DNA of 64,000 nucleotides from positions 576,001-640,000 of the forward strand of contig OY970212.1 in NCBI GenBank assembly GCA_963713925.1, read 5' to 3'. Position numbers and translations under genes: made by a program. This document shows positions 1 to 64,000 of this stretch, one piece after another. How positions within the stretch are numbered: the stretch's first letter is position 1; each line of letters begins with the position of its first letter. A model generated the notes under the pieces. That model was not told where the DNA came from. It did not search any database and saw nothing but the letters and a program-made list of their open reading frames with translations. The stretch is from an uncultured bacterium (GTDB taxonomy: Bacteria; Babelota; Babeliae; Babelales; Vermiphilaceae).

Positions 1-954
1 TCGTGCCCCAACATCGTGGAAGAAGATCTTCCGGTTGGTGGTAAAGAGGCAAATGAGGTTGTCAAAGTAGTTGGGCAAAAGAAAGAATTTTCATTCAATC
101 CGCAAAATCATTTGGAAATTGCCACTAAGTTAGGGTGGCTTGATTTTCATGCCGGCTCCGTCATGACCGGCAGCCAATTCCCGCTCTATCGTGGTGTTGG
201 GGCGCAATTGCTGTACAACCTTACCATGTTTATGATTCAAAACAACTTAAAGCATGGGTATGAGCTTATTTTGCCGCCGGCATTAGTCAATGAAAAATCT
301 CTTGAATTGGCGAGCAATTTCCCCAAATTTAAAGACCAAGTCTACGCCGTTACGGAAGATCATTTATATCTCATTCCAACGGCGGAAGTGAGTCTTACAA
401 ATCTCTATAGAAATCAAATACTATCCGGTGAACAATTGCCGATTCGCATGACTTCGTGGACGAGTTGCTTTCGAAGAGAGGCAGGAGGCCATGGAGCTAC
501 CGAGCGTGGATTGATTCGAGTGCATCAGTTTGAGAAAGTGGAGTTATACACTATTTGCAAACCGGTCAATGCAAAGGAAGAGCAAGAACGAATGCTCGCC
601 TGCGCAGAAGATATTTTGCAACAACTGGGGCTGCATTATCGCATCAGCTTGCTTGCAACGCAAGATTGTTCATTCCCGTCAGCGCGCACCTATGATATCG
701 AAGTCTGGCTTCCGGGGCAAGGGCAATATTATGAAGTTTCTTCGGTGAGCAATTGCACCGACTTTCAAGCGCGCCGTGGCTTGATCAGATTTAAGGAAAC
801 TCCCGACAGCAAGCCCGAGCTTGTTTATACGCTTAATGGATCATCGCTTGCTTTGTCTCGCCTCATGGTTGCTCTTTTTGAAACATATCAACAAGCTGAT
901 GGTTCGGTTGCATTTCCTGAAGTCATTTCAAAGGGTGTGTTTAAGTTATCTTAA
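1..954 (+). CDS. serS: Seryl-tRNA synthetase (5' end outside window)
   Basis: Class II aaRS motifs LIPTAEV, CFRREAG, GLIRVHQFEKVE, EVSSVSNCTDFQARR, TLNGS. Confidence 0.97.
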   Translation, partial: SCPNIVEEDLPVGGKEANEVVKVVGQKKEFSFNPQNHLEIATKLGWLDFHAGSVMTGSQFPLYRGVGAQLLYNLTMFMIQNNLKHGYELILPPALVNEKSLELASNFPKFKDQVYAVTEDHLYLIPTAEVSLTNLYRNQILSGEQLPIRMTSWTSCFRREAGGHGATERGLIRVHQFEKVELYTICKPVNAKEEQERMLACAEDILQQLGLHYRISLLATQDCSFPSARTYDIEVWLPGQGQYYEVSSVSNCTDFQARRGLIRFKETPDSKPELVYTLNGSSLALSRLMVALFETYQQADGSVAFPEVISKGVFKLS

Positions 955-986
955 CCAGTCTAGGTTTCCGTTGAGTTTTTGAAAAG

Positions 987-1141
987 GTTCGTATGGTTCG
1001 ACTTCGCATTGCTACGCTCACCACGAACGGAAAAAAATGAAAAAAAGATCAGGTCATAGCAAAGTCACCGTTCGTGGTGAGCGAAATGTAATGAAGTCGA
1101 ACCATACGAACGACGGGCCCCATGCGTAAGCGTGGGTAAAA
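987..1141. repeat. Palindromic repeat cluster: family A inverted pair (987-1030, 1068-1111) plus family B copy (1115-1141)
   Basis: GTTCGTATGGTTCGAC..CTCACCACGAACGG and its reverse complement, followed by GGGCCCCATGCGTAAGCGTGGGTAAAA; related copies near 14.6, 50.7 and 58.7 kb. Confidence 0.9.
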
Positions 1142-1184
1142 CGATGCAAAATGAAAATAGGTAAGAGCATTGTAAAGGAGATGT

Positions 1185-2048
1185 ATGGATCGTAGTATGA
1201 CTCATTTGTTACATCAGATAAAAATTGAAAGCAAGCGCATCGCAATGATATTAGATGCCGGCACGTCTCGATCTGTTGTCAAAGGCGCGGGGTTTGATTT
1301 TGATCAGCTGCGTGAATATGAAGCGACCGATGATTACCGCATGATCGATTGGAAAACGAGTGCTCGATGCAACCAAGTGTTGGTGAAACAGTTTAAAGAA
1401 GAAAAAAGTCGAACCTTTTTGCTTGTTTTGGATGTTTCCTGGTCAATGCGATTTACGAGCACCAAAGAATCAAAAAAAGAGCTTGGTTCATATCTGACCT
1501 TGTTAATAGCGCATGTTGGCCATTTTTTGAATGATAACATCGGGCTCATCCTATTCTCTGATAGAATTGAGTGTTACATTCCACCGGCTCGGGGCAGAAA
1601 TCATTTGCAAGCGATTATCGACGCAATTACGCGCCATGCATCAAAAGGAAAACAAACGAATCATCGACTTTTGTTTGAACATATCATGAGCTTGGCAAAG
1701 AAGAACTGGATTATCACATGCGTTACCGATGGTGTTGATACGAGCTGCGAGCAACAGTTGCGCATATTGAATAAAGTGCATGATGTGAGGATGATCATTG
1801 TTTCAGACGAAAAAGAAAAAAAATTGGCTGACGGTCCGTTGATTCATATGCAAGATATAGAAACGGGAACTCAAATATTGTGCAATATGTCTCACAATAG
1901 CGCCATTAATAAGATACTTACTTCTCGAGTTGAACAATGCAAGAAAACAGTCTCAAGCGCTCGAGTTCCAACCCTCTGGATCGACACGCACGTGCCATAC
2001 ATACCGAAACTGATTGAATTTTTTAAACGAAATATAACCGTAGCATAG
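1185..2048 (+). CDS. DUF58 family (vWA-type, MoxR-associated) protein
   Basis: GFDFDQLREY..DDYRMIDWKTSAR, LVLDVSWSM motifs. Confidence 0.88.
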   Translation: MDRSMTHLLHQIKIESKRIAMILDAGTSRSVVKGAGFDFDQLREYEATDDYRMIDWKTSARCNQVLVKQFKEEKSRTFLLVLDVSWSMRFTSTKESKKELGSYLTLLIAHVGHFLNDNIGLILFSDRIECYIPPARGRNHLQAIIDAITRHASKGKQTNHRLLFEHIMSLAKKNWIITCVTDGVDTSCEQQLRILNKVHDVRMIIVSDEKEKKLADGPLIHMQDIETGTQILCNMSHNSAINKILTSRVEQCKKTVSSARVPTLWIDTHVPYIPKLIEFFKRNITVA

Positions 2049-2058
2049 GGGGACTACT

Positions 2059-2553
2059 ATGCAAGAACCAAAACTGATCGATATATATCCGGTGGTAGGA
2101 AAGTCGTTTGAGTATTATTTCAGTATAAAAACGATATTATTGGGCGTTGGATTATTTGTCTTACTATTCGGCGTCTTAGGTGCGCTCGCCTATTATCTCT
2201 ATCGATATTATACGAGTGCTCACAATCGAGCGCGTCGCGATTTGAAGCGCTTGAAAAATGAACCATGTGCTACGCAGGCTCAGGCAAAGGAAGCTATTTC
2301 TCACGTTTCCCACATCGTACGTCGGTTTTTAATACAAAAATATTCATTGTCATCAACAGGCATGACTGATGCGGAACTTATTTCATTTTTGAAGACAAAA
2401 ACCTCTGATCGGGGTATTATAAAAGCAGCTGAGCAGCTTCTGCTGGCAACGCAGCATGTTCGATTCTCTCATGAGAGGACGCAAGCCGTTGCGTGTCAAC
2501 AGGCGCGACAAGAGGCAGAGCGGTTTGTTGCTGCTTGTTCTCGCGGTGCGTAG
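2059..2553 (+). CDS. Single-TM membrane protein (DUF4381/Bat-locus-like)
   Basis: N-terminal LIDI motif, one TM helix, GMTDAEL motif, downstream of DUF58. Confidence 0.6.
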   Translation: MQEPKLIDIYPVVGKSFEYYFSIKTILLGVGLFVLLFGVLGALAYYLYRYYTSAHNRARRDLKRLKNEPCATQAQAKEAISHVSHIVRRFLIQKYSLSSTGMTDAELISFLKTKTSDRGIIKAAEQLLLATQHVRFSHERTQAVACQQARQEAERFVAACSRGA

Positions 2554-2592
2554 CTCAGTGGATTTTTGATAAATATGAACTAATATCTTCTG

Positions 2593-3762
2593 TTGAAATG
2601 GATTTTTTCGTTGTTATTTGATTCTCGCGCGCAGACGCGTTCTCTTTATATTCATTGGCCTTTTTGCCCATATAAATGTCATTTCTGTCCGTTCGTCGCT
2701 CTTGCGGGGCACGATCAATTTATGCCACGCTATCATGCCGCGTTAGTCAAAGAGATTGAGCTTTTTTTTGAAGGTAAACCGTATCAGCAGTGGGATACCA
2801 TTTTCTTTGGGGGTGGAACTCCAAGCACCTATCCGGCAGAACTTCTACTTGACATGTTTGGTATACTAAGAAAGCGAGGCGAAATTTCCGAACATACGGA
2901 AATTTCATTGGAGGTTAATCCCGGAACCGTCAAGCCGGGAATGCTTAAGATGTGGAGGCAGCTTGGCATTAACCGGTTGAGTATTGGGGTGCAATCTACA
3001 AAAGATACGGTGCTTAAGGCCCTGAATCGACATCAAAAGGCGACAGACGTTCATGCATTATTAGATGAGGCGCAGGAGCATTTTAATAATTTGTCGGTTG
3101 ATTTGATTTTGGGATTACCGGGAGTAAGCAATGAGGAATGGAAGGATTTGATAGAGCATGTGGCGCAATGGCCGATTAAGCATGTTTCTATTTATTTTTT
3201 GACCATTCATGAAAATACTCCCCTCTATTTCAAAGTACAAAAAAATGAGATTGAAATTCCTGCAGATGAAACCATAATTCCGCTCTTTTATTGGACCATT
3301 GATCGGCTTGAAAAAGCAGGGATATACCAATATGAACTGTCAAATTTCGCGCGACCCGGATTTGAGAGTCGGCATAACAGTGGCTATTGGAATAGAGTGC
3401 CGTATAAAGGATTCGGGATTGGGGCATGTTCTTTTGATGGACGATGCCGGTTTCAAAATGAAAAGAGTCTCATGAAATATGTTGGATCATTGGAAGCAGG
3501 AATGCTGCCAAGTGAAAGCTTGGAAGAACTGACCGGTGATCAAATAAAAATTGAAATTCTTATGCTGGGGCTTCGAAGAAGAGAGGGTATAGCTCGACAG
3601 GAGCTTCTGGCGACTGTGGGGACATCAAGTGAGCGAGTCAAAGAATTTCTTTTGCTTGCACTTGAAAAAGGGTGGCTCGTTGAAGTTGATTCGCGCATTA
3701 AGCTGACGCCAACAGGGATGTTGCTTGAAAATGAAATTATTACTCAGCTGGCGCGAGAATAG
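2593..3762 (+). CDS. hemW: Radical SAM heme chaperone HemW (HemN-like)
   Basis: LYIHWPFCPYKCHFC (CxxxCxxC), FGGGTPS, YELSNFA..SRHNSGYW. Confidence 0.9.
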   Translation: MKWIFSLLFDSRAQTRSLYIHWPFCPYKCHFCPFVALAGHDQFMPRYHAALVKEIELFFEGKPYQQWDTIFFGGGTPSTYPAELLLDMFGILRKRGEISEHTEISLEVNPGTVKPGMLKMWRQLGINRLSIGVQSTKDTVLKALNRHQKATDVHALLDEAQEHFNNLSVDLILGLPGVSNEEWKDLIEHVAQWPIKHVSIYFLTIHENTPLYFKVQKNEIEIPADETIIPLFYWTIDRLEKAGIYQYELSNFARPGFESRHNSGYWNRVPYKGFGIGACSFDGRCRFQNEKSLMKYVGSLEAGMLPSESLEELTGDQIKIEILMLGLRRREGIARQELLATVGTSSERVKEFLLLALEKGWLVEVDSRIKLTPTGMLLENEIITQLARE

Positions 3763-3844
3763 ATTTTTAGTGGTTTTTAAATGTACATATTGGTCCTAAA
3801 AATGAACCAGTTCGTTTTTGGGTATATTGAATGGAGATTATTTT

Positions 3845-4306
3845 ATGGCGAAACATGTTGGTGTTAAGTTACCTGATGATTTGATTGCGGTATTAAAAGA
3901 AGGAAGAACGGTCGGCGTTTTGGCAACGTTTTCAGAAAAAAGTTTGCCGCATACAACGCCAATACAATGTGTCTATCCAAAGGGGTTGGAAAGCATTCTT
4001 ATATCTATCCATAAAGATCATACCGGATACCATAACATGGTGTGGCAAAAAAAGGTGATGATGTGTTTCATGGATGAAGGTAACGTAGCTTACAGCATTT
4101 TAGGGCGTGCAGGAGTAGTTAGAGCTCCATCATTAGTGCATCCATTGATGAATGTTGTGAGGATTGATATTATCGACATCAAAAGCGATCGCTCAGTTTT
4201 AACTCGGGTTGATTCAGGTATTGCCTGGTCGTATACCTCCCCTGAAGCTGAAGAGTTATCGGTTGCATTAATGGATGAACTTCGAGAGCTTGCGAAAGTT
4301 CTCTAA
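3845..4306 (+). CDS. Pyridoxamine 5'-phosphate oxidase-like (FMN split-barrel) protein
   Basis: VLATFSEKSLPHTTPI pattern; ATG at 3845 with GGAG RBS. Confidence 0.6.
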   Translation: MAKHVGVKLPDDLIAVLKEGRTVGVLATFSEKSLPHTTPIQCVYPKGLESILISIHKDHTGYHNMVWQKKVMMCFMDEGNVAYSILGRAGVVRAPSLVHPLMNVVRIDIIDIKSDRSVLTRVDSGIAWSYTSPEAEELSVALMDELRELAKVL

Positions 4307-4325
4307 AAATAGGTAAGGAGTGAGT

Positions 4326-5903
4326 ATGCGCATGCGATTTGTAGTTTTATCCCTGGTAATGCTTTTGAGCTATAGTCCGATCGTTTGGTCGGCTGAAAAG
4401 CATGATGATGAGACGCATGAGGAAGCAGAAGAATCTGCCACTCAAGCAAAAAAAGAGGCTACGCCTGCTCCATCAAAAGAAGAGGCAGCTCAAAAAACAC
4501 CGGAAAAAACTGCAAGCAATGGCGCAGCTCCTACAACATCAAATGCTGCTGCAAAACCGGCTGAGAAACAAGCAGAGGCAGCAGCAAAACCGACTAATGG
4601 TGGGGCAAAACCCGCAGAGACCACAAAAGCTGAAGCTCCTGTTGAAGAAAAAACAAAACCAAGCGAGCAAAAGCAACCGAGCGGTAAAAAAGAAACAGGG
4701 CCTTCAGCTATATTAAGTCCCGCTGTTCCAGCAAAAGAAGCAAAAGAAGAGAAGAAAGAAGAATCCGCCGCTAAATCCGACTCCGCCGACGCTAAAGCTA
4801 AGGCCGTGCCCGGCAAAGCTGCAAGCGGCGACGTGGCGGGACAGGCAAAACCGGAACTTCCGGCCTCACCAAATCTTGCGCCGGTTCCTGAAAAAAAGCC
4901 TGAATCAAAATCGGTTCACGAAGAACCTCAAGGGGAGGCGGAAGCGATAAATATCGATACGCTCAACTTGGAAGAACCGCGCGGCAATTGGTTGCTCAAG
5001 CGTCGCTGGTGGGAAGAGTCTGAACGGTTATATGAAAAAATTCAGGCGATTAGCATTCGTATCGATGATATAAAAATGGCCTTTTATCAACAACGCAGCA
5101 CACTTGATCGGGAAGTATTCCCTCATTTTTATCAAAACATTGGCATCGGAGAAGGCCAATTGACGCAATTACTTGCGACGTTGAGCTCAGAAGTCATTGA
5201 TAAACATGTTCTCGCAAACAAAGAAAAAGAAGATGCGTTGGAGCGTCCGCTCATTAATCGCATGAAGGCGGAAAAAGAGAATCTCGAGCGGCTACAAAAA
5301 ATGGTGAAAGCTGTTGAAACGTATGATGTGGCAATGCAAGAAGCCCTCCTTAAATTGCGTGACCAAGTAAAAATTGCTCGTCGTTATGAAACGGAAGCAT
5401 GGGAAACCTTCAAAAATATCGCACGAGAACTGTCAGACAGAAAAGCATACGAGCATTATTATGCGGTCAAGGGATATTTAGGCAGCATCAAAGACATAGA
5501 ATCATATCTAAAAGGTGCCTTTGGCGATTATTTCAATATGCTTGATGGAAAAATTAAGCAAGAAATTGCGCAAGTGCAGAGGCTGATGGCTGACTTGCAA
5601 AAACGCGGAGTCGACTTGAAAAGGGATGCGCAAGCTCTTGAAGATATGTTGAAAAAGAAAAAAGAAGAAGAGTCAACTGAAGAGGAAGAAGAAACCGTGC
5701 AAGAAGGTTCGATTCTGTCATATATCACCTGGCCATTTGTGACCGCTTGGGCAGGTATAAAGTCGGCATTCTCTTCACTGATTTCCCTATTTTCAAATAC
5801 ATCGCAAGAGGAAGAAGAAGAAACGAGCGAGCCGGAGCCTACTTCAGCGCCAAAGACTAAATCGAACATAAAGGCGCCAACTCCTGCATCAAATGAGAAA
5901 TAG
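4326..5903 (+). CDS. Secreted protein: low-complexity A/K/E/P N-terminus, coiled-coil body, C-terminal hydrophobic segment
   Basis: Signal peptide, long ORF, AAGGAG RBS. Confidence 0.75.
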   Translation: MRMRFVVLSLVMLLSYSPIVWSAEKHDDETHEEAEESATQAKKEATPAPSKEEAAQKTPEKTASNGAAPTTSNAAAKPAEKQAEAAAKPTNGGAKPAETTKAEAPVEEKTKPSEQKQPSGKKETGPSAILSPAVPAKEAKEEKKEESAAKSDSADAKAKAVPGKAASGDVAGQAKPELPASPNLAPVPEKKPESKSVHEEPQGEAEAINIDTLNLEEPRGNWLLKRRWWEESERLYEKIQAISIRIDDIKMAFYQQRSTLDREVFPHFYQNIGIGEGQLTQLLATLSSEVIDKHVLANKEKEDALERPLINRMKAEKENLERLQKMVKAVETYDVAMQEALLKLRDQVKIARRYETEAWETFKNIARELSDRKAYEHYYAVKGYLGSIKDIESYLKGAFGDYFNMLDGKIKQEIAQVQRLMADLQKRGVDLKRDAQALEDMLKKKKEEESTEEEEETVQEGSILSYITWPFVTAWAGIKSAFSSLISLFSNTSQEEEEETSEPEPTSAPKTKSNIKAPTPASNEK

Positions 5904-5948
5904 TTTTGCGGCGATATACAGGTTTTTTTTGATAATTAACTTTTATCG

Positions 5949-5984
5949 AGCTCGGTTTTTGTGCAAGCAAAAACCGAGCTTTTT
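5949..5984 (+). terminator. Intrinsic terminator
   Basis: AGCTCGGTTTTTG/CAAAAACCGAGCT stem followed by T run. Confidence 0.75.
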
Positions 5985-6039
5985 GCTTGATTAATTGCTC
6001 AGATATGGTACATTTACCCCTGAATAATTTTGAAATTCT

Positions 6040-6126
6040 GCCGAGGTGGTGAAACTGGTATACACGCAGCCTTGAGGTGGCTGTGGGAGAAATCCTGTAG
6101 GGGTTCGAGTCCCCTCCTCGGCACCA
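6040..6126 (+). tRNA. tRNA-Leu(GAG)
   Basis: Cloverleaf with long variable arm, anticodon arm CAGCC-TTGAGGT-GGCTG, GGTTCGAGTCC, encoded CCA. Confidence 0.96.
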
Positions 6127-6268
6127 GGCTTCACCTATAAAGGGTTACGCCTGGCGCAGCCAGTTTATAAGGTAGAACAATAAATATTGACAGCACGAAT
6201 GTGAAGCCTGTCCGGCGTAGTTTAATAGTTCCTGAGGTTTTTACTTCGGAGTAAGAACGAAGCCTGGA
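6124..6268. repeat. Family C palindromic repeat on tRNA-Leu CCA plus inverted partner
   Basis: CCAGGC-TTCACC..GGTTAC-GCCTGG-CGCAGCCA; partner GAAGCCTGTCCGGCGTAG..CGAAGCCTGG. Confidence 0.75.
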
Positions 6269-6345
6269 CTAGATCATTTAACCTTATGAATGAGCCTTTC
6301 GTTTTAAATTGCAAAGTTCTGATTTTTTGAGAGTAGGGAGCCGTT

Positions 6346-7878
6346 ATGAGTCTTGCTATGCGTCGTATATTATCATCATCTTTTTTTATCTGGGTTCTTG
6401 CACTCGCAGGAATACTTTTCTTTTTATATCCGTTGAGAAAATCGCTTCGATTTGGGATAGACCTTGTCGGCGGTAGTTATATTATGCTGCAGGCGGATAT
6501 TAAGAAAGCGGTTGAAGCAGATTTAACGAGTCGCTTGACTTCATTAGAATCGATTCTTGGTGATGGTTTTTCTAAAGAAAATGCATCTGTTGTTGGTCAA
6601 ACGCTTGAAATAACCGCACATGACAGTGCGCAAGCTCGTGAATTTGCCGATAGACTTTCCGGTATGTGGAAAGATATGTCGGTGACTGTTGAAGGGTCTT
6701 TGGTTAAAGCAAAATTCACTGATGCAGCCGTCAATGCGATCAGAAAAGATGCGGTTGATAGAAATATTGAAGTACTTCGCTCTCGCCTTGACCAATTAGG
6801 CGCGTCTGAAATTACAATTGCTCCTCATGGTGAGAATAATATTATTATTGAATTGCCCGACGTGAAAGATCCGCAACAAGCAAAAGCGATGATCGGTAAA
6901 GCCGCCGTTTTGGAATTTAGGCTTGTTACCGGGCATGCATACGCTTCAAAGGAAGATGCTATGTATGATTTTGGTGGTGATCTTCCTTCAAATCTTGAAA
7001 TACTTCCCGGACAAGATGGCAGATTCTATGTTGTTTCTCGATATGCGGAAGTGGGCGGGACTTTATTGAAAGATGCGCGCCCCGGTGTTGATCAATATGG
7101 GAAGAGCGTTGTTAACTTCCAATTTAACTCGCAAGGCTCAAATCTCTTTTACGAACTAACCAGTAAGAATATTGGTCGACAATTGGCAGTAGTGCTTGAT
7201 GGAGTTGTTATCACTGCTCCGAAGATCAATAGTGCTATTAGTGACTCGGGGCAAATCACCGGTTCTGGTTCAGTAAAAGAGTCAAAAGAATTGGCGCTTC
7301 TGCTTCGCTCCGGCTCATTTGTTGCTCCCGTTACCTTTGAACAAGAAAGCGCTATCGGGCCATCGTTGGGCGAACAAGCAGTAAAAAATGGATTGCTCGC
7401 ATGTGCAATTGCACTCGGCTTGCTCTTTGTATTTAGCATTTCTTATTACAAAATTCCGGGCTTGTTTGCATTTATCGCGCTTGCCTTTAACATGATTCTC
7501 ATTTTGTTTGGATTGTCTCAATTAGGCGCAACCTTAACCTTGCCGGGCATTGCGGGTATTGTCTTGACTTTGGGTATGGCAATCGACGCATCGATCTTGA
7601 TTTACGAACGAATTAAGGAAGAGCTTGCGGCAGGAAACCCATTGCCAAAAGCAGTTGATTCAGGCTTTTCAAACGCAATGACGGTGATTTTAGATGCAAA
7701 TATTACCACCTTTATCGTAGCGGCAGTTCTATACTGGTTCGGAACCGGACCTGTGCAAGGATTTGCAGTTACTATGATGCTTGGTATCGTATCGACATTA
7801 ATCACTGGTTTGTTCTTCTTAAGATCGATTTTTAGCTTTGCTATCAATAATTTTGCTGTTAAAAATTTGAAATTTTAG
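6346..7878 (+). CDS. secD: Protein translocase subunit SecD
   Basis: FGIDLVGG, IGPSLG, TLTLPGIAGIVLTLGMAIDASILIYERIKEE, DANITT. Confidence 0.96.
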   Translation: MSLAMRRILSSSFFIWVLALAGILFFLYPLRKSLRFGIDLVGGSYIMLQADIKKAVEADLTSRLTSLESILGDGFSKENASVVGQTLEITAHDSAQAREFADRLSGMWKDMSVTVEGSLVKAKFTDAAVNAIRKDAVDRNIEVLRSRLDQLGASEITIAPHGENNIIIELPDVKDPQQAKAMIGKAAVLEFRLVTGHAYASKEDAMYDFGGDLPSNLEILPGQDGRFYVVSRYAEVGGTLLKDARPGVDQYGKSVVNFQFNSQGSNLFYELTSKNIGRQLAVVLDGVVITAPKINSAISDSGQITGSGSVKESKELALLLRSGSFVAPVTFEQESAIGPSLGEQAVKNGLLACAIALGLLFVFSISYYKIPGLFAFIALAFNMILILFGLSQLGATLTLPGIAGIVLTLGMAIDASILIYERIKEELAAGNPLPKAVDSGFSNAMTVILDANITTFIVAAVLYWFGTGPVQGFAVTMMLGIVSTLITGLFFLRSIFSFAINNFAVKNLKF

Positions 7879-7903
7879 TATATTAAAATAGATATTTTTT
7901 CGT

Positions 7904-7980
7904 GGCGACGTAGCTCAGGTGGTTAGAGCGGCGGAATCATAATCCGTAGGTCCGGGGTTCAAGTCCCTGCGTCGCCACCA
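7904..7980 (+). tRNA. tRNA-Met(CAT), elongator type
   Basis: Cloverleaf, CAT anticodon, paired G1-C72 (not initiator), encoded CCA. Confidence 0.9.
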
Positions 7981-8117
7981 GTCTACGCCTTAAGATGGCT
8001 GGCGCTGGAGTGTAGCGAAGGCTACGCCTGGCACGGCCAGACTCGCAAATGAGGTATTTATAGCTACGCCCGTGTGCGGCGAAGCTCTTTAGAGTGAAGA
8101 CGTGCTGGCAGCGGCCA
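7978..8117. repeat. Family C palindromic repeats after tRNA-Met
   Basis: CCAGTC-TACGCC..GGCTAC-GCCTGG-CACGGCCA and a second degenerate copy. Confidence 0.7.
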
Positions 8118-8136
8118 TTTTTTTTAAGGTGAAATC

Positions 8137-8298
8137 ATGATAGATAAATATGGTCTGGGTTTGTTTGAATTCATCTTTGGCCTCATCATTGTTGTAGGTT
8201 TTTACTACATTATTTATCGAGTATTGATATATATCGTTAAGAAAGGCGTCAAAGAAGCCTTAGCTGAGCCATGCGAATCTTGCAAAAAGATAAAATAG
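8137..8298 (+). CDS. 53-aa small membrane protein (below ORF-track cutoff)
   Basis: MIDKYGLGLFEFIFGLIIVVGFYYIIYRVLIYIVKKGVKEALAEPCESCKKIK; AAGGTG RBS; one TM helix. Confidence 0.6.
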   Translation: MIDKYGLGLFEFIFGLIIVVGFYYIIYRVLIYIVKKGVKEALAEPCESCKKIK

Positions 8299-8365
8299 AG
8301 GCTTAAGAGATCTGCTCTGTTTGCTACTGAAGATTTAGTTTTTTCTCTTCATGTGAGATTGTTTT

Positions 8366-8992
8366 ATGATCGCTACTCTCAATTCCATTTCCATACCTCT
8401 CCGTTTAACATTCGCCCGACTTTTCGGCGGTTTGTTGATTATGCCGGTGCTTATCTATCTTTTATTGCCGTATAATCATTTCGTTTTAAATTGCCTTGTT
8501 GGAGCCATTTTTTTTGGCTTCGTTTTCACCGATCTGTTGGATGGATTTTTTGCACGAAGGAATAATCAGGTCAGTGCGTTTGGTGCTTTTTTAGATCCGA
8601 TCGCAGATAAATGTTTAATAATAACAACATCATTAACATTGTTATCGATCAATAAGATGGCTCCCTTTTTTGTCGGAGTCGTTGTCTTGCGCGAATTGAT
8701 TGTTATGTCGTTTCGCCAGCTCGCGCTTGAGCATAACCAACAGTTAACGGTATCTTTTGTTGGCAAATGTAAAATGTTTATGCAATCGATATATATTCTT
8801 TTCTTAATTATAACTCCTTACTATGATGCATGGTATGAAGAGGTGCCTCTTTACTTTCGAGTCCATTATGTGCTCTTATTTGCAACGGTAGGGGTTACGC
8901 TTTTGAGTGGGTTATTATATATTCACCGGTTCTTCAACATGACTTCACTTCTCCGGTTGCATGATTGGAATAATGATGCAGATCGGTATTAA
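8366..8992 (+). CDS. pgsA: CDP-alcohol phosphatidyltransferase (PGP synthase-like)
   Basis: TDLLDGFFARR..SAFGAFLDPIADK signature. Confidence 0.88.
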   Translation: MIATLNSISIPLRLTFARLFGGLLIMPVLIYLLLPYNHFVLNCLVGAIFFGFVFTDLLDGFFARRNNQVSAFGAFLDPIADKCLIITTSLTLLSINKMAPFFVGVVVLRELIVMSFRQLALEHNQQLTVSFVGKCKMFMQSIYILFLIITPYYDAWYEEVPLYFRVHYVLLFATVGVTLLSGLLYIHRFFNMTSLLRLHDWNNDADRY

Positions 8993-9575
8993 CAGTATTA
9001 TTTTCATATGCGCATATCTTATTGGTTCGATTCCTATCGGGTATCTTTTTGCAAAAAGCAGGGGAATCAAAGATATCCGTGAACATGGCTCCGGTTCGAT
9101 TGGAGCGACCAATGTTGCCCGAAATCTGGGAACTCGCTATTTCTTTCTTATCTTTTTTTGTGATGCGCTCAAATCATTTTTTTCTATCGCGCTCATAGCT
9201 TGTCTTTCATCCGAGTTTGTGACATTGTTTGGCGCATCATTGTTTCTTTTGCTTGGAAATGTGTTTCCCATTTTTTTAGGATTTAAAGGTGGCAAAGGTG
9301 TCGCAACTTCTGCGGGCATTATGGCTTTTTTTAATGGCCCGATCTTTTTGTGCGCTGCATGTGGTTGGGCACTATTGCTTGCCTATTTTAGACGAGTTGG
9401 GTTTGCATCAGTGCTTGTGAACGTCGGGGTTGCGAGTGTGTCATTCATTTGGTTGTTGTATGGCGGCCCGCGCTATTTATTTATTTTTATGGTAGCTGCG
9501 CTCCTGAGTTTATTGCTCCATAAACGACATATCAGTGATTTGTATATCCATTATTTTGGAGGACGAGTAGTATGA
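8961..9575 (+). CDS. plsY: Glycerol-3-phosphate acyltransferase PlsY
   Basis: YLIGSIP, DIREHGSGSIGATNVAR, FKGGKGVATSAG. Confidence 0.94.
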   Translation: MIGIMMQIGINSIIFICAYLIGSIPIGYLFAKSRGIKDIREHGSGSIGATNVARNLGTRYFFLIFFCDALKSFFSIALIACLSSEFVTLFGASLFLLLGNVFPIFLGFKGGKGVATSAGIMAFFNGPIFLCAACGWALLLAYFRRVGFASVLVNVGVASVSFIWLLYGGPRYLFIFMVAALLSLLLHKRHISDLYIHYFGGRVV

Positions 9576-11323
9576 AATTTGCGCGCGTTGCCGATGTATT
9601 TGCAAAAGTGGAATCTGAGTCCGGTCGAACATTAATAACGGGCTATCTGGCAGAACTTTTTCAAGAGGCGTTTCCAGAGGAAATTGGCCATATTATCAAT
9701 TTTTGTTTAGGGCAATTGAATCCTCCCTATATTGGAACTCAATTTAACATTGCAGAAAAAAATATTATGAAAGCGATTTCGCTTTTGACCGGCATTCCCG
9801 AGACTGAGCTGACAATACAACTCAAATCAGTTGGAGATCTAGGCTCAGTTGTTGAGCAACAGAAATGGAAGCAAGAGACAAGCCTTTCAGTCACAGAGGT
9901 CTATGATGCCCTGTTTCAATTGGAATCATTAAAAGGGACCGGCTCGCAAGAAGATAAAGTGCATGCGCTTGAGCGGTTGCTCAGACGGTTAGATCCCCAA
10001 TCGGCCAAGTATGTGGTGCGCATTATTTTGTCAAAGTTACGGCTTGGTGTTTCAGATATGACGCTCATTGATGCGCTTTCTTGGATGCTGGTCGGGAACA
10101 AAACCTATAAGGCAACCATCGAGGATGCGTATAATATTTGTGTTGACCTTGGCTTGATCGCTACAAAAATAAAGCATAAGGGCGTTGAGTCACTTGCTGA
10201 TATGCATATACAATTGGGTATTCCGATTCGTCCGGCAGCGGCAGAAAGAATGCAAAATTCAGAAGAAATTTTCCAGAAATTGGGGTTTTGTGTTGCCGAG
10301 CCAAAGATTGATGGTTTTCGGTTGCAAATTCATGTTGATAGGACACAAAGTAAGCCACAGATTCGTTTTTTCTCTCGCAATTTAATTGATATGTCGCACA
10401 TGTTTCCCGATTTAACGGAAGCGGCTGCACAGTTGCCGGTTTCGAATGCTATTTTGGAAGGCGAGGCAATAGTTTATGACCCGAACACGGGAACCTATCT
10501 TCCGTTCCAAGAAACAGTCAAGCGTAAACGCAAACACGGCGTTGAGGAAGCGGCTGAAGAAATGCCATTGCGGGTGTTCTTGTTTAATATTTTGTATTTA
10601 GATGGAGAGAATCTTCTTGATAAAACTCAGGAAGAAAGAAGAATTTTGCTGGAAAACATTTTCGTAGGTTTTTCAAACCCGGCATTGAGTGTGATTCAAG
10701 AATACAAAATGAACTCGGCTGCTGATATTGAGCGCTATTTTAATGATGCTATTGAACATGGGCTTGAAGGTATCATGGTCAAACGGACTGACTCGATCTA
10801 TCAGCCGGGAAAACGAAATTTTAATTGGATCAAATATAAACGATCAAGCGCCGGCCATTTGCAAGACACCGTAGATGCGGTTATTTTGGGCTACTATGCC
10901 GGAGAAGGGAAACGTTCATCATTTGGCATTGGGGCGTTTTTAGTGGGCATCCTCAATGAAAAACATGACCAATTTGAAACGGTTGCCAAAATTGGAACCG
11001 GTTTGAGCGATGTTCAATGGAAAGAGCTGAAAGAAAAATGTGATGCGCAGAAAGCTGAACATCAGCCAAATAATGTGATTGTAGCAAAAGAATTGGCGCC
11101 CGATGTGTGGACATATCCAGAAATTGTGTGTGTCATTAAAGCCGACGAGATTACGCGTTCGCCATTGCACACGGCAGGTAAAACAACTGAGCACCCGGGG
11201 CTTGCGCTACGGTTTCCGCGCTTTTTACATTACCGAGATGATAAGAATGCATCAGATGCAACGACAGTCAAAGAATTACAACGAATGTTTGCAGTTCAAT
11301 TGTCACAAATGAATAAAGAGTAA
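9572..11323 (+). CDS. ATP-dependent DNA ligase (archaeal/eukaryotic-type architecture)
   Basis: Motif I EPKIDGFR, EGIMVK, WIKYK, LRFPRF; N-terminal DNA-binding domain. Confidence 0.94.
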   Translation: MKFARVADVFAKVESESGRTLITGYLAELFQEAFPEEIGHIINFCLGQLNPPYIGTQFNIAEKNIMKAISLLTGIPETELTIQLKSVGDLGSVVEQQKWKQETSLSVTEVYDALFQLESLKGTGSQEDKVHALERLLRRLDPQSAKYVVRIILSKLRLGVSDMTLIDALSWMLVGNKTYKATIEDAYNICVDLGLIATKIKHKGVESLADMHIQLGIPIRPAAAERMQNSEEIFQKLGFCVAEPKIDGFRLQIHVDRTQSKPQIRFFSRNLIDMSHMFPDLTEAAAQLPVSNAILEGEAIVYDPNTGTYLPFQETVKRKRKHGVEEAAEEMPLRVFLFNILYLDGENLLDKTQEERRILLENIFVGFSNPALSVIQEYKMNSAADIERYFNDAIEHGLEGIMVKRTDSIYQPGKRNFNWIKYKRSSAGHLQDTVDAVILGYYAGEGKRSSFGIGAFLVGILNEKHDQFETVAKIGTGLSDVQWKELKEKCDAQKAEHQPNNVIVAKELAPDVWTYPEIVCVIKADEITRSPLHTAGKTTEHPGLALRFPRFLHYRDDKNASDATTVKELQRMFAVQLSQMNKE

Positions 11324-11364
11324 AAAAGACTGGAAACAAAGAGCAAATTGGATGATATTGAACA

Positions 11365-11414
11365 TAATAAAAAAGATATGGGCAGAAAATTTTTTCTGCC
11401 CATATCTTTTTTAT
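11365..11414. terminator. Bidirectional terminator between convergent genes
   Basis: AATAAAAAAGATATGGGCAGAAAA / TTTTCTGCCCATATCTTTTTTATT inverted repeat. Confidence 0.85.
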
Positions 11415-11432
11415 TATTTTTTGAAAAACCGT

Positions 11433-12002
11433 TTAGTTTACTGTTGGACTTACGGGTACGTTTACTGTTACAGGATTGGTTTTTTTAGGAAGATTACATC
11501 TTTCAGCCGCTTGTTTCAATAATAGGGCTGCTGCATATCGTAGCGTATAATCTTTCAAAGTATCCGCAATATAATTCAAGGTAGCATCTTTTTTGATGAA
11601 GGCAGGTCTTTCAATTCCTGTTGCTTTCGAAACCTTGTTTATTCCTTCATTGGCAATTTGAACCAATTTTTCACGAGCGAGTACTGTACCTACAGCTATT
11701 ACAGTGTCTTTTGCCGCCTTTTTTGCATCTTTGTTAATATTGTATTGTAGTGTTCCCTTTATAGCATCAGTCACAATAGTATCAGTAACGGCTTGAACAA
11801 TATCTCCCTGACCAACCAATGTAATACCCTTATAAGTCAAGCGTGCTTTTGGAGCGTATTGGTTTGCAAGAAGGGTAAGTGCTTCTTTTCCTAATACTTT
11901 GCACCCGGTTTTTTCAGGAAAATCTGAAAATGAAAGTTTACTTCCCGCAAGCGCAACTGATGAGCTAATTAACGCAAGAGACAACATATACTTCTTCATC
12001 AT
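11433..12002 (-). CDS. Hypothetical secreted protein
   Basis: Signal peptide MKKYMLSLALISSSVALA. Confidence 0.7.
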   Translation of the reverse strand: MMKKYMLSLALISSSVALAGSKLSFSDFPEKTGCKVLGKEALTLLANQYAPKARLTYKGITLVGQGDIVQAVTDTIVTDAIKGTLQYNINKDAKKAAKDTVIAVGTVLAREKLVQIANEGINKVSKATGIERPAFIKKDATLNYIADTLKDYTLRYAAALLLKQAAERCNLPKKTNPVTVNVPVSPTVN

Positions 12003-12097
12003 AAGGATATACCTTCCGTATAAGATGATTGTGTTAAAATCTGCACCTACTCTAGTACGAGATTAAATCTTTGTAAAGCTTTGGAATCAATGAAGGA

Positions 12098-12724
12098 TCA
12101 ATATTTTGAGACAAGTTCTTGATAAAAGGCAGCTTCTTCTTTTGGATTATCTGCTTGTGTGATTGCTCTGCCAATAACAATTCCATCCGGTTTGAGCGTC
12201 AGCATTTGTTCAATTGTTTCACGTTTGATTTTTGCCGAAACAAACACGGGTACTGAAGCATTTCCTTTGACAAGTTCCCATTTATCAAAAGCAAGTGTTG
12301 CATCTTGCTCTTCGGATGGTTGATGAAAGAGAAGTGCGTGAGCACCTAAATTTTTCGCCTCAAGAGCTGATTGTGCCGGAGAGCTTGAATCAACAAGATC
12401 AAGCATAATTTTTTTATTTAAGTTGCCGGCGGTATTACAGGCAGAGTGGATCACATGTTTGTTGGTTCCTGCCATGACGGTGATCCAATCAGCACCTGCT
12501 TGTGCAAAGCCGGTAACTGCATCTTTGCCTCGATCGACAATTTTTGCATCAGCCATAATAACAGCTCGAGGAAGGAGCTCTCTGAATTTTTCAATAGCAG
12601 TAAGACCATGTGTGTAAATTAATAAAGTGCCGACCTCAAGTACATCCGCGTGGGCCTCAATCTGTTTTGCGATATCAAGCGCTTGATTCAGATTGGTCAT
12701 ATCAAATGATACTTGAAGTTTCAT
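12098..12724 (-). CDS. 3-hexulose-6-phosphate synthase / KGPDC (OMP decarboxylase superfamily) protein
   Basis: MKLQVSFD, LEVGTLLI, ADAKIVDRG, AGADWITV, VIGRAIT. Confidence 0.85.
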   Translation of the reverse strand: MKLQVSFDMTNLNQALDIAKQIEAHADVLEVGTLLIYTHGLTAIEKFRELLPRAVIMADAKIVDRGKDAVTGFAQAGADWITVMAGTNKHVIHSACNTAGNLNKKIMLDLVDSSSPAQSALEAKNLGAHALLFHQPSEEQDATLAFDKWELVKGNASVPVFVSAKIKRETIEQMLTLKPDGIVIGRAITQADNPKEEAAFYQELVSKY

Positions 12725-12919
12725 TGCATGATTCCTTCATTAAAAGGTCTTTTGTTATGTATATCCAAGCAACGTTTTTTTGCATCTGCTTGGGGATTTT
12801 TGTAATCCAACCGTCCAAGTATATCCAATAATAACGGGAAATGGAAACCGATTCAAAAACCACGCTCAAACACAGCGAAAAAGTATAGAACCCAACTGTG
12901 GTTTTTTAGCGGGATTTTT

Positions 12920-13789
12920 TTATTTGCTTGGATATACTCGAATTCCCAAATATTTTTTCGGTTCAACTTTATATTTTTTCGACAAGCTATCAAAAAATTG
13001 ACTGATATTAATCAGATACAATGCACGAGCTAGCCGATTGGTATTTTTTTTCACATACAATGTGGGCAGCAACAGATTATTATCATTTCCCGCCAAACTT
13101 GCTCCCAATGGTACAAATATATTTTCAGGAAAAGCAAAAATAACAATAGCTTGAATCGGTATAACATTATCTTTCGGCAGCGACACTTCTTCAAGATTCC
13201 AATACCATGATTTTTCATTCGGACCATGCACTTTTTCTGCCTTGATCATGCGCGCCGGAGTATTTTCTTCTATCTCCCAATGATGGATCGTATTTCCCAG
13301 CATAATAATAGGACTTATTTTAGGAGTAATGAGCAGATAAACCATGTTGCTTGTTTGTTGCCGTGGAAATGTAACGCGGCCGTTATAATCGGTGGCTGCC
13401 ACATATCCGGCATATGAAGCGTTTATTCCATTTACTATGTTGAGTGTTTGTAAATGCCTGAGTTTATTTTTCAACATTCTTTTCGGGTCATTGAGTTCGG
13501 CAATGGCTTCTTGCGAATTGACTTCACCCAAGCTCGCTGTGTTCGTTTGGGGGCCGTTTATACCCAAACTCGCGGTGCTTCCGCCTTCGCCGAGGCTATG
13601 GCCAGACGAGCCACTTTTGGACCCGTTTATACCCAAGCTCGCGGTGCTCACTTGGGGCCCGGATGGCTTCGATTTTAGAATGATTTCCGGATATTGTCTA
13701 AAATTGAGCGATACGACGGTGGGCGAAATTTGTATGAAAAAAAGACACGCATATGTCAGAAAAAGCCATTTCATTTGAAACTGTTTCAT
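12920..13789 (-). CDS. Hypothetical secreted protein carrying an in-frame palindromic-repeat insertion
   Basis: Signal-like N-terminus; TASLG(IN/E) x3 encoded by repeats at 13523-13661. Confidence 0.75.
   Translation of the reverse strand: MKQFQMKWLFLTYACLFFIQISPTVVSLNFRQYPEIILKSKPSGPQVSTASLGINGSKSGSSGHSLGEGGSTASLGINGPQTNTASLGEVNSQEAIAELNDPKRMLKNKLRHLQTLNIVNGINASYAGYVAATDYNGRVTFPRQQTSNMVYLLITPKISPIIMLGNTIHHWEIEENTPARMIKAEKVHGPNEKSWYWNLEEVSLPKDNVIPIQAIVIFAFPENIFVPLGASLAGNDNNLLLPTLYVKKNTNRLARALYLINISQFFDSLSKKYKVEPKKYLGIRVYPSK
13523..13661. repeat. Three tandem family B repeats with a nested family C repeat, inside a CDS
   Basis: Minus strand: GGGCCCCAAG..CTTGGGTATAAA-type unit x3; nested GCCATAGCCTCGGCGAAGGCGG matches intergenic 25480-25501 with one mismatch. 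Confidence 0.85.
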
Positions 13790-13900
13790 GGAATGCTGAC
13801 CCTGTATCTATAATTTTTAAAATCGGTATACTAACGCAGGATTATAATCCAGATATAACAGACAAAACGGTAAAGATGCTATGGTTTTTTCAAGGATTTC

Positions 13901-14551
13901 ATGAAAAACACGCAAGATACAAAAAAAATCGATCAAGCATGGAATCAGTTAGCGCATGATTTTCATTTAAGTGACGTACAACTGCAGCAATGTCAAAAAT
14001 ATAGTGATTTGCTTGGAGAGTGGAATAAGCAATATGATTTAACGGCAGTGATTGATCCGTATCAGATTATAGTGAACCATTTTCGCGATTCTTTAATGGG
14101 CGCTCATTATATCGATCAGTATAAGCCGCATATGATGGTTGATGTCGGCTCAGGCGCTGGTTTTCCGGGCGTTCCACTTAAAATTAAATATCCTGAGATG
14201 TCAGTTGTTTTGATTGAAGTTTCCGGCAAAAGAATTAGCTTCTTGAGAGAAGTAATTGAAACGTTGCAGTTGCAATCGATTGAACTATACACGTTGGATT
14301 GGAGAACTTTTTTAAGAAAAACAGAGTATCAAGCGGATCTTTTTGTTGCCCGAGCTTCGCTTGATCCGGTTGAGCTTTTGCGCATGTTTAAACCAAGCAG
14401 TCCGTATACTCGGGCTCGTTTGATCTATTGGGCATCCCGTTTGTGGGAATCTGATGAGCAGACAAAACCGGCAATTGTTGATGAATTTTCTTATAAATTG
14501 GGCGATAAGCAGAGAAAGCTGGTCGTTTTTGAAAATCCCAAGGATGCCTAG
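13901..14551 (+). CDS. rsmG: 16S rRNA m7G527 methyltransferase RsmG (GidB)
   Basis: WNKQYDLTA, HFRDSL, DVGSGAGFPGVPLKI, ARA. Confidence 0.93.
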   Translation: MKNTQDTKKIDQAWNQLAHDFHLSDVQLQQCQKYSDLLGEWNKQYDLTAVIDPYQIIVNHFRDSLMGAHYIDQYKPHMMVDVGSGAGFPGVPLKIKYPEMSVVLIEVSGKRISFLREVIETLQLQSIELYTLDWRTFLRKTEYQADLFVARASLDPVELLRMFKPSSPYTRARLIYWASRLWESDEQTKPAIVDEFSYKLGDKQRKLVVFENPKDA

Positions 14552-14568
14552 GGTCGCATTTTGGATAT

Positions 14569-14770
14569 GTTCGAATGGATTCGATTCCACTACGTTTTTA
14601 CCATGCTTTACGCATGGCACGTAGTTTCGCTCACCACGCACGGAGGTCGGGTTTGTCATCAATTCATTCACGGTAAACGTAGCGCATCATTTTCGTTTTC
14701 ACCCAAGTTTACGCACGAGGGTCTTTTCGTTCGTGGTGAGCGGAGTGCAACGAGTCGAATCCATTCGAAC
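14569..14770. repeat. Family A inverted pair with two nested family B copies
   Basis: GTTCGAATGGATTCGA...TCGAATCCATTCGAAC termini; CTCACCACG/CGTGGTGAG cores; reversed B copies at about 14595-14620 and 14696-14723. Confidence 0.85.
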
Positions 14771-14910
14771 GAGAAAACGAGCAGTTGATTGAATGTCGAG
14801 ATCTATACTAGTTTTCATTAACAACGTCTAATTGTTGCGTAACATATTGAAATTTATATGCTTGGGTGTGAAGTTTGGCATAGATTTTGAGCATGCGTAA
14901 GGAATAAGCG

Positions 14911-16311
14911 ATGAAAAAAGGATTATTTGCCAGTTATGTAACGGGGGTGACAGACAAAGTATATGGCGAAAGCAGTATAACGCTTTTACGATACTTTTTT
15001 CCTGAGCTGATTACCTCTTTTATTTTGTATTTGTTTCCGCTGTTGTTAGATCTCTATTTTATCGGGCATTTAAAATCGACGCCCGCATATGTTGCCCTCA
15101 GCACGACGAACAACATGATCCATTTTGCCATTAAAATCGCGGAAGCCTTTTCCGTCGGAACCGTTATTTTGGCCGGACAATTGAATGGTGCACTTTCATA
15201 CAAAGGCGTGGGGAAGGCAACGCGTGATTCATTTTGGGTCACCACTTTGCTAGGCATTTTGGGCTCTTGCATGTTGTATTTTGGGGCACCAATGGTCTAC
15301 CGGTGGTATGGCGTTCATGAATCGGTTGCTGTTTTTGGCGTACCCTTTTTGCGCATCCGAGCGCTGGGCGTTTTATGCATGTTTATGTTCTTTGCGCTTG
15401 TCGGCTTTATGCGTGCAATAAAAAATAGTTATGCTCCCATGATCGCATTTGCCGCCGGGGCAATCACGTTTGTGATCTGTGATTATATATTCATTTTTGG
15501 CAAATTAGGTTTTAGCCCGCTTGGATTACAAGGATCGGCGTGGGCTTCAGTCGTTCAATATTTTGTCATGTTTTCTTTATTAATTGTGTGGATGTTTTTT
15601 GACCCGCGATGTCGCAAATATTCGGTCGATCTTTTTGCTGCATGGACGGAGCCGACCTATATGGTTCATTTCTTGAAAGTTTCTTGGCCGATTGTGCTTG
15701 ATAAGGCGACGCTTGCCGGAGCATACTTATGGCTCAATAAAATGATTACTCCCATGGGGCTTCAGGCATTGGCTACTTTCAGCGCCATCAAAGATATTGA
15801 GCGATGCGCCTTTTTGCCGGCGGTTGCGTGTGCTCAAATTATTACTTTTTTAGTGAGTAATGATATGGGTAATAACAATGCGTTGGGGATAAAGCCAAAT
15901 ATTAAGCGTATTATTTTAATGGCGACCTTTTTTGTTTTTACCATGTTGGCATTGTTGTATTGGCAGCTGGAGTCGGTGTTGGTTTTATTTGATAAATCGA
16001 AGGAATTTACTCCTTTTGTGGTGCGTGTTTTCCCGATTTTGAGTGTACTTGTATTTTTTGATTTGGTACAATTGATCCTATCGGCCGCATTGCGTGGCTC
16101 GGGAAATGTTAAATTGGTGATGATTGTTAGGTTGCTGGTCTGTCTCTTTTATTTTGTACCAATGTCCTATCTTATATCATATCTACCAATTCAAGATGAA
16201 ACGATAAAATTTATTCTTGTGTATGGTTCGTTTTATATCGGCAATGCTCTCATGAGCGTTATCTATGTAAATTGGTTTCGAAGCGACGCATGGAAAAACT
16301 CTGCTTTGTAG
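14911..16311 (+). CDS. MATE family efflux transporter/flippase
   Basis: About 12 TM helices, FIFGKLGFSPLGLQGSAWAS, ALRGSG. Confidence 0.88.
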   Translation: MKKGLFASYVTGVTDKVYGESSITLLRYFFPELITSFILYLFPLLLDLYFIGHLKSTPAYVALSTTNNMIHFAIKIAEAFSVGTVILAGQLNGALSYKGVGKATRDSFWVTTLLGILGSCMLYFGAPMVYRWYGVHESVAVFGVPFLRIRALGVLCMFMFFALVGFMRAIKNSYAPMIAFAAGAITFVICDYIFIFGKLGFSPLGLQGSAWASVVQYFVMFSLLIVWMFFDPRCRKYSVDLFAAWTEPTYMVHFLKVSWPIVLDKATLAGAYLWLNKMITPMGLQALATFSAIKDIERCAFLPAVACAQIITFLVSNDMGNNNALGIKPNIKRIILMATFFVFTMLALLYWQLESVLVLFDKSKEFTPFVVRVFPILSVLVFFDLVQLILSAALRGSGNVKLVMIVRLLVCLFYFVPMSYLISYLPIQDETIKFILVYGSFYIGNALMSVIYVNWFRSDAWKNSAL

Positions 16312-16318
16312 GAGCGTT

Positions 16319-16603
16319 ATGGCTGTTGTAACAAAAGATGAAATTCGTAAATTAGCGCGCATTTCACAACTAGATCTGACCGATAGTGAAATGGATACTA
16401 TTATGATCCAAGTTGAGGCAGTATTGTCATATGCGATTCGCGTGCAGCAAATAGCCGCTGAATCGCCACAACGGTTTAATAAAAATATCAACGTATTCCG
16501 CGATGACGTTGCGATTCCATCACAATCAGATGCCATTTTAAGCGCAGCTCCTGTCCGCGAAGGAGATTTCTTTGTGGTGCCGGCCATCTTAGAACACAAA
16601 TAA
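16319..16603 (+). CDS. gatC: Asp/Glu-tRNA amidotransferase subunit C
   Basis: IRKLARISQL, NVFRDD, FFVVPAIL; upstream of gatA. Confidence 0.92.
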   Translation: MAVVTKDEIRKLARISQLDLTDSEMDTIMIQVEAVLSYAIRVQQIAAESPQRFNKNINVFRDDVAIPSQSDAILSAAPVREGDFFVVPAILEHK

Positions 16604-16702
16604 ATTTTTGAGGCTGAATAGCCATAGTTTTAATAAGTTTGGCCTTATATTTACCCGGGCTGAAAAGCCGCAGGTTTTCGGCCCGATTAATAAGGAAGAT
16701 AC

Positions 16703-18145
16703 ATGTACGCATTTCACTCCATCGATGAATTAGAAAAAAAAATAGCCCTCAAAGAAGTTTCTCGACAAGAACTTTTGCGCTATTTCCTTGATCGCTTCGC
16801 ACAATACGATAAAGAACTTGGATCGGCACTTGAAGTTTTTCTAGAACAATCCATTTTGGAAGGCTCACAAACCCATGGAACTCTTTCAGGAATTCCGGGA
16901 ATTATTAAAGATAATATCGCGCAAGCCGGGAGACCTCTTTCCTGCGCTTCACGCATCCTTGAAAACTTCATTTCTCCGTATGATGCAACGGCAATTGCAC
17001 GATTAAAACAATCGGGGGCATTATTGGTCGGTCGAGCAAATATGGATGAGTTTGCAATGGGAAGTTCGACAGAAACATCCGCATATAAAAAGACGCGCAA
17101 CCCATGGGATCATAAACGAGTTCCGGGTGGGTCAAGCGGAGGTTCAATTGCAGCTGTTGCTGCCGGCCTCGTACCATGGGCGCTTGGTTCAGACACCGGC
17201 GGCTCAGTGCGTCAGCCATCAGGATTCTGCTCAACGGTTGGAATCAAGCCGACCTATGGGCTTGTTTCTCGGTATGGACTTGTTGCATATGGTTCATCAC
17301 TTGATCAAATCGGCGTGGCCACTCGCAGCGTTAAAGACAATGCTCGCGTATTGTCAGTCATTGCCGGGCAAGACATTCATGATTCTTCCACGAAAGCAGT
17401 TGAACAAAAAGATTATACAGCCCATTTAAAGCCAACCTTATCGCGACCGGTCACTATTGGAATCGTTAAGAATGCATTGTATGCAGAAGGTATGGATTCT
17501 GAAGTTATTGAAGTGATAGAAAATGCAATTGCCGACTTGAAAAAGCTTGGTGTTTCTATTGCGGAAATTGAACTGCCAACCATTGATTATAGTGCAGCAG
17601 CATATTTTATCATCAGCCGCGCTGAAGCAGCTTCAAACTTGGGTCGCTTTGATGGCGTTCGATATGGCTATCGAGCTCCCAACATTGACACCTTAGGCGC
17701 GATGTATAGCAAGACCAGAAATCAAGGGTTCGGCGCTGAAGTCAAAACGCGTATCTTGGTGGGGAATTATGTGCTTTCAGCCGGTCACGCCGGAGCATTT
17801 TATGATAATGCGCGCAAAGTGCAAGCCATGATCAGAGCTGAATTTTTGCAGGCATTCAAACATGTTGATCTTTTGTTGATGCCAACCCAACCGGCGCCGG
17901 CATTTGAGCTTGGTGCGTATTCAGATGACAAACTCAAAATCGATTTACAAGATTATTTCACCTGCTCAATTAACTTGGCGGGAGTTCCGGCAATATCAAT
18001 ACCATGCGGATTTACCAAGACACGGCTTCCTCTTGGCATGCAGTTGATTGGTCCTGATTTGTCTGAAGAACTGATTTATCAAGTTGCGCATGCGTATGAG
18101 CAAGCAACCGAATGGCATACCATTCGTCCAACTATGTATGTGTGA
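16703..18145 (+). CDS. gatA: Asp/Glu-tRNA amidotransferase subunit A
   Basis: Amidase signature GGSSGGS, GSDTGGSVRQPS, SNLGRFDGVRYG. Confidence 0.97.
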   Translation: MYAFHSIDELEKKIALKEVSRQELLRYFLDRFAQYDKELGSALEVFLEQSILEGSQTHGTLSGIPGIIKDNIAQAGRPLSCASRILENFISPYDATAIARLKQSGALLVGRANMDEFAMGSSTETSAYKKTRNPWDHKRVPGGSSGGSIAAVAAGLVPWALGSDTGGSVRQPSGFCSTVGIKPTYGLVSRYGLVAYGSSLDQIGVATRSVKDNARVLSVIAGQDIHDSSTKAVEQKDYTAHLKPTLSRPVTIGIVKNALYAEGMDSEVIEVIENAIADLKKLGVSIAEIELPTIDYSAAAYFIISRAEAASNLGRFDGVRYGYRAPNIDTLGAMYSKTRNQGFGAEVKTRILVGNYVLSAGHAGAFYDNARKVQAMIRAEFLQAFKHVDLLLMPTQPAPAFELGAYSDDKLKIDLQDYFTCSINLAGVPAISIPCGFTKTRLPLGMQLIGPDLSEELIYQVAHAYEQATEWHTIRPTMYV

Positions 18146-18306
18146 GCCCAAAAAGAAATGTGGCGAAATAGAAATACATACTATTCAAATTAAATAGCTT
18201 TGCATATACCATTATCGCAGTTTGTATATAAATTGTTGTAGCCCCAATGTCAAATATACTATAATTCCTATCAAGGGATATGAGTATGTAATGCATTGGG
18301 GCTCGT

Positions 18307-19206
18307 ATGCATATTAGGGCGGTAATTTTTTTCTTGTTGGGGACAAGTCCCGTTATTTTCTCATGTCAAAATCCGTTTGCAAAACAAGGCATAAAAAACT
18401 GGGGTCCCCAATCGAAGATTGGGGTTAGAAAATCATTAAGTTCACGAGAACAGCGAGAGCGACGTGTCGCGGCAGAATTCAAAAAATATCAGGGCTATGG
18501 GCCTATCTATTCACACATTGTTGAAGACATTATTCGACTCAATCTCAACCTCATCAGTTGGCAAACCTATAAAATAGCAGTGGGGACATTTCCTTTCTAT
18601 GTTGCCGCTCGAATGGGCGATGAAGAGTGGCACAAACATTTTTATTGTCGTAAACGACATAAAAATTTGAATCAATTTCCAAAATGGTGTGATAAATTTG
18701 CGCAATTCGGGTTGTCGATCCCGCTTATCGCGCTGGGGAGTCTCGCATTTCTGGGTGTCGATGACGAAATGAAAATGACCGGGTGGATATTTATTTTAGG
18801 ATTTCCATTCTTAGTATTTGGAAACAAAATCAATAAAAAGATTCAGTTTGAGGGTTGCCACCGCCCGTGGCATGAACAGTTTAGTTGCGTCAAGCGCGCC
18901 GGAGGAGGATTCCCTTCGGGACACATGTCTGAAATCACCTACATGGCAGCGCTGTTTGGTTTGCGCTATGGCCCCAAATGGGGCTTGCCATTGGCAGCCT
19001 ATGGCCTTTTTGTGGGCGTCGATTTTTGGGTTTCAAACCGCCACTATGCATCACAATTGATTGCTGGAGTCGCATGGGGGCTCATGTATGCTTTTGCTGC
19101 AGATCGATACATCGACACCAAACTGTGTGAAAAGCGCCAACTTGCCTATGATCTCGGGTTTGATAAAGGGGGCAATCCTGCCGTTTCAGTGTCGTATAGC
19201 TGGTAA
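18307..19206 (+). CDS. PAP2 family phosphatase
   Basis: K..RP, FPSGH, NRHYASQLIAG motifs. Confidence 0.8.
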   Translation: MHIRAVIFFLLGTSPVIFSCQNPFAKQGIKNWGPQSKIGVRKSLSSREQRERRVAAEFKKYQGYGPIYSHIVEDIIRLNLNLISWQTYKIAVGTFPFYVAARMGDEEWHKHFYCRKRHKNLNQFPKWCDKFAQFGLSIPLIALGSLAFLGVDDEMKMTGWIFILGFPFLVFGNKINKKIQFEGCHRPWHEQFSCVKRAGGGFPSGHMSEITYMAALFGLRYGPKWGLPLAAYGLFVGVDFWVSNRHYASQLIAGVAWGLMYAFAADRYIDTKLCEKRQLAYDLGFDKGGNPAVSVSYSW

Positions 19207-19272
19207 AAAATTTCTTTTTTGATAGAATTTCATTCAGGTTTATCTTTTTTTTTAATATAAGGGTTTTTTATT

Positions 19273-19797
19273 ATGATGCGACGCGTAATGACATCACTTT
19301 TTGTTTCCGTATTGGCGACTCATGGGATTTTTGCAGCTCAAGAGCAATCGATGGATAAAAAACATGAATGGACAAATTACAAAAAAGTGGGTTACTATGT
19401 GCGAAGTTTTACCCCTGCGTTTGTTTGTGTAGCGTCTCCTTTGGTAGTCGGGTATCTTGCCAATAAGAGTTGGCCGGTAAGATCGGGTAACAATACAGGA
19501 AGTAAACTTGATGGAATAAATGCAGCAAAGGTGGGAACAGTCGTTATTGGAGCAGGGCTGGTAGGAGCACTTTTTGGCTTAGGTTTTATTGCTCAGCCGA
19601 TGGCCGATGCAGAGGATAGGACTTTTGTTGATCTCATGAAGAAATATCCGAACCAGGATCCTAAAGAACTGTTAGTTCCGTATTCAATAAGAGATAAGCT
19701 TCCTTATTTTTCTCAATATTACATGCATATTTATGTGAAAGAATATAATGATGCATTTTACAAAGCAAGAATAGATAAAGGGCTCAAGGCTGTTTAA
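19273..19797 (+). CDS. Hypothetical secreted/membrane protein
   Basis: Signal peptide plus two hydrophobic segments. Confidence 0.7.
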   Translation: MMRRVMTSLFVSVLATHGIFAAQEQSMDKKHEWTNYKKVGYYVRSFTPAFVCVASPLVVGYLANKSWPVRSGNNTGSKLDGINAAKVGTVVIGAGLVGALFGLGFIAQPMADAEDRTFVDLMKKYPNQDPKELLVPYSIRDKLPYFSQYYMHIYVKEYNDAFYKARIDKGLKAV

Positions 19798-19819
19798 GAG
19801 CATATATTTGCGTTCTCAT

Positions 19820-19845
19820 GCCTCCCGCTTTCGGGAGGCTTTTTT
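19820..19845 (+). terminator. Intrinsic terminator
   Basis: GCCTCCCG-CTTT-CGGGAGGC-TTTTTT. Confidence 0.85.
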
Positions 19846-19862
19846 ATTTGTATTTTTATAAT

Positions 19863-19932
19863 GGGTCCAATCTGGGTCCCATGCGGAAGCTTTAGCGTAG
19901 CATGGGTGTAAAGCGATAGCTTGATTGGGTAT
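19863..19932. repeat. Family B repeat nested inside another family B repeat
   Basis: GGGTCCAATC[TGGGTCCCATGC..GCATGGGTGTAA]AGCGATAGCTTGATTGGGTAT. Confidence 0.75.
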
Positions 19933-19981
19933 TTTATTTTATACTGATATAAAATAACTCTAAAATGTATCAAAGATATTT

Positions 19982-20941
19982 ATGAACAATACCTATTGGC
20001 AAGAAACCTTTTCGATCGGAAATCTAAAAGTCCCTCGCTTTATCGGCGGCCCGCTTGATGGGATTACCGATTCTCCGTTTCGGCAGCTGGTGCGCAACTA
20101 TTCAAAAAATGAATTGCTCTACACTGAAATGCGCCATGTGGCTTGCGTTGCTCATGACAAAGCCGGGCTCAAAACCTTACAATTCGAGCAATTTGAGCGC
20201 CCGCTTAACTATCAGATTGCGGCAAATTCAGTTGAATATATCGATGCGGCACTTGAGCGAATCGTAGCAGCCGGCGTCGATGCAATTGATTTAAATATCG
20301 GGTGTCCCGCGCGTAATGTCATCGGCTCGGGTTCTGGCTCGGCTTTGATGGCAGATTTGCCGCGCTTGAAACAGATTGTTACCCACATTCGCAACAAACT
20401 TTCCATTCCATTCACTGTTAAAATTCGTGCCGGCTTTAAGCAAAAAAATGCCATCGATGTGGCGCTTTTGCTCCAAGATTGTGGCGTTGATGCCATTGCC
20501 ATTCACCCGCGTCTTCAAACGCAACTCTTTGCCGGTCAACCTGATTATGCATTAGCAGCAGAAGTCAAACGAGCTCTTTCTATCCCGGTTATTATTTCAG
20601 GAAATGTGGTTAACTTCAAAACGGCAAACATGGTCTATGAACAGACTGGTGTCGACGGATATTTAATCGGCAGAGCGATTTGGGCACGTCCGTGGAAACT
20701 GGAAGAAATGCGGATGGCTGCGCTGGGGCAACCATTCACCATTGATAAAGTAACAGTGCTCAAAACAGCGTTAGCACATCTTGACGGCATGCTTGCACAC
20801 TATGGCCCGCGAGGCTTGTTTGCCTTCCGTAAGCATTTGCCTTTTTACTTGCGCGGATTACCGGAAGCTTCACAATTGCGTGAGCGATTGGTAAGGTCTA
20901 ATTCAGCAGATGAAATCAGGGATGTGTTAGGAGTTTTATAA
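19982..20941 (+). CDS. dusB: tRNA-dihydrouridine synthase (DusB-like)
   Basis: PLDGITDSPFR, IDLNIGCPA, GSGSALM, TVKIRAG, IHPR. Confidence 0.9.
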   Translation: MNNTYWQETFSIGNLKVPRFIGGPLDGITDSPFRQLVRNYSKNELLYTEMRHVACVAHDKAGLKTLQFEQFERPLNYQIAANSVEYIDAALERIVAAGVDAIDLNIGCPARNVIGSGSGSALMADLPRLKQIVTHIRNKLSIPFTVKIRAGFKQKNAIDVALLLQDCGVDAIAIHPRLQTQLFAGQPDYALAAEVKRALSIPVIISGNVVNFKTANMVYEQTGVDGYLIGRAIWARPWKLEEMRMAALGQPFTIDKVTVLKTALAHLDGMLAHYGPRGLFAFRKHLPFYLRGLPEASQLRERLVRSNSADEIRDVLGVL

Positions 20942-21016
20942 AAATAGACTTCTCATGGTGTAGACAAACTAATCAAGGATTCGCTACTCTGAAAATATAA
21001 TCGATCGGAGAATTCT

Positions 21017-21988
21017 ATGAAACTGTTGCAGACACTCATTCTTGGTAGCATTGTTGCGTATCAAACGGTACCTGTTTTTTGCGCCGAAACTAAACCTACG
21101 CTTGAATGGGGCTTTGCCGAACGGCAGGGTCGCCGAAGCGAAATGGAAGACACTCACCTCATTGAAGAGACAGGTCCTTACGCTGTATATGCCATTTTTG
21201 ACGGACATGGCGGAACTCGCGCTGCCCGTTATTCAGCTTTGAGCCTAAAAAAGGCAACCAGCATAAAAGGAGGCAATGTTACTCCGGATATGCCATTTCC
21301 AACATTAGATATCATGACAAAATGGACGCGTGGCGTGGAAGTTATGCTGAGTTTTATGGCTGCATCTGGAAAAGAAGCGAACCAAGCGAAGCCCGACTCC
21401 GGAACCACCATGATTTCAGTTTTTGTGGATAAAAAAACGAATGAGGCTCGTCTTTTTTGGGCCGGTGATTCCCGAGCCATTGTTGTTCGCAATGGAAAAG
21501 TTATTCTTGCGACAGAGGATCATACATTGAATGTCCCTGCCGAAGCAGAAAGAGCTCAAAGATTAGGTGCAGTAGTAGAAAATGGTCGCATCACGAACAA
21601 GAAACTCGGGCTGCGCATTGCCATGACTCGTTCAATCGGAGATCTCAATATTAAGGAGGGTGCCCCAGCGGTTATTTCAGAACCTGAAGAGAACTCGATA
21701 CAATTACAAAAAAATGATTGGTTGGTAATCGCGTGTGACGGTTTGTGGGATGTCGTTTCCAATGACGTCGTAGCGTCTTTTGTAACAAATAATAATCCGC
21801 GGCCCGTTGATGATAATAAATTGCCAAAGGAAGGTTTTTTTGAGGGTCGACCGATGTTTTTTCCTAAAAATGCAACGGATACCGCTTCTTCTGAGGGAAC
21901 ACTCAAAGGAATGGCCCAGGCTCTGCGAGATCTCGCCTTTAACAAGGGAAGCCTCGATAATATTTCCGTTATCGTCGTAAAAATATAA
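21017..21988 (+). CDS. PP2C/PPM Ser/Thr phosphatase with signal peptide
   Basis: QGRRSEMED, IFDGHGG, SGTT, AGDSRA, MTRSIGD, IACDGLWDV, GSLDNISV. Confidence 0.92.
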   Translation: MKLLQTLILGSIVAYQTVPVFCAETKPTLEWGFAERQGRRSEMEDTHLIEETGPYAVYAIFDGHGGTRAARYSALSLKKATSIKGGNVTPDMPFPTLDIMTKWTRGVEVMLSFMAASGKEANQAKPDSGTTMISVFVDKKTNEARLFWAGDSRAIVVRNGKVILATEDHTLNVPAEAERAQRLGAVVENGRITNKKLGLRIAMTRSIGDLNIKEGAPAVISEPEENSIQLQKNDWLVIACDGLWDVVSNDVVASFVTNNNPRPVDDNKLPKEGFFEGRPMFFPKNATDTASSEGTLKGMAQALRDLAFNKGSLDNISVIVVKI

Positions 21989-22071
21989 CTTCTCTCACCT
22001 GTCGTCATAGTTTGCCAAGTCATCTCAGTGAATTTATAATTATGAATCGCAGGAGTTCCGGAAGAGGTTTC

Positions 22072-22905
22072 ATGAAAACTCAAGTGAAAACGATAGTAAA
22101 AGCAATATTAGTCGGTATCGGCATGTGTGCGGCTGCATATGGATTCGTTATTTCAGGATTATGGAATCGAGTTGCCATTTCTTCAACACTGGTCTATCCG
22201 ATTTTGGTGTGCGAAAATGCATTGGTCAAGCCGATAAAATCGTTTTTTCAAAGACGTAAAAATGAAAATGAATTGCGCGTTGAGCTTGAGAATATCAGAA
22301 AAGAGCGGAATGCCCTTTCTGCTGAAGTCAGCGGACTCAAGACGCTCATTGCCTATCATCATGATGTTGATGAACTGATCGAATTTAAAGCTCGCTATCT
22401 GACTGAAAAAGCACGAGTATGCCAAATTATTTCAAAGCAGATTGACGCTCAACAACATTCCATTTTGGTTGACGCCGGCAGCCGCAAAGGGGTCAAGGTT
22501 GATATGGTCGCAGTTTATAATAATGCAATTGTTGGACGCGTGAGTGAAGTCTATCCGCTCTATTGCAAAATCGTCTTGGCTACCGATGCACGGTGCAAAA
22601 TCGGAGCATTGGAAATAAATACGAAAGCATGCGGCATTTATTGTGGAAAAAATACGCTGAACGTAGCTCGCCTTGAACAAGTAAGCCATTTATCAAACGT
22701 AGCGCAGAATGATACGATTCTTTCCTCGGGAGAAGGATTGATATTCCCTCGAGGGTTTTCGTTGGGCACCATCAAAACATATTCCAAAAACGGGTTGTTT
22801 TATGATATCGAACTTCAACCATCAGTTGATATTAATGTATTGGAATATTGCTTGCTCATTGATCATGACGGGGCATATTTAAATACGTTACGTAACAATG
22901 CTTAA
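22072..22905 (+). CDS. mreC: Rod shape-determining protein MreC
   Basis: N-terminal TM, coiled coil, DAGSRKGV, VGRVSEV, SSGEGLIFPRG. Confidence 0.9.
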   Translation: MKTQVKTIVKAILVGIGMCAAAYGFVISGLWNRVAISSTLVYPILVCENALVKPIKSFFQRRKNENELRVELENIRKERNALSAEVSGLKTLIAYHHDVDELIEFKARYLTEKARVCQIISKQIDAQQHSILVDAGSRKGVKVDMVAVYNNAIVGRVSEVYPLYCKIVLATDARCKIGALEINTKACGIYCGKNTLNVARLEQVSHLSNVAQNDTILSSGEGLIFPRGFSLGTIKTYSKNGLFYDIELQPSVDINVLEYCLLIDHDGAYLNTLRNNA

Positions 22906-23277
22906 TAGTGCAGCTCCCCCAAGAATAATAGCTCCTGTTGCTGCACCAATTTTCATAGTAGTTATACCGTCTTTGGGGTTATTTGAGTACGCAGTAATAG
23001 GGAGACTAATCCAGAGTCCCACATATGCTCCTCCAAAACCACCCACTGTAGTGGCAAAAATGCCGTTAGCAATCCGATCAGACAGAGTAAGTTTTTCATC
23101 TGAATTTCCATCACGACTGGAGCAATAGAACTTTCTTTGCATATCATTACACTTTTTCATTGCTTGTTGAGATGCGACTTTTCTTACATAACTATTTTGC
23201 ATACGTTGCAACATGGCATGTGAATGGGAAATAGAGCAAAGGGATATCGATAAAAATAAGATCTGCTTGATATTCAT
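22888..23277 (-). CDS. Small secreted protein with Gly-rich TM helices (paralog of 23286-23810)
   Basis: First 35 aa identical to neighbour; AAGGAAG RBS. Confidence 0.8.
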   Translation of the reverse strand: MNIKQILFLSISLCSISHSHAMLQRMQNSYVRKVASQQAMKKCNDMQRKFYCSSRDGNSDEKLTLSDRIANGIFATTVGGFGGAYVGLWISLPITAYSNNPKDGITTMKIGAATGAIILGGAALLSIVT

Positions 23278-23285
23278 ATACTTCC

Positions 23286-23810
23286 TTATTTTGTTTCAGA
23301 AGAAGGCTTACGAATAAGGTCATCTCTAAAAATAGCTGCTAAGATTGCTGCGGAGGTAGCTGCAGTGGAAACTGCTCCTATAGGTCCAGCTACCAATCCA
23401 GCCGCAGTGAAGGCACCGAGCAACGCGCAGCTGTTTGAAGCCTTAGCTTCGAAGGCATGAAAAGCAAGCTGTTGGTCAAGTGCGCTATCATATTTTTCAT
23501 TCGAAAAATAACTGTACGGAATAGTGGAATTGCGAGCCAGAACGAACCCTAAACCATATCCAATTGCACCACCGGGAATGGCAAAAATAGGTCCTAAAAA
23601 AGATTGAGCAAGGGGTGTTTCAAAAGGTGATAGTTCTTCTGTTTTTTTCGATTGTGTAATATTGGTAGAACACAGTCTTTGTTGGTTAGACAATGCTTTT
23701 TGGAGAGCGACTTTTCTTACATAACTATTTTGCATACGTTGCAACATGGCATGTGAATGAGAAATTGAGCAAAGGGATATCGATAAAAATAAGATCTGCT
23801 TGATATTCAT
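23286..23810 (-). CDS. Small secreted protein with Gly/Ala-rich TM helices
   Basis: Signal peptide ending SHSHA; shared N-terminal module. Confidence 0.8.
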   Translation of the reverse strand: MNIKQILFLSISLCSISHSHAMLQRMQNSYVRKVALQKALSNQQRLCSTNITQSKKTEELSPFETPLAQSFLGPIFAIPGGAIGYGLGFVLARNSTIPYSYFSNEKYDSALDQQLAFHAFEAKASNSCALLGAFTAAGLVAGPIGAVSTAATSAAILAAIFRDDLIRKPSSETK

Positions 23811-23929
23811 ATATTTCCTTCTTTTAAATGACTACGAATTTGCAGAGCAGTGTAAACATTTATAAAGTAAAAGGCCAGAAAAATCTGGCCTTCTTAATAT
23901 CGGGGCCCCCATTTTTAAAATGGGGTGAT

Positions 23930-24847
23930 TTACATCATCATTTTCGACGAGTTACCATAACGTTGCTCGATTCTATTCAGCAATGCATCGCTGAATTTTG
24001 CAAAAACGCCATCTTCATCATCGCTGCCGCTTGCAAGCATGGAGATAAAGCCTTGTTTTTTAGCCGGATGCACCCAGACAATATCGCCTTCGATCATTCC
24101 CTTTTCTTTAATCCAGGCAATTGCGTCTGATGAGGTGCCGAGTTTATCAATGAGTTTGAGTTTTTCTGCTTGGCGGCCGGTGAATATTTTGCCTTCGCCC
24201 CAAACAGCTCGATCTTTGAGATCAAGTTTGCGCGCAGTTGCGATATCTTGTGCAAATTGGTCATACGCATCATCAAGCACACTTTGGAGCAATTCACGCT
24301 CAGCTTGAGACATATCTTTGAGCGGATCGGTCATAGTCTTGTAAGCACCTGCTTTGAGGCCGACCGTTTTAATCTTGTATTGATCCAAAAACTCTTTCAG
24401 TTGGAACATGTAAGGAAATGCAGTTCCGATGCTTCCGACCATTGCTGATCCAGGAGCAATAATCCAGTCAGTTGCGCTGGCAATATAGTAGCCGCCGGAA
24501 GCGCACATATTTTCCACCAAGGTCATGATCGGTTTTGGGTATTGCTGTTTGAGCGCGATGATCTCTTGGTAGATTGCCTGGCCGGTGCCCGCTGCGCTAC
24601 CTGGGCATTCCATTTTTATCAAAATTGCTTTAATGTTGGGGTCTTTGAAAAATTCATGCAATTGACCTTGGTATTTATTTGAGTCGTATAATACCCCTTT
24701 AATATCAACAACCCCGACATGCTCGCGGACCTCTACATTCACCGAATACCACTCTTTGGCCTTTTGAATGAGCGTCGGTAAAAAGGAAAGGGCGATAAAT
24801 ACAAGAATGATGTTAAAAAAGCTTTTGAAAGTGCTCGATACTGACAT
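23930..24847 (-). CDS. sppA: Signal peptide peptidase SppA (S49)
   Basis: CASGGYYIAS, VGSIG, KAGAYK, GKIFTGRQA. Confidence 0.93.
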   Translation of the reverse strand: MSVSSTFKSFFNIILVFIALSFLPTLIQKAKEWYSVNVEVREHVGVVDIKGVLYDSNKYQGQLHEFFKDPNIKAILIKMECPGSAAGTGQAIYQEIIALKQQYPKPIMTLVENMCASGGYYIASATDWIIAPGSAMVGSIGTAFPYMFQLKEFLDQYKIKTVGLKAGAYKTMTDPLKDMSQAERELLQSVLDDAYDQFAQDIATARKLDLKDRAVWGEGKIFTGRQAEKLKLIDKLGTSSDAIAWIKEKGMIEGDIVWVHPAKKQGFISMLASGSDDEDGVFAKFSDALLNRIEQRYGNSSKMMM

Positions 24848-24939
24848 GATAAACCTTGAGAAATGTAAAGTAATACATGAGTTTTTTAGACAACGTATCG
24901 GAAATTAAGGATAGGCGCAAATTTTTTTGAAAAATGGCT

Positions 24940-24968
24940 TTGACAATCGACCTGAATTGCTTTAAAAT
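24940..24968 (+). promoter_or_regulatory. Sigma70 promoter of tRNA operon
   Basis: TTGACA-17 nt-TAAAAT. Confidence 0.8.
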
Positions 24969-24990
24969 TCTTGGAGTCTTTGGAATAAAT

Positions 24991-25067
24991 GGGCGGTTAG
25001 CTCAGCTGGTTAGAGCATCAGTCTTACAAACTGGGGGTCACAGGTTCGAATCCCGTACCGCCCACCA
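24991..25067 (+). tRNA. tRNA-Val(TAC)
   Basis: Cloverleaf, anticodon loop CTTACAA, GGTTCGAATCC, CCA. Confidence 0.95.
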
Positions 25068-25090
25068 TTAGTTCAAAAGTTGATATTTAT

Positions 25091-25166
25091 TCCTCGGTAG
25101 CTCAGTTGGTAGAGCACACGACTGTTAATCGTTAGGTCGCAGGTTCGAGTCCTGCCCGAGGAGCCA
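25091..25166 (+). tRNA. tRNA-Asn(GTT)
   Basis: Cloverleaf, anticodon loop CTGTTAA, GGTTCGAGTCC, GCCA. Confidence 0.95.
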
Positions 25167-25272
25167 GTCTTCGCCAAGTCATCCTTTGGGTGCCTCGGCT
25201 TCGCCTGGCTCAAGTGCCGCCACTGCTTGGCTAGGGATTAAGTTTTTTAGCATAGGTGCATTGGCACAGCCA
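25164..25272. repeat. Two successive family C repeats after tRNA-Asn
   Basis: CCAGTC-TTCGCC..GGCTTC-GCCTGG then GCCACTGC..GCATTGGC-ACAGCCA. Confidence 0.7.
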
Positions 25273-25294
25273 GAAATTAAGGCAAAAAAATTAT

Positions 25295-25371
25295 GGGGCT
25301 GTAGCTCAGTTGGTTAGAGCGTCCGCCTGTCACGCGGAAGGTCGCGGGATCGAGGCCCGTCAGCCCCGCCA
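25295..25371 (+). tRNA. tRNA-Asp(GTC); probable integration target
   Basis: Cloverleaf, anticodon loop CTGTCAC, acceptor GGGGCTG/CAGCCCC, GCCA; atypical T-loop ATCGAGG. Confidence 0.94.
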
Positions 25372-25501
25372 TACTTCGCCAAGGCTTTGTATGGCAGGCC
25401 ATCCTTAGCAAAAGTATGGACATAATTAAGATTTTAAGGCAATTCAGAAATGAGTTGCCTTTTTTATGTGTTTTATCACGCCATAGCCTTGGCGAAGGCG
25501 G
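25368..25501. repeat. Family C repeat on tRNA-Asp CCA and inverted partner
   Basis: GCCATAC-TTCGCCAAGGCTTT-GTATGGC-AGGCCA; partner GCCATAGCCTTGGCGAAGGCGG. Confidence 0.8.
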
Positions 25502-25575
25502 ATTGCAATCATTTCCAATCCATGTTATAAACTGAGCAATCAACAGCGTTGAAATATACAAAAAGGAGTTCATCA

Positions 25576-27519
25576 ATGTTTATAACAGTTCTCTTTTCAC
25601 TACTCTTTTATAATTCGCTCTTTTCATACAATCCCGATAATCCTGAAATACCTTTTATTCCTGAAGAACCTGAAAAACCGCTTTACAATCCTCAACATAC
25701 TGATGATATTTATCGTGAATTCGGTATCGGGCAGTATGGTAATCGAAGAAAGTGGTTGAATCTTAATTGGGTAAGTAAAGATTCAGCTCTTTTTGAACGG
25801 CATAGAGAATGTAAGAATTGGTCACAAAAAGAATATGTTGTGGCAATAATTCATCAATGTTGTAATGAAGTTTCATTCCGAGATGATGATAGTGCTTCTC
25901 TCAACGGATACAATCTTTTTTACTCTGACGGTAGAAGACATTTTTATCTTCACCGTAATGATGAAGATCAGATTTTGAATCAAGCCGATTTGTATGAGTA
26001 TCAAGAATTTAGAAATATGGCGAGCTTTTTGGCCGGTTATAAAAATAAAATCCGCCAATTGTATTCGCTCATTCAATCGAATCAAAATGTACGAAATCAA
26101 TTGCGTCAGAATGCCATACGAGCAATTGAACAGCAGTATGAGGCTGTTCAACAACAAGAAGCCGCACGAGAGAAAGCTATAAGAGATTGGCAAGAGCAAG
26201 AAGCGCGCATAGAACAACAAGAGGTGGCTGCCAAAAGATTGCGTGAAGAACAAGAAGCATTCAGAAAACTTGGAGCTAAACGAACTGAAATCAGAAACAC
26301 TTTTAACGACCACTTAGCAGTTATCAAAAGTGAATCACAATCGTGGAATGATCTATCTGATATCACTCGTGAGTATAGTTTGTCATACGAACATCTTGAT
26401 AAACGAAACTCCGCGCTTGAAGCGATGAATAATGTAGGCGCAGTCTATACACAATCAAATTATGAGTTGAGTACTCCCATCGGTGGGATAATCAGTGAGT
26501 TTAATTATAATCCGAACACATTCACAACCAATTATGGCAATCAACTGCAACAGGTGGTTCATACAGAATGTATCGATATTTTAGGGCGTACAGCACAGTT
26601 GAATTTGGATGATTGCTTGTATGGTTACAGAGGGGATTTTGTTGATTGTATTGATGCGTCACGAGAATTTAATCAACTCGGACTAACTCACAAATCAACG
26701 GCAATTAATGATTTTTGTTGGACTATGCTTGATATCGGACAGGCAATGGGTAAAGGCGCGTGCCTCGGTGTATATTATGCGGCATATGATTTGGCGACTC
26801 ATCCCTTTCAAACGGGTCTTTGTCTTCTTGCCGGACAATATGTGTTGGCGTATCAAGCATGCAAGATTGCTTATGCGGTGGCTGATATTGCGATTACCTC
26901 ATGTTATGACAAAAGAACTGCTTATGAAAAGCTCGATTCCTATTTAGCGCCCGTTGATGCGTTGTTGACGCAATTTGAAAAAGGGGTTTCGGCAGCTCAG
27001 ATTGCTGGAACCGCAACGCAAGTAGCTGTTGGATACTATGCTCAGGGCAGGATGCTCAAAGGATTGAATTCTATTTATAGCAAGGCTCGAGTCAAGGCAG
27101 TTGATTTTATCAAGAGGTATCCACAAGCAGAACCGGAGCTATTTTTGACAACGCCTGAAGGAATGTTGTTGAAAAGTTCGGTTAATGAAGGTGGACATCA
27201 TTTTCCGCAACCTAATTCAGGTGCGGGAACATCGAAACCGAATTTCCTTGAAGAAGCTTTAAATAGAATAGATGTTAATAAAATTCGACATATTTTCAAC
27301 AAATCGGAACACAATTTGGCACCTCTTGTGAAAAAATTAGGTGGAAATGAAAACGTTATCAAAGAAGTTCTTCTGGCGCTTGAGGGAAAAATTCCGCAAA
27401 GCGGATTGTTTAAAGAGATTCCCGTTTCAGTGGGAGGATATATCGTTCATGTAAGGGGCATGGTTATAGATGGAATTCCTCGTATTGGAACACTTTTTAT
27501 AAAACCGGAGAATGTTTAA
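25576..27519 (+). CDS. Secreted polymorphic toxin with C-terminal putative RNase (Ntox35/BECR-like) domain
   Basis: Signal peptide, coiled coil, GS-rich linker, C-terminal RHIF..EHNL..VSVGG..VHVRG.VIDG.PRIGT; AAGGAG RBS. Confidence 0.65.
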   Translation: MFITVLFSLLFYNSLFSYNPDNPEIPFIPEEPEKPLYNPQHTDDIYREFGIGQYGNRRKWLNLNWVSKDSALFERHRECKNWSQKEYVVAIIHQCCNEVSFRDDDSASLNGYNLFYSDGRRHFYLHRNDEDQILNQADLYEYQEFRNMASFLAGYKNKIRQLYSLIQSNQNVRNQLRQNAIRAIEQQYEAVQQQEAAREKAIRDWQEQEARIEQQEVAAKRLREEQEAFRKLGAKRTEIRNTFNDHLAVIKSESQSWNDLSDITREYSLSYEHLDKRNSALEAMNNVGAVYTQSNYELSTPIGGIISEFNYNPNTFTTNYGNQLQQVVHTECIDILGRTAQLNLDDCLYGYRGDFVDCIDASREFNQLGLTHKSTAINDFCWTMLDIGQAMGKGACLGVYYAAYDLATHPFQTGLCLLAGQYVLAYQACKIAYAVADIAITSCYDKRTAYEKLDSYLAPVDALLTQFEKGVSAAQIAGTATQVAVGYYAQGRMLKGLNSIYSKARVKAVDFIKRYPQAEPELFLTTPEGMLLKSSVNEGGHHFPQPNSGAGTSKPNFLEEALNRIDVNKIRHIFNKSEHNLAPLVKKLGGNENVIKEVLLALEGKIPQSGLFKEIPVSVGGYIVHVRGMVIDGIPRIGTLFIKPENV

Positions 27520-28062
27520 ATGTGGAAACAGCAGCTTAGGAAACTTGAACAAAATAAAAAATGGGATGAGGGTATTTCTCTGCTTCAAGATGTTCTTGCG
27601 AAAAATCAGAATGATCTTGATGCATATATATGCCTGAATTATTTACTTATTAACTTGTTGATAGAAGAGGATTTTGATGACTCTAAACATGATTTTTATG
27701 CTCGGACGGCAAAGCAAGCCTTTGTCGATTCCTTCCAAAAATTTCATGATAATGCAGAATATTTATTTTTTACTGCAATTACCTGTTATATAGCGGAATA
27801 TTATTATGATCTTGATTTTTCACAAGTTCAAGCGATGATTCGAAGAGCGGTAGAGCTTGACCCTGAAAATATTTTGTATAAATGGGGCTATTATTTATAT
27901 TTACATCAAAACAATCCGGAGCACGCTAAAAAAGGTCTCCCGTATGCACATATTATACTTGATAAGCATTCTCGAGAGCATAAGTATCTGGAATCAAAGG
28001 GCGCAATAGGATTTTATATTCTCGATATTATGCAAAACTCTACGAAAGAGCTTTCCAATTAA
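27520..28062 (+). CDS. Putative cognate immunity protein (TPR-like helical)
   Basis: ATG directly follows toxin stop (TAAATG); RRAVELDPEN TPR-like motif; no signal peptide. Confidence 0.6.
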   Translation: MWKQQLRKLEQNKKWDEGISLLQDVLAKNQNDLDAYICLNYLLINLLIEEDFDDSKHDFYARTAKQAFVDSFQKFHDNAEYLFFTAITCYIAEYYYDLDFSQVQAMIRRAVELDPENILYKWGYYLYLHQNNPEHAKKGLPYAHIILDKHSREHKYLESKGAIGFYILDIMQNSTKELSN

Positions 28063-29582
28063 ATTCCTTTCATAAAGGGGGTTCGTTTGAATGTATTCCA
28101 TCTGAAAGTTCGAAGTGTGCCCAAAGTGAGCCGCCATAGTAGTCTATCGGCGGAATTAAGTATCAAATCGAAGGGCGAATGTGCGATGTAGAGCACATTT
28201 TCACCTTCGATTTTTAAGTTCGATAGAACAAGTGCAATTAACTGCCTCTTTTCTTCCACTTCCGAACTTTCAAAAAGATCATACGCACGGCTTACAAGAT
28301 CCAGTACATATTTTGCAGTCGTATAGTAGTTATCTTCAGCATCTTGTAATTGGCTCATGCGAGCTGCCAATTGTGCGCTTTCATCACGGAATGATTGGTA
28401 AAATCTGTCATATTCGCTCTCAGTAATTCTCCCGCGGAGTTTATCAAGGTACAAATTATCCATCATTTTGGTTACGTTTTTTTGTTCCTTTGTGATCTTT
28501 TCATATTCCTTGTTATGGAAATCTATTTTGTTTTGATGAACTTCATCTAATGTGCCCTTTATTTCTGCAAGGATGTCAGCTGGAACTTGGAGCCTTCTAA
28601 ATACAGAACGCAGTTGTTCAGTGACCTCTTCTTCACGAAGCCATTTAGCGCCATGCTTGCCTTTATATTGGGTGCAATGGTAGTAGACATTTCCTTTTTG
28701 TTCTTCTGCGGTGATGGCACAGTCGCAGTGTGCGCAACGAAGCATGCCTCGGTATATGAAAGGCTTGCCGGCAAATTTAAACGGCTTCTTATTAAAACCT
28801 TCGCGCACTTGTTTTGCTTGGTCATAAAGGGAAGGTGAGATGATGGTTGGGTAGCGATGTGGATATTCCTTTCCTTTCACGAGCATAACGCCATGAAAGA
28901 AAGGATTTTTCAAGATTTTACCCATTTGGCTTTTGGGCCATTTCAACCCATGTTCTGAATTTATCTTTTGCACTAATACCTCAGTCGAGTAAGTGCCGGA
29001 TGCATAGAGTTCAAATATTTTTCTGATGATATGGGCTGAATATTCATCAACAATGATATCCGTTGCTCCATTTTCTCGTTTTATATTTTTATACCCAAAG
29101 GGTGCTTTTGAAAGCCATTCGCTTTTGCGGAGCTTTTGCTCTTGGGCCCTTTTAACGTTGTCACTAATGGCATCCGAATAATATTTGGCCAATCCAAGGC
29201 TGATGCTAAATTGAAACTTTTCAACGGCGGAGATGCGGCTTGTGATCACTTGCCCATCAGAGACGAAATGAAGCTCGAGTTGATCACTGAGGGCTTTGTC
29301 ATAAAGAACTGAAATTCGCTTATCAAAGACGTTTCTTGAAAGGCGATCTACTTTATCGCAGCACACGGCAATCTTTTCAGGCTGATTGATTATAAGGTCA
29401 ATAATCCCATCAAATTCAGTACGATCGTCGGTATAGGCACTTTCATCAAAGCTGTAGACTTCCTGAATGGTAAAGCCTTTGTTCTGGCAATACTTTTCGA
29501 GCCGTGCCACCTGGGCGGGCAGAGAATTGCCGGCTTCTTTTTGTTCTTCTGTGCTGACGCGCGCTATTAGGATTGCTTTCAT
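28059..29582 (-). CDS. Large serine recombinase (integrase)
   Basis: ARVSTEEQ catalytic Ser, DKVDRLSRN, recombinase domain ILKNPFFHG, Zn ribbon CAHC..YYHC, coiled coil. Confidence 0.95.
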   Translation of the reverse strand: MKAILIARVSTEEQKEAGNSLPAQVARLEKYCQNKGFTIQEVYSFDESAYTDDRTEFDGIIDLIINQPEKIAVCCDKVDRLSRNVFDKRISVLYDKALSDQLELHFVSDGQVITSRISAVEKFQFSISLGLAKYYSDAISDNVKRAQEQKLRKSEWLSKAPFGYKNIKRENGATDIIVDEYSAHIIRKIFELYASGTYSTEVLVQKINSEHGLKWPKSQMGKILKNPFFHGVMLVKGKEYPHRYPTIISPSLYDQAKQVREGFNKKPFKFAGKPFIYRGMLRCAHCDCAITAEEQKGNVYYHCTQYKGKHGAKWLREEEVTEQLRSVFRRLQVPADILAEIKGTLDEVHQNKIDFHNKEYEKITKEQKNVTKMMDNLYLDKLRGRITESEYDRFYQSFRDESAQLAARMSQLQDAEDNYYTTAKYVLDLVSRAYDLFESSEVEEKRQLIALVLSNLKIEGENVLYIAHSPFDLILNSADRLLWRLTLGTLRTFRWNTFKRTPFMKGI

Positions 29583-29769
29583 AATGATGCCTCTGCTAGA
29601 GATGAACCGTTTTATCGGCTAGCAGTGTATCATAAGCACGAGATTTCGATAGGAATTTTCGGTGGGGATGGTGGATGTTTGACACTGGTTGCTTATCATA
29701 TTAGGATTAATATTATGAGTAATTTGCGTTGTTAAATTTTATCATAAATATAATTGTAATAGGGATGCT

Positions 29770-30084
29770 ATGAAAAAAATATTGATTGCTTTTTTGGTGT
29801 TGACAATGCAAGTTGCAGTTGCAGAACTTTCTTATGATTCAAGAACGGGAAAATATTATTCGAAAAATGCACCCAGAAATATCAATCAAATCGAATACAA
29901 TGAACTTGCAGTTGTTTTTTTTAAAAGAATAAATAAAATACAGAACATTGTGCCAGGGGCTGAGATAGCAGGCGCTTTTGGAATGCTAAGAATGGTCGGA
30001 ACACCCACTGCTTTGCATTTGATTAAAGATTTAAAAGCTTGGTTCGAAGCAATAAATAACGATATGAAAGATATTGGTATATAA
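29770..30084 (+). CDS. Small hypothetical secreted protein
   Basis: Signal peptide MKKILIAFLVLTMQVAVA. Confidence 0.7.
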   Translation: MKKILIAFLVLTMQVAVAELSYDSRTGKYYSKNAPRNINQIEYNELAVVFFKRINKIQNIVPGAEIAGAFGMLRMVGTPTALHLIKDLKAWFEAINNDMKDIGI

Positions 30085-30098
30085 TCAAGGTTGCTTTC

Positions 30099-31196
30099 TT
30101 AGGATCGTGTTTTTTTAATGATAATTTTTTTGATGAAGGAAAGTGGAGATTGACTGATAGCGAGTTGGATGTCGTTTACTTCTGCCATCAGTCGAGACAA
30201 GGTTCTTTGATTTGAAACAGTAAGCATAGCTTGTAATTCTCTTATATTCAGAGCATCCATTACTTTCTTTAACCCGTAAATCTGCAACACCCGTCTCAAA
30301 CTCAGGTCAGGATTATAGAATATCAAATCGGCTAACAATGCTTTGCCGTCGGCTTTATAGTCGATTAACGTTGAACGTTTTCTTTCCACTTCATCGATGT
30401 AGTGACAGAGCACGCTTTTCGATATCGCGGGCTTGAAGAGTTTTTTAAATGAGAGATCACTCTTTATCCCGAGCTTGGTAAACAGTTGCTTCATTTTCTG
30501 CCGCTTGTTCAATCGAACTTCCATGCGCAAGACTTCTAATTTCTTTTTTCCATCAAGCGGAGGGAGGAAGTTCATTTGTATAGCATTATCTTTTTCCAGG
30601 CTTCATCTTTCGCTCTTCTTAGCCATGTGTAGATCTTTAATCTTGTCATAAAAAACCACCTCATAAGAATTACAATGCCATTTGTAGCTATGTCCTTCGT
30701 TACGGTAATCCGTTTGGTTGGTATCCAACGAGCGTTTGACGTTGGCCTCTTTTATCTTATTTATGTAATGGTAAGGGGTTGAGCCATCCGAGAGGATTAT
30801 GTTTTTTGAGTAATGGATGGTCAATACGGGTGCTTTTGCAAGTTCGGCGGTAGTTGTGACAACCCCCATGTCGGCAAGCACGGCGGCTAATTTTTCGACT
30901 AATCGATTGAAATCTTTGAATCTAAGCTCATGAAAGTTATTTCCAAAAAAGAGCTTAGGTAATGAGAGATCTATCTTGAGCATGATTTCTTGTCGGCCCG
31001 CGAGATTAGTTCTCCGAGCCAATGTAAGCCGTGGCTTATAAATGCCGGCAGCTAATTCTTTTTGTGTTGGATTTTGCTTGGATAAGATGCCCGATGTTGA
31101 TCGATCCAGCACCCACCGGGCGGATGGTTTGAACTTTTCAACATTCGTAACCTGAAAAGAATCTGAACCCAGAAGAAGAACTATCGTATCTATCAT
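30099..31196 (-). pseudogene. Phage/plasmid-type replication initiator (Rep_trans/CRI-like) interrupted by in-frame TGA at 30603-30605
   Basis: ORFs 30603-31217 and 30099-30575 are in one frame (..SER*SLEKDNAIQMN..); MIDTI start, LSLPKL.FGNN, VFYDK, LRMEVRL motifs. Confidence 0.7.
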
Positions 31197-31449
31197 GATC
31201 TGCCTTGCTATGAACAAATGCTGTGTGCATAAAAGATACCGTAGATACGGAGAAATAAAAAGGCTCGCTGCCTAAACGAGCCTTGATGGAGGTTATTTTT
31301 GTTTTAGATTTTGATTTACGAGTTGATTTGGTCTTTTTATCTTTGTTGACGCGCTTATCAACTTCCATAAGCAACATAACAAACGAAACCAAACGATTAC
31401 GATCATCGATCGACAAAGTCATTTTTATGGATTCTTTCTTCAAAGCCAT
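31138..31449 (-). CDS. Small basic protein upstream of rep
   Basis: Helical N-terminus and K-rich tail; overlaps rep start. Confidence 0.45.
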   Translation of the reverse strand: MALKKESIKMTLSIDDRNRLVSFVMLLMEVDKRVNKDKKTKSTRKSKSKTKITSIKARLGSEPFYFSVSTVSFMHTAFVHSKADHDRYDSSSSGFRFFSGYEC

Positions 31450-31780
31450 AACTGCTTTCAGAGATATAAAATGTAGAGCTTATAAAGCTCACAATAACGT
31501 ATATTAATAAATTGGATGATGGGTGGATGAATCTTAGCTCTGTGTGAGACTATATTCGCGCCATAAAAAGAACAGACACGGTTTGTGGGCTGTAGTGACG
31601 TGCGATTGGTTCATTGTTATCTCCTTGGTGTCGATGCTTTTACTACTTCGAAGAAATAATAACGAGGAATATTGATAAAATCAAGCGGAAAACTTTTGTT
31701 TTATCCCATTGCGTCTTCTTGTTTTGTTACTTACCTTGTACTTAATATTGAATTAATCTATTTCAAAAAAGAGGTTTTTA

Positions 31781-32482
31781 ATGAAGAAAATTAACATGGC
31801 TCATTTGGAAGAAGCTTTTTTGTTACAGCAGTATGCGGAGGATCGAAAAATAATTTTTGAAAACCCAAGAGAGCGAGTGAAAGAGAATCAATTGCGTAAA
31901 GGCCAAAGTATACCGGATGCTATTATTCCTGAATTAAATGAGTGGGTTGAGCTTACCACTTTTTCTCGAAGTGAGAGAATGCGCTCACTGATCGGAGAAA
32001 TAAGAAAGTATCCAGATAGATTTCAAAACATGAGGTATATTCCAGGATACTTATTTGGAGATTTTAGGCCATTAGAAGTAGAAGCATATAATGCTATCGT
32101 TAGGAAAAATAGCAAGGACTATAGTCAATTTTCTTCCTTAGCAGGCTTGTCACAGAATGGCATTCTTTTACTTCGATTTGTGAATATTGATCCTTTTCAT
32201 GATATCAAAGAGTACAATAAATTAATTAGTATTTTGAGTGATGAAATAGTTTTATTTACCCGGGGAGTGCATCAAAGCCAATTTTGCCAAATTGTGTTTG
32301 GCGCATATGTTTGCGACAGAGGAGTTTGGCAAACAAAATTTACAGTGGTTGCCGATAAGGATAAAATGGCAAGACTTAGAAACCGAAATGTAAATGAAGA
32401 AAAAATATTAAATGAAATTAGAATTAGGCACATTCAATTAGCGGAGAAGAATTCGTTATATTCCAATAATCGTAATATTTAA
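31781..32482 (+). CDS. Hypothetical protein
   Basis: 233-aa AT-rich ORF with GAGG RBS. Confidence 0.7.
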   Translation: MKKINMAHLEEAFLLQQYAEDRKIIFENPRERVKENQLRKGQSIPDAIIPELNEWVELTTFSRSERMRSLIGEIRKYPDRFQNMRYIPGYLFGDFRPLEVEAYNAIVRKNSKDYSQFSSLAGLSQNGILLLRFVNIDPFHDIKEYNKLISILSDEIVLFTRGVHQSQFCQIVFGAYVCDRGVWQTKFTVVADKDKMARLRNRNVNEEKILNEIRIRHIQLAEKNSLYSNNRNI

Positions 32483-32524
32483 TGACTCATACACTCTTTG
32501 AATAAGCTGTAATTCAGGAGAGAA
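32483..32524. repeat. Truncated copy of recombinase-tail/att repeat
   Basis: TGACTCATACACTCTTTGAATAAGCTGTAATTCAGGAGAGAA, near-identical to 34204-34245. Confidence 0.85.
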
Positions 32525-33347
32525 GGCGTGAACTATACCAGAAACCATGGCTTTTAATCCGTGGGGCATTTTTATGATGGGCACAATACTTACCTTCTTT
32601 TACTAATTCATCTGAAATTTTTATCCATGACTTCTTAGACAGATATCCATCTTTATCGGTTTCATTCTCGGTATCTGATTTGATAAAACTTTTCTCACGT
32701 ACACACTGAGCGCATGCGGAAAGATAAGCAGCCTCTGTGTCGGCTCGTTTTTCCTGATAACGATTTAGCAGCTTACTTATTGCATATGAATTGACTAATG
32801 TAAATAGACCCGTCAGTGCCATCTTCGTATTTGATAAATTTGTATTGTCTCCACGATTATCAAAAAGAGTTTTTTCTAGCAAAGAATCCGTGGCATAGCA
32901 TAACAAAGGCACAGTGAATAACGCAATAAGGAGACTTGATCCCCTATCACCATACTTAACATGCGTCGCTTCATGAAACAGGGTTGTTTTTTGTTCTGCA
33001 TAAGAGAAAGTGTCCCAGTCAGATCCTAGATAAACAGCATCTGCGCGCGCCTGTGCTATATTTTTTGTGGGCGATGATGTGTGGTATAAAGGCAACTGTT
33101 TTCTTTTGGGGATACCATGAACATCTTGTATTTCTTCCCATAGTTTTTGTAATTCGGGAGAAACTGGCTTCCCTTTTGACCTCACTAAGCGCTCAATAGG
33201 GGCGGCTCCGTATTTACTAAATAAATAGACCGGCTCTGATCGACCAAACGCGCCAAAAGCTTTGTCAAACCATGTTGGTTGTGGTTGAGCTAAAACAAGC
33301 ATGGGTAAGCCGAGAATGACACGGAAAAGAATTTTTGGGATCTTCAT
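32514..33347 (-). CDS. Secreted/membrane zinc metallopeptidase (M48-like)
   Basis: HEATH motif, two TM helices, downstream EKRAD. Confidence 0.75.
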   Translation of the reverse strand: MKIPKILFRVILGLPMLVLAQPQPTWFDKAFGAFGRSEPVYLFSKYGAAPIERLVRSKGKPVSPELQKLWEEIQDVHGIPKRKQLPLYHTSSPTKNIAQARADAVYLGSDWDTFSYAEQKTTLFHEATHVKYGDRGSSLLIALFTVPLLCYATDSLLEKTLFDNRGDNTNLSNTKMALTGLFTLVNSYAISKLLNRYQEKRADTEAAYLSACAQCVREKSFIKSDTENETDKDGYLSKKSWIKISDELVKEGKYCAHHKNAPRIKSHGFWYSSRLLS

Positions 33348-33586
33348 GAAAACCTCTCATTTATAACCATTCTTAAACATTTTCTATTATAATATATTAT
33401 ACCAGATTTACCCATAAAAACAACCGCTGCCCACTAAAAATCAGCCCTTAATGCGAATGTTTACTACAGTAATTCAGGGGAAAACGCTATAAAACACCTC
33501 AAATTTATCGTTTTTCATTATTGACAAACTGAAATATATTGGTATTCTGGGAATATACATAAAACTTAAAACTAATGGAGATTTCT

Positions 33587-34045
33587 ATGAAAAAACAAAT
33601 AATTTTTCTTATTCTTGGATGCCTGTTTACTATTTTTCAATCACAAGCGATGATGCACCGAGCATTCGGTAGACAAATGGTTCAAAAAATGGGCGCATCT
33701 TTAAAGGCAAACACGAGAGCTTTTTATTCAAAAAATGGACAAGTCAGCGAGCAAACAAACGAAAGAATAGTTCACATTCTCGCAAAAGGTATGCAGGGAA
33801 TTAGTGGAATATTGGGTGGAAGCGTAATACAGTTTCTCGGTTCGCCTTCAATGCAGGCTTGTGTGAATGATAAATCAAACCTTATTTACTTTCTGCTTGC
33901 CATGCCGCCAGCTGCGGCAGCTGTAACCGGAGGTCTTCCTGGTTTGATCGCTTTTTCAACATTATACGCATTACCGGCTTATGCAGTACATGACGCGTAC
34001 AAAAAAGAAAAGAAACAATTACTAGAAAGCAGGAAAAATAGTTGA
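33587..34045 (+). CDS. Small secreted protein with basic N-terminal extension and Gly/Ala-rich TM helices
   Basis: Signal peptide ending QSQA; GGAG RBS; TTGACA at 33521; downstream hairpin. Confidence 0.75.
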   Translation: MKKQIIFLILGCLFTIFQSQAMMHRAFGRQMVQKMGASLKANTRAFYSKNGQVSEQTNERIVHILAKGMQGISGILGGSVIQFLGSPSMQACVNDKSNLIYFLLAMPPAAAAVTGGLPGLIAFSTLYALPAYAVHDAYKKEKKQLLESRKNS

Positions 34046-34162
34046 TTTTAAAATTAACTTAACAAATAACTTTTTGAATAGAATAAGCTCCTATGTTCAT
34101 TTTTTGAATATAGGAGCTTTCTAATTGTGGAGAACGACAATGCTTTTAAACCACGATACAAG

Positions 34163-34479
34163 TATCTATGGTCTTATGCAAAGCTTTGTTACTTTAACCC
34201 CAGTGATTCATATACTCTTTGAATAAGCTGTAGTTCAGGAGAGAATGTAACTTCTCCGTTTCGAAACATGTCTACTAAGTGCCGCCATCCTACGCATAAA
34301 GCTACGGATGGCAGGCCATTCAGTAATGATGTAAGAGCAAAAAAATATATAGTACAAATGAGCGTAGGATGGCCTTCGAAGCACTTAAAGGTGCGAAGTA
34401 GGACTGAGTTATATACGCCACACGGTATTAATAATTTATTAATTAAAAAAGGTCGCTTTCAAAGCGACCTTTTTTAATT
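34163..34479. repeat. att-like junction block: orphan recombinase C-terminal tail (34189-34287, minus), CCGCCA core, family C repeat pair, palindromic terminator
   Basis: Minus strand reads WRHLVDMFRNGEVTFSPELQLIQRVYESLGLK*; paralogous to 37127-37332. Confidence 0.8.
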
Positions 34480-34576
34480 ATCTTAGATATAAGGTATTAT
34501 GGGATCTATCAGTTATAGAGCTTAGCGCAATCCCTGGCGCGCCAAGGGGCCACACTTTTATTAAACAATAAAGAAG

Positions 34577-35128
34577 TTAATCCCAATCATTGTCTGCAGC
34601 GAACAGCTCAAATGGATAACCAACTTTTTTATATACTTCACGCATTTCCAGCTGCATCTTGCTAAAATGGCCAGGTGCATATTTATCCTGCAAGGCGATA
34701 TAATCTTTCATGAATGCTTTTGAAGATCTATCTCCATGGTGTTTAGCTGCCAATGCATCTGCCTCTGCAATGAATGCCGGGGAGCCAAACTTACTTGTTT
34801 CCTTTGAGTTTTTGGCCATTGTTGGAGCAAGTGCTTCAGTCAATCGAGAAAAATTCTCTGTGCCCGGCGCCCATTCCTCAAGCACACGTTTTTTATCCGG
34901 ATCAGCCTTGGCTGCTGCATGTTTTTCAGCACTTATATTCATCAAGGTTTCATTAGCATTCAGCGTTATGCTTGAAGCCTTTTCCTCCTCGACCGGCGTA
35001 ATGATGAGCGACTTGCCATCCGTCTTGAACTTCACTACCGATCCCTCCTGCATATTAAGCAATTCCATGATTGCTCGATCAAGGATTAAGGCATTGCTAT
35101 TGCCATATTTGACCAATTTCTTTAGCAT
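34577..35128 (-). CDS. AbrB/MazE/SpoVT DNA-binding domain protein
   Basis: KKLVKYGNSNALILDRAIMELL..GKSLIITP. Confidence 0.85.
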   Translation of the reverse strand: MLKKLVKYGNSNALILDRAIMELLNMQEGSVVKFKTDGKSLIITPVEEEKASSITLNANETLMNISAEKHAAAKADPDKKRVLEEWAPGTENFSRLTEALAPTMAKNSKETSKFGSPAFIAEADALAAKHHGDRSSKAFMKDYIALQDKYAPGHFSKMQLEMREVYKKVGYPFELFAADNDWD

Positions 35129-35288
35129 GTTAGCTCCTTAAAAAATAAGGTCGGTTAAACATTTATATGACATAATATTATACAATGTTATTACATTGTC
35201 AAATAAAAGTTCTGCTATCTATATAGACAAAAACATCAAAAATAGTACTCTGGAAATAGGGATTTTTTCTTATCAGTTAGGGATTTTC

Positions 35289-35957
35289 ATGAAAAATTTA
35301 TTATTAGGTTTATTGTTTGTTTCAACTGCTTTCTGCTCAGAACAACAATCGGTTAGGATTGTTGATTATGAGCCATCGCATAAGGATGCTGCGATGGAGA
35401 TTTTCTTTCAAGATCCAGAGCTGCTTTTTGGTGGAAGTCAATTGGTCACCATGGGTATTTGGACCATGGAGCAATTTAATAGTGAGAACAGAAAAGTTAT
35501 GGAAACAATTTTGGCTGATCCGCTCAGAATAAAAAGAATTGCGATCGATTCAGGAAAGATAGCTGGGTTTATCAACTTCTGCAAAACAAAAGAGCACAGT
35601 TTGGAATCATTAAAAAGACAAGCAGCATTTTCGTTGACGCCGGAGCAAGAAGCACAATTTGTTGTTATGAATCCTTATTTAAAGAAAACGGATGCTGAGT
35701 GCGAGATTTTTGCAAAAATTGAAACGGTAGCAGTTTCTAGGGATTTCAGACGTCGCGGACATGCAAGAACTTTAATCAAAAATTCAATTGATTATATCAA
35801 ACAAAATTGGCCGATGATTCATCGAGTTGAGCTTGATGTGAATGCAGTCAATGAAAATGCAAAAAAGTTATATGAATCTGAAGGTTTTAAACAATCTGTA
35901 ATTCAGCCACAACGTCTAGTTATGATGCAAGCTGTCCAATACGAAAAAGCTCTATAA
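35289..35957 (+). CDS. GNAT acetyltransferase with signal peptide
   Basis: AVSRDFRRRGHA, LDVNAVNENAKKLYESEGF. Confidence 0.9.
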   Translation: MKNLLLGLLFVSTAFCSEQQSVRIVDYEPSHKDAAMEIFFQDPELLFGGSQLVTMGIWTMEQFNSENRKVMETILADPLRIKRIAIDSGKIAGFINFCKTKEHSLESLKRQAAFSLTPEQEAQFVVMNPYLKKTDAECEIFAKIETVAVSRDFRRRGHARTLIKNSIDYIKQNWPMIHRVELDVNAVNENAKKLYESEGFKQSVIQPQRLVMMQAVQYEKAL

Positions 35958-36012
35958 AATTTATTAAAGAGTCGATCTTTTTTTCTAATATCTTATTGTG
36001 TTTGGGGATATA

Positions 36013-37059
36013 ATGTTTGTAATCAGAATCATTCAAGTCAAAATAATTATTTTTATGGCTTTTTTGTGCATTTCTACCAATACTGAATGCTTTATCAATA
36101 AAGTCTCTGTATGGAAGATTGGTGATAAATACATGTTTAATTGTCATGATGTTCACAATTATTCTGAAAAATTAAATAAAGATCAGATTGATAAATTTCA
36201 AGAGATCATTCCGCAACTTGATGATGCATTATTGATTATTGAAAATCAGCCAATATCTGCTCAAGAATATAGATCCCACAATCTATTTAACACAGCAGCA
36301 GAAATTCAAGATTTATTTTTGAAGAGATCGTTTACCATCCAAGAAGCTGATTTTAGGCAGAAACAATCATGGTCTTCTCATAGATGTCTTCAATCAATTT
36401 CGTTTGATAATAATAGATTAAATGACCTAGATAAAGAGTTAATTGAGCGTGGTTTGACTACAAAAGCGATAGCACGAGAATTTGAAGATGCTTTTAACCA
36501 AGTTAAACACATGATTGACAGTGTGTTATCTCAACAAAAGATATCATCGGCAATGGGGCAAATGCTTCATCAGACATGCGAGAACACTAAGCTTTTTTGG
36601 GGTAAAGAGTTGGAAGCATGGAAGGAATTTGATGGTTCACTACTTCAGTATTGTTTAAAAAATGATTGCTTTACGCAAGAATATCTAGTTAATTCGTTGA
36701 ATTTTTCAAGACACATTTTAGATATCAAGATGTTTCTTTCGGTGATTACGTCAGATAGAATGATGATTTTCGTAACAGCAGGATCCGCGCATTCTCAGAC
36801 TATAGAGTATTTTTTGAAATGTGCACGAGCTACAGAACTCTCAAGTGAAGGGAAAGAATTTCCTCTGGATGGTCTCAGATTGCCATCAGATATCCCAGTT
36901 GAAAAAGTTCCTCGCTATACGATGACAGCCGACGAGCTGTATTTGAAAACAGGTGAACAAATTCATCCTGTATCGGCTCAATTTTTTAATGGTCTAATTA
37001 ATCCGGAGTTCTATAAAGCTCCCTCATTGTGGTCACGATTAATTAGTTTTTTCGTGTGA
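36013..37059 (+). CDS. Hypothetical secreted protein (possible TraB/Tiki-like metalloenzyme)
   Basis: N-terminal HDVH, IIE, C-terminal FVTAGSAH. Confidence 0.55.
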   Translation: MFVIRIIQVKIIIFMAFLCISTNTECFINKVSVWKIGDKYMFNCHDVHNYSEKLNKDQIDKFQEIIPQLDDALLIIENQPISAQEYRSHNLFNTAAEIQDLFLKRSFTIQEADFRQKQSWSSHRCLQSISFDNNRLNDLDKELIERGLTTKAIAREFEDAFNQVKHMIDSVLSQQKISSAMGQMLHQTCENTKLFWGKELEAWKEFDGSLLQYCLKNDCFTQEYLVNSLNFSRHILDIKMFLSVITSDRMMIFVTAGSAHSQTIEYFLKCARATELSSEGKEFPLDGLRLPSDIPVEKVPRYTMTADELYLKTGEQIHPVSAQFFNGLINPEFYKAPSLWSRLISFFV

Positions 37060-37126
37060 ATGATTAAATAAAGAGAGTCAGTAATCCTTTTCGACCAATA
37101 GTTACGAACCGTTTTGGCGGTACAAT

Positions 37127-37332
37127 TATCTATGGTCTCATAAAAAAGCTTGGTTACTCCTGGTGACTCATAGACTCTTTGAATAAGCTGTAATTCAGAA
37201 AAAAATAATACTTGTCCGAAGCATGTTTACTAAGTGCAGCAGTCTTCGCTTATCCGGGTCTTCCGACTCGGCAAGCTACGCCCTGGCTGTCGCCATAGTA
37301 AAAATAAAAGGTCGCTTTCAAAGCGACCTTTT
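37127..37332. repeat. Degenerate second att-like junction block
   Basis: TATCTATGGTCT..ACTCTTTGAATAAGCTGTAATTCAG..CATGTTTACTAAGTGC, family C repeat, identical AAAAGGTCGCTTTCAAAGCGACCTTTT. Confidence 0.8.
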
Positions 37333-37461
37333 ATCGCGTGATACCATTTATGGGAACGGCCTGTGGTTAAGTATTGAGGGGAGGAGGGGTTACAAGGCTC
37401 TTGATAATTGCTAATCTGTAATTTGTACAGATGTTTTTTGTTTGATTAGAGGTATGCAATT

Positions 37462-38082
37462 ATGAATAAATTGTTTTTTGGTGTGATGTTGCCCTTGCTT
37501 ATTGTTGGTTCAACGCAATCGGTAAACACAAAAAAAGGGGCCAGGTTCTCAAGGCGTAAAATAGTAGCTATTATGCAGAAGAGAGCTGAGCTCATTCCAT
37601 CTGTAGATCAAAAAAATAATGATGAAGCGGAGCAAGAGTTCGATATAACAACGCCATTCAAAACAGATTTCATTGAAGAAAAATCAGAAAAAAGGATTTT
37701 TAAATACAGTTTGCATAGTTTGCAACGCATGAGGGAAAGACAAATCTCAACTGCGGCAGTTGCTCACGTATTGAAGAATGGTTCAGGAATGGATTCACGC
37801 GGTGTAATAAAAAAAACTGCGATATATAATAATAAAAGAATATCAGTTGTGATGAACCCGATTAAAAAACTAATTATTACTACTTATGCAGTCAATAAAT
37901 TAAAATCTATCAAATTAGGCAATCATACTACTGACATGAAAAAAATCCGTTTTTATAAACAGTTTCTAAATACACCATTTAAATCTACAAAATCAGGTGA
38001 TTTTACCACTGATATGAAAAAGAGTCGTTCGTATAAACGATTTTTAGATGCAAAATTTAAATTTCTATCTTTAAATAGATAG
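37462..38082 (+). CDS. Secreted DUF4258-like protein with C-terminal 26-aa duplication
   Basis: YSLHSLQRMRERQIS..V..VL..G..IITTY. Confidence 0.65.
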   Translation: MNKLFFGVMLPLLIVGSTQSVNTKKGARFSRRKIVAIMQKRAELIPSVDQKNNDEAEQEFDITTPFKTDFIEEKSEKRIFKYSLHSLQRMRERQISTAAVAHVLKNGSGMDSRGVIKKTAIYNNKRISVVMNPIKKLIITTYAVNKLKSIKLGNHTTDMKKIRFYKQFLNTPFKSTKSGDFTTDMKKSRSYKRFLDAKFKFLSLNR

Positions 38083-38092
38083 GGATATTTTC

Positions 38093-38638
38093 ATGAAAAA
38101 ATTATTGTTAGTTGTTGCTTTATGGGTGGCTCCTCTGATAACTGCAAATGAGGGCAGCCTTCATACGCTTATCAATAAACTATCTGACCATCTGTATTGT
38201 GCTGCGGAGATGACTGGCGGCGGAAAAGACGGTAATGAGTGCGCCGCAATTATTGCTGAATACGTTACAAATATTAAAAGTAGTTTGCAGCAAAAAGATA
38301 TATCTGTAAACCAGTTTGAAGGTGGCCTCACGCCTCTCATGTTGGCCTCGTATTATCATCAATGGGAAGTTATTGATCTTTTATTGAAGGCAGGAGCAGA
38401 TCGCTCCCTTCAAGATAAAGATGGGCGTTCATCTGCTGATTATGTAGTATTGCGAGCTAATGCGAGCCCAGTAAGTATTGCTGGTATGACAAATCTCATT
38501 ATGTCCGGTTATTTTACTGAGCAGCGGTATCATAAATGTTTAGATTTACTTGTTGATAATACAATAAAGCGAATGTGGTTAAGCAGCCGGAACAAGATAA
38601 GACATTTTCTAAACAGGATTATCTACGGGGTATCTTAA
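38093..38638 (+). CDS. Secreted ankyrin-repeat protein
   Basis: GLTPLMLAS..VIDLLLKAGAD..QDKDGRSSADY; signal peptide. Confidence 0.88.
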   Translation: MKKLLLVVALWVAPLITANEGSLHTLINKLSDHLYCAAEMTGGGKDGNECAAIIAEYVTNIKSSLQQKDISVNQFEGGLTPLMLASYYHQWEVIDLLLKAGADRSLQDKDGRSSADYVVLRANASPVSIAGMTNLIMSGYFTEQRYHKCLDLLVDNTIKRMWLSSRNKIRHFLNRIIYGVS

Positions 38639-38827
38639 GCATTTAAAATGCCAATTGTTCAGAATCGACAATAATAAAGATTGTATAAAGGGAAATCCTC
38701 AGTCTTTTAGCCAAAGATTGGGGATTTTTTATTGCCTGCTTTAGTAAACTCATGGGAAGATTTGTTTTGGGAAAACATAAAGGCTCGTAGGTGCATTTAT
38801 TCCCTTTAAAATTGTGATATTTAGACC

Positions 38828-39298
38828 ATGAACCATATAACGCTTAATACTCTGCGAGACTTCAATAGTGTAATCAACGCTGATCTTGTTTTTACAGGCA
38901 ATGTTGATGAAGAAATTGATGCAAATATGTGGGCGATAACATTCGATTGTTCATTGGCAGAATATATAACAATTGTTGAACTGAAAAAATGTATCGATGC
39001 ATTTTTAGAAAAAAAGAGAGAACAGGCGGCGGAATGCGCGATTCCCATAGCTTGCTATATATGGGTAGACGAACAGGCATTCCAACTATGTTTGAATATC
39101 ATATCAGGCCACACGACAAAGCTACCGTTTGGTTGCAAAATTAATTTAGTGGAAGATATAAATCCGATATTGGAAAAATTTCTTACAAGTGCAAGAGTAG
39201 GAGTTATTCCGTGGGAAGATATTATTTTTGTAGATGAGTTTTCAGATGAGGATGACGGCCAAGATTATACATTGGATGTTTATCTAGATTTAATGTGA
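38828..39298 (+). CDS. Hypothetical acidic protein
   Basis: 156-aa ORF, YIWVDEQA..LPFGC. Confidence 0.65.
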   Translation: MNHITLNTLRDFNSVINADLVFTGNVDEEIDANMWAITFDCSLAEYITIVELKKCIDAFLEKKREQAAECAIPIACYIWVDEQAFQLCLNIISGHTTKLPFGCKINLVEDINPILEKFLTSARVGVIPWEDIIFVDEFSDEDDGQDYTLDVYLDLM

Positions 39299-39498
39299 GC
39301 AAGAGCAAATTTAGCCAATTTGCGCACTGACATTTCATCTTGTTCCATTAAGGCTAAGATAAGTTCTGAAATAGCAAATTCCTTGTATCCTTGTTTATAA
39401 TCGCGGAGTTCTTTTGGTGTTAATGATTCGATAAATTCATCATGAGTAGTTTTTATTTTTCTTGAAGATGTTTTTTTATTCATAATATGATTCATCAT
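39280..39498 (-). pseudogene. Truncated HTH antitoxin-like fragment
   Basis: YKEFAISELILALMEQDEMSVRKLAK ends after the first HTH helix, where it meets the convergent gene. Confidence 0.5.
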
Positions 39499-40511
39499 TA
39501 TCTAAATCTCAGTTTCGGGATGTCGTAACCTATATCTTCGTCGGTGAGAAAAACGGGTTGCTTGCATCCGGGGTAAATAAAGTCGGCTATCGTGAAAAAT
39601 TTTTGATATGCTTCACGCTCGAGTGGGTTGGGAAGAAATCTACATTGTAAATCTTGTGCGTCATAAGAACCCGCTTCAAAGATCGTCTCATACCCGATAC
39701 TTTCTAAGTAATACGCAACCCCTACGCAATGTGCAATGCCAACGAACAGGGTAACGTTTTTGTCGGTATGGCGCGCTATGAAATCAAGATATCCGAAGTC
39801 GGCAAATCGATATCGAAAAAAATCCTCCAATGTGGAGGGATAATGTAATCTTCTCGTGATGGCTTGAGCATGTTTTTCCATGAAAGATTTAAATTTCGGG
39901 TCATATTCATCGCTTGTTGCAAGAAGGTTTTGAATGTCTGTTCTGAAAGAATCTTTGTTTTCACGTAATTCATGACAAAATAGATCATATTTATCTTTAT
40001 CAACGGGAAAATTTAAATGATAGTACAGTTGGGGATATTTGTTCCGAATATCATATTCAGTGATCTCAATTGTCGGATCAAGTAGGTATGAACCAATATG
40101 CGCCGCTTTCGATCTAAAGGAGCTATCTAGACTAGAATCGGCTAAAATACCCAATCGAAAGATTAAAGTAATGGCGGCAGGGTCAGGGTCCGATAGAGCT
40201 TTACCCCAATATTTTATCGAATCCAATTTATTTACACTTCGTTTCTCGACTAGGACCCGCTCTTTTGTGGAATCACTTGTGTTTAGAAACTTAACTAGCG
40301 GTTCAGTTATTGCGTTAGTAGCTGATCGATCTAAATCCTGAGTTCTGTATGTGGCATGAGAATCATTTAGAAACTCAGTATGAATCAAATCTCCCGCCAA
40401 GCGAACAATGTGTCCATCAGAATGTGTCATTACTTTTAACGTGACTATCCAGCCGTACATTGTCATAGAACTGCACAAACAAATGAAGTAAAACAGGGTG
40501 ATTGTTTTCAT
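39498..40511 (-). CDS. Hypothetical secreted protein (possible TraB/Tiki-like)
   Basis: Signal peptide; GDLIH, VLVE, LFVGIAH. Confidence 0.55.
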   Translation of the reverse strand: MKTITLFYFICLCSSMTMYGWIVTLKVMTHSDGHIVRLAGDLIHTEFLNDSHATYRTQDLDRSATNAITEPLVKFLNTSDSTKERVLVEKRSVNKLDSIKYWGKALSDPDPAAITLIFRLGILADSSLDSSFRSKAAHIGSYLLDPTIEITEYDIRNKYPQLYYHLNFPVDKDKYDLFCHELRENKDSFRTDIQNLLATSDEYDPKFKSFMEKHAQAITRRLHYPSTLEDFFRYRFADFGYLDFIARHTDKNVTLFVGIAHCVGVAYYLESIGYETIFEAGSYDAQDLQCRFLPNPLEREAYQKFFTIADFIYPGCKQPVFLTDEDIGYDIPKLRFR

Positions 40512-40674
40512 GTGTGTTAAGACTCTCTCTTTTTAAAGTAAATCGAAAAATTGATACGTCGATAAAATCTAGAATGATTTTCAGAAGAAGTAAATGTTAA
40601 TATCTGATGTTATTGGAGTCGGGTAGTAATATCAGGATTGGTTTTCTCATGCATTTTTAATACCTCCATTTTTA

Positions 40675-40704
40675 TTGACTTTTTCATTGCCAATTTGTTA
40701 CTAT
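40675..40704 (+). promoter_or_regulatory. Sigma70-like promoter, duplicated at 45585
   Basis: TTGACT-18 nt-TACTAT. Confidence 0.6.
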
Positions 40705-40749
40705 TTGAATTATGGAAGGTAGTGTATTACATCAATTAAGGAGGTTTTT

Positions 40750-41034
40750 ATGAAGTTACATTTCTTTTTATTATCTATGATCACCGTTCTTACTGTATCT
40801 ACGGGGTTACATGCTTTTGATATTGTTGGAAGCGCAGTTGAAGGCGCAGGGGATATAGTAAGTGATGTTGGTCGCGGTGTTAGTAACGTTGGTGGCGCTA
40901 TCGCCGATAGACCTTATTACTATGGTTATTATGACAACCATTACTATGGACGTCCTGTTGGCTATGATAGAATTTATGAAGTTCGTCCCGATCGTTATGT
41001 CGAACCGGTCTCTGTCGAAGAGATGGTGTACTAA
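40750..41034 (+). CDS. Small secreted Gly/Tyr-rich protein
   Basis: AAGGAGG RBS, signal peptide, terminator near 41091-41118. Confidence 0.8.
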   Translation: MKLHFFLLSMITVLTVSTGLHAFDIVGSAVEGAGDIVSDVGRGVSNVGGAIADRPYYYGYYDNHYYGRPVGYDRIYEVRPDRYVEPVSVEEMVY

Positions 41035-41249
41035 GATTGTTAGTGCCAGATATTTTATCTTCTTGATATAACAAGAGAAGATATGAATTTAAGGCTCCTG
41101 AAAAGGAGCCTTTTTTTTGTCGGTAAGATTTATCATAAAATAGTCTTCGAGAAAGTGCGCTTCTATGCGCTCTCATGGACAAAATCAGTGTGAGGAGTAA
41201 TATAAAAAGAGAATTTTCTTTTATCAGACCACATTTTTCAGGGGTTTTT

Positions 41250-41921
41250 ATGAAAAAACTATTGGTAAGTCTGTTATCTTTTGCAACCGCTGTATGCTTT
41301 GGAGAGGTAACGGTTGTTAATTATGATCCGGGTCACAAAGACGCCGTGATGGAGATGTGTCTTCAAGATTCAAAGCAGCTTGTTTGTGGAAGCGCAGTGG
41401 TCGACATGGGGCTTGCGACAACGGAGCAATTTAATGAAGAAGCCAAAAAAGTAATGGAAGCAGTTTTGGCTGATCCAAACAAAATAAAGTGGGTTGTTAT
41501 CGATTCAGGAAAAGTAATCGGGTTTGTTGAATTTTTTATGACAAAAGAGCAAAGCGTTGAGTCGATACTCAAACAAGTAAAAGCTCAATTTCCTCAATTA
41601 ACTACTGAACAAGAGTCACAAATAGCAGCCGGTTTCTCATACTTGAAAAAGACCGATGCTGAATGTGATCTTATTGGAAAGATTGAAAGCATTGTCGTTT
41701 CAAAAGATTTCAGGCGTCGTGGACACGCACGCATGCTCATTAAAAAAGCCATTGAGCGTATCAAGCAGGCTTTTCCTGAAATTAAATGGGTGGGACTTGA
41801 TGTCAATGCGGCCAATGAAGGAGCAAGAAAGCTGTATGAATCTGAAGGATTTACACAATCTGCAGTTCAACCACAGCATTTGGTTATGATGCAAGTAGTT
41901 CAATACGAAAAAGCTCTATAG
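41250..41921 (+). CDS. GNAT acetyltransferase with signal peptide (paralog of 35289)
   Basis: VSKDFRRRGHA, LDVNAANEGARKLYESEGF. Confidence 0.9.
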   Translation: MKKLLVSLLSFATAVCFGEVTVVNYDPGHKDAVMEMCLQDSKQLVCGSAVVDMGLATTEQFNEEAKKVMEAVLADPNKIKWVVIDSGKVIGFVEFFMTKEQSVESILKQVKAQFPQLTTEQESQIAAGFSYLKKTDAECDLIGKIESIVVSKDFRRRGHARMLIKKAIERIKQAFPEIKWVGLDVNAANEGARKLYESEGFTQSAVQPQHLVMMQVVQYEKAL

Positions 41922-41940
41922 ATTCATTTTTATAATCGAT

Positions 41941-41970
41941 AAAAAGACCGCTTTAAAAGGCGGTCTTTTT
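41941..41970 (+). terminator. Intrinsic terminator
   Basis: AAAAAGACCGC..GCGGTCTTTTT. Confidence 0.8.
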
Positions 41971-42166
41971 ATTAGGATAATTTCTTTTCATCCATGAGCT
42001 AAAGGTAAGACTTTTTCTGACCTTCAGCTTTCGAAATGAGAAAATTCGTAATTTTTCGCTAAAACAGTAGCTCGTCATTAACCCATTTTCGTGCAAATGC
42101 TTTGTGCAGCGCGAAAGTTCATGCTAGTATTGCCTCTAAATATCATTTTTTTCAGAAGGAGTATTT

Positions 42167-42862
42167 ATGAAGCGATTATTACTTGCCGGGCTGTTGTGCA
42201 TCGTGTCGGCCCAAGCGGCGCATCATATGCAATCAGAAGAAGCCAAAAGGTTGGAAGCCGATTACAAAAAGGAGAGTGAACAGAATGAAATCATATGGAA
42301 AGACCATTGGGAATCGATCGAGCGGGACGCTCTTCGCTTTGTTTTCCAATCGGCCGACAAGATCGAAAAAGAACGGTATGAATCAATGGCTCGGTGCGCC
42401 CGATTTTTGAAGGTTCATCATAACTATTATACCTACCGAGATCGCATCAATCAGGTAACTCAAGGAATACCTGAAAATGAGCTTGATACCGTAAAAACAA
42501 AAGGATTTGGACATCCATTATGTCAAAGAATTGAAAAAGAGTGTGATGATGCATGTAAAGAGCAACTGGTTCGCGACGCACGTTCAGTAATGAAAATGGT
42601 AAAGCTTAAAGCGACATGGTCATACTGGGGATATGGCTGGTCGCCACAATGGGGATATTACGATGTTGATCAAAAATTGATTGCAGATCAATCAATCGTC
42701 TCGGACGAAATGTATCCCGAGAGTGCCACGATTCCTGAGCCTGACATTGCAAAAAAGGCCGCTGCCATTTTGGCATGTCAAAAATGCGTTGAACATGGCA
42801 ACTTGGATTATAAATCGAAACAGAAATTTGATGAGCGATTTTTCGGAAAAAAGAGCTCGTAA
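42167..42862 (+). CDS. Hypothetical secreted protein
   Basis: AAGGAG RBS, signal peptide. Confidence 0.75.
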   Translation: MKRLLLAGLLCIVSAQAAHHMQSEEAKRLEADYKKESEQNEIIWKDHWESIERDALRFVFQSADKIEKERYESMARCARFLKVHHNYYTYRDRINQVTQGIPENELDTVKTKGFGHPLCQRIEKECDDACKEQLVRDARSVMKMVKLKATWSYWGYGWSPQWGYYDVDQKLIADQSIVSDEMYPESATIPEPDIAKKAAAILACQKCVEHGNLDYKSKQKFDERFFGKKSS

Positions 42863-43035
42863 TAATAAATGGTCGATTTTAGGTTATCGCTCATGAAATG
42901 AGTTGACCTCTTTTAACGTTTCAAAGAGAACCGCTTTGCAAGAAATTATGCTTGTAAAGCGGTTCTCTTTTTGACAAAAAAATGTCTACATGTAACAATG
43001 ATTATTCGGAATTATTACTGTGAAGGGGCATTCTT

Positions 43036-44745
43036 ATGTTCAAAAAAGTTTTTTTCTTATCTTTCATGACAGTTGGTGTCCTCATGGGCCAACAAGCGGC
43101 CGTTGAAGATTACAGCACTGGGCGATCAAAAATAGTCACCATTATGTCAGACGATCGCATGGGGGTTTCCGCATATAATAGGGACCATGTGAAAGTTGCC
43201 GAAACACAAAACCTAGCGGCTGATCTTAATGCGACTGAAATTGCTCGTTTTTTTGGGTGTCAGATGGTGATGGGAGAGACTCATTTAATCGAAACGTTAC
43301 AACATTTGGTGAGCAAATTTGATGATGAAGCAGTGTTATCTCGACGAACCGCAATCATACACGCGTTGAAAGAAGATCCGAAATTCAGAAAAGCCGTTAA
43401 AGAATTGCTCGAAATTGCCAAAGAGGCCGAGCCGGATGTTATCGTGCTTATGTCGGATATTTTCAAGGGCAGAACATGTCCTGAATTGGCGGGTCTTGAG
43501 CTTCTCAAGCAACAAAATCCTGCATTGTATCCGGTTATTAATTTTTTTCATTCCAATTCAACGGCAAGGACTGCCGGAACAATTTGGAATCTGGCATCAT
43601 GGGGACTCCTTGCATTTGCAACGCAATTTTTTGCTCGACAAGCATATACACTTGCTCGGGCTGGGATTGATTATTCTGAAGCAGTAAAAGGAACACTCTA
43701 TACCGGCGTGGCAGCTGCCCTTTCTTCTTATGGCAACTATAAAGACTACACGAGCGCAGCTGAAAAACGTCGTAAATTGCATGCGCTTAATCGCATGGTG
43801 TATGCCGCTGAAAAAATTGAAGCTTTGTATGATGAGTATGGGCTTAAAAGCCAATTTAAAGTGAGTGCCATTGAAGGCACAGGCAAAACGATTATTAAAA
43901 AATTGAAACATCCTCGTTATGAGCATAAGAGAACCTACGTTTTCATGTTGCCATCAGTACACACGTTTCTCTACGAGCTGTATCAAAATGAGGCACATTT
44001 AGCTCAGCTTTTTGCATGCATTGCGGAAATGGATGCTTATTATTCTATTGCACAAAAGATGGTTGATTCAGAAGGAACTGCAAATCCATTCTGCTTTGTG
44101 AAGTTCACTGCTGATGAAAAAGCTGGAATTGTTTCTGAAGGATTCTGGAATGTCTTGGTTAAAAATGCGGTTCCGAGTAACGTCGATGAATCCAAGCACA
44201 TTATCTTGACCGGGCCGAATGCCGGAGGAAAAACGACAACCATTCGCGCGCTTTTGCAAAACATCATGCTTGCCCAAACATTTGGTATTGCTGCAGCGCA
44301 ATCATGCACGATGCCGATGTTTGATATAGTGCATTCATACTTGAATATTTCTGATGATATTTTAGCAGGTAAATCTTTGTTTGCATCAGAAGTCAAACGT
44401 GCTCAAGACGTGTTGTTGCGTATTAAAGAGCTTGCGCCAGGAGAGCGTTATTTCTTCGCACTTGATGAATTGTTCACCGGAACTGCGGCTGAAGCCGGAG
44501 AAGAATGTGCCTATGAGTTTATCAAACGCATTTCGGAATTCCCGGGTGTCCAATTTATTTATGCGACACACTTTAATAAGTTAAAAGAACTTGGCAATGA
44601 AAGCATCATGTGTGCGAACTATAAAGTCGATGCTCCGATCAAAAATGAAGAAGGCAAGCTTGTCTATCCATTTACTTTGAGCAAGGGAGCTAATGAGGTG
44701 AACGTTGCTTTGGATTTAGCAAAAGAAGCAGAATTGTTTGCATAA
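43036..44745 (+). CDS. MutS domain V ATPase family protein with signal peptide and TM segments
   Basis: ILTGPNAGGKTT, SLFASE, DELFTGT, YATHF. Confidence 0.9.
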   Translation: MFKKVFFLSFMTVGVLMGQQAAVEDYSTGRSKIVTIMSDDRMGVSAYNRDHVKVAETQNLAADLNATEIARFFGCQMVMGETHLIETLQHLVSKFDDEAVLSRRTAIIHALKEDPKFRKAVKELLEIAKEAEPDVIVLMSDIFKGRTCPELAGLELLKQQNPALYPVINFFHSNSTARTAGTIWNLASWGLLAFATQFFARQAYTLARAGIDYSEAVKGTLYTGVAAALSSYGNYKDYTSAAEKRRKLHALNRMVYAAEKIEALYDEYGLKSQFKVSAIEGTGKTIIKKLKHPRYEHKRTYVFMLPSVHTFLYELYQNEAHLAQLFACIAEMDAYYSIAQKMVDSEGTANPFCFVKFTADEKAGIVSEGFWNVLVKNAVPSNVDESKHIILTGPNAGGKTTTIRALLQNIMLAQTFGIAAAQSCTMPMFDIVHSYLNISDDILAGKSLFASEVKRAQDVLLRIKELAPGERYFFALDELFTGTAAEAGEECAYEFIKRISEFPGVQFIYATHFNKLKELGNESIMCANYKVDAPIKNEEGKLVYPFTLSKGANEVNVALDLAKEAELFA

Positions 44746-44769
44746 TAAATTGTTGTAAAAAATGATTTC

Positions 44770-44798
44770 AAAAAGGTCGCTTAATCGCGGCCTTTTTT
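44770..44798 (+). terminator. Intrinsic terminator
   Basis: AAAAAGGTCGC-TTAATC-GCGGCCTTTTTT. Confidence 0.75.
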
Positions 44799-44975
44799 GT
44801 TCAAATATTCTCAAAAACCGATATTGACATTAAAAATCATTGCGGGCGAAAAGCAGTTCATGAGACTCTGAATTTGGAAATGTAGTTCGGGGCCTCCGCC
44901 GAAGTTTACGTGGATGGGGTAAAAAAAAGGGTTCCCCGAGTGAATTTATGCGCTTGGGTTTAAAAGGGATGATGT

Positions 44976-45518
44976 ATGCACAAGAAACGAATTTCGGTTT
45001 ACGAAGCTTATCAATTGATTGAACCGGGTCCGGTGGTAATGGTCAGCACAGCACATGGAGATGAAAAAAATATCATGACCATGGCCTGGCATATGGTCAT
45101 TGAATTTAAGCCGCCGATGATGGCTTTTATGTTAAGCAATCAAAACCATTCATTCGAGCTTTTGAAAAAAAGCGGAGAATGTGTTTTGAATATCCCCGAT
45201 GTTGAGCTGGCGCATACGGTTGTCAGAGTTGGTAATTGCACTGGAGCCAAGATTGATAAATTTAAAAAATTTGGGCTCACCGCAACTCTAGCGGCCAAAG
45301 TGAAAGCACCATTAATCGCAGAATGTTATGCCAATATTGAGTGTAAAGTGATTGATACGCAGCTGGTTAATACCTATAACATATTTATTGTTAAAGTGGT
45401 TGCCGCATGGAAGGCAAAGGCAAAAAAACAGTTTCGCATGATGCACCATCGAGGAAGAGGAGTCTTTGTAATCGACGGTAAAATTATACGCATTCCATCA
45501 AAAAAAACGGGTAGCTGA
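44976..45518 (+). CDS. Flavin reductase-like (DIM6/NTAB) protein
   Basis: EPGPVVMVST, NIMTMAW, ECVLNIP, APLIAECYANIECKV. Confidence 0.9.
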   Translation: MHKKRISVYEAYQLIEPGPVVMVSTAHGDEKNIMTMAWHMVIEFKPPMMAFMLSNQNHSFELLKKSGECVLNIPDVELAHTVVRVGNCTGAKIDKFKKFGLTATLAAKVKAPLIAECYANIECKVIDTQLVNTYNIFIVKVVAAWKAKAKKQFRMMHHRGRGVFVIDGKIIRIPSKKTGS

Positions 45519-45584
45519 ATTTGTGTATATCTCTTCTTGTGCAAAACACCCTGAATGCAGGGTAAATGAGGGTAGTTCGATATA

Positions 45585-45614
45585 TTGACTTTTCAATGCT
45601 CGATTTGTTACTAT
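45585..45614 (+). promoter_or_regulatory. Sigma70-like promoter, duplicated at 40675
   Basis: TTGACT-18 nt-TACTAT. Confidence 0.6.
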
Positions 45615-45696
45615 TTGAATATAATAGCAGGTGATTATAACCTGTTTTTAACTATGAATATGAAAATAGGTGACCTAGTATTTAGGAGGTAGTTGT

Positions 45697-45942
45697 ATGA
45701 AGTCATTATTAAAAATTGTATCACTTTTGAGCATGTTGGCCGTTTTAACTATTGCAGTTTCTCTTGAGGCAGCACAACCAAAACCGGTAGTGCAAACCCC
45801 AACGCCACCAGTTACCCCAAATCAAACCGGCAACAAACCCGTCACGCCGGGTAGTCGTTTCACGAAAGAAGAGAACCCACATGCCTCGATCTTCGCTGCA
45901 TCGTCAATTCAATCCGCAGGGTCAACTTCATCTAACGAGTAA
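45697..45942 (+). CDS. Small secreted Pro/Thr-rich peptide
   Basis: AGGAGG RBS, signal peptide. Confidence 0.75.
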   Translation: MKSLLKIVSLLSMLAVLTIAVSLEAAQPKPVVQTPTPPVTPNQTGNKPVTPGSRFTKEENPHASIFAASSIQSAGSTSSNE

Positions 45943-45969
45943 ATGACTACACATTCAAATTAAAGAGAG

Positions 45970-46251
45970 ATGTTCATGAGGATACGTTATCTTTTATTTA
46001 CTTGCTTAAGCATTATGATGTCGGGCCGCATTTTTGCTGCTCCGCTTAATCTTAATCGCGATGAAAAGATGGCATTAATAGAAAATATGAGAAGGCAATA
46101 TCCTAATGATTATGCAAAGCAGAATGAGATTATCAAAACCTTAGGTATTACGCCTGATGATTTGAATTATTACGATGGAACACACAAATCTCGGAATAAC
46201 ATTTCCGGGAAAGGTGTTAGTATCCCGTGGGACACGATAAATTGGCAGTAA
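45970..46251 (+). CDS. Small secreted protein
   Basis: Signal peptide ending IFA. Confidence 0.65.
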   Translation: MFMRIRYLLFTCLSIMMSGRIFAAPLNLNRDEKMALIENMRRQYPNDYAKQNEIIKTLGITPDDLNYYDGTHKSRNNISGKGVSIPWDTINWQ

Positions 46252-46304
46252 AAGTTTTTTTTAATCCGCCGTTAGAACTATGGCGGTGCCAGGGAGGTTA
46301 TATC

Positions 46305-46547
46305 ATGAAAAAGTATATTATTTTTAGTTTAGTTGTATTATCTTCCGCTCTTCGCGCTACAACTCCTGATGCAATAAAGCAAGGATTGACCGGCACTCAA
46401 CCTCAGCAGCAGACACCAATTACTCAGAGTGGCGGGCAACCGGTACATCCGATTTCGGGAGCAAGGATGATGGCTACGATAATGCCTCCGTCAGTTATGT
46501 CTCAAACACCAAATCAGGGGACTGTGAATAATCGGGCTGATGAATAA
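46305..46547 (+). CDS. Small secreted Pro/Gln/Thr-rich peptide
   Basis: GGAGG RBS, MKKYIIFSLVVLSSALRA. Confidence 0.75.
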   Translation: MKKYIIFSLVVLSSALRATTPDAIKQGLTGTQPQQQTPITQSGGQPVHPISGARMMATIMPPSVMSQTPNQGTVNNRADE

Positions 46548-46618
46548 ATAAAAACTTGAATTCTGTCTGAATAAAAAATTTTATTGTATTTTCGTAACAT
46601 TTATTTAAGGAGGTTTCT

Positions 46619-46966
46619 ATGAAGTTACGTTTATTATCACTTATTGCTGTAGTTGCAATGACAACTGGATTGAATGCCATTGTTGGTGACGTCTTAAGAA
46701 TGCCCGGTCGAGCAGCTGCCGGAGTTACCAGTGGTCTAACAGGTCGTGGTTATTACCGTGGCGGTGATCGCTTTGCGGGAGAAGAAATGCATAACCGACC
46801 ATTGGAAAAAGTATCTGCAGGTACGTATGAAGAGCCTGGTCAGCTTTATGCCCCGGTGGAATTGGGTAACGAGTTAAGCGTTAACCCACAGACTGGGTCG
46901 TATCACCACTTCTTAAATGAAGGTGCAGAGCCTCGCTTTGGTAATTTCTTGACACCTAGATATTAA
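46619..46966 (+). CDS. Small secreted Gly-rich protein
   Basis: AAGGAGG RBS, signal peptide, terminator near 46987-47021. Confidence 0.8.
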   Translation: MKLRLLSLIAVVAMTTGLNAIVGDVLRMPGRAAAGVTSGLTGRGYYRGGDRFAGEEMHNRPLEKVSAGTYEEPGQLYAPVELGNELSVNPQTGSYHHFLNEGAEPRFGNFLTPRY

Positions 46967-47153
46967 TTTCTAGAATAAAGAAAAAGAAAAAGGAAGGGAT
47001 TTTAAGTCCCTTCCTTTTTTTGTTGCAAACGCAAGATGTAGGGCGATTTGTCATGGTGCGAGCAATCCAGTAGTATTTGACTATTTTTTCGCGCTGTTAT
47101 AGTATAGCGGCGGTTATGAGAGCTTTTAAAAAACCTTTTAGAAAGGATACTGG

Positions 47154-47657
47154 ATGTCATCTTCATTTAAAGCTGCCGTACTGAGCATTGCGCTACTCGT
47201 TAGTGTTCCCGCTTCAGCAATTGGGTTGCCAAAATTAAATGTGCGTAATGCACTCAAAGGCGGATTTGTTGCTCTTGTCGGAGCCGGCGCCATTGTGTAT
47301 TATTTCAAAACACAAAAAACAGAATCAGAAATTGCAGAAAAAAAATCAGTCCGCATGGATGAAGTCGACCCATTGGCTCAAACAATGGAAATGGTAAACG
47401 ATGTCATCGGTCAAGATGGTAAAGATGATAAATTGGATTATGTAGACAAAGCGACCGGTGCTATTATTAAAGAAAAAACCCCCGCTACCGGGTTTGGCGC
47501 AGTAAAAAAATTTGTAACCAAGAAAGTGATGCCTGTAGCAACTTCTTTGTATGTTCTCAACAAAATGCGTACAGAATTTGTTGATGGTATGAAATTCTTT
47601 GGAATTAATCTTGATTCATGGATTCCTGAAATTCCAAACATGAGTAAGCTTAACTAA
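47154..47657 (+). CDS. Hypothetical secreted/membrane protein
   Basis: Signal peptide and TM helix; AAGGA RBS. Confidence 0.75.
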   Translation: MSSSFKAAVLSIALLVSVPASAIGLPKLNVRNALKGGFVALVGAGAIVYYFKTQKTESEIAEKKSVRMDEVDPLAQTMEMVNDVIGQDGKDDKLDYVDKATGAIIKEKTPATGFGAVKKFVTKKVMPVATSLYVLNKMRTEFVDGMKFFGINLDSWIPEIPNMSKLN

Positions 47658-47832
47658 TTTGACTCATACGTTAGAAATGAAAGAGAGCGAACTTTTTAAG
47701 TCCGCTCTCTTTTACTTTACCCCAATTTCGCTTTGCTCTGATTGGGGGCCCCAAACGAAGCGAAAGCGTAATTTTGATTAATATGCCAATAAATGTTTCA
47801 AAGAAACACGACTTTCAAGTCAGGGAAAGCTT

Positions 47833-49569
47833 TTATCGTGAATGAGACACTAAAACAGACGCCGTTTTTTCTACATGTTGAGGCTGCAAGGTATTTCGCT
47901 CTTGTGCGTAGCGATGCGCGGCTGTCACAAATCCATAAAATAATGGGCTTGGATTGCCGAGTCTGCTCATAAATTCCGGGTGCGCTTGCGTCGTCACAAA
48001 AAATCTATGCCATGGCAGTTCAAAGAATTCCATCAAGCGTTTGCCGTCGGCGCGTGTGGTAAATCCGGAAAACAATGCCCCACAGGCTTCAATTTGAGCA
48101 ACATAGTCGGGATTGACTTCATAGCGATGTCTATGCCGCTCCACGACCGTTGGTAACGAGCCATCGGACGAAAGCGCAATTCGTCCCGCTGCTCGATATA
48201 AATCAAACACCTTTGATTCAGGAATCACCGATGCTTTATAATCCCCAAGCCGCATGGTCGCGCCCATATTTCCTTCGCTCATATGCTGCATCTGCTCAGG
48301 CAATAAGGTGATCACCGGATATTTGGTGTTCGCTTCAACTTCCGTTGTATGCGCGCCAGCCATAAAGCAGACATTGCGTGCAAATTCAACAACTGCCAAC
48401 TGCAGGCCATAACATAAGCCGAGCAGTGGAATATTCTTTTTGCGTGCATATGCAAGGGCCATAATCTTGCCTTCAACACCCGCATTGCCAAATCCACCCG
48501 GCACGATGATACCATCATACATTCCTAACGAATCAACTGAAGCCGGATCTTTCTCAAAATCAGTGGCATTAATCCAGGCAATGGCAACTTTGACATCATG
48601 TTGCGCGCCTGCATGCACGATGGATTGATAAATACTCACATAGCTATCAATCAAACTGTAATCGCCGACTTCCAAATATTTCCCGACAATCGCGATTTGT
48701 ATAGAGCGTGTTGGCTCTTTAATGCGATCAACGAGCATTTGCCAGAGATTCCATTCAGGATCTTTGTGGCGCTTGAGTTTAAAATGATCAAGGATTTTTT
48801 CTCCCAAACGCTCTTTCTCAAGGTTGAGTGGCATTTCATAGATAGTGCCTAAGTCAGGCGCCGAGATGATGCGATTTGACGAGATATTGGCAAACACCTC
48901 AATTTTCTTTTTCCTGACATGATCAAGCGGATCTTTTGAGCGACAGATAATAAAATCAGGATAAATGCCTTCTTGGGCCAACATGCGAATGGCTTGTTGC
49001 GTCGGCTTTGTTTTCATTTCTTGAATATGCGATGGCACCGGCAAATAGGTCACTAACACATGAGCCACCATGTCAGAGCCAAATTCTCGCTCGAGCGCCT
49101 TGATGGCAAACAAGTAAGGAACATTTTCATAGTCGCCGACGGTGCCGCCGAGTTCGATGATTGCAATTTCATATCCGGCGGATGCATCAAGAATCCGTTG
49201 TTTGACTTCATCAATAATGTGCGGGATAAATTGCACGGTTTGACCCAAATACTGTCCACGGCGTTCGCGATCAATAACGGCTTTGTAAATTTGTCCGGTT
49301 GTTATATTATTTTTTTTCGGGATATCTTGATCAAGAAAACGCTCGTAGGTGCCTAAATCTTGATCAATCTCGCCACCATCATGCGTCACCCACACTTCTC
49401 CATGCTCAGTAGGGCGCAATGTTCCGGCATCAAAATTGATGTAAGGGTCTATCTTTATAACGGTTGTGGAAAAACCATACTCTTTAAAAATCCTTCCCAA
49501 TGATGCCGTTGTGACCCCTTTGCCTACACCTGAAATTACTCCACCGGCTACAAACACAAACCGCGTCAT
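47833..49569 (-). CDS. pyrG: CTP synthase
   Basis: GGVISGVGKG, KIDPYIN, KTKPTQ, GLCYGLQ, ERHRHRYE, QAHPEF. Confidence 0.97.
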   Translation of the reverse strand: MTRFVFVAGGVISGVGKGVTTASLGRIFKEYGFSTTVIKIDPYINFDAGTLRPTEHGEVWVTHDGGEIDQDLGTYERFLDQDIPKKNNITTGQIYKAVIDRERRGQYLGQTVQFIPHIIDEVKQRILDASAGYEIAIIELGGTVGDYENVPYLFAIKALEREFGSDMVAHVLVTYLPVPSHIQEMKTKPTQQAIRMLAQEGIYPDFIICRSKDPLDHVRKKKIEVFANISSNRIISAPDLGTIYEMPLNLEKERLGEKILDHFKLKRHKDPEWNLWQMLVDRIKEPTRSIQIAIVGKYLEVGDYSLIDSYVSIYQSIVHAGAQHDVKVAIAWINATDFEKDPASVDSLGMYDGIIVPGGFGNAGVEGKIMALAYARKKNIPLLGLCYGLQLAVVEFARNVCFMAGAHTTEVEANTKYPVITLLPEQMQHMSEGNMGATMRLGDYKASVIPESKVFDLYRAAGRIALSSDGSLPTVVERHRHRYEVNPDYVAQIEACGALFSGFTTRADGKRLMEFFELPWHRFFVTTQAHPEFMSRLGNPSPLFYGFVTAAHRYAQERNTLQPQHVEKTASVLVSHSR

Positions 49570-49690
49570 TGAGAACTCCTATAACCAAATAAATTTTTTA
49601 CATCGCAAAAGATTCTAACAGCTTTTTATATAAAAAGAAGAATGGACCTCAAAGTCGTTCTTCAAGGTCCATTCTTCTTTTTATAATTTT

Positions 49691-50125
49691 TTACTTAACT
49701 ATTTTCGGTAACTTATTCAGCATGAGACTTTGAAATGCTTTTATGGCCTCATTATTTGTTTGGTATGCTTCAAATTTTCTCAAATAATCAGCATCCAGAT
49801 TATCACGTCGTATATACAACTCAAGCATCGAGTCTTTTTTTGCAATTTCTCCGTCAAACGCTTCCAAAATCCCAACAATTGAACCGGCCATAAAGGTTGC
49901 CGCTTCTTTATCACTTACGTCTAGATTCATTCCTTCCTGGAACTTTCCGTTAAAAAAAGCATACGCATCTTTATACCCTGCAGGCCTTCCCAGATCTGCC
50001 ACACGATCCAAGTTTCCTTTATGTTCTCTTAAAGTTACGGCCAACGCGCATTCTACCTCAGAAGCCCTACTTGAGAATCCCGATATTGCAATCAAACAGA
50101 TCGAGAGTAATACTATTTTTTTCAT
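49691..50125 (-). CDS. Hypothetical secreted protein (paralog of 50148-50600)
   Basis: Signal peptide; EAA..MAGS and Y.TNN....FQ shared. Confidence 0.75.
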   Translation of the reverse strand: MKKIVLLSICLIAISGFSSRASEVECALAVTLREHKGNLDRVADLGRPAGYKDAYAFFNGKFQEGMNLDVSDKEAATFMAGSIVGILEAFDGEIAKKDSMLELYIRRDNLDADYLRKFEAYQTNNEAIKAFQSLMLNKLPKIVK

Positions 50126-50147
50126 TGGAACCTTTCTTTATAAAAAA

Positions 50148-50600
50148 TTATTGATCAGCATTTTGTACCAAGGGACGCATAAAATTTTGAAAGTTTATCA
50201 TGGTTGCATTGTTGGTCGGATATGAATTTAATTTTCGCAAATCATCGGATGATCCGCCAATGGCGTTTGCTATATAGGAGATAGCAGTTTTACCGGATAA
50301 TTTATTACGTTCAATTGAAGATACAATTGCATCTACCGAGCCAGCCATTGCAACAGCAGCCTCTTGTTCCGTTAAATTCATATTTGGAGACCGCATATCT
50401 TCCCAACGGTACCATTTTGCCTTAAGAAGTTTATGCGAGTCATCATAAGTTACTGCAGACTTTCCTGATACGGCGGTTAAAAGCCTTTGATATTCTTTTA
50501 ACGTGCTTACAACAACAGTCGCATTTTCCGGATTATCCGATCCGAAGGCTGCACATGAGATCAAACTCACGAGTGAGAGCATGATTTTCATTTTCTTCAT
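50148..50600 (-). CDS. Hypothetical secreted protein (paralog of 49691-50125)
   Basis: Signal peptide; shared motifs. Confidence 0.75.
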   Translation of the reverse strand: MKKMKIMLSLVSLISCAAFGSDNPENATVVVSTLKEYQRLLTAVSGKSAVTYDDSHKLLKAKWYRWEDMRSPNMNLTEQEAAVAMAGSVDAIVSSIERNKLSGKTAISYIANAIGGSSDDLRKLNSYPTNNATMINFQNFMRPLVQNADQ

Positions 50601-50703
50601 ATCGTCCTTTCATAAACATTTCTCAAACCGTATCCTTCATGATGTCGTTATACTATCAAAAAAAGCTTTTGTATAGACGGGGGGCTGTCGCACTTAAATA
50701 TCC

Positions 50704-51046
50704 GTTCGAATGGTTCGACTAACGCTTATACCCCTAATTTCGCTTACGCTGCATTGGGGCCCCAAAACCACGAACGGGCCCCGCGCCTAAGCGTGGGTGA
50801 AAACGGGTTCTGTGCCTTTAGGTGGGTTAATTTTTTTATTTTTTGCGTTCGTGGTGAGTGTAGCGTAATTTTTTGGGGTCCCCCGATGAAGGGTCCCATG
50901 CGTAAGTGCAACGTAAGCATGGGTAAATGGAGCGTACGCGAAATTGGGCCCCATACGAAGTTTGCGAAGTATGGGTAAAAATTGGGGCAATAGCGAAATC
51001 ACGGGCCCCATGCGTAAGCAATGGGTGAAAATCGAACCATTCGAAC
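50704..51046. repeat. Family A inverted pair expanded by multiple nested family B copies
   Basis: Termini GTTCGAATGGTTCGA / TCGAACCATTCGAAC; at least five GGG(C/T)CCC..GGGTRAAA units. Confidence 0.9.
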
Positions 51047-51144
51047 TTCCAAGTTTGTATAGACGGTATGCTTGACAATATGCTATTGATTTTTTATACC
51101 AGTAGGCAGTTTGTGCATATCTGTAAGGAGGTTAAAATATAAAG

Positions 51145-51579
51145 ATGAATACTATCTATTCATATTTGTTTGTTTTGCTTTTTTCCTGTTGCGACATCTC
51201 AAGCGGAGATGGCAAGGTCGCAGTTTCAATTGATTTCATGGGAAAGCATCAAGATTTACAAATAAATAATGATCAAGCCAAGGATTTAGTAAAAACGATT
51301 GATGGCATATACGTACAACAGAAGGCTGCTATCACCTATTTGCTCGCCTCTGCCGTTTGTGGAAAAAATAAGCAATTTGCAATGGAGTATCGCATAGATT
51401 ACACCGACCAGAATAGAACAATACGCCTTATATGTGGTACAAAAAGCACTCGACCCAAAGCGGTTGACTATAAGGGGTTCGATGATCACGTTTTTGACAC
51501 AACGCAATTTACCAAATTCATAATCAGATGCTCTCAGCAAACTGCCTTCAATCAAATAGCCGAGATTGCTACAAAATAA
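51145..51579 (+). CDS. Hypothetical secreted protein / possible lipoprotein
   Basis: AAGGAGG upstream, LLFSC N-terminus. Confidence 0.6.
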   Translation: MNTIYSYLFVLLFSCCDISSGDGKVAVSIDFMGKHQDLQINNDQAKDLVKTIDGIYVQQKAAITYLLASAVCGKNKQFAMEYRIDYTDQNRTIRLICGTKSTRPKAVDYKGFDDHVFDTTQFTKFIIRCSQQTAFNQIAEIATK

Positions 51580-52819
51580 GCGCGGCAATATAAGCTGTTA
51601 ATAAATTGGAAAGAGCTGCTGCAAAGACTGCTTTCACCCCAAGACGAGTGATGAATGTTCGCTTAGCAGGATGCAAGACGCCGAGTGCACCGATTTGAAT
51701 ACCGATACATGAAAAGTTTGAAAAGCCGCACAATGCATATGTTAAAATATCTTTTGTACGTTCTGAGAGGTTCATATGCACCAATGCATCATAGGCAAAA
51801 AGCTCATTGAGCGCAATCTTAGTTCCCAGTAAACTTCCTGTCGCCATTGATTCTTGAGATGTGAATCCAAATAGGTAACCGAATGGCGCAAAAAGATATG
51901 CCATAATTGACTGAAATGAAAGGTTTGGTAATTGCCATGTGTGTGGCAAGCTATGATTTATTAACGAACCCCCAACCGCGAGGAGCGCATTTGCGCATGA
52001 TAAAAGCGCGAGAAATGAAATAAGCATTGCTCCAATGTTGAGGGCAAGCATCAATCCATTTGAGGTACCGTGTGCGATGGCATCAAATATATTGTCAGCA
52101 GCACACACTTGCTCAGCGTGCGCATCTTTAATTTCTTGAGCTTGTTTGTTGTCAGGAATAATGATTTTTGCAAATAACAATGCTCCCGGTATGGACATCA
52201 CGCTTGCAGCCAACATATGAACTGCGCTGACTCCCATAGCAGCGTAGACTGCCAAAATTGAGCCGCTGATGGTTGCCATGCCGCTGACCATCACGACGAA
52301 TAATTCCGAATCATTCATACGAGGCAAATAATTGCGAATGAGCAACGGCGATTCAGTTTGCCCCAAAAAGCTGTTGGCAACTGCGCATAATGTTTCAGGT
52401 CCGGATGTTCCTAACAACGGCTGAATCACATACCCAACGGCTTGTACGATTTTTTGAATAATGTTGAGATGAAAGAGAAGCGAGGTAAGTGCTGAAAAAA
52501 AGATAATGACAGGCAATACCTTCACCGCGAAGACAAATCCCCATGGTCCATTTTGTATGAGATTTCCAAATAAAAATGCAGATCCAACATCGGCAAAACT
52601 ATAAAGTTTGACAATCCCGTGCGCGAGCCAAGAAAACAAGGCAATTCCCAAAGAAGTTTTTAGTATGGCAATACCAAACACCACTTGCATGAGTAATGCT
52701 TTGCAGACAAAAGACCATGAAATGGCTTGTCGATTGTGCGAGAGAAGCCAGGCAAGAGCTATGGTAATACCGATTCCTAAGAGTGGTAACGCGTAAGATG
52801 CATTCACTAAGAATGTCAT
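51569..52819 (-). CDS. nupC: Concentrative nucleoside transporter (CNT/NupC)
   Basis: VLPVIIFFSAL, FLGQTESPL, GMATISGS, KIALNE, YALCGFSNFSCIGIQIG. Confidence 0.93.
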   Translation of the reverse strand: MTFLVNASYALPLLGIGITIALAWLLSHNRQAISWSFVCKALLMQVVFGIAILKTSLGIALFSWLAHGIVKLYSFADVGSAFLFGNLIQNGPWGFVFAVKVLPVIIFFSALTSLLFHLNIIQKIVQAVGYVIQPLLGTSGPETLCAVANSFLGQTESPLLIRNYLPRMNDSELFVVMVSGMATISGSILAVYAAMGVSAVHMLAASVMSIPGALLFAKIIIPDNKQAQEIKDAHAEQVCAADNIFDAIAHGTSNGLMLALNIGAMLISFLALLSCANALLAVGGSLINHSLPHTWQLPNLSFQSIMAYLFAPFGYLFGFTSQESMATGSLLGTKIALNELFAYDALVHMNLSERTKDILTYALCGFSNFSCIGIQIGALGVLHPAKRTFITRLGVKAVFAAALSNLLTAYIAALIL

Positions 52820-52855
52820 GTAATTCCTTTGGAAATGTATTGAGGGAAGATGGTA

Positions 52856-53926
52856 TTAAGAAAGAGCAGCGACATCTTTTTTGCGTTGCTCACGATCATA
52901 TGCGCGCAATGCTTGAATGATCTCATCCATGTCACCGGCAATTACTCGATCCAACTTGTTAAGCGTGAGGTCAACCTGATGGTCAGAAACGCGATTTTGA
53001 GGAAAGTTATAGGTGCGAACTTTTTCAGCGCGCATGCCAGTTCCCACGAGTTCTTTGCGCTGTTTACTAAGCTCTTCTTGTTTTTTTTCCATCTGATGCG
53101 CGAGAATACGCGACTGCAAAATCTTTAACGCTTTTGCTTTATTTTTATGCTGCGATCGTTCATCTTGGCAAGCCACAACAACGCCGGTCGGTATGTGAGT
53201 CACACGAACTGCAGAATCGGTTGTGTTGACGTGTTGTCCTCCGGCACCACTTGCGCGATAAACATCGATACGAAGGTCTGCCGGATTGATGGTCACATCA
53301 ACATCTTCTGCTTCGGGAAGTACGGCGATCGTTGCCGTTGAAGTATGAATACGGCCTTGGGTTTCAGTTGCTGGAACGCGCTGTACTCTGTGGACACCAG
53401 ATTCGCGCTTTAAATGTCCGTAAACACCTTTTCCTCGAATATAGAGAATAATTTCTCTATATCCGCCAAGATCGGTCGGGCTTGCGCTCTCAACTGAGAC
53501 CTTCCATCCCTTAGAGATGGCATAGTTGGTATACATATTCATGAGATCAGAAGCAAACAGAGCTGCTTCTTGTCCGCCGGTTCCAGCTCTGATTTCAAGA
53601 TACACGGAGCGATCATCAAGTGGATCAGATGGATACAAGATCGATTCCAAATCTTCATTTGCCGATTTGATTTGAGATTCAAGCTCGGAAATCTCCTCCT
53701 TGTACAACGGAGTGAGTTCAGCATCAGTGTTGCTTGCTTCAAGAGCACGCGCTTCCCTGAGCTTTGTATCTAGCTCAAGAATATGAGTATGCGCGTCAAC
53801 AAGCTGGGTTACTCGAGAAAGCTCCTTTTGCAAGGTATTTCTTTTCGAACTTTCCAGTGTTGGCTCGAGAAGTTGCTGAGTTATTTCTTCTTTTCGAGCA
53901 CGAAGCTGATCCCAAGAGATATTCAT
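52856..53926 (-). CDS. prfA: Peptide chain release factor 1
   Basis: VQRVPATE (PxT), [17 protein letters not shown]. Confidence 0.97.
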
Positions 53927-53944
53927 GGACAGACCAGACAGCAG

Positions 53945-54148
53945 TTATTTTGATTTTTTATAACGCTTCTCAAATTTTTCAATTCTTCCAGCAGTGTCGA
54001 CATGTCGTTGTTCGCCGGTGAAGAATGGGTGGCATTGAGAGCAAATGGTCACGTGTAATTCATCTGCTGTTGAGCGGGTTCTAAAGGCGTTACCGCATGC
54101 GCAACGAGCAGTGATTTCGTGATTTTCTGGGTGGATTGAGGCTTTCAT
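53945..54148 (-). CDS. rpmE: 50S ribosomal protein L31 (zinc-binding type)
   Basis: [27 protein letters not shown]. Confidence 0.95.
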
Positions 54149-54215
54149 ATACATCCTATCAGTAAATATATACACATATAATCAAATATTTCTTGTATAG
54201 TATCGTAAAAAGGCC

Positions 54216-55688
54216 TTATTGTAAAGGCGTCTGAGCGTGTTTGCCCTTCGAAAAGCCTTTTTCTTCCAGGGAAAAAACAGCTGAAACAAGGAGCGGGGTC
54301 AACACTGTCGTTATGATAAGTGCAACGACCGCAGCCGCATACCATTGTTCATCGATAAGACCGGCAGATTTGACCAAAAGGGCTATCACCAACCCGACTT
54401 CCCCCCGCGCGACCATGCTAAAGCCAAAAATAAGGGTTTCCGACCATGACCATTGATCATGGGATTCGCTTCGATAATTTTCAAGGGCGATGACTCCAGA
54501 ACAGGCTATGAGCTTACTGAAAATGGCCAGTACTGTCAGAGTAGCAACAACTATCCATTGGCCCGCCGAGAGAAGCCGAGCATCAAGTTGCAAGCCGACG
54601 CCAACCAAAAAAAGTGGCAGAAGCAATTGGGTGACAAACGGAGCAACCGCATGTTCTAAGCGAGCATCACTGTTTCGGGCGTGGAAAAATCCGGCAAAAT
54701 AAGCGCCTGTAATTCCCGCGAGCCCTATTGCCAATTCAGCGGTCGCATAAAAAAGAAACATGGTCAGTATACCAAGGTAAAAGGGTGCTTCTGCATGAAA
54801 TGAGCGAGCCAAGGCATACAATTGTGGAAATACATAAAATCCGCACGCAATCATTCCTATCAAACCGAAGATCATCGTCAGCATTGTGTAGACAATTCCC
54901 GATGATGCCACACCTTCCCCCATGACCATTGAAAAGAATACTGATACCATAATCACTGCAACAATATCATCAACGACTGCCGCTGCAAGCGTCGTACGCG
55001 CCGGTCGAGTGTCCATTTTTCCAAGACTCACCAGCAGTGCGACTGGAATTGAAATACTTGTTGCCGCAAACATTAACCCAATTGCGCAGGCGCCGGTGGT
55101 TGAAAGGCCGAACAGAGGAATTATCCCTGCACACATAATAAAGGGGACAAGAGCGCCCAGAATTCCCGCTGAAACAGCAATAAAACCAACAGATTTTACT
55201 TTTTTTAGATCAGTTTCATAACCAGCCAACCACATGAGCCAACTCACGGCAAACAGTGAGCAGACACCGGTAAAAAATTGAAAGAGAAAATCAAATTGAC
55301 CGACATGATAGGTGTGCTGAAACCCATGCTCAGCTAACGCTTGCATGGGGCCCATTTTATACCCATGCTCAGCTAACGCTTGCATGGGACCCATTTCACC
55401 AACTACCTGATAAAAACCATTAAAAAAGCGTGCTATATTAAACCCGGTTGGCCCGAGAATAATTCCGCTGAGCAGCATACCCGCAGTTCTTGAAAGGGAA
55501 ATATATTTTTCCAAAAGCAGGCTGATACCGATTGCTCCCGCGTATAAAAGCGCGATAAATAATGCCCCTACTGCTAGTATATGCGCGTTGTTTGCAAGAC
55601 CAGAGAGCGATGAAACCGTGATAAGATTGTGTGAAGCATGACAAGCAAAGGAGAAGGTCATGCTCAAAATAAGAAGAAGCATGCGCAT
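54216..55688 (-). CDS. Cation:proton antiporter (CPA2 / Na_H_Exchanger) with in-frame repeat insertion
   Basis: GIILGP, AGYETD, ATSISI, AAVVDD, MVARGEVGL. Confidence 0.9.
   Translation of the reverse strand: MRMLLLILSMTFSFACHASHNLITVSSLSGLANNAHILAVGALFIALLYAGAIGISLLLEKYISLSRTAGMLLSGIILGPTGFNIARFFNGFYQVVGEMGPMQALAEHGYKMGPMQALAEHGFQHTYHVGQFDFLFQFFTGVCSLFAVSWLMWLAGYETDLKKVKSVGFIAVSAGILGALVPFIMCAGIIPLFGLSTTGACAIGLMFAATSISIPVALLVSLGKMDTRPARTTLAAAVVDDIVAVIMVSVFFSMVMGEGVASSGIVYTMLTMIFGLIGMIACGFYVFPQLYALARSFHAEAPFYLGILTMFLFYATAELAIGLAGITGAYFAGFFHARNSDARLEHAVAPFVTQLLLPLFLVGVGLQLDARLLSAGQWIVVATLTVLAIFSKLIACSGVIALENYRSESHDQWSWSETLIFGFSMVARGEVGLVIALLVKSAGLIDEQWYAAAVVALIITTVLTPLLVSAVFSLEEKGFSKGKHAQTPLQ
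55320..55396. repeat. Tandem 39-nt family B repeats inside antiporter CDS
   Basis: Minus strand ATGGG(T/C)CCCATGCAAGCGTTAGCTGAGCATGGGT x2 = MGPMQALAEHG x2. Confidence 0.92.
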
Positions 55689-55768
55689 GAGGATCCTTTA
55701 TTTTACCCAAATGTATTTGTATACGGGATTGGAGTCCCCCCCACATTTATGTGCGGGGGGAGCATTTT

Positions 55769-56956
55769 TTATAAAATATAATATGCGTATGTTACAAGGA
55801 GCCCTGTTATAAGCACCGGAATTTTAACTGGTTTAAATCCAAATAATTTATAGGCTAAATTTGCAAACGTAAGCGCTATGATAATTGGATATCCGATATA
55901 AACAAGCGGCCCTCCTGTCACTGCAAGCACTTTTGCCAGTCCAAAAATGGAAAGTGGCAAACTGGCGATGAGTACAGAAATAAGAGAAGGTATATAACCG
56001 ATGCGTGATTGAGCGAGTGTTTTTTGGACATATTCTCCCACGACTGCTGACAAAGCGATGGCAGTTGAAAGACATGCCATGAGCACTGCGATAGCAACAA
56101 TAATTGCCCAATGGTTGCCCAAGATTCTCAAAGAAATGTCTTTAAACAAAAAGCCGGCATTGCTTCCATCAAATCCATATCCAAAATGTTCACCCAAATA
56201 AGCCATGCCGCAATAGACGATCGCTAACAAACCGACGCCCAAAATTCCTGACTTTAAAGCGAGTGACAAGCGGGCAGCGCGCGTTTCACTGCCGGTCCCC
56301 AGCGTTTGCTTGAGAATAACAAGCACAATGGACGAGAAGAAGATGGCTCCCAATAGATCCAGAGTTTCATAGCCGCGTTGCAGGCTGTGAGCAACGATCG
56401 AGAGTGCTGAAGCATGTGATTGTTCAACTGTTCCTGTCATGAAAAACGCCTTGATCATAATGATTGCAAGCGATGCAAGCAAGACCGGGCTGATGATGTT
56501 ACCCAGCAATGAGACAATAGCGCGTTCTTTATAGGTGCATAAAAAGGTGATCCCCAAAAAGATCACTGCAAAAACAAATGATGATGCGGGTGTGACAGTG
56601 CTTAAAAATGAAGTTGGCAAAAAGGGCGTCATCATCACGTGCGAAAGCGTAACAATACGCGGGATAACCAGCATCGGCCCAATGATCAGCATGCAGATTG
56701 CGATCATGATCTGTCCGGGGATTTTGCCCAAACGTTCAAAAAAGGCAGTATAGTTACCATCAAAGAGAATCATGGTGATAAGCCCGATAAGCGGCAGCAA
56801 TACTGATGTCACCAAAAATGCAGCAATGCCAAGCGGGGTTTGACTTTTGCTTTCAATGCCCACAAGCAATGGATACATTAAGTTCCCGGCACCAAAGAGC
56901 ATAGAAAAGATTGCAAGGCCGGTGGTAATTATATGCGATTCAAAGAATTTTTTCAT
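55769..56956 (-). CDS. brnQ: Branched-chain amino acid transporter BrnQ (LIVCS)
   Basis: FSMLFGAGNLMYP, IGPMLVIPR, GYETLDLLGAIFF, ACLSTAIAL. Confidence 0.92.
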   Translation of the reverse strand: MKKFFESHIITTGLAIFSMLFGAGNLMYPLLVGIESKSQTPLGIAAFLVTSVLLPLIGLITMILFDGNYTAFFERLGKIPGQIMIAICMLIIGPMLVIPRIVTLSHVMMTPFLPTSFLSTVTPASSFVFAVIFLGITFLCTYKERAIVSLLGNIISPVLLASLAIIMIKAFFMTGTVEQSHASALSIVAHSLQRGYETLDLLGAIFFSSIVLVILKQTLGTGSETRAARLSLALKSGILGVGLLAIVYCGMAYLGEHFGYGFDGSNAGFLFKDISLRILGNHWAIIVAIAVLMACLSTAIALSAVVGEYVQKTLAQSRIGYIPSLISVLIASLPLSIFGLAKVLAVTGGPLVYIGYPIIIALTFANLAYKLFGFKPVKIPVLITGLLVTYAYYIL

Positions 56957-57290
56957 AATAAATCCGATGTAAGGTAAGAAATAACAGTTTTAAAACAAGG
57001 GGTGAAGAAGAAAATTAAGATACTATGAGCGAATGCCCATAATAATAGACCCAGCGCACAGAACCATACATGAACAGGAAAGAAAGGTGTTCATCGATGA
57101 ATGATATACGTTTACAACGGGAAGCTGAAAATAATGCATGAAGACTTCCTTGCGTCTGGTTTTTTGAAGCCCCAGTCGGGGCTCAATTAATAATATTAAC
57201 TATTGCAGTATATAATAATGGTGTTTTTTTTCAATATAAGCTTCCCAATTCAGGTAAAAAAAAGACTCAAAAAAAGTCTTGCAACATTTT

Positions 57291-58514
57291 TTATCGATAC
57301 AGATTCGGGTGTTTCTTCTGATTTATATCTCGTCTAATGAAAGCATTAATTTTATTTAACAGGATCTTTTTATATTGATTCTTATATTGATCCGGCAAGT
57401 TGGAAGGAAAATAGGTAAAACCATCAAGAGTTTGCTGTGCAAGTGGGGTCAATTGTTGTTGTGCGCTCTCAATATCCTGGAGAGAGCTTTGCGCATTAAT
57501 CTTTTTAAGTACTTCTTTATACAGATCTTTACCTCGTATCTCATTGAGAATGTCTATTGCCGTCTGCGTACTGACTTCATTTCCTTTCTGGACATATCCA
57601 TTTATGATGGATTTCAGATTCTTTTGAAGTGCGGGCTTAAAGAACTCTGATCGAATAAGCCTGTCATATGAGTCCAATCTATCTGTTAATTGCTGACCAG
57701 CCATACGATTTGAAATTTGTGTCATTTTATACTTTTCTAACTGTGAATCTAAATTGGTTAAAATAATATTAGAGATCTGATCTTCAGGGCTTTGAGTATT
57801 TTTTTCTGAGTAGAGAGCCTGATAGGATTCAAGTGTATTCATATACTGATAAGGTTCAGATAAATAATACGCAATGCTTTTTAATAATGGTGATAATTGC
57901 TGATTTTGACCAAAAAAGTGCTGCGCTTGATCTTGTTGCCATTGATCGGCAAGCTCAGAAATTGTGTCTTGGATGGTGTTTTTTATTTCTTCCGGATATT
58001 CCTGCAGAGCCAAAAATTGCAAACGCTGTGGGTAATTAGCAAAAATGCTATTGCCGGAAGGATAATCGCCAAGCTCTAGTTTTTCCAATTGTTTGATTTG
58101 TCCCGATGCCTTTTTTCCGGGAGCATAGAGTTTTTTGAGCTCGTTAAAATAATAATCAGTACCAGAGGTAACTTGTTGATGAGAATAAAGCGCTTTAATC
58201 GCTTTTCCTATCATGCTTTTTATCCCCGATCGAGTGTTGTCATCTTGAAGCATTTTTTTATACTGTTCATCTTGCTTACATTGTTGATCAGTAATAATCT
58301 TATTTCCCAATTTATATACGCAATAAGAACCGACTACCGTTGCCGCAAATCCGGCCGCTGTCAGATAAGGATTTGATCTTGCTCGATCCCAGAGTGATCC
58401 GAAATAATTTTGAACGGATTGCCACCATGTCTGTTTTGAATCTGCCCCAAATACAGGCGATTGCAAATTGAACAAAATTAAACCGGAAAAAATAAGAGAA
58501 TTCATGCGTTTCAT
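57291..58514 (-). CDS. Hypothetical secreted Gln-rich protein with one TM helix
   Basis: Signal peptide, GAGG upstream, low GC. Confidence 0.7.
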   Translation of the reverse strand: MKRMNSLIFSGLILFNLQSPVFGADSKQTWWQSVQNYFGSLWDRARSNPYLTAAGFAATVVGSYCVYKLGNKIITDQQCKQDEQYKKMLQDDNTRSGIKSMIGKAIKALYSHQQVTSGTDYYFNELKKLYAPGKKASGQIKQLEKLELGDYPSGNSIFANYPQRLQFLALQEYPEEIKNTIQDTISELADQWQQDQAQHFFGQNQQLSPLLKSIAYYLSEPYQYMNTLESYQALYSEKNTQSPEDQISNIILTNLDSQLEKYKMTQISNRMAGQQLTDRLDSYDRLIRSEFFKPALQKNLKSIINGYVQKGNEVSTQTAIDILNEIRGKDLYKEVLKKINAQSSLQDIESAQQQLTPLAQQTLDGFTYFPSNLPDQYKNQYKKILLNKINAFIRRDINQKKHPNLYR

Positions 58515-58688
58515 AAGAGAGATACCTCAAATAAATACTATGTTCTTTACATGTATTATCTCATTTTGAAATTCTATTAGTCAATGTTTTAAGGCAAGGG
58601 TAAAGAAAAGTATGTAAGATACATGATTTCAAAATTGAGGTTATATGGTGATATTTTCATGTTTAATACCGCAAGAAGCAAACTCTCC

Positions 58689-58896
58689 CGTTTTACCAAT
58701 GCTTATACCCCACACTTACGTGCGGGACCCCAAATACGCACCGGGCGCCACTCCGTTCGTGGTGAGCGAAGCCGTATTTACGGCGCAGTCGAATCCATAT
58801 CGAACGGAAAATACTTGATCAAAATTTTATTCTTACTCATGTTACGTGAACGTTCGTATGGATTCGATTTCGCTACGCTACACTCACCACGAACGA
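58689..58896. repeat. Family A inverted pair (opposite polarity) plus family B copy
   Basis: CCGTTCGTGGTGAGCG..TCGAATCCATATCGAACG and CGTTCGTATGGATTCGA..CTCACCACGAACG; TTATACCCCACACTTACGTGCGGGACCCC. Confidence 0.85.
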
Positions 58897-59018
58897 AGTG
58901 GAACTATTTTGTACTTTCAAGAGTTCAACGGAACAAATGAGCACATTAAAAAATGTACTCATTTGTTCTTCTTTTTTGCATACTGAGTCTGATTTATAAT
59001 TTTTATGTGAAAGATAGT

Positions 59019-61391
59019 ATGAACTATATACGCTTTTTTGATCAGATACGTATTACCGATATTCCGCTTGTCGGAGGGAAAAATGCATCGCTGGGGGAGA
59101 TGATTCAAACGCTTTCTCAGCTTGGTGTTCGGGTGCCCAATGGGTTTGCCTTGACAGTGGTAGCCTATCATCGATTCATGGAATTCAATAAACTGAGCGA
59201 ACCGATCAAATCTTTGCTTGCACCAATCACAAAAGATTCTGATACGAAAGCATTGGAACAAGCAGGTAAAAAGGTTCGTGAGTTGATTTTGGCATCTTCG
59301 TTGCCATCTGATATTGCCCAAGAACTATCTGAAGCATATAAAACCTTGTCCTCACACTATGGAGAGCTGGCTATTTCTGTTGCCGTGCGCTCATCTGCAA
59401 CGGCAGAAGATTTGCCCAATGCATCATTTGCCGGGCAACAAGAGACATTTCTGAATGTCCGCGGAGCACAAGAATTGGAACGCGCCTGCGTGAAAGCATA
59501 CGCATCACTATTTACCGATCGCGCCATCTATTATCGATTGGAACATGGCTTTTCTCATGAACAGGTGGCGCTTTCGATCGGGATTCAAAAAATGGTGCAA
59601 TCCGACGTTTCTGGAGTTGCATTCTCGCTTGATACAGAAACCGGATTTCCTGATGTGGTGCTGATCAATGCGTCATATGGATTGGGTGAATTGATTGTGC
59701 AAGGTGCCATAGTTCCCGATGAGTTCATCGTTCATAAGCCGACATTTGTACAGGGATTCCGATCCATCATTCAAAAAGTACAGGGATCAAAGAAGGAAAA
59801 AATGATCTATGGCGATGGCGCTGATAAAGCTACTCGCATTGTCCCCGTTGAAACAAGTGCGCAAAAACGTTTTTGCTTAACGGATGATCAAGTGCTCGAG
59901 CTTGCTCATGCTGTTATTGCCATTGAAGATCATTACACAAAAATCAAAAAACAGTGGTGTCCCGTCGATGTTGAATGGGCACTAGAATCAGGGACATTAT
60001 ATATCGTTCAAGCGCGACCCGAGACTGTTTTTTCACAGCAGCAAAATGCCGTCGTCGTTGAAAGATTTCAGTTGCGAGGAACTCCCGGTAAAGCGATTGC
60101 GTCAGGGGCTGCTATTGGTTTTAAGATCGCCAGTGGAAAAGCCCACATTTTAAAATCAGTCTCACAGATAGATTCCGTTCAGAAGGGCGATATTATTGTC
60201 ACAACAATGACTGACCCTGATTGGGTGCCGGCATTAAAAAAATGTGCAGGTATCATAACAGAGCAAGGAGGCAGGACCTGCCATGCGGCTATTGTGAGTC
60301 GAGAGTTGGGTATTCCGGCAATTGTCGGTGTTCAAGGGGCTCTTGAACGCATCAAACAGGGCACAGAGATAACAATTGATTGTAGTCAAGGGCAAATCGG
60401 CTTTGTATATGAAGGGTCGGTGCCGTTTGATCGGATTGAACAAAAGCTACAATCAAAGAGGACAGGAAAAACAAAATTATATGTGAATGTGGCCGAACCA
60501 CGGAGCGTATTTCGCTTGAGCCGGTATCCGATTGATGGGATAGGGCTTGCGCGGCTTGAGTTTGTTATTAGCAATGAAATTAAAATTCATCCCATGGCCT
60601 TACTGCATCCGGAGCGAGTGAAAGATTCAAAAACAAGAGCTTTGATTGACGAGCGGATTGCCGGATATGCAACCGGGGCTGAATTTTATATTGATCGTCT
60701 TTGCCAGGCGATCGGCACATTGGCTGCCGGCATGTACCCACGAAGCGTGACGGTGCGGCTTTCTGATTTCAAATCAAATGAATATAGATCCTTGCTCGGC
60801 GGCGCTTTTTTTGAGCCTGAGGAGGAGAATCCTATGATTGGCTGGCGCGGGGCCTCGAGATACTATGACGCTGGATTTAAGGAGGCGTTTGTGCTTGAAT
60901 GCCAGGCGATCAAAAAGGCTCGGGAATACATGGGAATGAAAAATATCCGAGTGATGGTTCCTTTTGTCAGAACGCTTACAGAAGCGGAAAAGGTAGTTGC
61001 GATTCTCGGGCAACAGGGATTAGTTTCCGGGGTGGATGGCCTTGAGCTGGTCATGATGGTTGAAATTCCCTCCAATGTGATTTTATTGGAGCAATTTGCC
61101 CATTATTTTGATTCTTTTTCCATAGGTTCAAACGATTTAACACAAATGGTACTTGGAGTTGATCGGGATTCTTCCCTGGTTTCACATGTGTTTGATGAGC
61201 GGGACCCGGCCGTTATGGAGATGCTCCACCAGGCGATCGTTAAGGCACACAAGGTTAAAAAGCAGATCAGCATTTGTGGCCAGGCGCCATCCGATTACCC
61301 TGATTTGGCAAAACAGCTCGTTGCCTGGGGCATAGATGGCCTATCCTTAAACCCTGATTCAGTATACGAGCTTGTAGAGAAGATTTTTTAA
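59019..61391 (+). CDS. ppsA: Phosphoenolpyruvate synthase
   Basis: VGGKNASLGEM, AVRSSATAEDLP.ASFAGQQ, GGRTCHAAI, SIGSNDLTQ. Confidence 0.97.
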   Translation: MNYIRFFDQIRITDIPLVGGKNASLGEMIQTLSQLGVRVPNGFALTVVAYHRFMEFNKLSEPIKSLLAPITKDSDTKALEQAGKKVRELILASSLPSDIAQELSEAYKTLSSHYGELAISVAVRSSATAEDLPNASFAGQQETFLNVRGAQELERACVKAYASLFTDRAIYYRLEHGFSHEQVALSIGIQKMVQSDVSGVAFSLDTETGFPDVVLINASYGLGELIVQGAIVPDEFIVHKPTFVQGFRSIIQKVQGSKKEKMIYGDGADKATRIVPVETSAQKRFCLTDDQVLELAHAVIAIEDHYTKIKKQWCPVDVEWALESGTLYIVQARPETVFSQQQNAVVVERFQLRGTPGKAIASGAAIGFKIASGKAHILKSVSQIDSVQKGDIIVTTMTDPDWVPALKKCAGIITEQGGRTCHAAIVSRELGIPAIVGVQGALERIKQGTEITIDCSQGQIGFVYEGSVPFDRIEQKLQSKRTGKTKLYVNVAEPRSVFRLSRYPIDGIGLARLEFVISNEIKIHPMALLHPERVKDSKTRALIDERIAGYATGAEFYIDRLCQAIGTLAAGMYPRSVTVRLSDFKSNEYRSLLGGAFFEPEEENPMIGWRGASRYYDAGFKEAFVLECQAIKKAREYMGMKNIRVMVPFVRTLTEAEKVVAILGQQGLVSGVDGLELVMMVEIPSNVILLEQFAHYFDSFSIGSNDLTQMVLGVDRDSSLVSHVFDERDPAVMEMLHQAIVKAHKVKKQISICGQAPSDYPDLAKQLVAWGIDGLSLNPDSVYELVEKIF

Positions 61392-61430
61392 AGGGTGCGT
61401 TCTGAAAAACCTTTTTACATCAACGTTTAT

Positions 61431-61459
61431 TTGACATAATTTTCAATCTGAATTAGGAT
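61431..61459 (+). promoter_or_regulatory. Sigma70 promoter of DEAD-box helicase
   Basis: TTGACA-17 nt-TAGGAT. Confidence 0.7.
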
Positions 61460-61564
61460 AAGAAGGTATTCAGTAGGGCGATCATAACGGGCCCTATCGA
61501 GGGCGTACCGCGGCGGTACAGGAATAATATCTCGTTATGAAATGCTTTAACTACAAGTGATACT

Positions 61565-63259
61565 ATGACATTTAAAGATCTTTCTTTGCGTCCTGAAATT
61601 CATCAGGCGCTTTCTGACCTTGGATTCACTAACCCAACCGAAATTCAAAGCAAGGCTATTCCAGCCCTGCTCACCCAAGAATTTGTTGATTTCCATGGTC
61701 AAGCTCAAACAGGAACCGGTAAAACGCTTGCGTTCGGGATTCCTCTTGTTGAGCATGTAAAAGTTGAAAAAAAAGTAACTCAAGCGCTTATTGTTGCGCC
61801 AACCCGTGAATTGGTATTGCAAATTGCTGACAGCATTAAGTCAGTTGCAAAAGGGTTGCCTCTTTCTGTTGTGCCTATTTATGGCGGTGCTCCGATGTAT
61901 GAGCAAACTTCTGCATTGCGCAAGGGTGCTCACATTGTTGTGGGAACTCCAGGCCGACTCAACGATCATCTTCGTCGAGGAACATTAAAATTAGACAATG
62001 TCAAAACATTGGTTCTTGATGAAGCAGATATCATGCTTGATATGGGCTTTAAAGAGGAAATGGAAGAGATTTTATCTCACATTCCTCAACAACGACAAAT
62101 TTGGTTGTTCTCAGCAACCGTCAAACAAGGTATTAGCGACATTATGCGTACCCACATGAAAAATACCGTGAGTGTGCGTGTTGCAAAACAAGATACCGGT
62201 GCTCCAAAAACAAAACAATATTTTGCAACCGTTTCTCAAAAAGATAGACTTCGTGCATTAATTCGCTTTATCGATGCGGTCCCTTCTTTCTATGGATTTG
62301 TGTTCTGCCAGACAAAATTGCTTGCAGCTCAAATTTCGCAAGAGTTGGTCAAAGCAGGATATAAAGCAAATGCATTGCATGGTGATATGAGCCAAGCGCA
62401 GCGAAATCATGTGATTGCTGAATTTAAAAGCAAAACATTTACCATTTTGATCTGTACCGACGTTGCAGCTCGTGGTATTGACGTTTCAGACTGTACCCAT
62501 GTGATGAACTTCAGCTTGCCGGAAGATCAAGAAAGTTACGTTCACCGTGTGGGCCGTACCGGTCGTGCCGGAAAAGAAGGAACGGCAATTTCATTTATCT
62601 CTTCCTGGCAAACACGCTTTATTAAAACATTGGAACGTAAGTTTAATGTTGAAATAAAGCCGATCAATGTGCCAACCTTTGAAGAAATTGCACATATTAA
62701 GGTCGTTCAAGCGAATGATCATCTCAAGCAGATGATTGAAAGCAAAACTGAACAAAACTATTACACACATAAATTGTCAGAATTCATCAACGCGTTTACC
62801 ACGGATGAATTAAAAAAAGCAGTTGTTCAATTGCTCAATGAAAAATTCTGCAAAGAAATGAAAGTGGAAGATGACAAATCATTTGCGAATGCAGCTTCAC
62901 GCCAAGTTCGCGAAAACGTCAGTGATGAGGCTCGTTCAGAAGTGACCATTTTCATGGGAACCGATGATGGGTTAACCCAAGAAGAGTTAGACCAATTCTT
63001 GAAAGAATGTAAATCGGTCGATATCTCCGACATGGCACGTGTGCGCGTAATTAGAAAACGCTCATTTATCAAGATTTCCCCTGAACAAGGTAACAAGCTT
63101 GTCAATGAAATCAAGGGACAAATGCTTGCAGGAATGCGTATTCGCGCAGCTGTGACTGTTGATGAAGATCGAGGCTTTGAATCCGGTCGACGTGAAAATC
63201 GCGGCGGCGGAAGAAGCGGCGGTTCTTCTCGTGGAAGATCTTCCGGTCGTAGACGATAA
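61565..63259 (+). CDS. DEAD-box RNA helicase (DeaD/CshA-like with DbpA-type C-terminal domain)
   Basis: AQTGTGKT, PTREL, DEAD, SAT, ARGID, HRVGRTGR, RGG tail. Confidence 0.95.
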   Translation: MTFKDLSLRPEIHQALSDLGFTNPTEIQSKAIPALLTQEFVDFHGQAQTGTGKTLAFGIPLVEHVKVEKKVTQALIVAPTRELVLQIADSIKSVAKGLPLSVVPIYGGAPMYEQTSALRKGAHIVVGTPGRLNDHLRRGTLKLDNVKTLVLDEADIMLDMGFKEEMEEILSHIPQQRQIWLFSATVKQGISDIMRTHMKNTVSVRVAKQDTGAPKTKQYFATVSQKDRLRALIRFIDAVPSFYGFVFCQTKLLAAQISQELVKAGYKANALHGDMSQAQRNHVIAEFKSKTFTILICTDVAARGIDVSDCTHVMNFSLPEDQESYVHRVGRTGRAGKEGTAISFISSWQTRFIKTLERKFNVEIKPINVPTFEEIAHIKVVQANDHLKQMIESKTEQNYYTHKLSEFINAFTTDELKKAVVQLLNEKFCKEMKVEDDKSFANAASRQVRENVSDEARSEVTIFMGTDDGLTQEELDQFLKECKSVDISDMARVRVIRKRSFIKISPEQGNKLVNEIKGQMLAGMRIRAAVTVDEDRGFESGRRENRGGGRSGGSSRGRSSGRRR

Positions 63260-63272
63260 ACAAGAAGATAAT

Positions 63273-63306
63273 AAAAAAAGGCTCGGTGAAAACCGAGCCT
63301 TTTTTT
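63273..63306. terminator. Bidirectional terminator
   Basis: AAAAAAAGGCTCGG-TGAAAA-CCGAGCCTTTTTTT. Confidence 0.85.
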
Positions 63307-63312
63307 ATTAAG

Positions 63313-63711
63313 TTAATAGGGCGCAATTTGAATTGTCAAAGGAACAAGCTGATCTGGTTCATCAGGATTCCGGACAAATATTCGTACTTTTCTTAGCCCT
63401 AACTGACGAGCCACATCTTCAATGATTCTTCCTGTTGCTGAAATGGAATCAATTGCAGGATCAGTCAGTCGCTCCTTGATATGGTTCCAAATTTTGCGGA
63501 AGGTTTCAAAGTCTCTCTTTGGGTTATCTGAATTGGCTTGTTCCATAATGCGTTGTTTGATGCTTTTATCATTTTCTTCCATAACGCTTTGCACATATTC
63601 TCGCACGAGTCGATTTTTCTCGGCATCGGCCGCACATAATGAGAAGTTTACCCCGCAAGTCGCAATGATAGCAAAAGTTATTATTTGTTTAGTTTGTCTA
63701 TTTGTTTTCAT
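63313..63711 (-). CDS. Hypothetical secreted protein
   Basis: Signal-like N-terminus, AAGGA RBS. Confidence 0.65.
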   Translation of the reverse strand: MKTNRQTKQIITFAIIATCGVNFSLCAADAEKNRLVREYVQSVMEENDKSIKQRIMEQANSDNPKRDFETFRKIWNHIKERLTDPAIDSISATGRIIEDVARQLGLRKVRIFVRNPDEPDQLVPLTIQIAPY

Positions 63712-63738
63712 CCCAATTCCTTACTGAATCTATCCTCA

Positions 63739-63999
63739 TTAAATTCTATTTTTGAACTGTTTGTACAATCCGGGCAATGATGTTACCTCTGACCGAGAGG
63801 GGGCTTTCTTATATGGTCCTCTCACGTAGGTGTGGGGTATCTTATTTTTTTCATAGTTTTTATACGATTTATACGCATGTAGGTCATATTTTAAATCATG
63901 TGCGTGGCCACAGCGAGAGCACTCTCCACGATTATCAGATGTTTTATATTTCCAACAGGGGCAATTGCAGGAAACCGGCTGATATGATTTGTTGTCAAA
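63739..63999 (-). CDS. Partial Cys-rich protein (5' end outside window)
   Basis: Open frame FDNKSYQPVSCNCPC..CSRCGHAH.. ending in TAA at 63739. Confidence 0.55.
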   Translation of the reverse strand, partial: FDNKSYQPVSCNCPCWKYKTSDNRGECSRCGHAHDLKYDLHAYKSYKNYEKNKIPHTYVRGPYKKAPSRSEVTSLPGLYKQFKNRI

Positions 64000-64000
64000 T

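Follow-up and report, generated by a model that had tools for sequence, protein, structure and literature searches.

A stack of one nearly complete serine recombinase element and integrase-less remains at a tRNA-Asp 3' end in a bacterium of the Vermiphilaceae

Background

Integrons are arrays of accessory genes, held in single-gene co-oriented cassettes separated by attC recombination sites, with the IntI tyrosine integrase encoded beside attI. Among serine recombinases, we know of no ccr gene of the staphylococcal cassette chromosomes (SCC) that is split by its att site. A layout in which the recombinase gene overlaps its own site has been published for the ssrA genomic islands of Dehalococcoides: there (PMC3146451), DsiB, a CcrB-like large serine recombinase (LSR) with a variable C-terminus, is encoded on the reverse strand with its 3' end overlapping attL, the islands stand in tandem, and 15 of 31 have no integration module. 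Its authors suggest that the gene yields a complete enzyme only in the circular form or when it lies behind another, adjoining island. In SCC and SCCmec (CcrAB, CcrC), the Ccr of a neighbor excises recombinase-less tandem cassettes, as shown by experiment (PMC11470126). The accretion model developed for ICESt1 and ICESt3 posits integration, decay to an integrase-less element (CIME), and then insertion of a new element into the tRNA end, which has been restored; the review of this model (PMC5704250) describes serine-recombinase IMEs as disrupting genes rather than as restoring tRNA ends. Finally, the archaeal SSV-type suicidal integrases (PMC7253208) carry att inside the integrase gene, which is split on integration, and show hybrid enzymes of mixed origin and target-site changes.

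Our literature search, with subscription journals largely outside its reach, returned nothing on such elements in Dependentiae. Here we analyze a 64,000-nucleotide stretch (the window) of an uncultured bacterium of the Vermiphilaceae, in which one nearly complete mobile element is stacked with the integrase-less remains of others, one of them carrying a toxin-immunity pair.

Architecture of the island at tRNA-Asp

The hexamer CCGCCA, with which the tRNA-Asp gene ends (25366), recurs at 28131 and 34282 and, in decayed form, as GTGCAGCA at 37234-37241, delimiting units 1, 2 and 3 of 2765, 6151 and 2954 bp. These recurrences and sizes, first given in a preliminary description, were reproduced, and so was its observation that TTCGAA is equidistant from the cores at 28131 and 34282 (16 nt upstream of both). 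By itself CCGCCA is not significant (four copies on the + strand of 25373-37332 vs 1.9 expected; 417 genome-wide). TTCGAA-N16-CCGCCA is found at just these two places in the whole 1.32 Mb genome, and its TTCGAA corresponds to a conserved Arg eight residues past the Trp of the LSR tail. We take the sites at the cores to be real because the arms upstream of them translate, in frame, into C-terminal LSR tails of the kind that also closes islands in relatives. The unit boundaries are genuine, each being the severed C-terminal tail of an LSR gene; the earlier proposal that the units are bounded by recombinase-tail sites, and that units without an integrase exist, thus stands. The features of the island are as follows.

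25295..25371, + strand: tRNA-Asp(GTC), last gene of a Val-Asn-Asp cluster conserved in relatives
25366-25371: site S0, the tRNA-Asp 3' end CCGCCA, in an attB-like state (tRNA arm plus host repeat)
25372..25401, + strand: host REP-like hairpin repeat ending in a second GCCA, not island-specific
25436..25459: terminator-like hairpin common to a paralogous toxin unit at tRNA-Gln
25576..27519, + strand: polymorphic toxin; N-terminal/central region common to 7 other genome loci, C-terminus variable
27520..28062, + strand: putative cognate immunity protein, 180 aa, weak TPR
28059..28136, - strand: clade-B LSR tail (type T1, Asp subtype) and core S1 (28131-28136)
28137..29582, - strand: body of the clade-A LSR, 482 codons before the core; resolvase, recombinase and Zn-ribbon domains, catalytic Ser10
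29770-30084, + strand: ORF104, unit 2
30099..31217, - strand: Rep (Phage_CRI-like initiator) with an in-frame TGA at 30603-30605
31138-31449, - strand: ORF103, unit 2
31781-32482, + strand: ORF233, unit 2
32483..32524, - strand: truncated extra clade-A tail, core missing
32514-33347, - strand: M48-like peptidase, unit 2
33575-34045, + strand: ORF156, unit 2
34189..34287, - strand: intact clade-A tail (type T2, 32 codons plus stop) and core S2 (34282-34287), attR of unit 2
34288..34473, + strand: left end of unit 3, with host repeat variants and a terminator (34447-34473) identical to 37306-37332
34577-35128, - strand: AbrB/MazE-like protein, unit-3 cargo
35196-35957, + strand: GNAT, unit-3 cargo
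35998-37059, + strand: orphan, unit-3 cargo
37118..37241, - strand: decayed clade-A tail (stops, deletions) and damaged core CAGCA (37237-37241), site S3
37242..37332, + strand: flank behind the array, with another variant of the host repeat and the terminator

No tails were detected between 37.3 and 47.8 kb, conserved synteny resuming only at about 47.8 kb, and an Rfam scan gave nothing besides tRNAs above threshold.

Unit 2 is a single element with an intact clade-A LSR, a Rep gene with a nonsense codon, and matching arms. The LSR matches PF00239, PF07508 and PF13408 above cut-off and displays Ser10, DRLSR and CxxC; in the LSRs of relatives, this end of the gene sits in tRNA 3' ends. The arm at 34270-34277 and positions 28137-28144 form an inverted repeat (7/8) centered on the CC at 34282-34283. 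The extra tail at 32483..32524, with 93% identity to the 34282 tail across 42 bp, suggests a fourth, eroded boundary. Rep matches a 381-aa homologue (language-model score of the homologue 0.98) in a single frame, and a frameshift was therefore rejected: the break is an in-frame stop, across which an independent contig agrees. Both this stop and the truncated fourth tail had gone unnoticed in the preliminary description.

Unit 1 combines the hallmarks of a polymorphic toxin-immunity pair, namely a conserved toxin N-terminus, a variable C-terminus and an adjoining immunity gene. The toxin has no Pfam HMM match; its C-terminus is predicted, purely from language-model features (score 0.92, 180/256 features shared), to be Ntox35-like. 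An immunity homologue adjoins three of four distinct toxins with this C-terminus vs none of 35 rows without it (duplicates included), and one toxin paralogue matches residues 5-543 only and is then followed by a CdiI_ImmP gene (E=6.5e-24). Strong toxin matches numbered 33, and by hand count 14 of these have an LSR of this kind or one of its tails no more than 20 kb away. The tail closing the unit belongs to another LSR clade (B), 32% identical, a difference that the first reading of the sequence had missed, and from it the clade-A LSR now takes its final 25 codons; 28059..28136 reads as a hybrid attP-like junction. No clade-B LSR was found in the window's genome (G000), and the right arm of unit 1 agrees with the left arm of the resident LSR at 2/8 positions vs 7/8 for the 34282 arm.

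In unit 3, the AbrB protein is 87% identical to one in an LSR-less T1 unit of genome G012. The decayed tail retains 76% identity with the 34282 arm across 133 bp, and the right core has CA in place of the inferred crossover dinucleotide CC along with a 1-bp loss; an independent contig agrees over 37081-37344, spanning S3.

Related islands in the host's family

LSR matches were recovered in 51/80 genomes of the host's family. Of the 30 loci listed, 24 include a tRNA gene (Asp, Gln, Glu or Arg), and at the displayed junctions the LSR runs into the tRNA 3' end. Tails at island ends carry the core of the matching tRNA: CCGCCA for Asp, CAGCCA for Gln and ACGCCA for Glu. Tails were present at 16/33 tRNA-Asp loci, at least two of them at 7/33; such stacks are common in the family. 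The LSRs form three clades, about 30% identical, each with an SH-aLRT of 100 in a quick tree that includes one duplicated row. Tail type follows clade, T1 pairing with clade B in all six elements with a detected tail and T2 with clade A in all 12 labelled elements, in a mapping that covers attR ends other than those of clade C. The in-frame tails score 31-53 bits against tail profiles built largely from relatives, with the window's own tails among the seeds. Arm symmetry averages 5.5/8 in 15 clade-A elements vs 2.8/8 in 10 LSR-less T2 units (p=0.002), in a test that left out the T1 units along with L104, L120 and L141 and whose related elements are not independent.

Several loci form a decay series, with frameshifted or stub LSRs directly at tRNA-Asp (L033, L042, L046, L054, L058, L068, L069), and in L053 and L133 a repeat and a GIY-YIG gene occupy the core with an LSR N-terminal remnant behind. 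In the window's genome, a second, paralogous integrase-less toxin unit lies at tRNA-Gln with the same organization, terminator and promoter as unit 1; in each of the two, both the core and the subtype of the tail correspond to the tRNA at which it lies. A search with the T2 arm-core pattern gave seven metagenome loci, none viral and none identifiable as a circle. Read data came from one run holding part of the stretch (share 0.16), with patchy contigs of depth 1-3, none across S1 or S2; at this thin coverage neither a circle nor an empty site turned up, nor any joint at a core. The one joint, 25502-34300 (side 20), links repeats and comes from another run.

Origin of the stack

We lean toward the view that the island arose by accretion at the tRNA 3' end from small integrative elements whose LSRs belong to at least two clades, and that it consists mostly of their decayed leftovers. 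Tail identity, clade pairing, target sites and the decay series are drawn from comparison, while the crossover position, the order of events and immobility are what we infer. On the free circle, the LSR gene would cross its own attP. Integration would take place at the last six tRNA bases, with the crossover probably at the first two (CC for Asp), leaving the gene body beside the tRNA while its final 25-32 codons or so, the tail, would end up at the opposite border (attR). With the tRNA end restored, later elements could insert at the same spot and stack, each event leaving a tail and a core. Unit 3, and probably 32.5-34.3 kb, would then be older clade-A leftovers. The integrase-less units would have lost the LSR side and acquired a host flank at their start, either because a repeat or GIY-YIG gene was inserted at the core and sequence was deleted, or because the flank of an empty site was copied; most of them would be immobile passengers that at best move together with unit 2. 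The same layout has received the same reading in the Dehalococcoides islands (PMC3146451), and the accretion model itself is set out in PMC5704250.

Certain observations sit uneasily with accretion. Unit 1 is proximal to the tRNA and would be the newest under simple accretion, yet it has no LSR or primase trace, whereas the older unit 2 keeps its LSR; moreover, the paralogous unit at tRNA-Gln repeats its organization, terminator and promoter. Genome G001 has three single-gene units of 1.5-1.9 kb with intact tails and no mobility remnant, and just 2/7 tRNA-proximal LSR-less units at tRNA-Asp retain a remnant of a mobility gene. Plain internal deletion also does not predict that LSR-less units duplicate, at their start, the flank that follows their own right core, as 8/23 do (flank-copy scores: between-genome 95th percentile 32, maximum 80).

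An alternative that we regard as doubtful refines the earlier proposal: an active cassette system in which integrase-less units move as attR-type circles (tail, core, host flank, cargo). Such a circle would recombine with the attL of a resident element (attL x attR between molecules) to give attB-cargo-attP-LSR, the layout of unit 1, and would give the resident LSR a tail. Unit 1 is indeed flanked by attB-like and attP-like sites, and the two toxin units each bear the marks of their own tRNA. The flank copies contrast with none in 15 LSR-bearing units (Fisher p=0.01), a comparison partly built in since LSR-bearing units start with the LSR; in L164 the copy extends over 295 bp at 92%, between tails of different clades. 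In G013 one repeat variant is found only at both ends of a unit; the shared repeat of G012, in contrast, has seven copies, and no duplication is needed there. Ccr does mobilize recombinase-less cassettes (PMC11470126). Against such movement, none of the LSR-less units recurred as a whole in another genome; the loci compared shared single genes only and included no congeneric genome, G000 being the only one of its genus in the searches. The clade-B arm of unit 1, with no clade-B LSR found in G000 and an arm match of 2/8, and the damaged S3 core likewise tell against it; given the strict pairing of tails and clades (6/6 and 12/12), the earlier proposal is not supported either if it is taken to mean that one recombinase serves all units. 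In its fullest form, which we think improbable though conceivable, integrase-less cargo, including polymorphic toxin-immunity pairs, would travel as attR-type circles, enter the resident attL, regenerate attB at the tRNA and hand the enzyme a C-terminal tail even from another clade. If true, the supply of tails would switch enzyme activity, so that each incoming cassette could regulate the recombinase.

It is rather unlikely that unit 3 and 32.5-34.3 kb arose by local tandem duplication or homologous recombination across the right end of unit 2, followed by a change of cargo, with only units 1 and 2 as separate integrations. The three T2 tails of the window do share a block unique in the genome (76-97% identity), with the terminator duplicated along with them; tails are also alike within single arrays in L055, L063, L069, L136 and L163 (arm scores 60-147), and units 2 and 3 of L055 are paralogues. 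However, units 2 and 3 of the window have no common cargo, related elements circulating in one lineage would also yield similar tails, and the proposal leaves unexplained unit 1 as well as L164 and L053, where adjacent tails come from different clades (arm scores 16-17). Explanations by chance matches or faulty assembly are scarcely credible and largely refuted: CCGCCA is common and no independent contig crosses 28131 or 34282, but the tails, themselves among the profile seeds, score well in frame, the same junction types occur in many genomes, and independent contigs are identical over S3 and the Rep stop.

Comparison with known systems

The island resembles the Dehalococcoides ssrA islands in an LSR gene on the reverse strand whose 3' end overlaps attL, in its tandem arrangement and in its units without an integration module. 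Those islands (PMC3146451) differ in using the T-loop of tmRNA with a 20-bp repeat, as against tRNA CCA ends with 6 bp of identity here (tRNA-Asp), in a 6-gene module with a second recombinase, DsiA, as against LSR plus Rep, and in having one clade as against three sharing sites. None of the DsiA-RecF-ParB-Mom module genes was found among the ORFs scanned in the window.

The SCC elements likewise have an LSR, serial insertion at a gene 3' end and recombinase-less tandem units, but target rlmH rather than a tRNA (PMC11470126). The resident LSR falls far below the Ccr NCBIfam cut-offs (78.6/700, 68.8/900, 32.3/900) and is not assignable to CcrA, CcrB or CcrC. CIMEs (PMC5704250) keep attL and attR, whereas the units here keep attR and have an attB-like host-flank start: the cognate left arm is absent, as their low arm symmetry indicates, and units 1 and 3 start with a host repeat. 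The SSV-type enzymes (PMC7253208) are archaeal tyrosine recombinases, unlike the present serine recombinase, which loses only about 30 C-terminal residues.

Integrons share the arraying of accessory genes between recombination sites. Here, however, the sites are LSR gene tails, the units hold 2-7 genes on both strands (the single-gene units of G001 excepted), and no IntI was found among the 23 window ORFs scanned, the LSR being the only recombinase there. The integron-like system envisaged in the preliminary description has precedents: the LSR overlapping its own site and the integrase-less tandem islands are already published for Dehalococcoides, and cassette mobilization by Ccr is proven for SCC (PMC3146451, PMC11470126). 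New here are the cross-clade junctions, the paralogous integrase-less toxin unit at tRNA-Gln and the flank copies, which fit re-insertion of attR-type circles.

These findings show how the host-dependent Dependentiae gather accessory genes, through LSR elements stacked at tRNA ends with toxin-immunity pairs as frequent cargo. The window also offers a compact natural test of the question, raised in PMC3146451, whether a stranded tail switches the enzyme, because its one intact LSR has its own tail 6 kb off and a foreign tail fused in frame. An LSR family that targets tRNA CCA ends, with cores varying by tRNA, may further interest integrase engineers.

The hairpin repeats

The same hairpin repeat had been reported behind the tRNA and the cores at 34.3 and 37.2 kb, but the three window hairpins turn out to be different variants of one genome-wide family (local alignment 18-24 vs the tRNA copy, background median 22). 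As the head of this family lies directly 3' of 20/38 tRNA ends vs a background of 1.4-1.7%, we rejected the hairpin as a cassette mark. The sequence that does recur downstream of both 34287 and 37241 is a terminator of 27 bp, present at no other place. The terminator-like hairpin at 25436..25459 has three copies in G000 and none in the 79 other genomes of the host's family. In relatives, the repeat is often followed by a GIY-YIG gene, and it is also inserted within tails (L055, L037).

A bounded array behind tRNA-Asp

The array stacked behind the tRNA-Asp 3' end is real and well-bounded. The cores, TTCGAA spacing and unit sizes of the preliminary description (unit 1, 25372-28136; unit 2, 28137-34287; unit 3, 34288-37241) were all borne out on re-inspection of the sequence. 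The CCGCCA hexamer is by itself uninformative (4 observed versus 1.9 expected), and the sites are instead defined by the DNA upstream of each core, with a minus-strand reading from the core's Trp codon. The peptides so read also end islands in relatives, and are of two types, T1 and T2, of tail, the C-terminal piece of a large serine recombinase (LSR) stranded at an island's far end (attR):

at 28131, minus strand: T1 tail, peptide read from the core Trp codon
32483-32524, minus strand: truncated T2 tail, peptide type in relatives' island ends
at 34282, minus strand: T2 tail, peptide read from the core Trp codon
at 37241, minus strand: decayed T2 tail, peptide type in relatives' island ends

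The hairpins behind the cores do not mark cassettes: they are variants of one host repeat, the head of which lies behind 20 of 38 tRNAs versus a background of 1.4-1.7%, and which in relatives often precedes a GIY-YIG gene and is also found inserted inside tails. Copies of this REP-like family (25167-25230, 25473-25502 and genome-wide), present behind more than half of the tRNAs, often terminate in a second GCCA and are tied to that small gene in relatives.

Recombinase clades and their tails

LSR matches occur in 51 of 80 family genomes; the genus of the window's genome (G000; 1.32 Mb, one contig) was represented by that genome alone in our genome searches. A tRNA lies within 24 of the 30 LSR loci returned, where the LSR gene runs into the tRNA 3' end and meets its stop no more than a few codons later or inside sequence derived from the tRNA, and the island's opposite end holds a tail with the core of the matching tRNA. 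Three LSR clades (A, B and C), about 30% identical, have targets in common. With two clade-C rows with T1 or T2 tails behind them put aside, T2 is paired with clade A in 12/12 elements and T1 with clade B in 6/6 elements with a detected tail, the separate Asp and Gln subtypes of T1 corresponding to two subclades. As natural in-frame junctions of clade-A stubs with T2 occur (G000 1302811 and loci L038 and L176), T2 is the native end of the clade-A LSR.

The unit-2 LSR, of clade A, retains all three domains and the catalytic residues. An 8-base stretch whose end lies 4 bases before S2 (34282-34287) makes up, with the 8 bases that follow S1 (core 28131-28136), a 7/8 inverted repeat centered on CC at 34282-34283. 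From what holds for serine integrases in general, this CC is probably the crossover dinucleotide. Unit 2 thus forms a single element, and its Phage_CRI-like Rep has an in-frame stop, also seen in an independent contig.

In unit 3, S3 (37237-37241) is taken to be dead, because the tail is broken and the core, CAGCA, departs from CC at the probable crossover. A 27-bp terminator is common to the unit's left end and the flank behind S3; an origin of unit 3 by local duplication is unlikely. About 10 kb more accessory DNA (37333-47800; no tails detected) follows before conserved synteny resumes, coding for DUF4258 (with a 78-bp direct repeat, 37899-38054), ankyrin and MutS-like proteins and a GNAT 59% identical to that of unit 3.

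Stacks in related genomes

Of 40 tRNA-Asp regions fetched, 33 extended 7 kb or more past the tRNA, three of these being chosen for an LSR match. Tail-bounded stacks are common in the family: a tail is present at 16 of the 33 loci and at least two at seven (one second tail being weak). The tRNA-proximal unit lacks an LSR beside the tRNA in 7 of the 16; seven loci have broken LSRs of every length at the tRNA, and at two the core is occupied by a repeat together with a GIY-YIG gene, with an LSR N-terminal remnant behind them. Cross-clade junctions like S1 recur at L054, L066 and L114. The most integron-like case among those examined, L055 (genome G001), has at least four tail-bounded units in the first 8 kb behind tRNA-Asp, without LSR or Rep, the first three being single-gene (a beta-CASP hydrolase and two ankyrin paralogues).

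We favor accretion at the tRNA end, with passive remnants, as the probable reading. An accretion model is set out in PMC5704250; tandem ssrA islands have an LSR overlapping attL, 15 being integrase-less, and the enzyme is proposed to be whole only in the circular form or when it lies behind a neighboring island (PMC3146451); Ccr excises recombinase-less tandem cassettes (PMC11470126); and archaeal integrases may be split and hybrid (PMC7253208). The tRNA-Asp array operates like these systems and belongs to none of them; our literature search found no published description of such elements in Dependentiae.

Origin of the LSR-less units

The resemblance seen in unit 3 between its left end and the flank beyond its right core recurs: eight of 23 LSR-less units, versus 0 of 15 LSR-bearing ones, have at their start a stretch similar to the flank that follows the right core of the same unit (scores of 45-614, where the background has its 95th percentile at 32 and its maximum at 80). 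One case is accounted for by a multi-copy repeat and one by paralogous units; others by neither. Unlike classical CIMEs, these units are attB-to-attR intervals. They could be attR-type circles (tail-core-host flank-cargo) inserted by an LSR, the novel route of the two, which would yield exactly the layout of unit 1; alternatively, copying from an empty-site allele could have produced them with no need of the LSR. That the array consists of active attR-type cassettes is rather doubtful.

Unit 1 carries a polymorphic toxin and its likely cognate immunity gene. Its right arm is of clade-B type, matching the resident LSR's left arm at 2/8 positions, and no clade-B LSR was found in G000. A paralogous integrase-less unit at tRNA-Gln (L001:11093-14149; G000 837093-840148, minus strand) shares its terminator and promoter, differs in toxin C-terminus and immunity gene, and ends in a Gln-type T1 (clade-B) tail and core, again with the LSR absent; a third terminator copy lies 2.2 kb beyond. 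In genome G034 a degenerate T1 tail follows a third toxin. Four tandem toxins of the unit-1 family, with no T1/T2 tails between them, lie in a clade-C island at tRNA-Arg (L155-L156; G013 1007170-1016401).

Other LSR islands

G000 has a second clade-A element at tRNA-Glu (1308221-1318670), with LSR, restriction-modification-like genes, intact Rep and T2 tail; close by, at 1302811-1303080, an LSR stub lies in inverted orientation, joined to a full T2 tail. In the clade-C island of G000 at tRNA-Ala (1047639-1066697), two related toxins are accompanied by primase-like genes and by a series of paralogs that are putative immunity genes; the rest of the genome has four further toxin-immunity clusters. 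Clade-A-like LSR stubs at tRNA-Asn (L143-L148) lie in records named Patescibacteria and others, and hence this LSR family crosses phyla.
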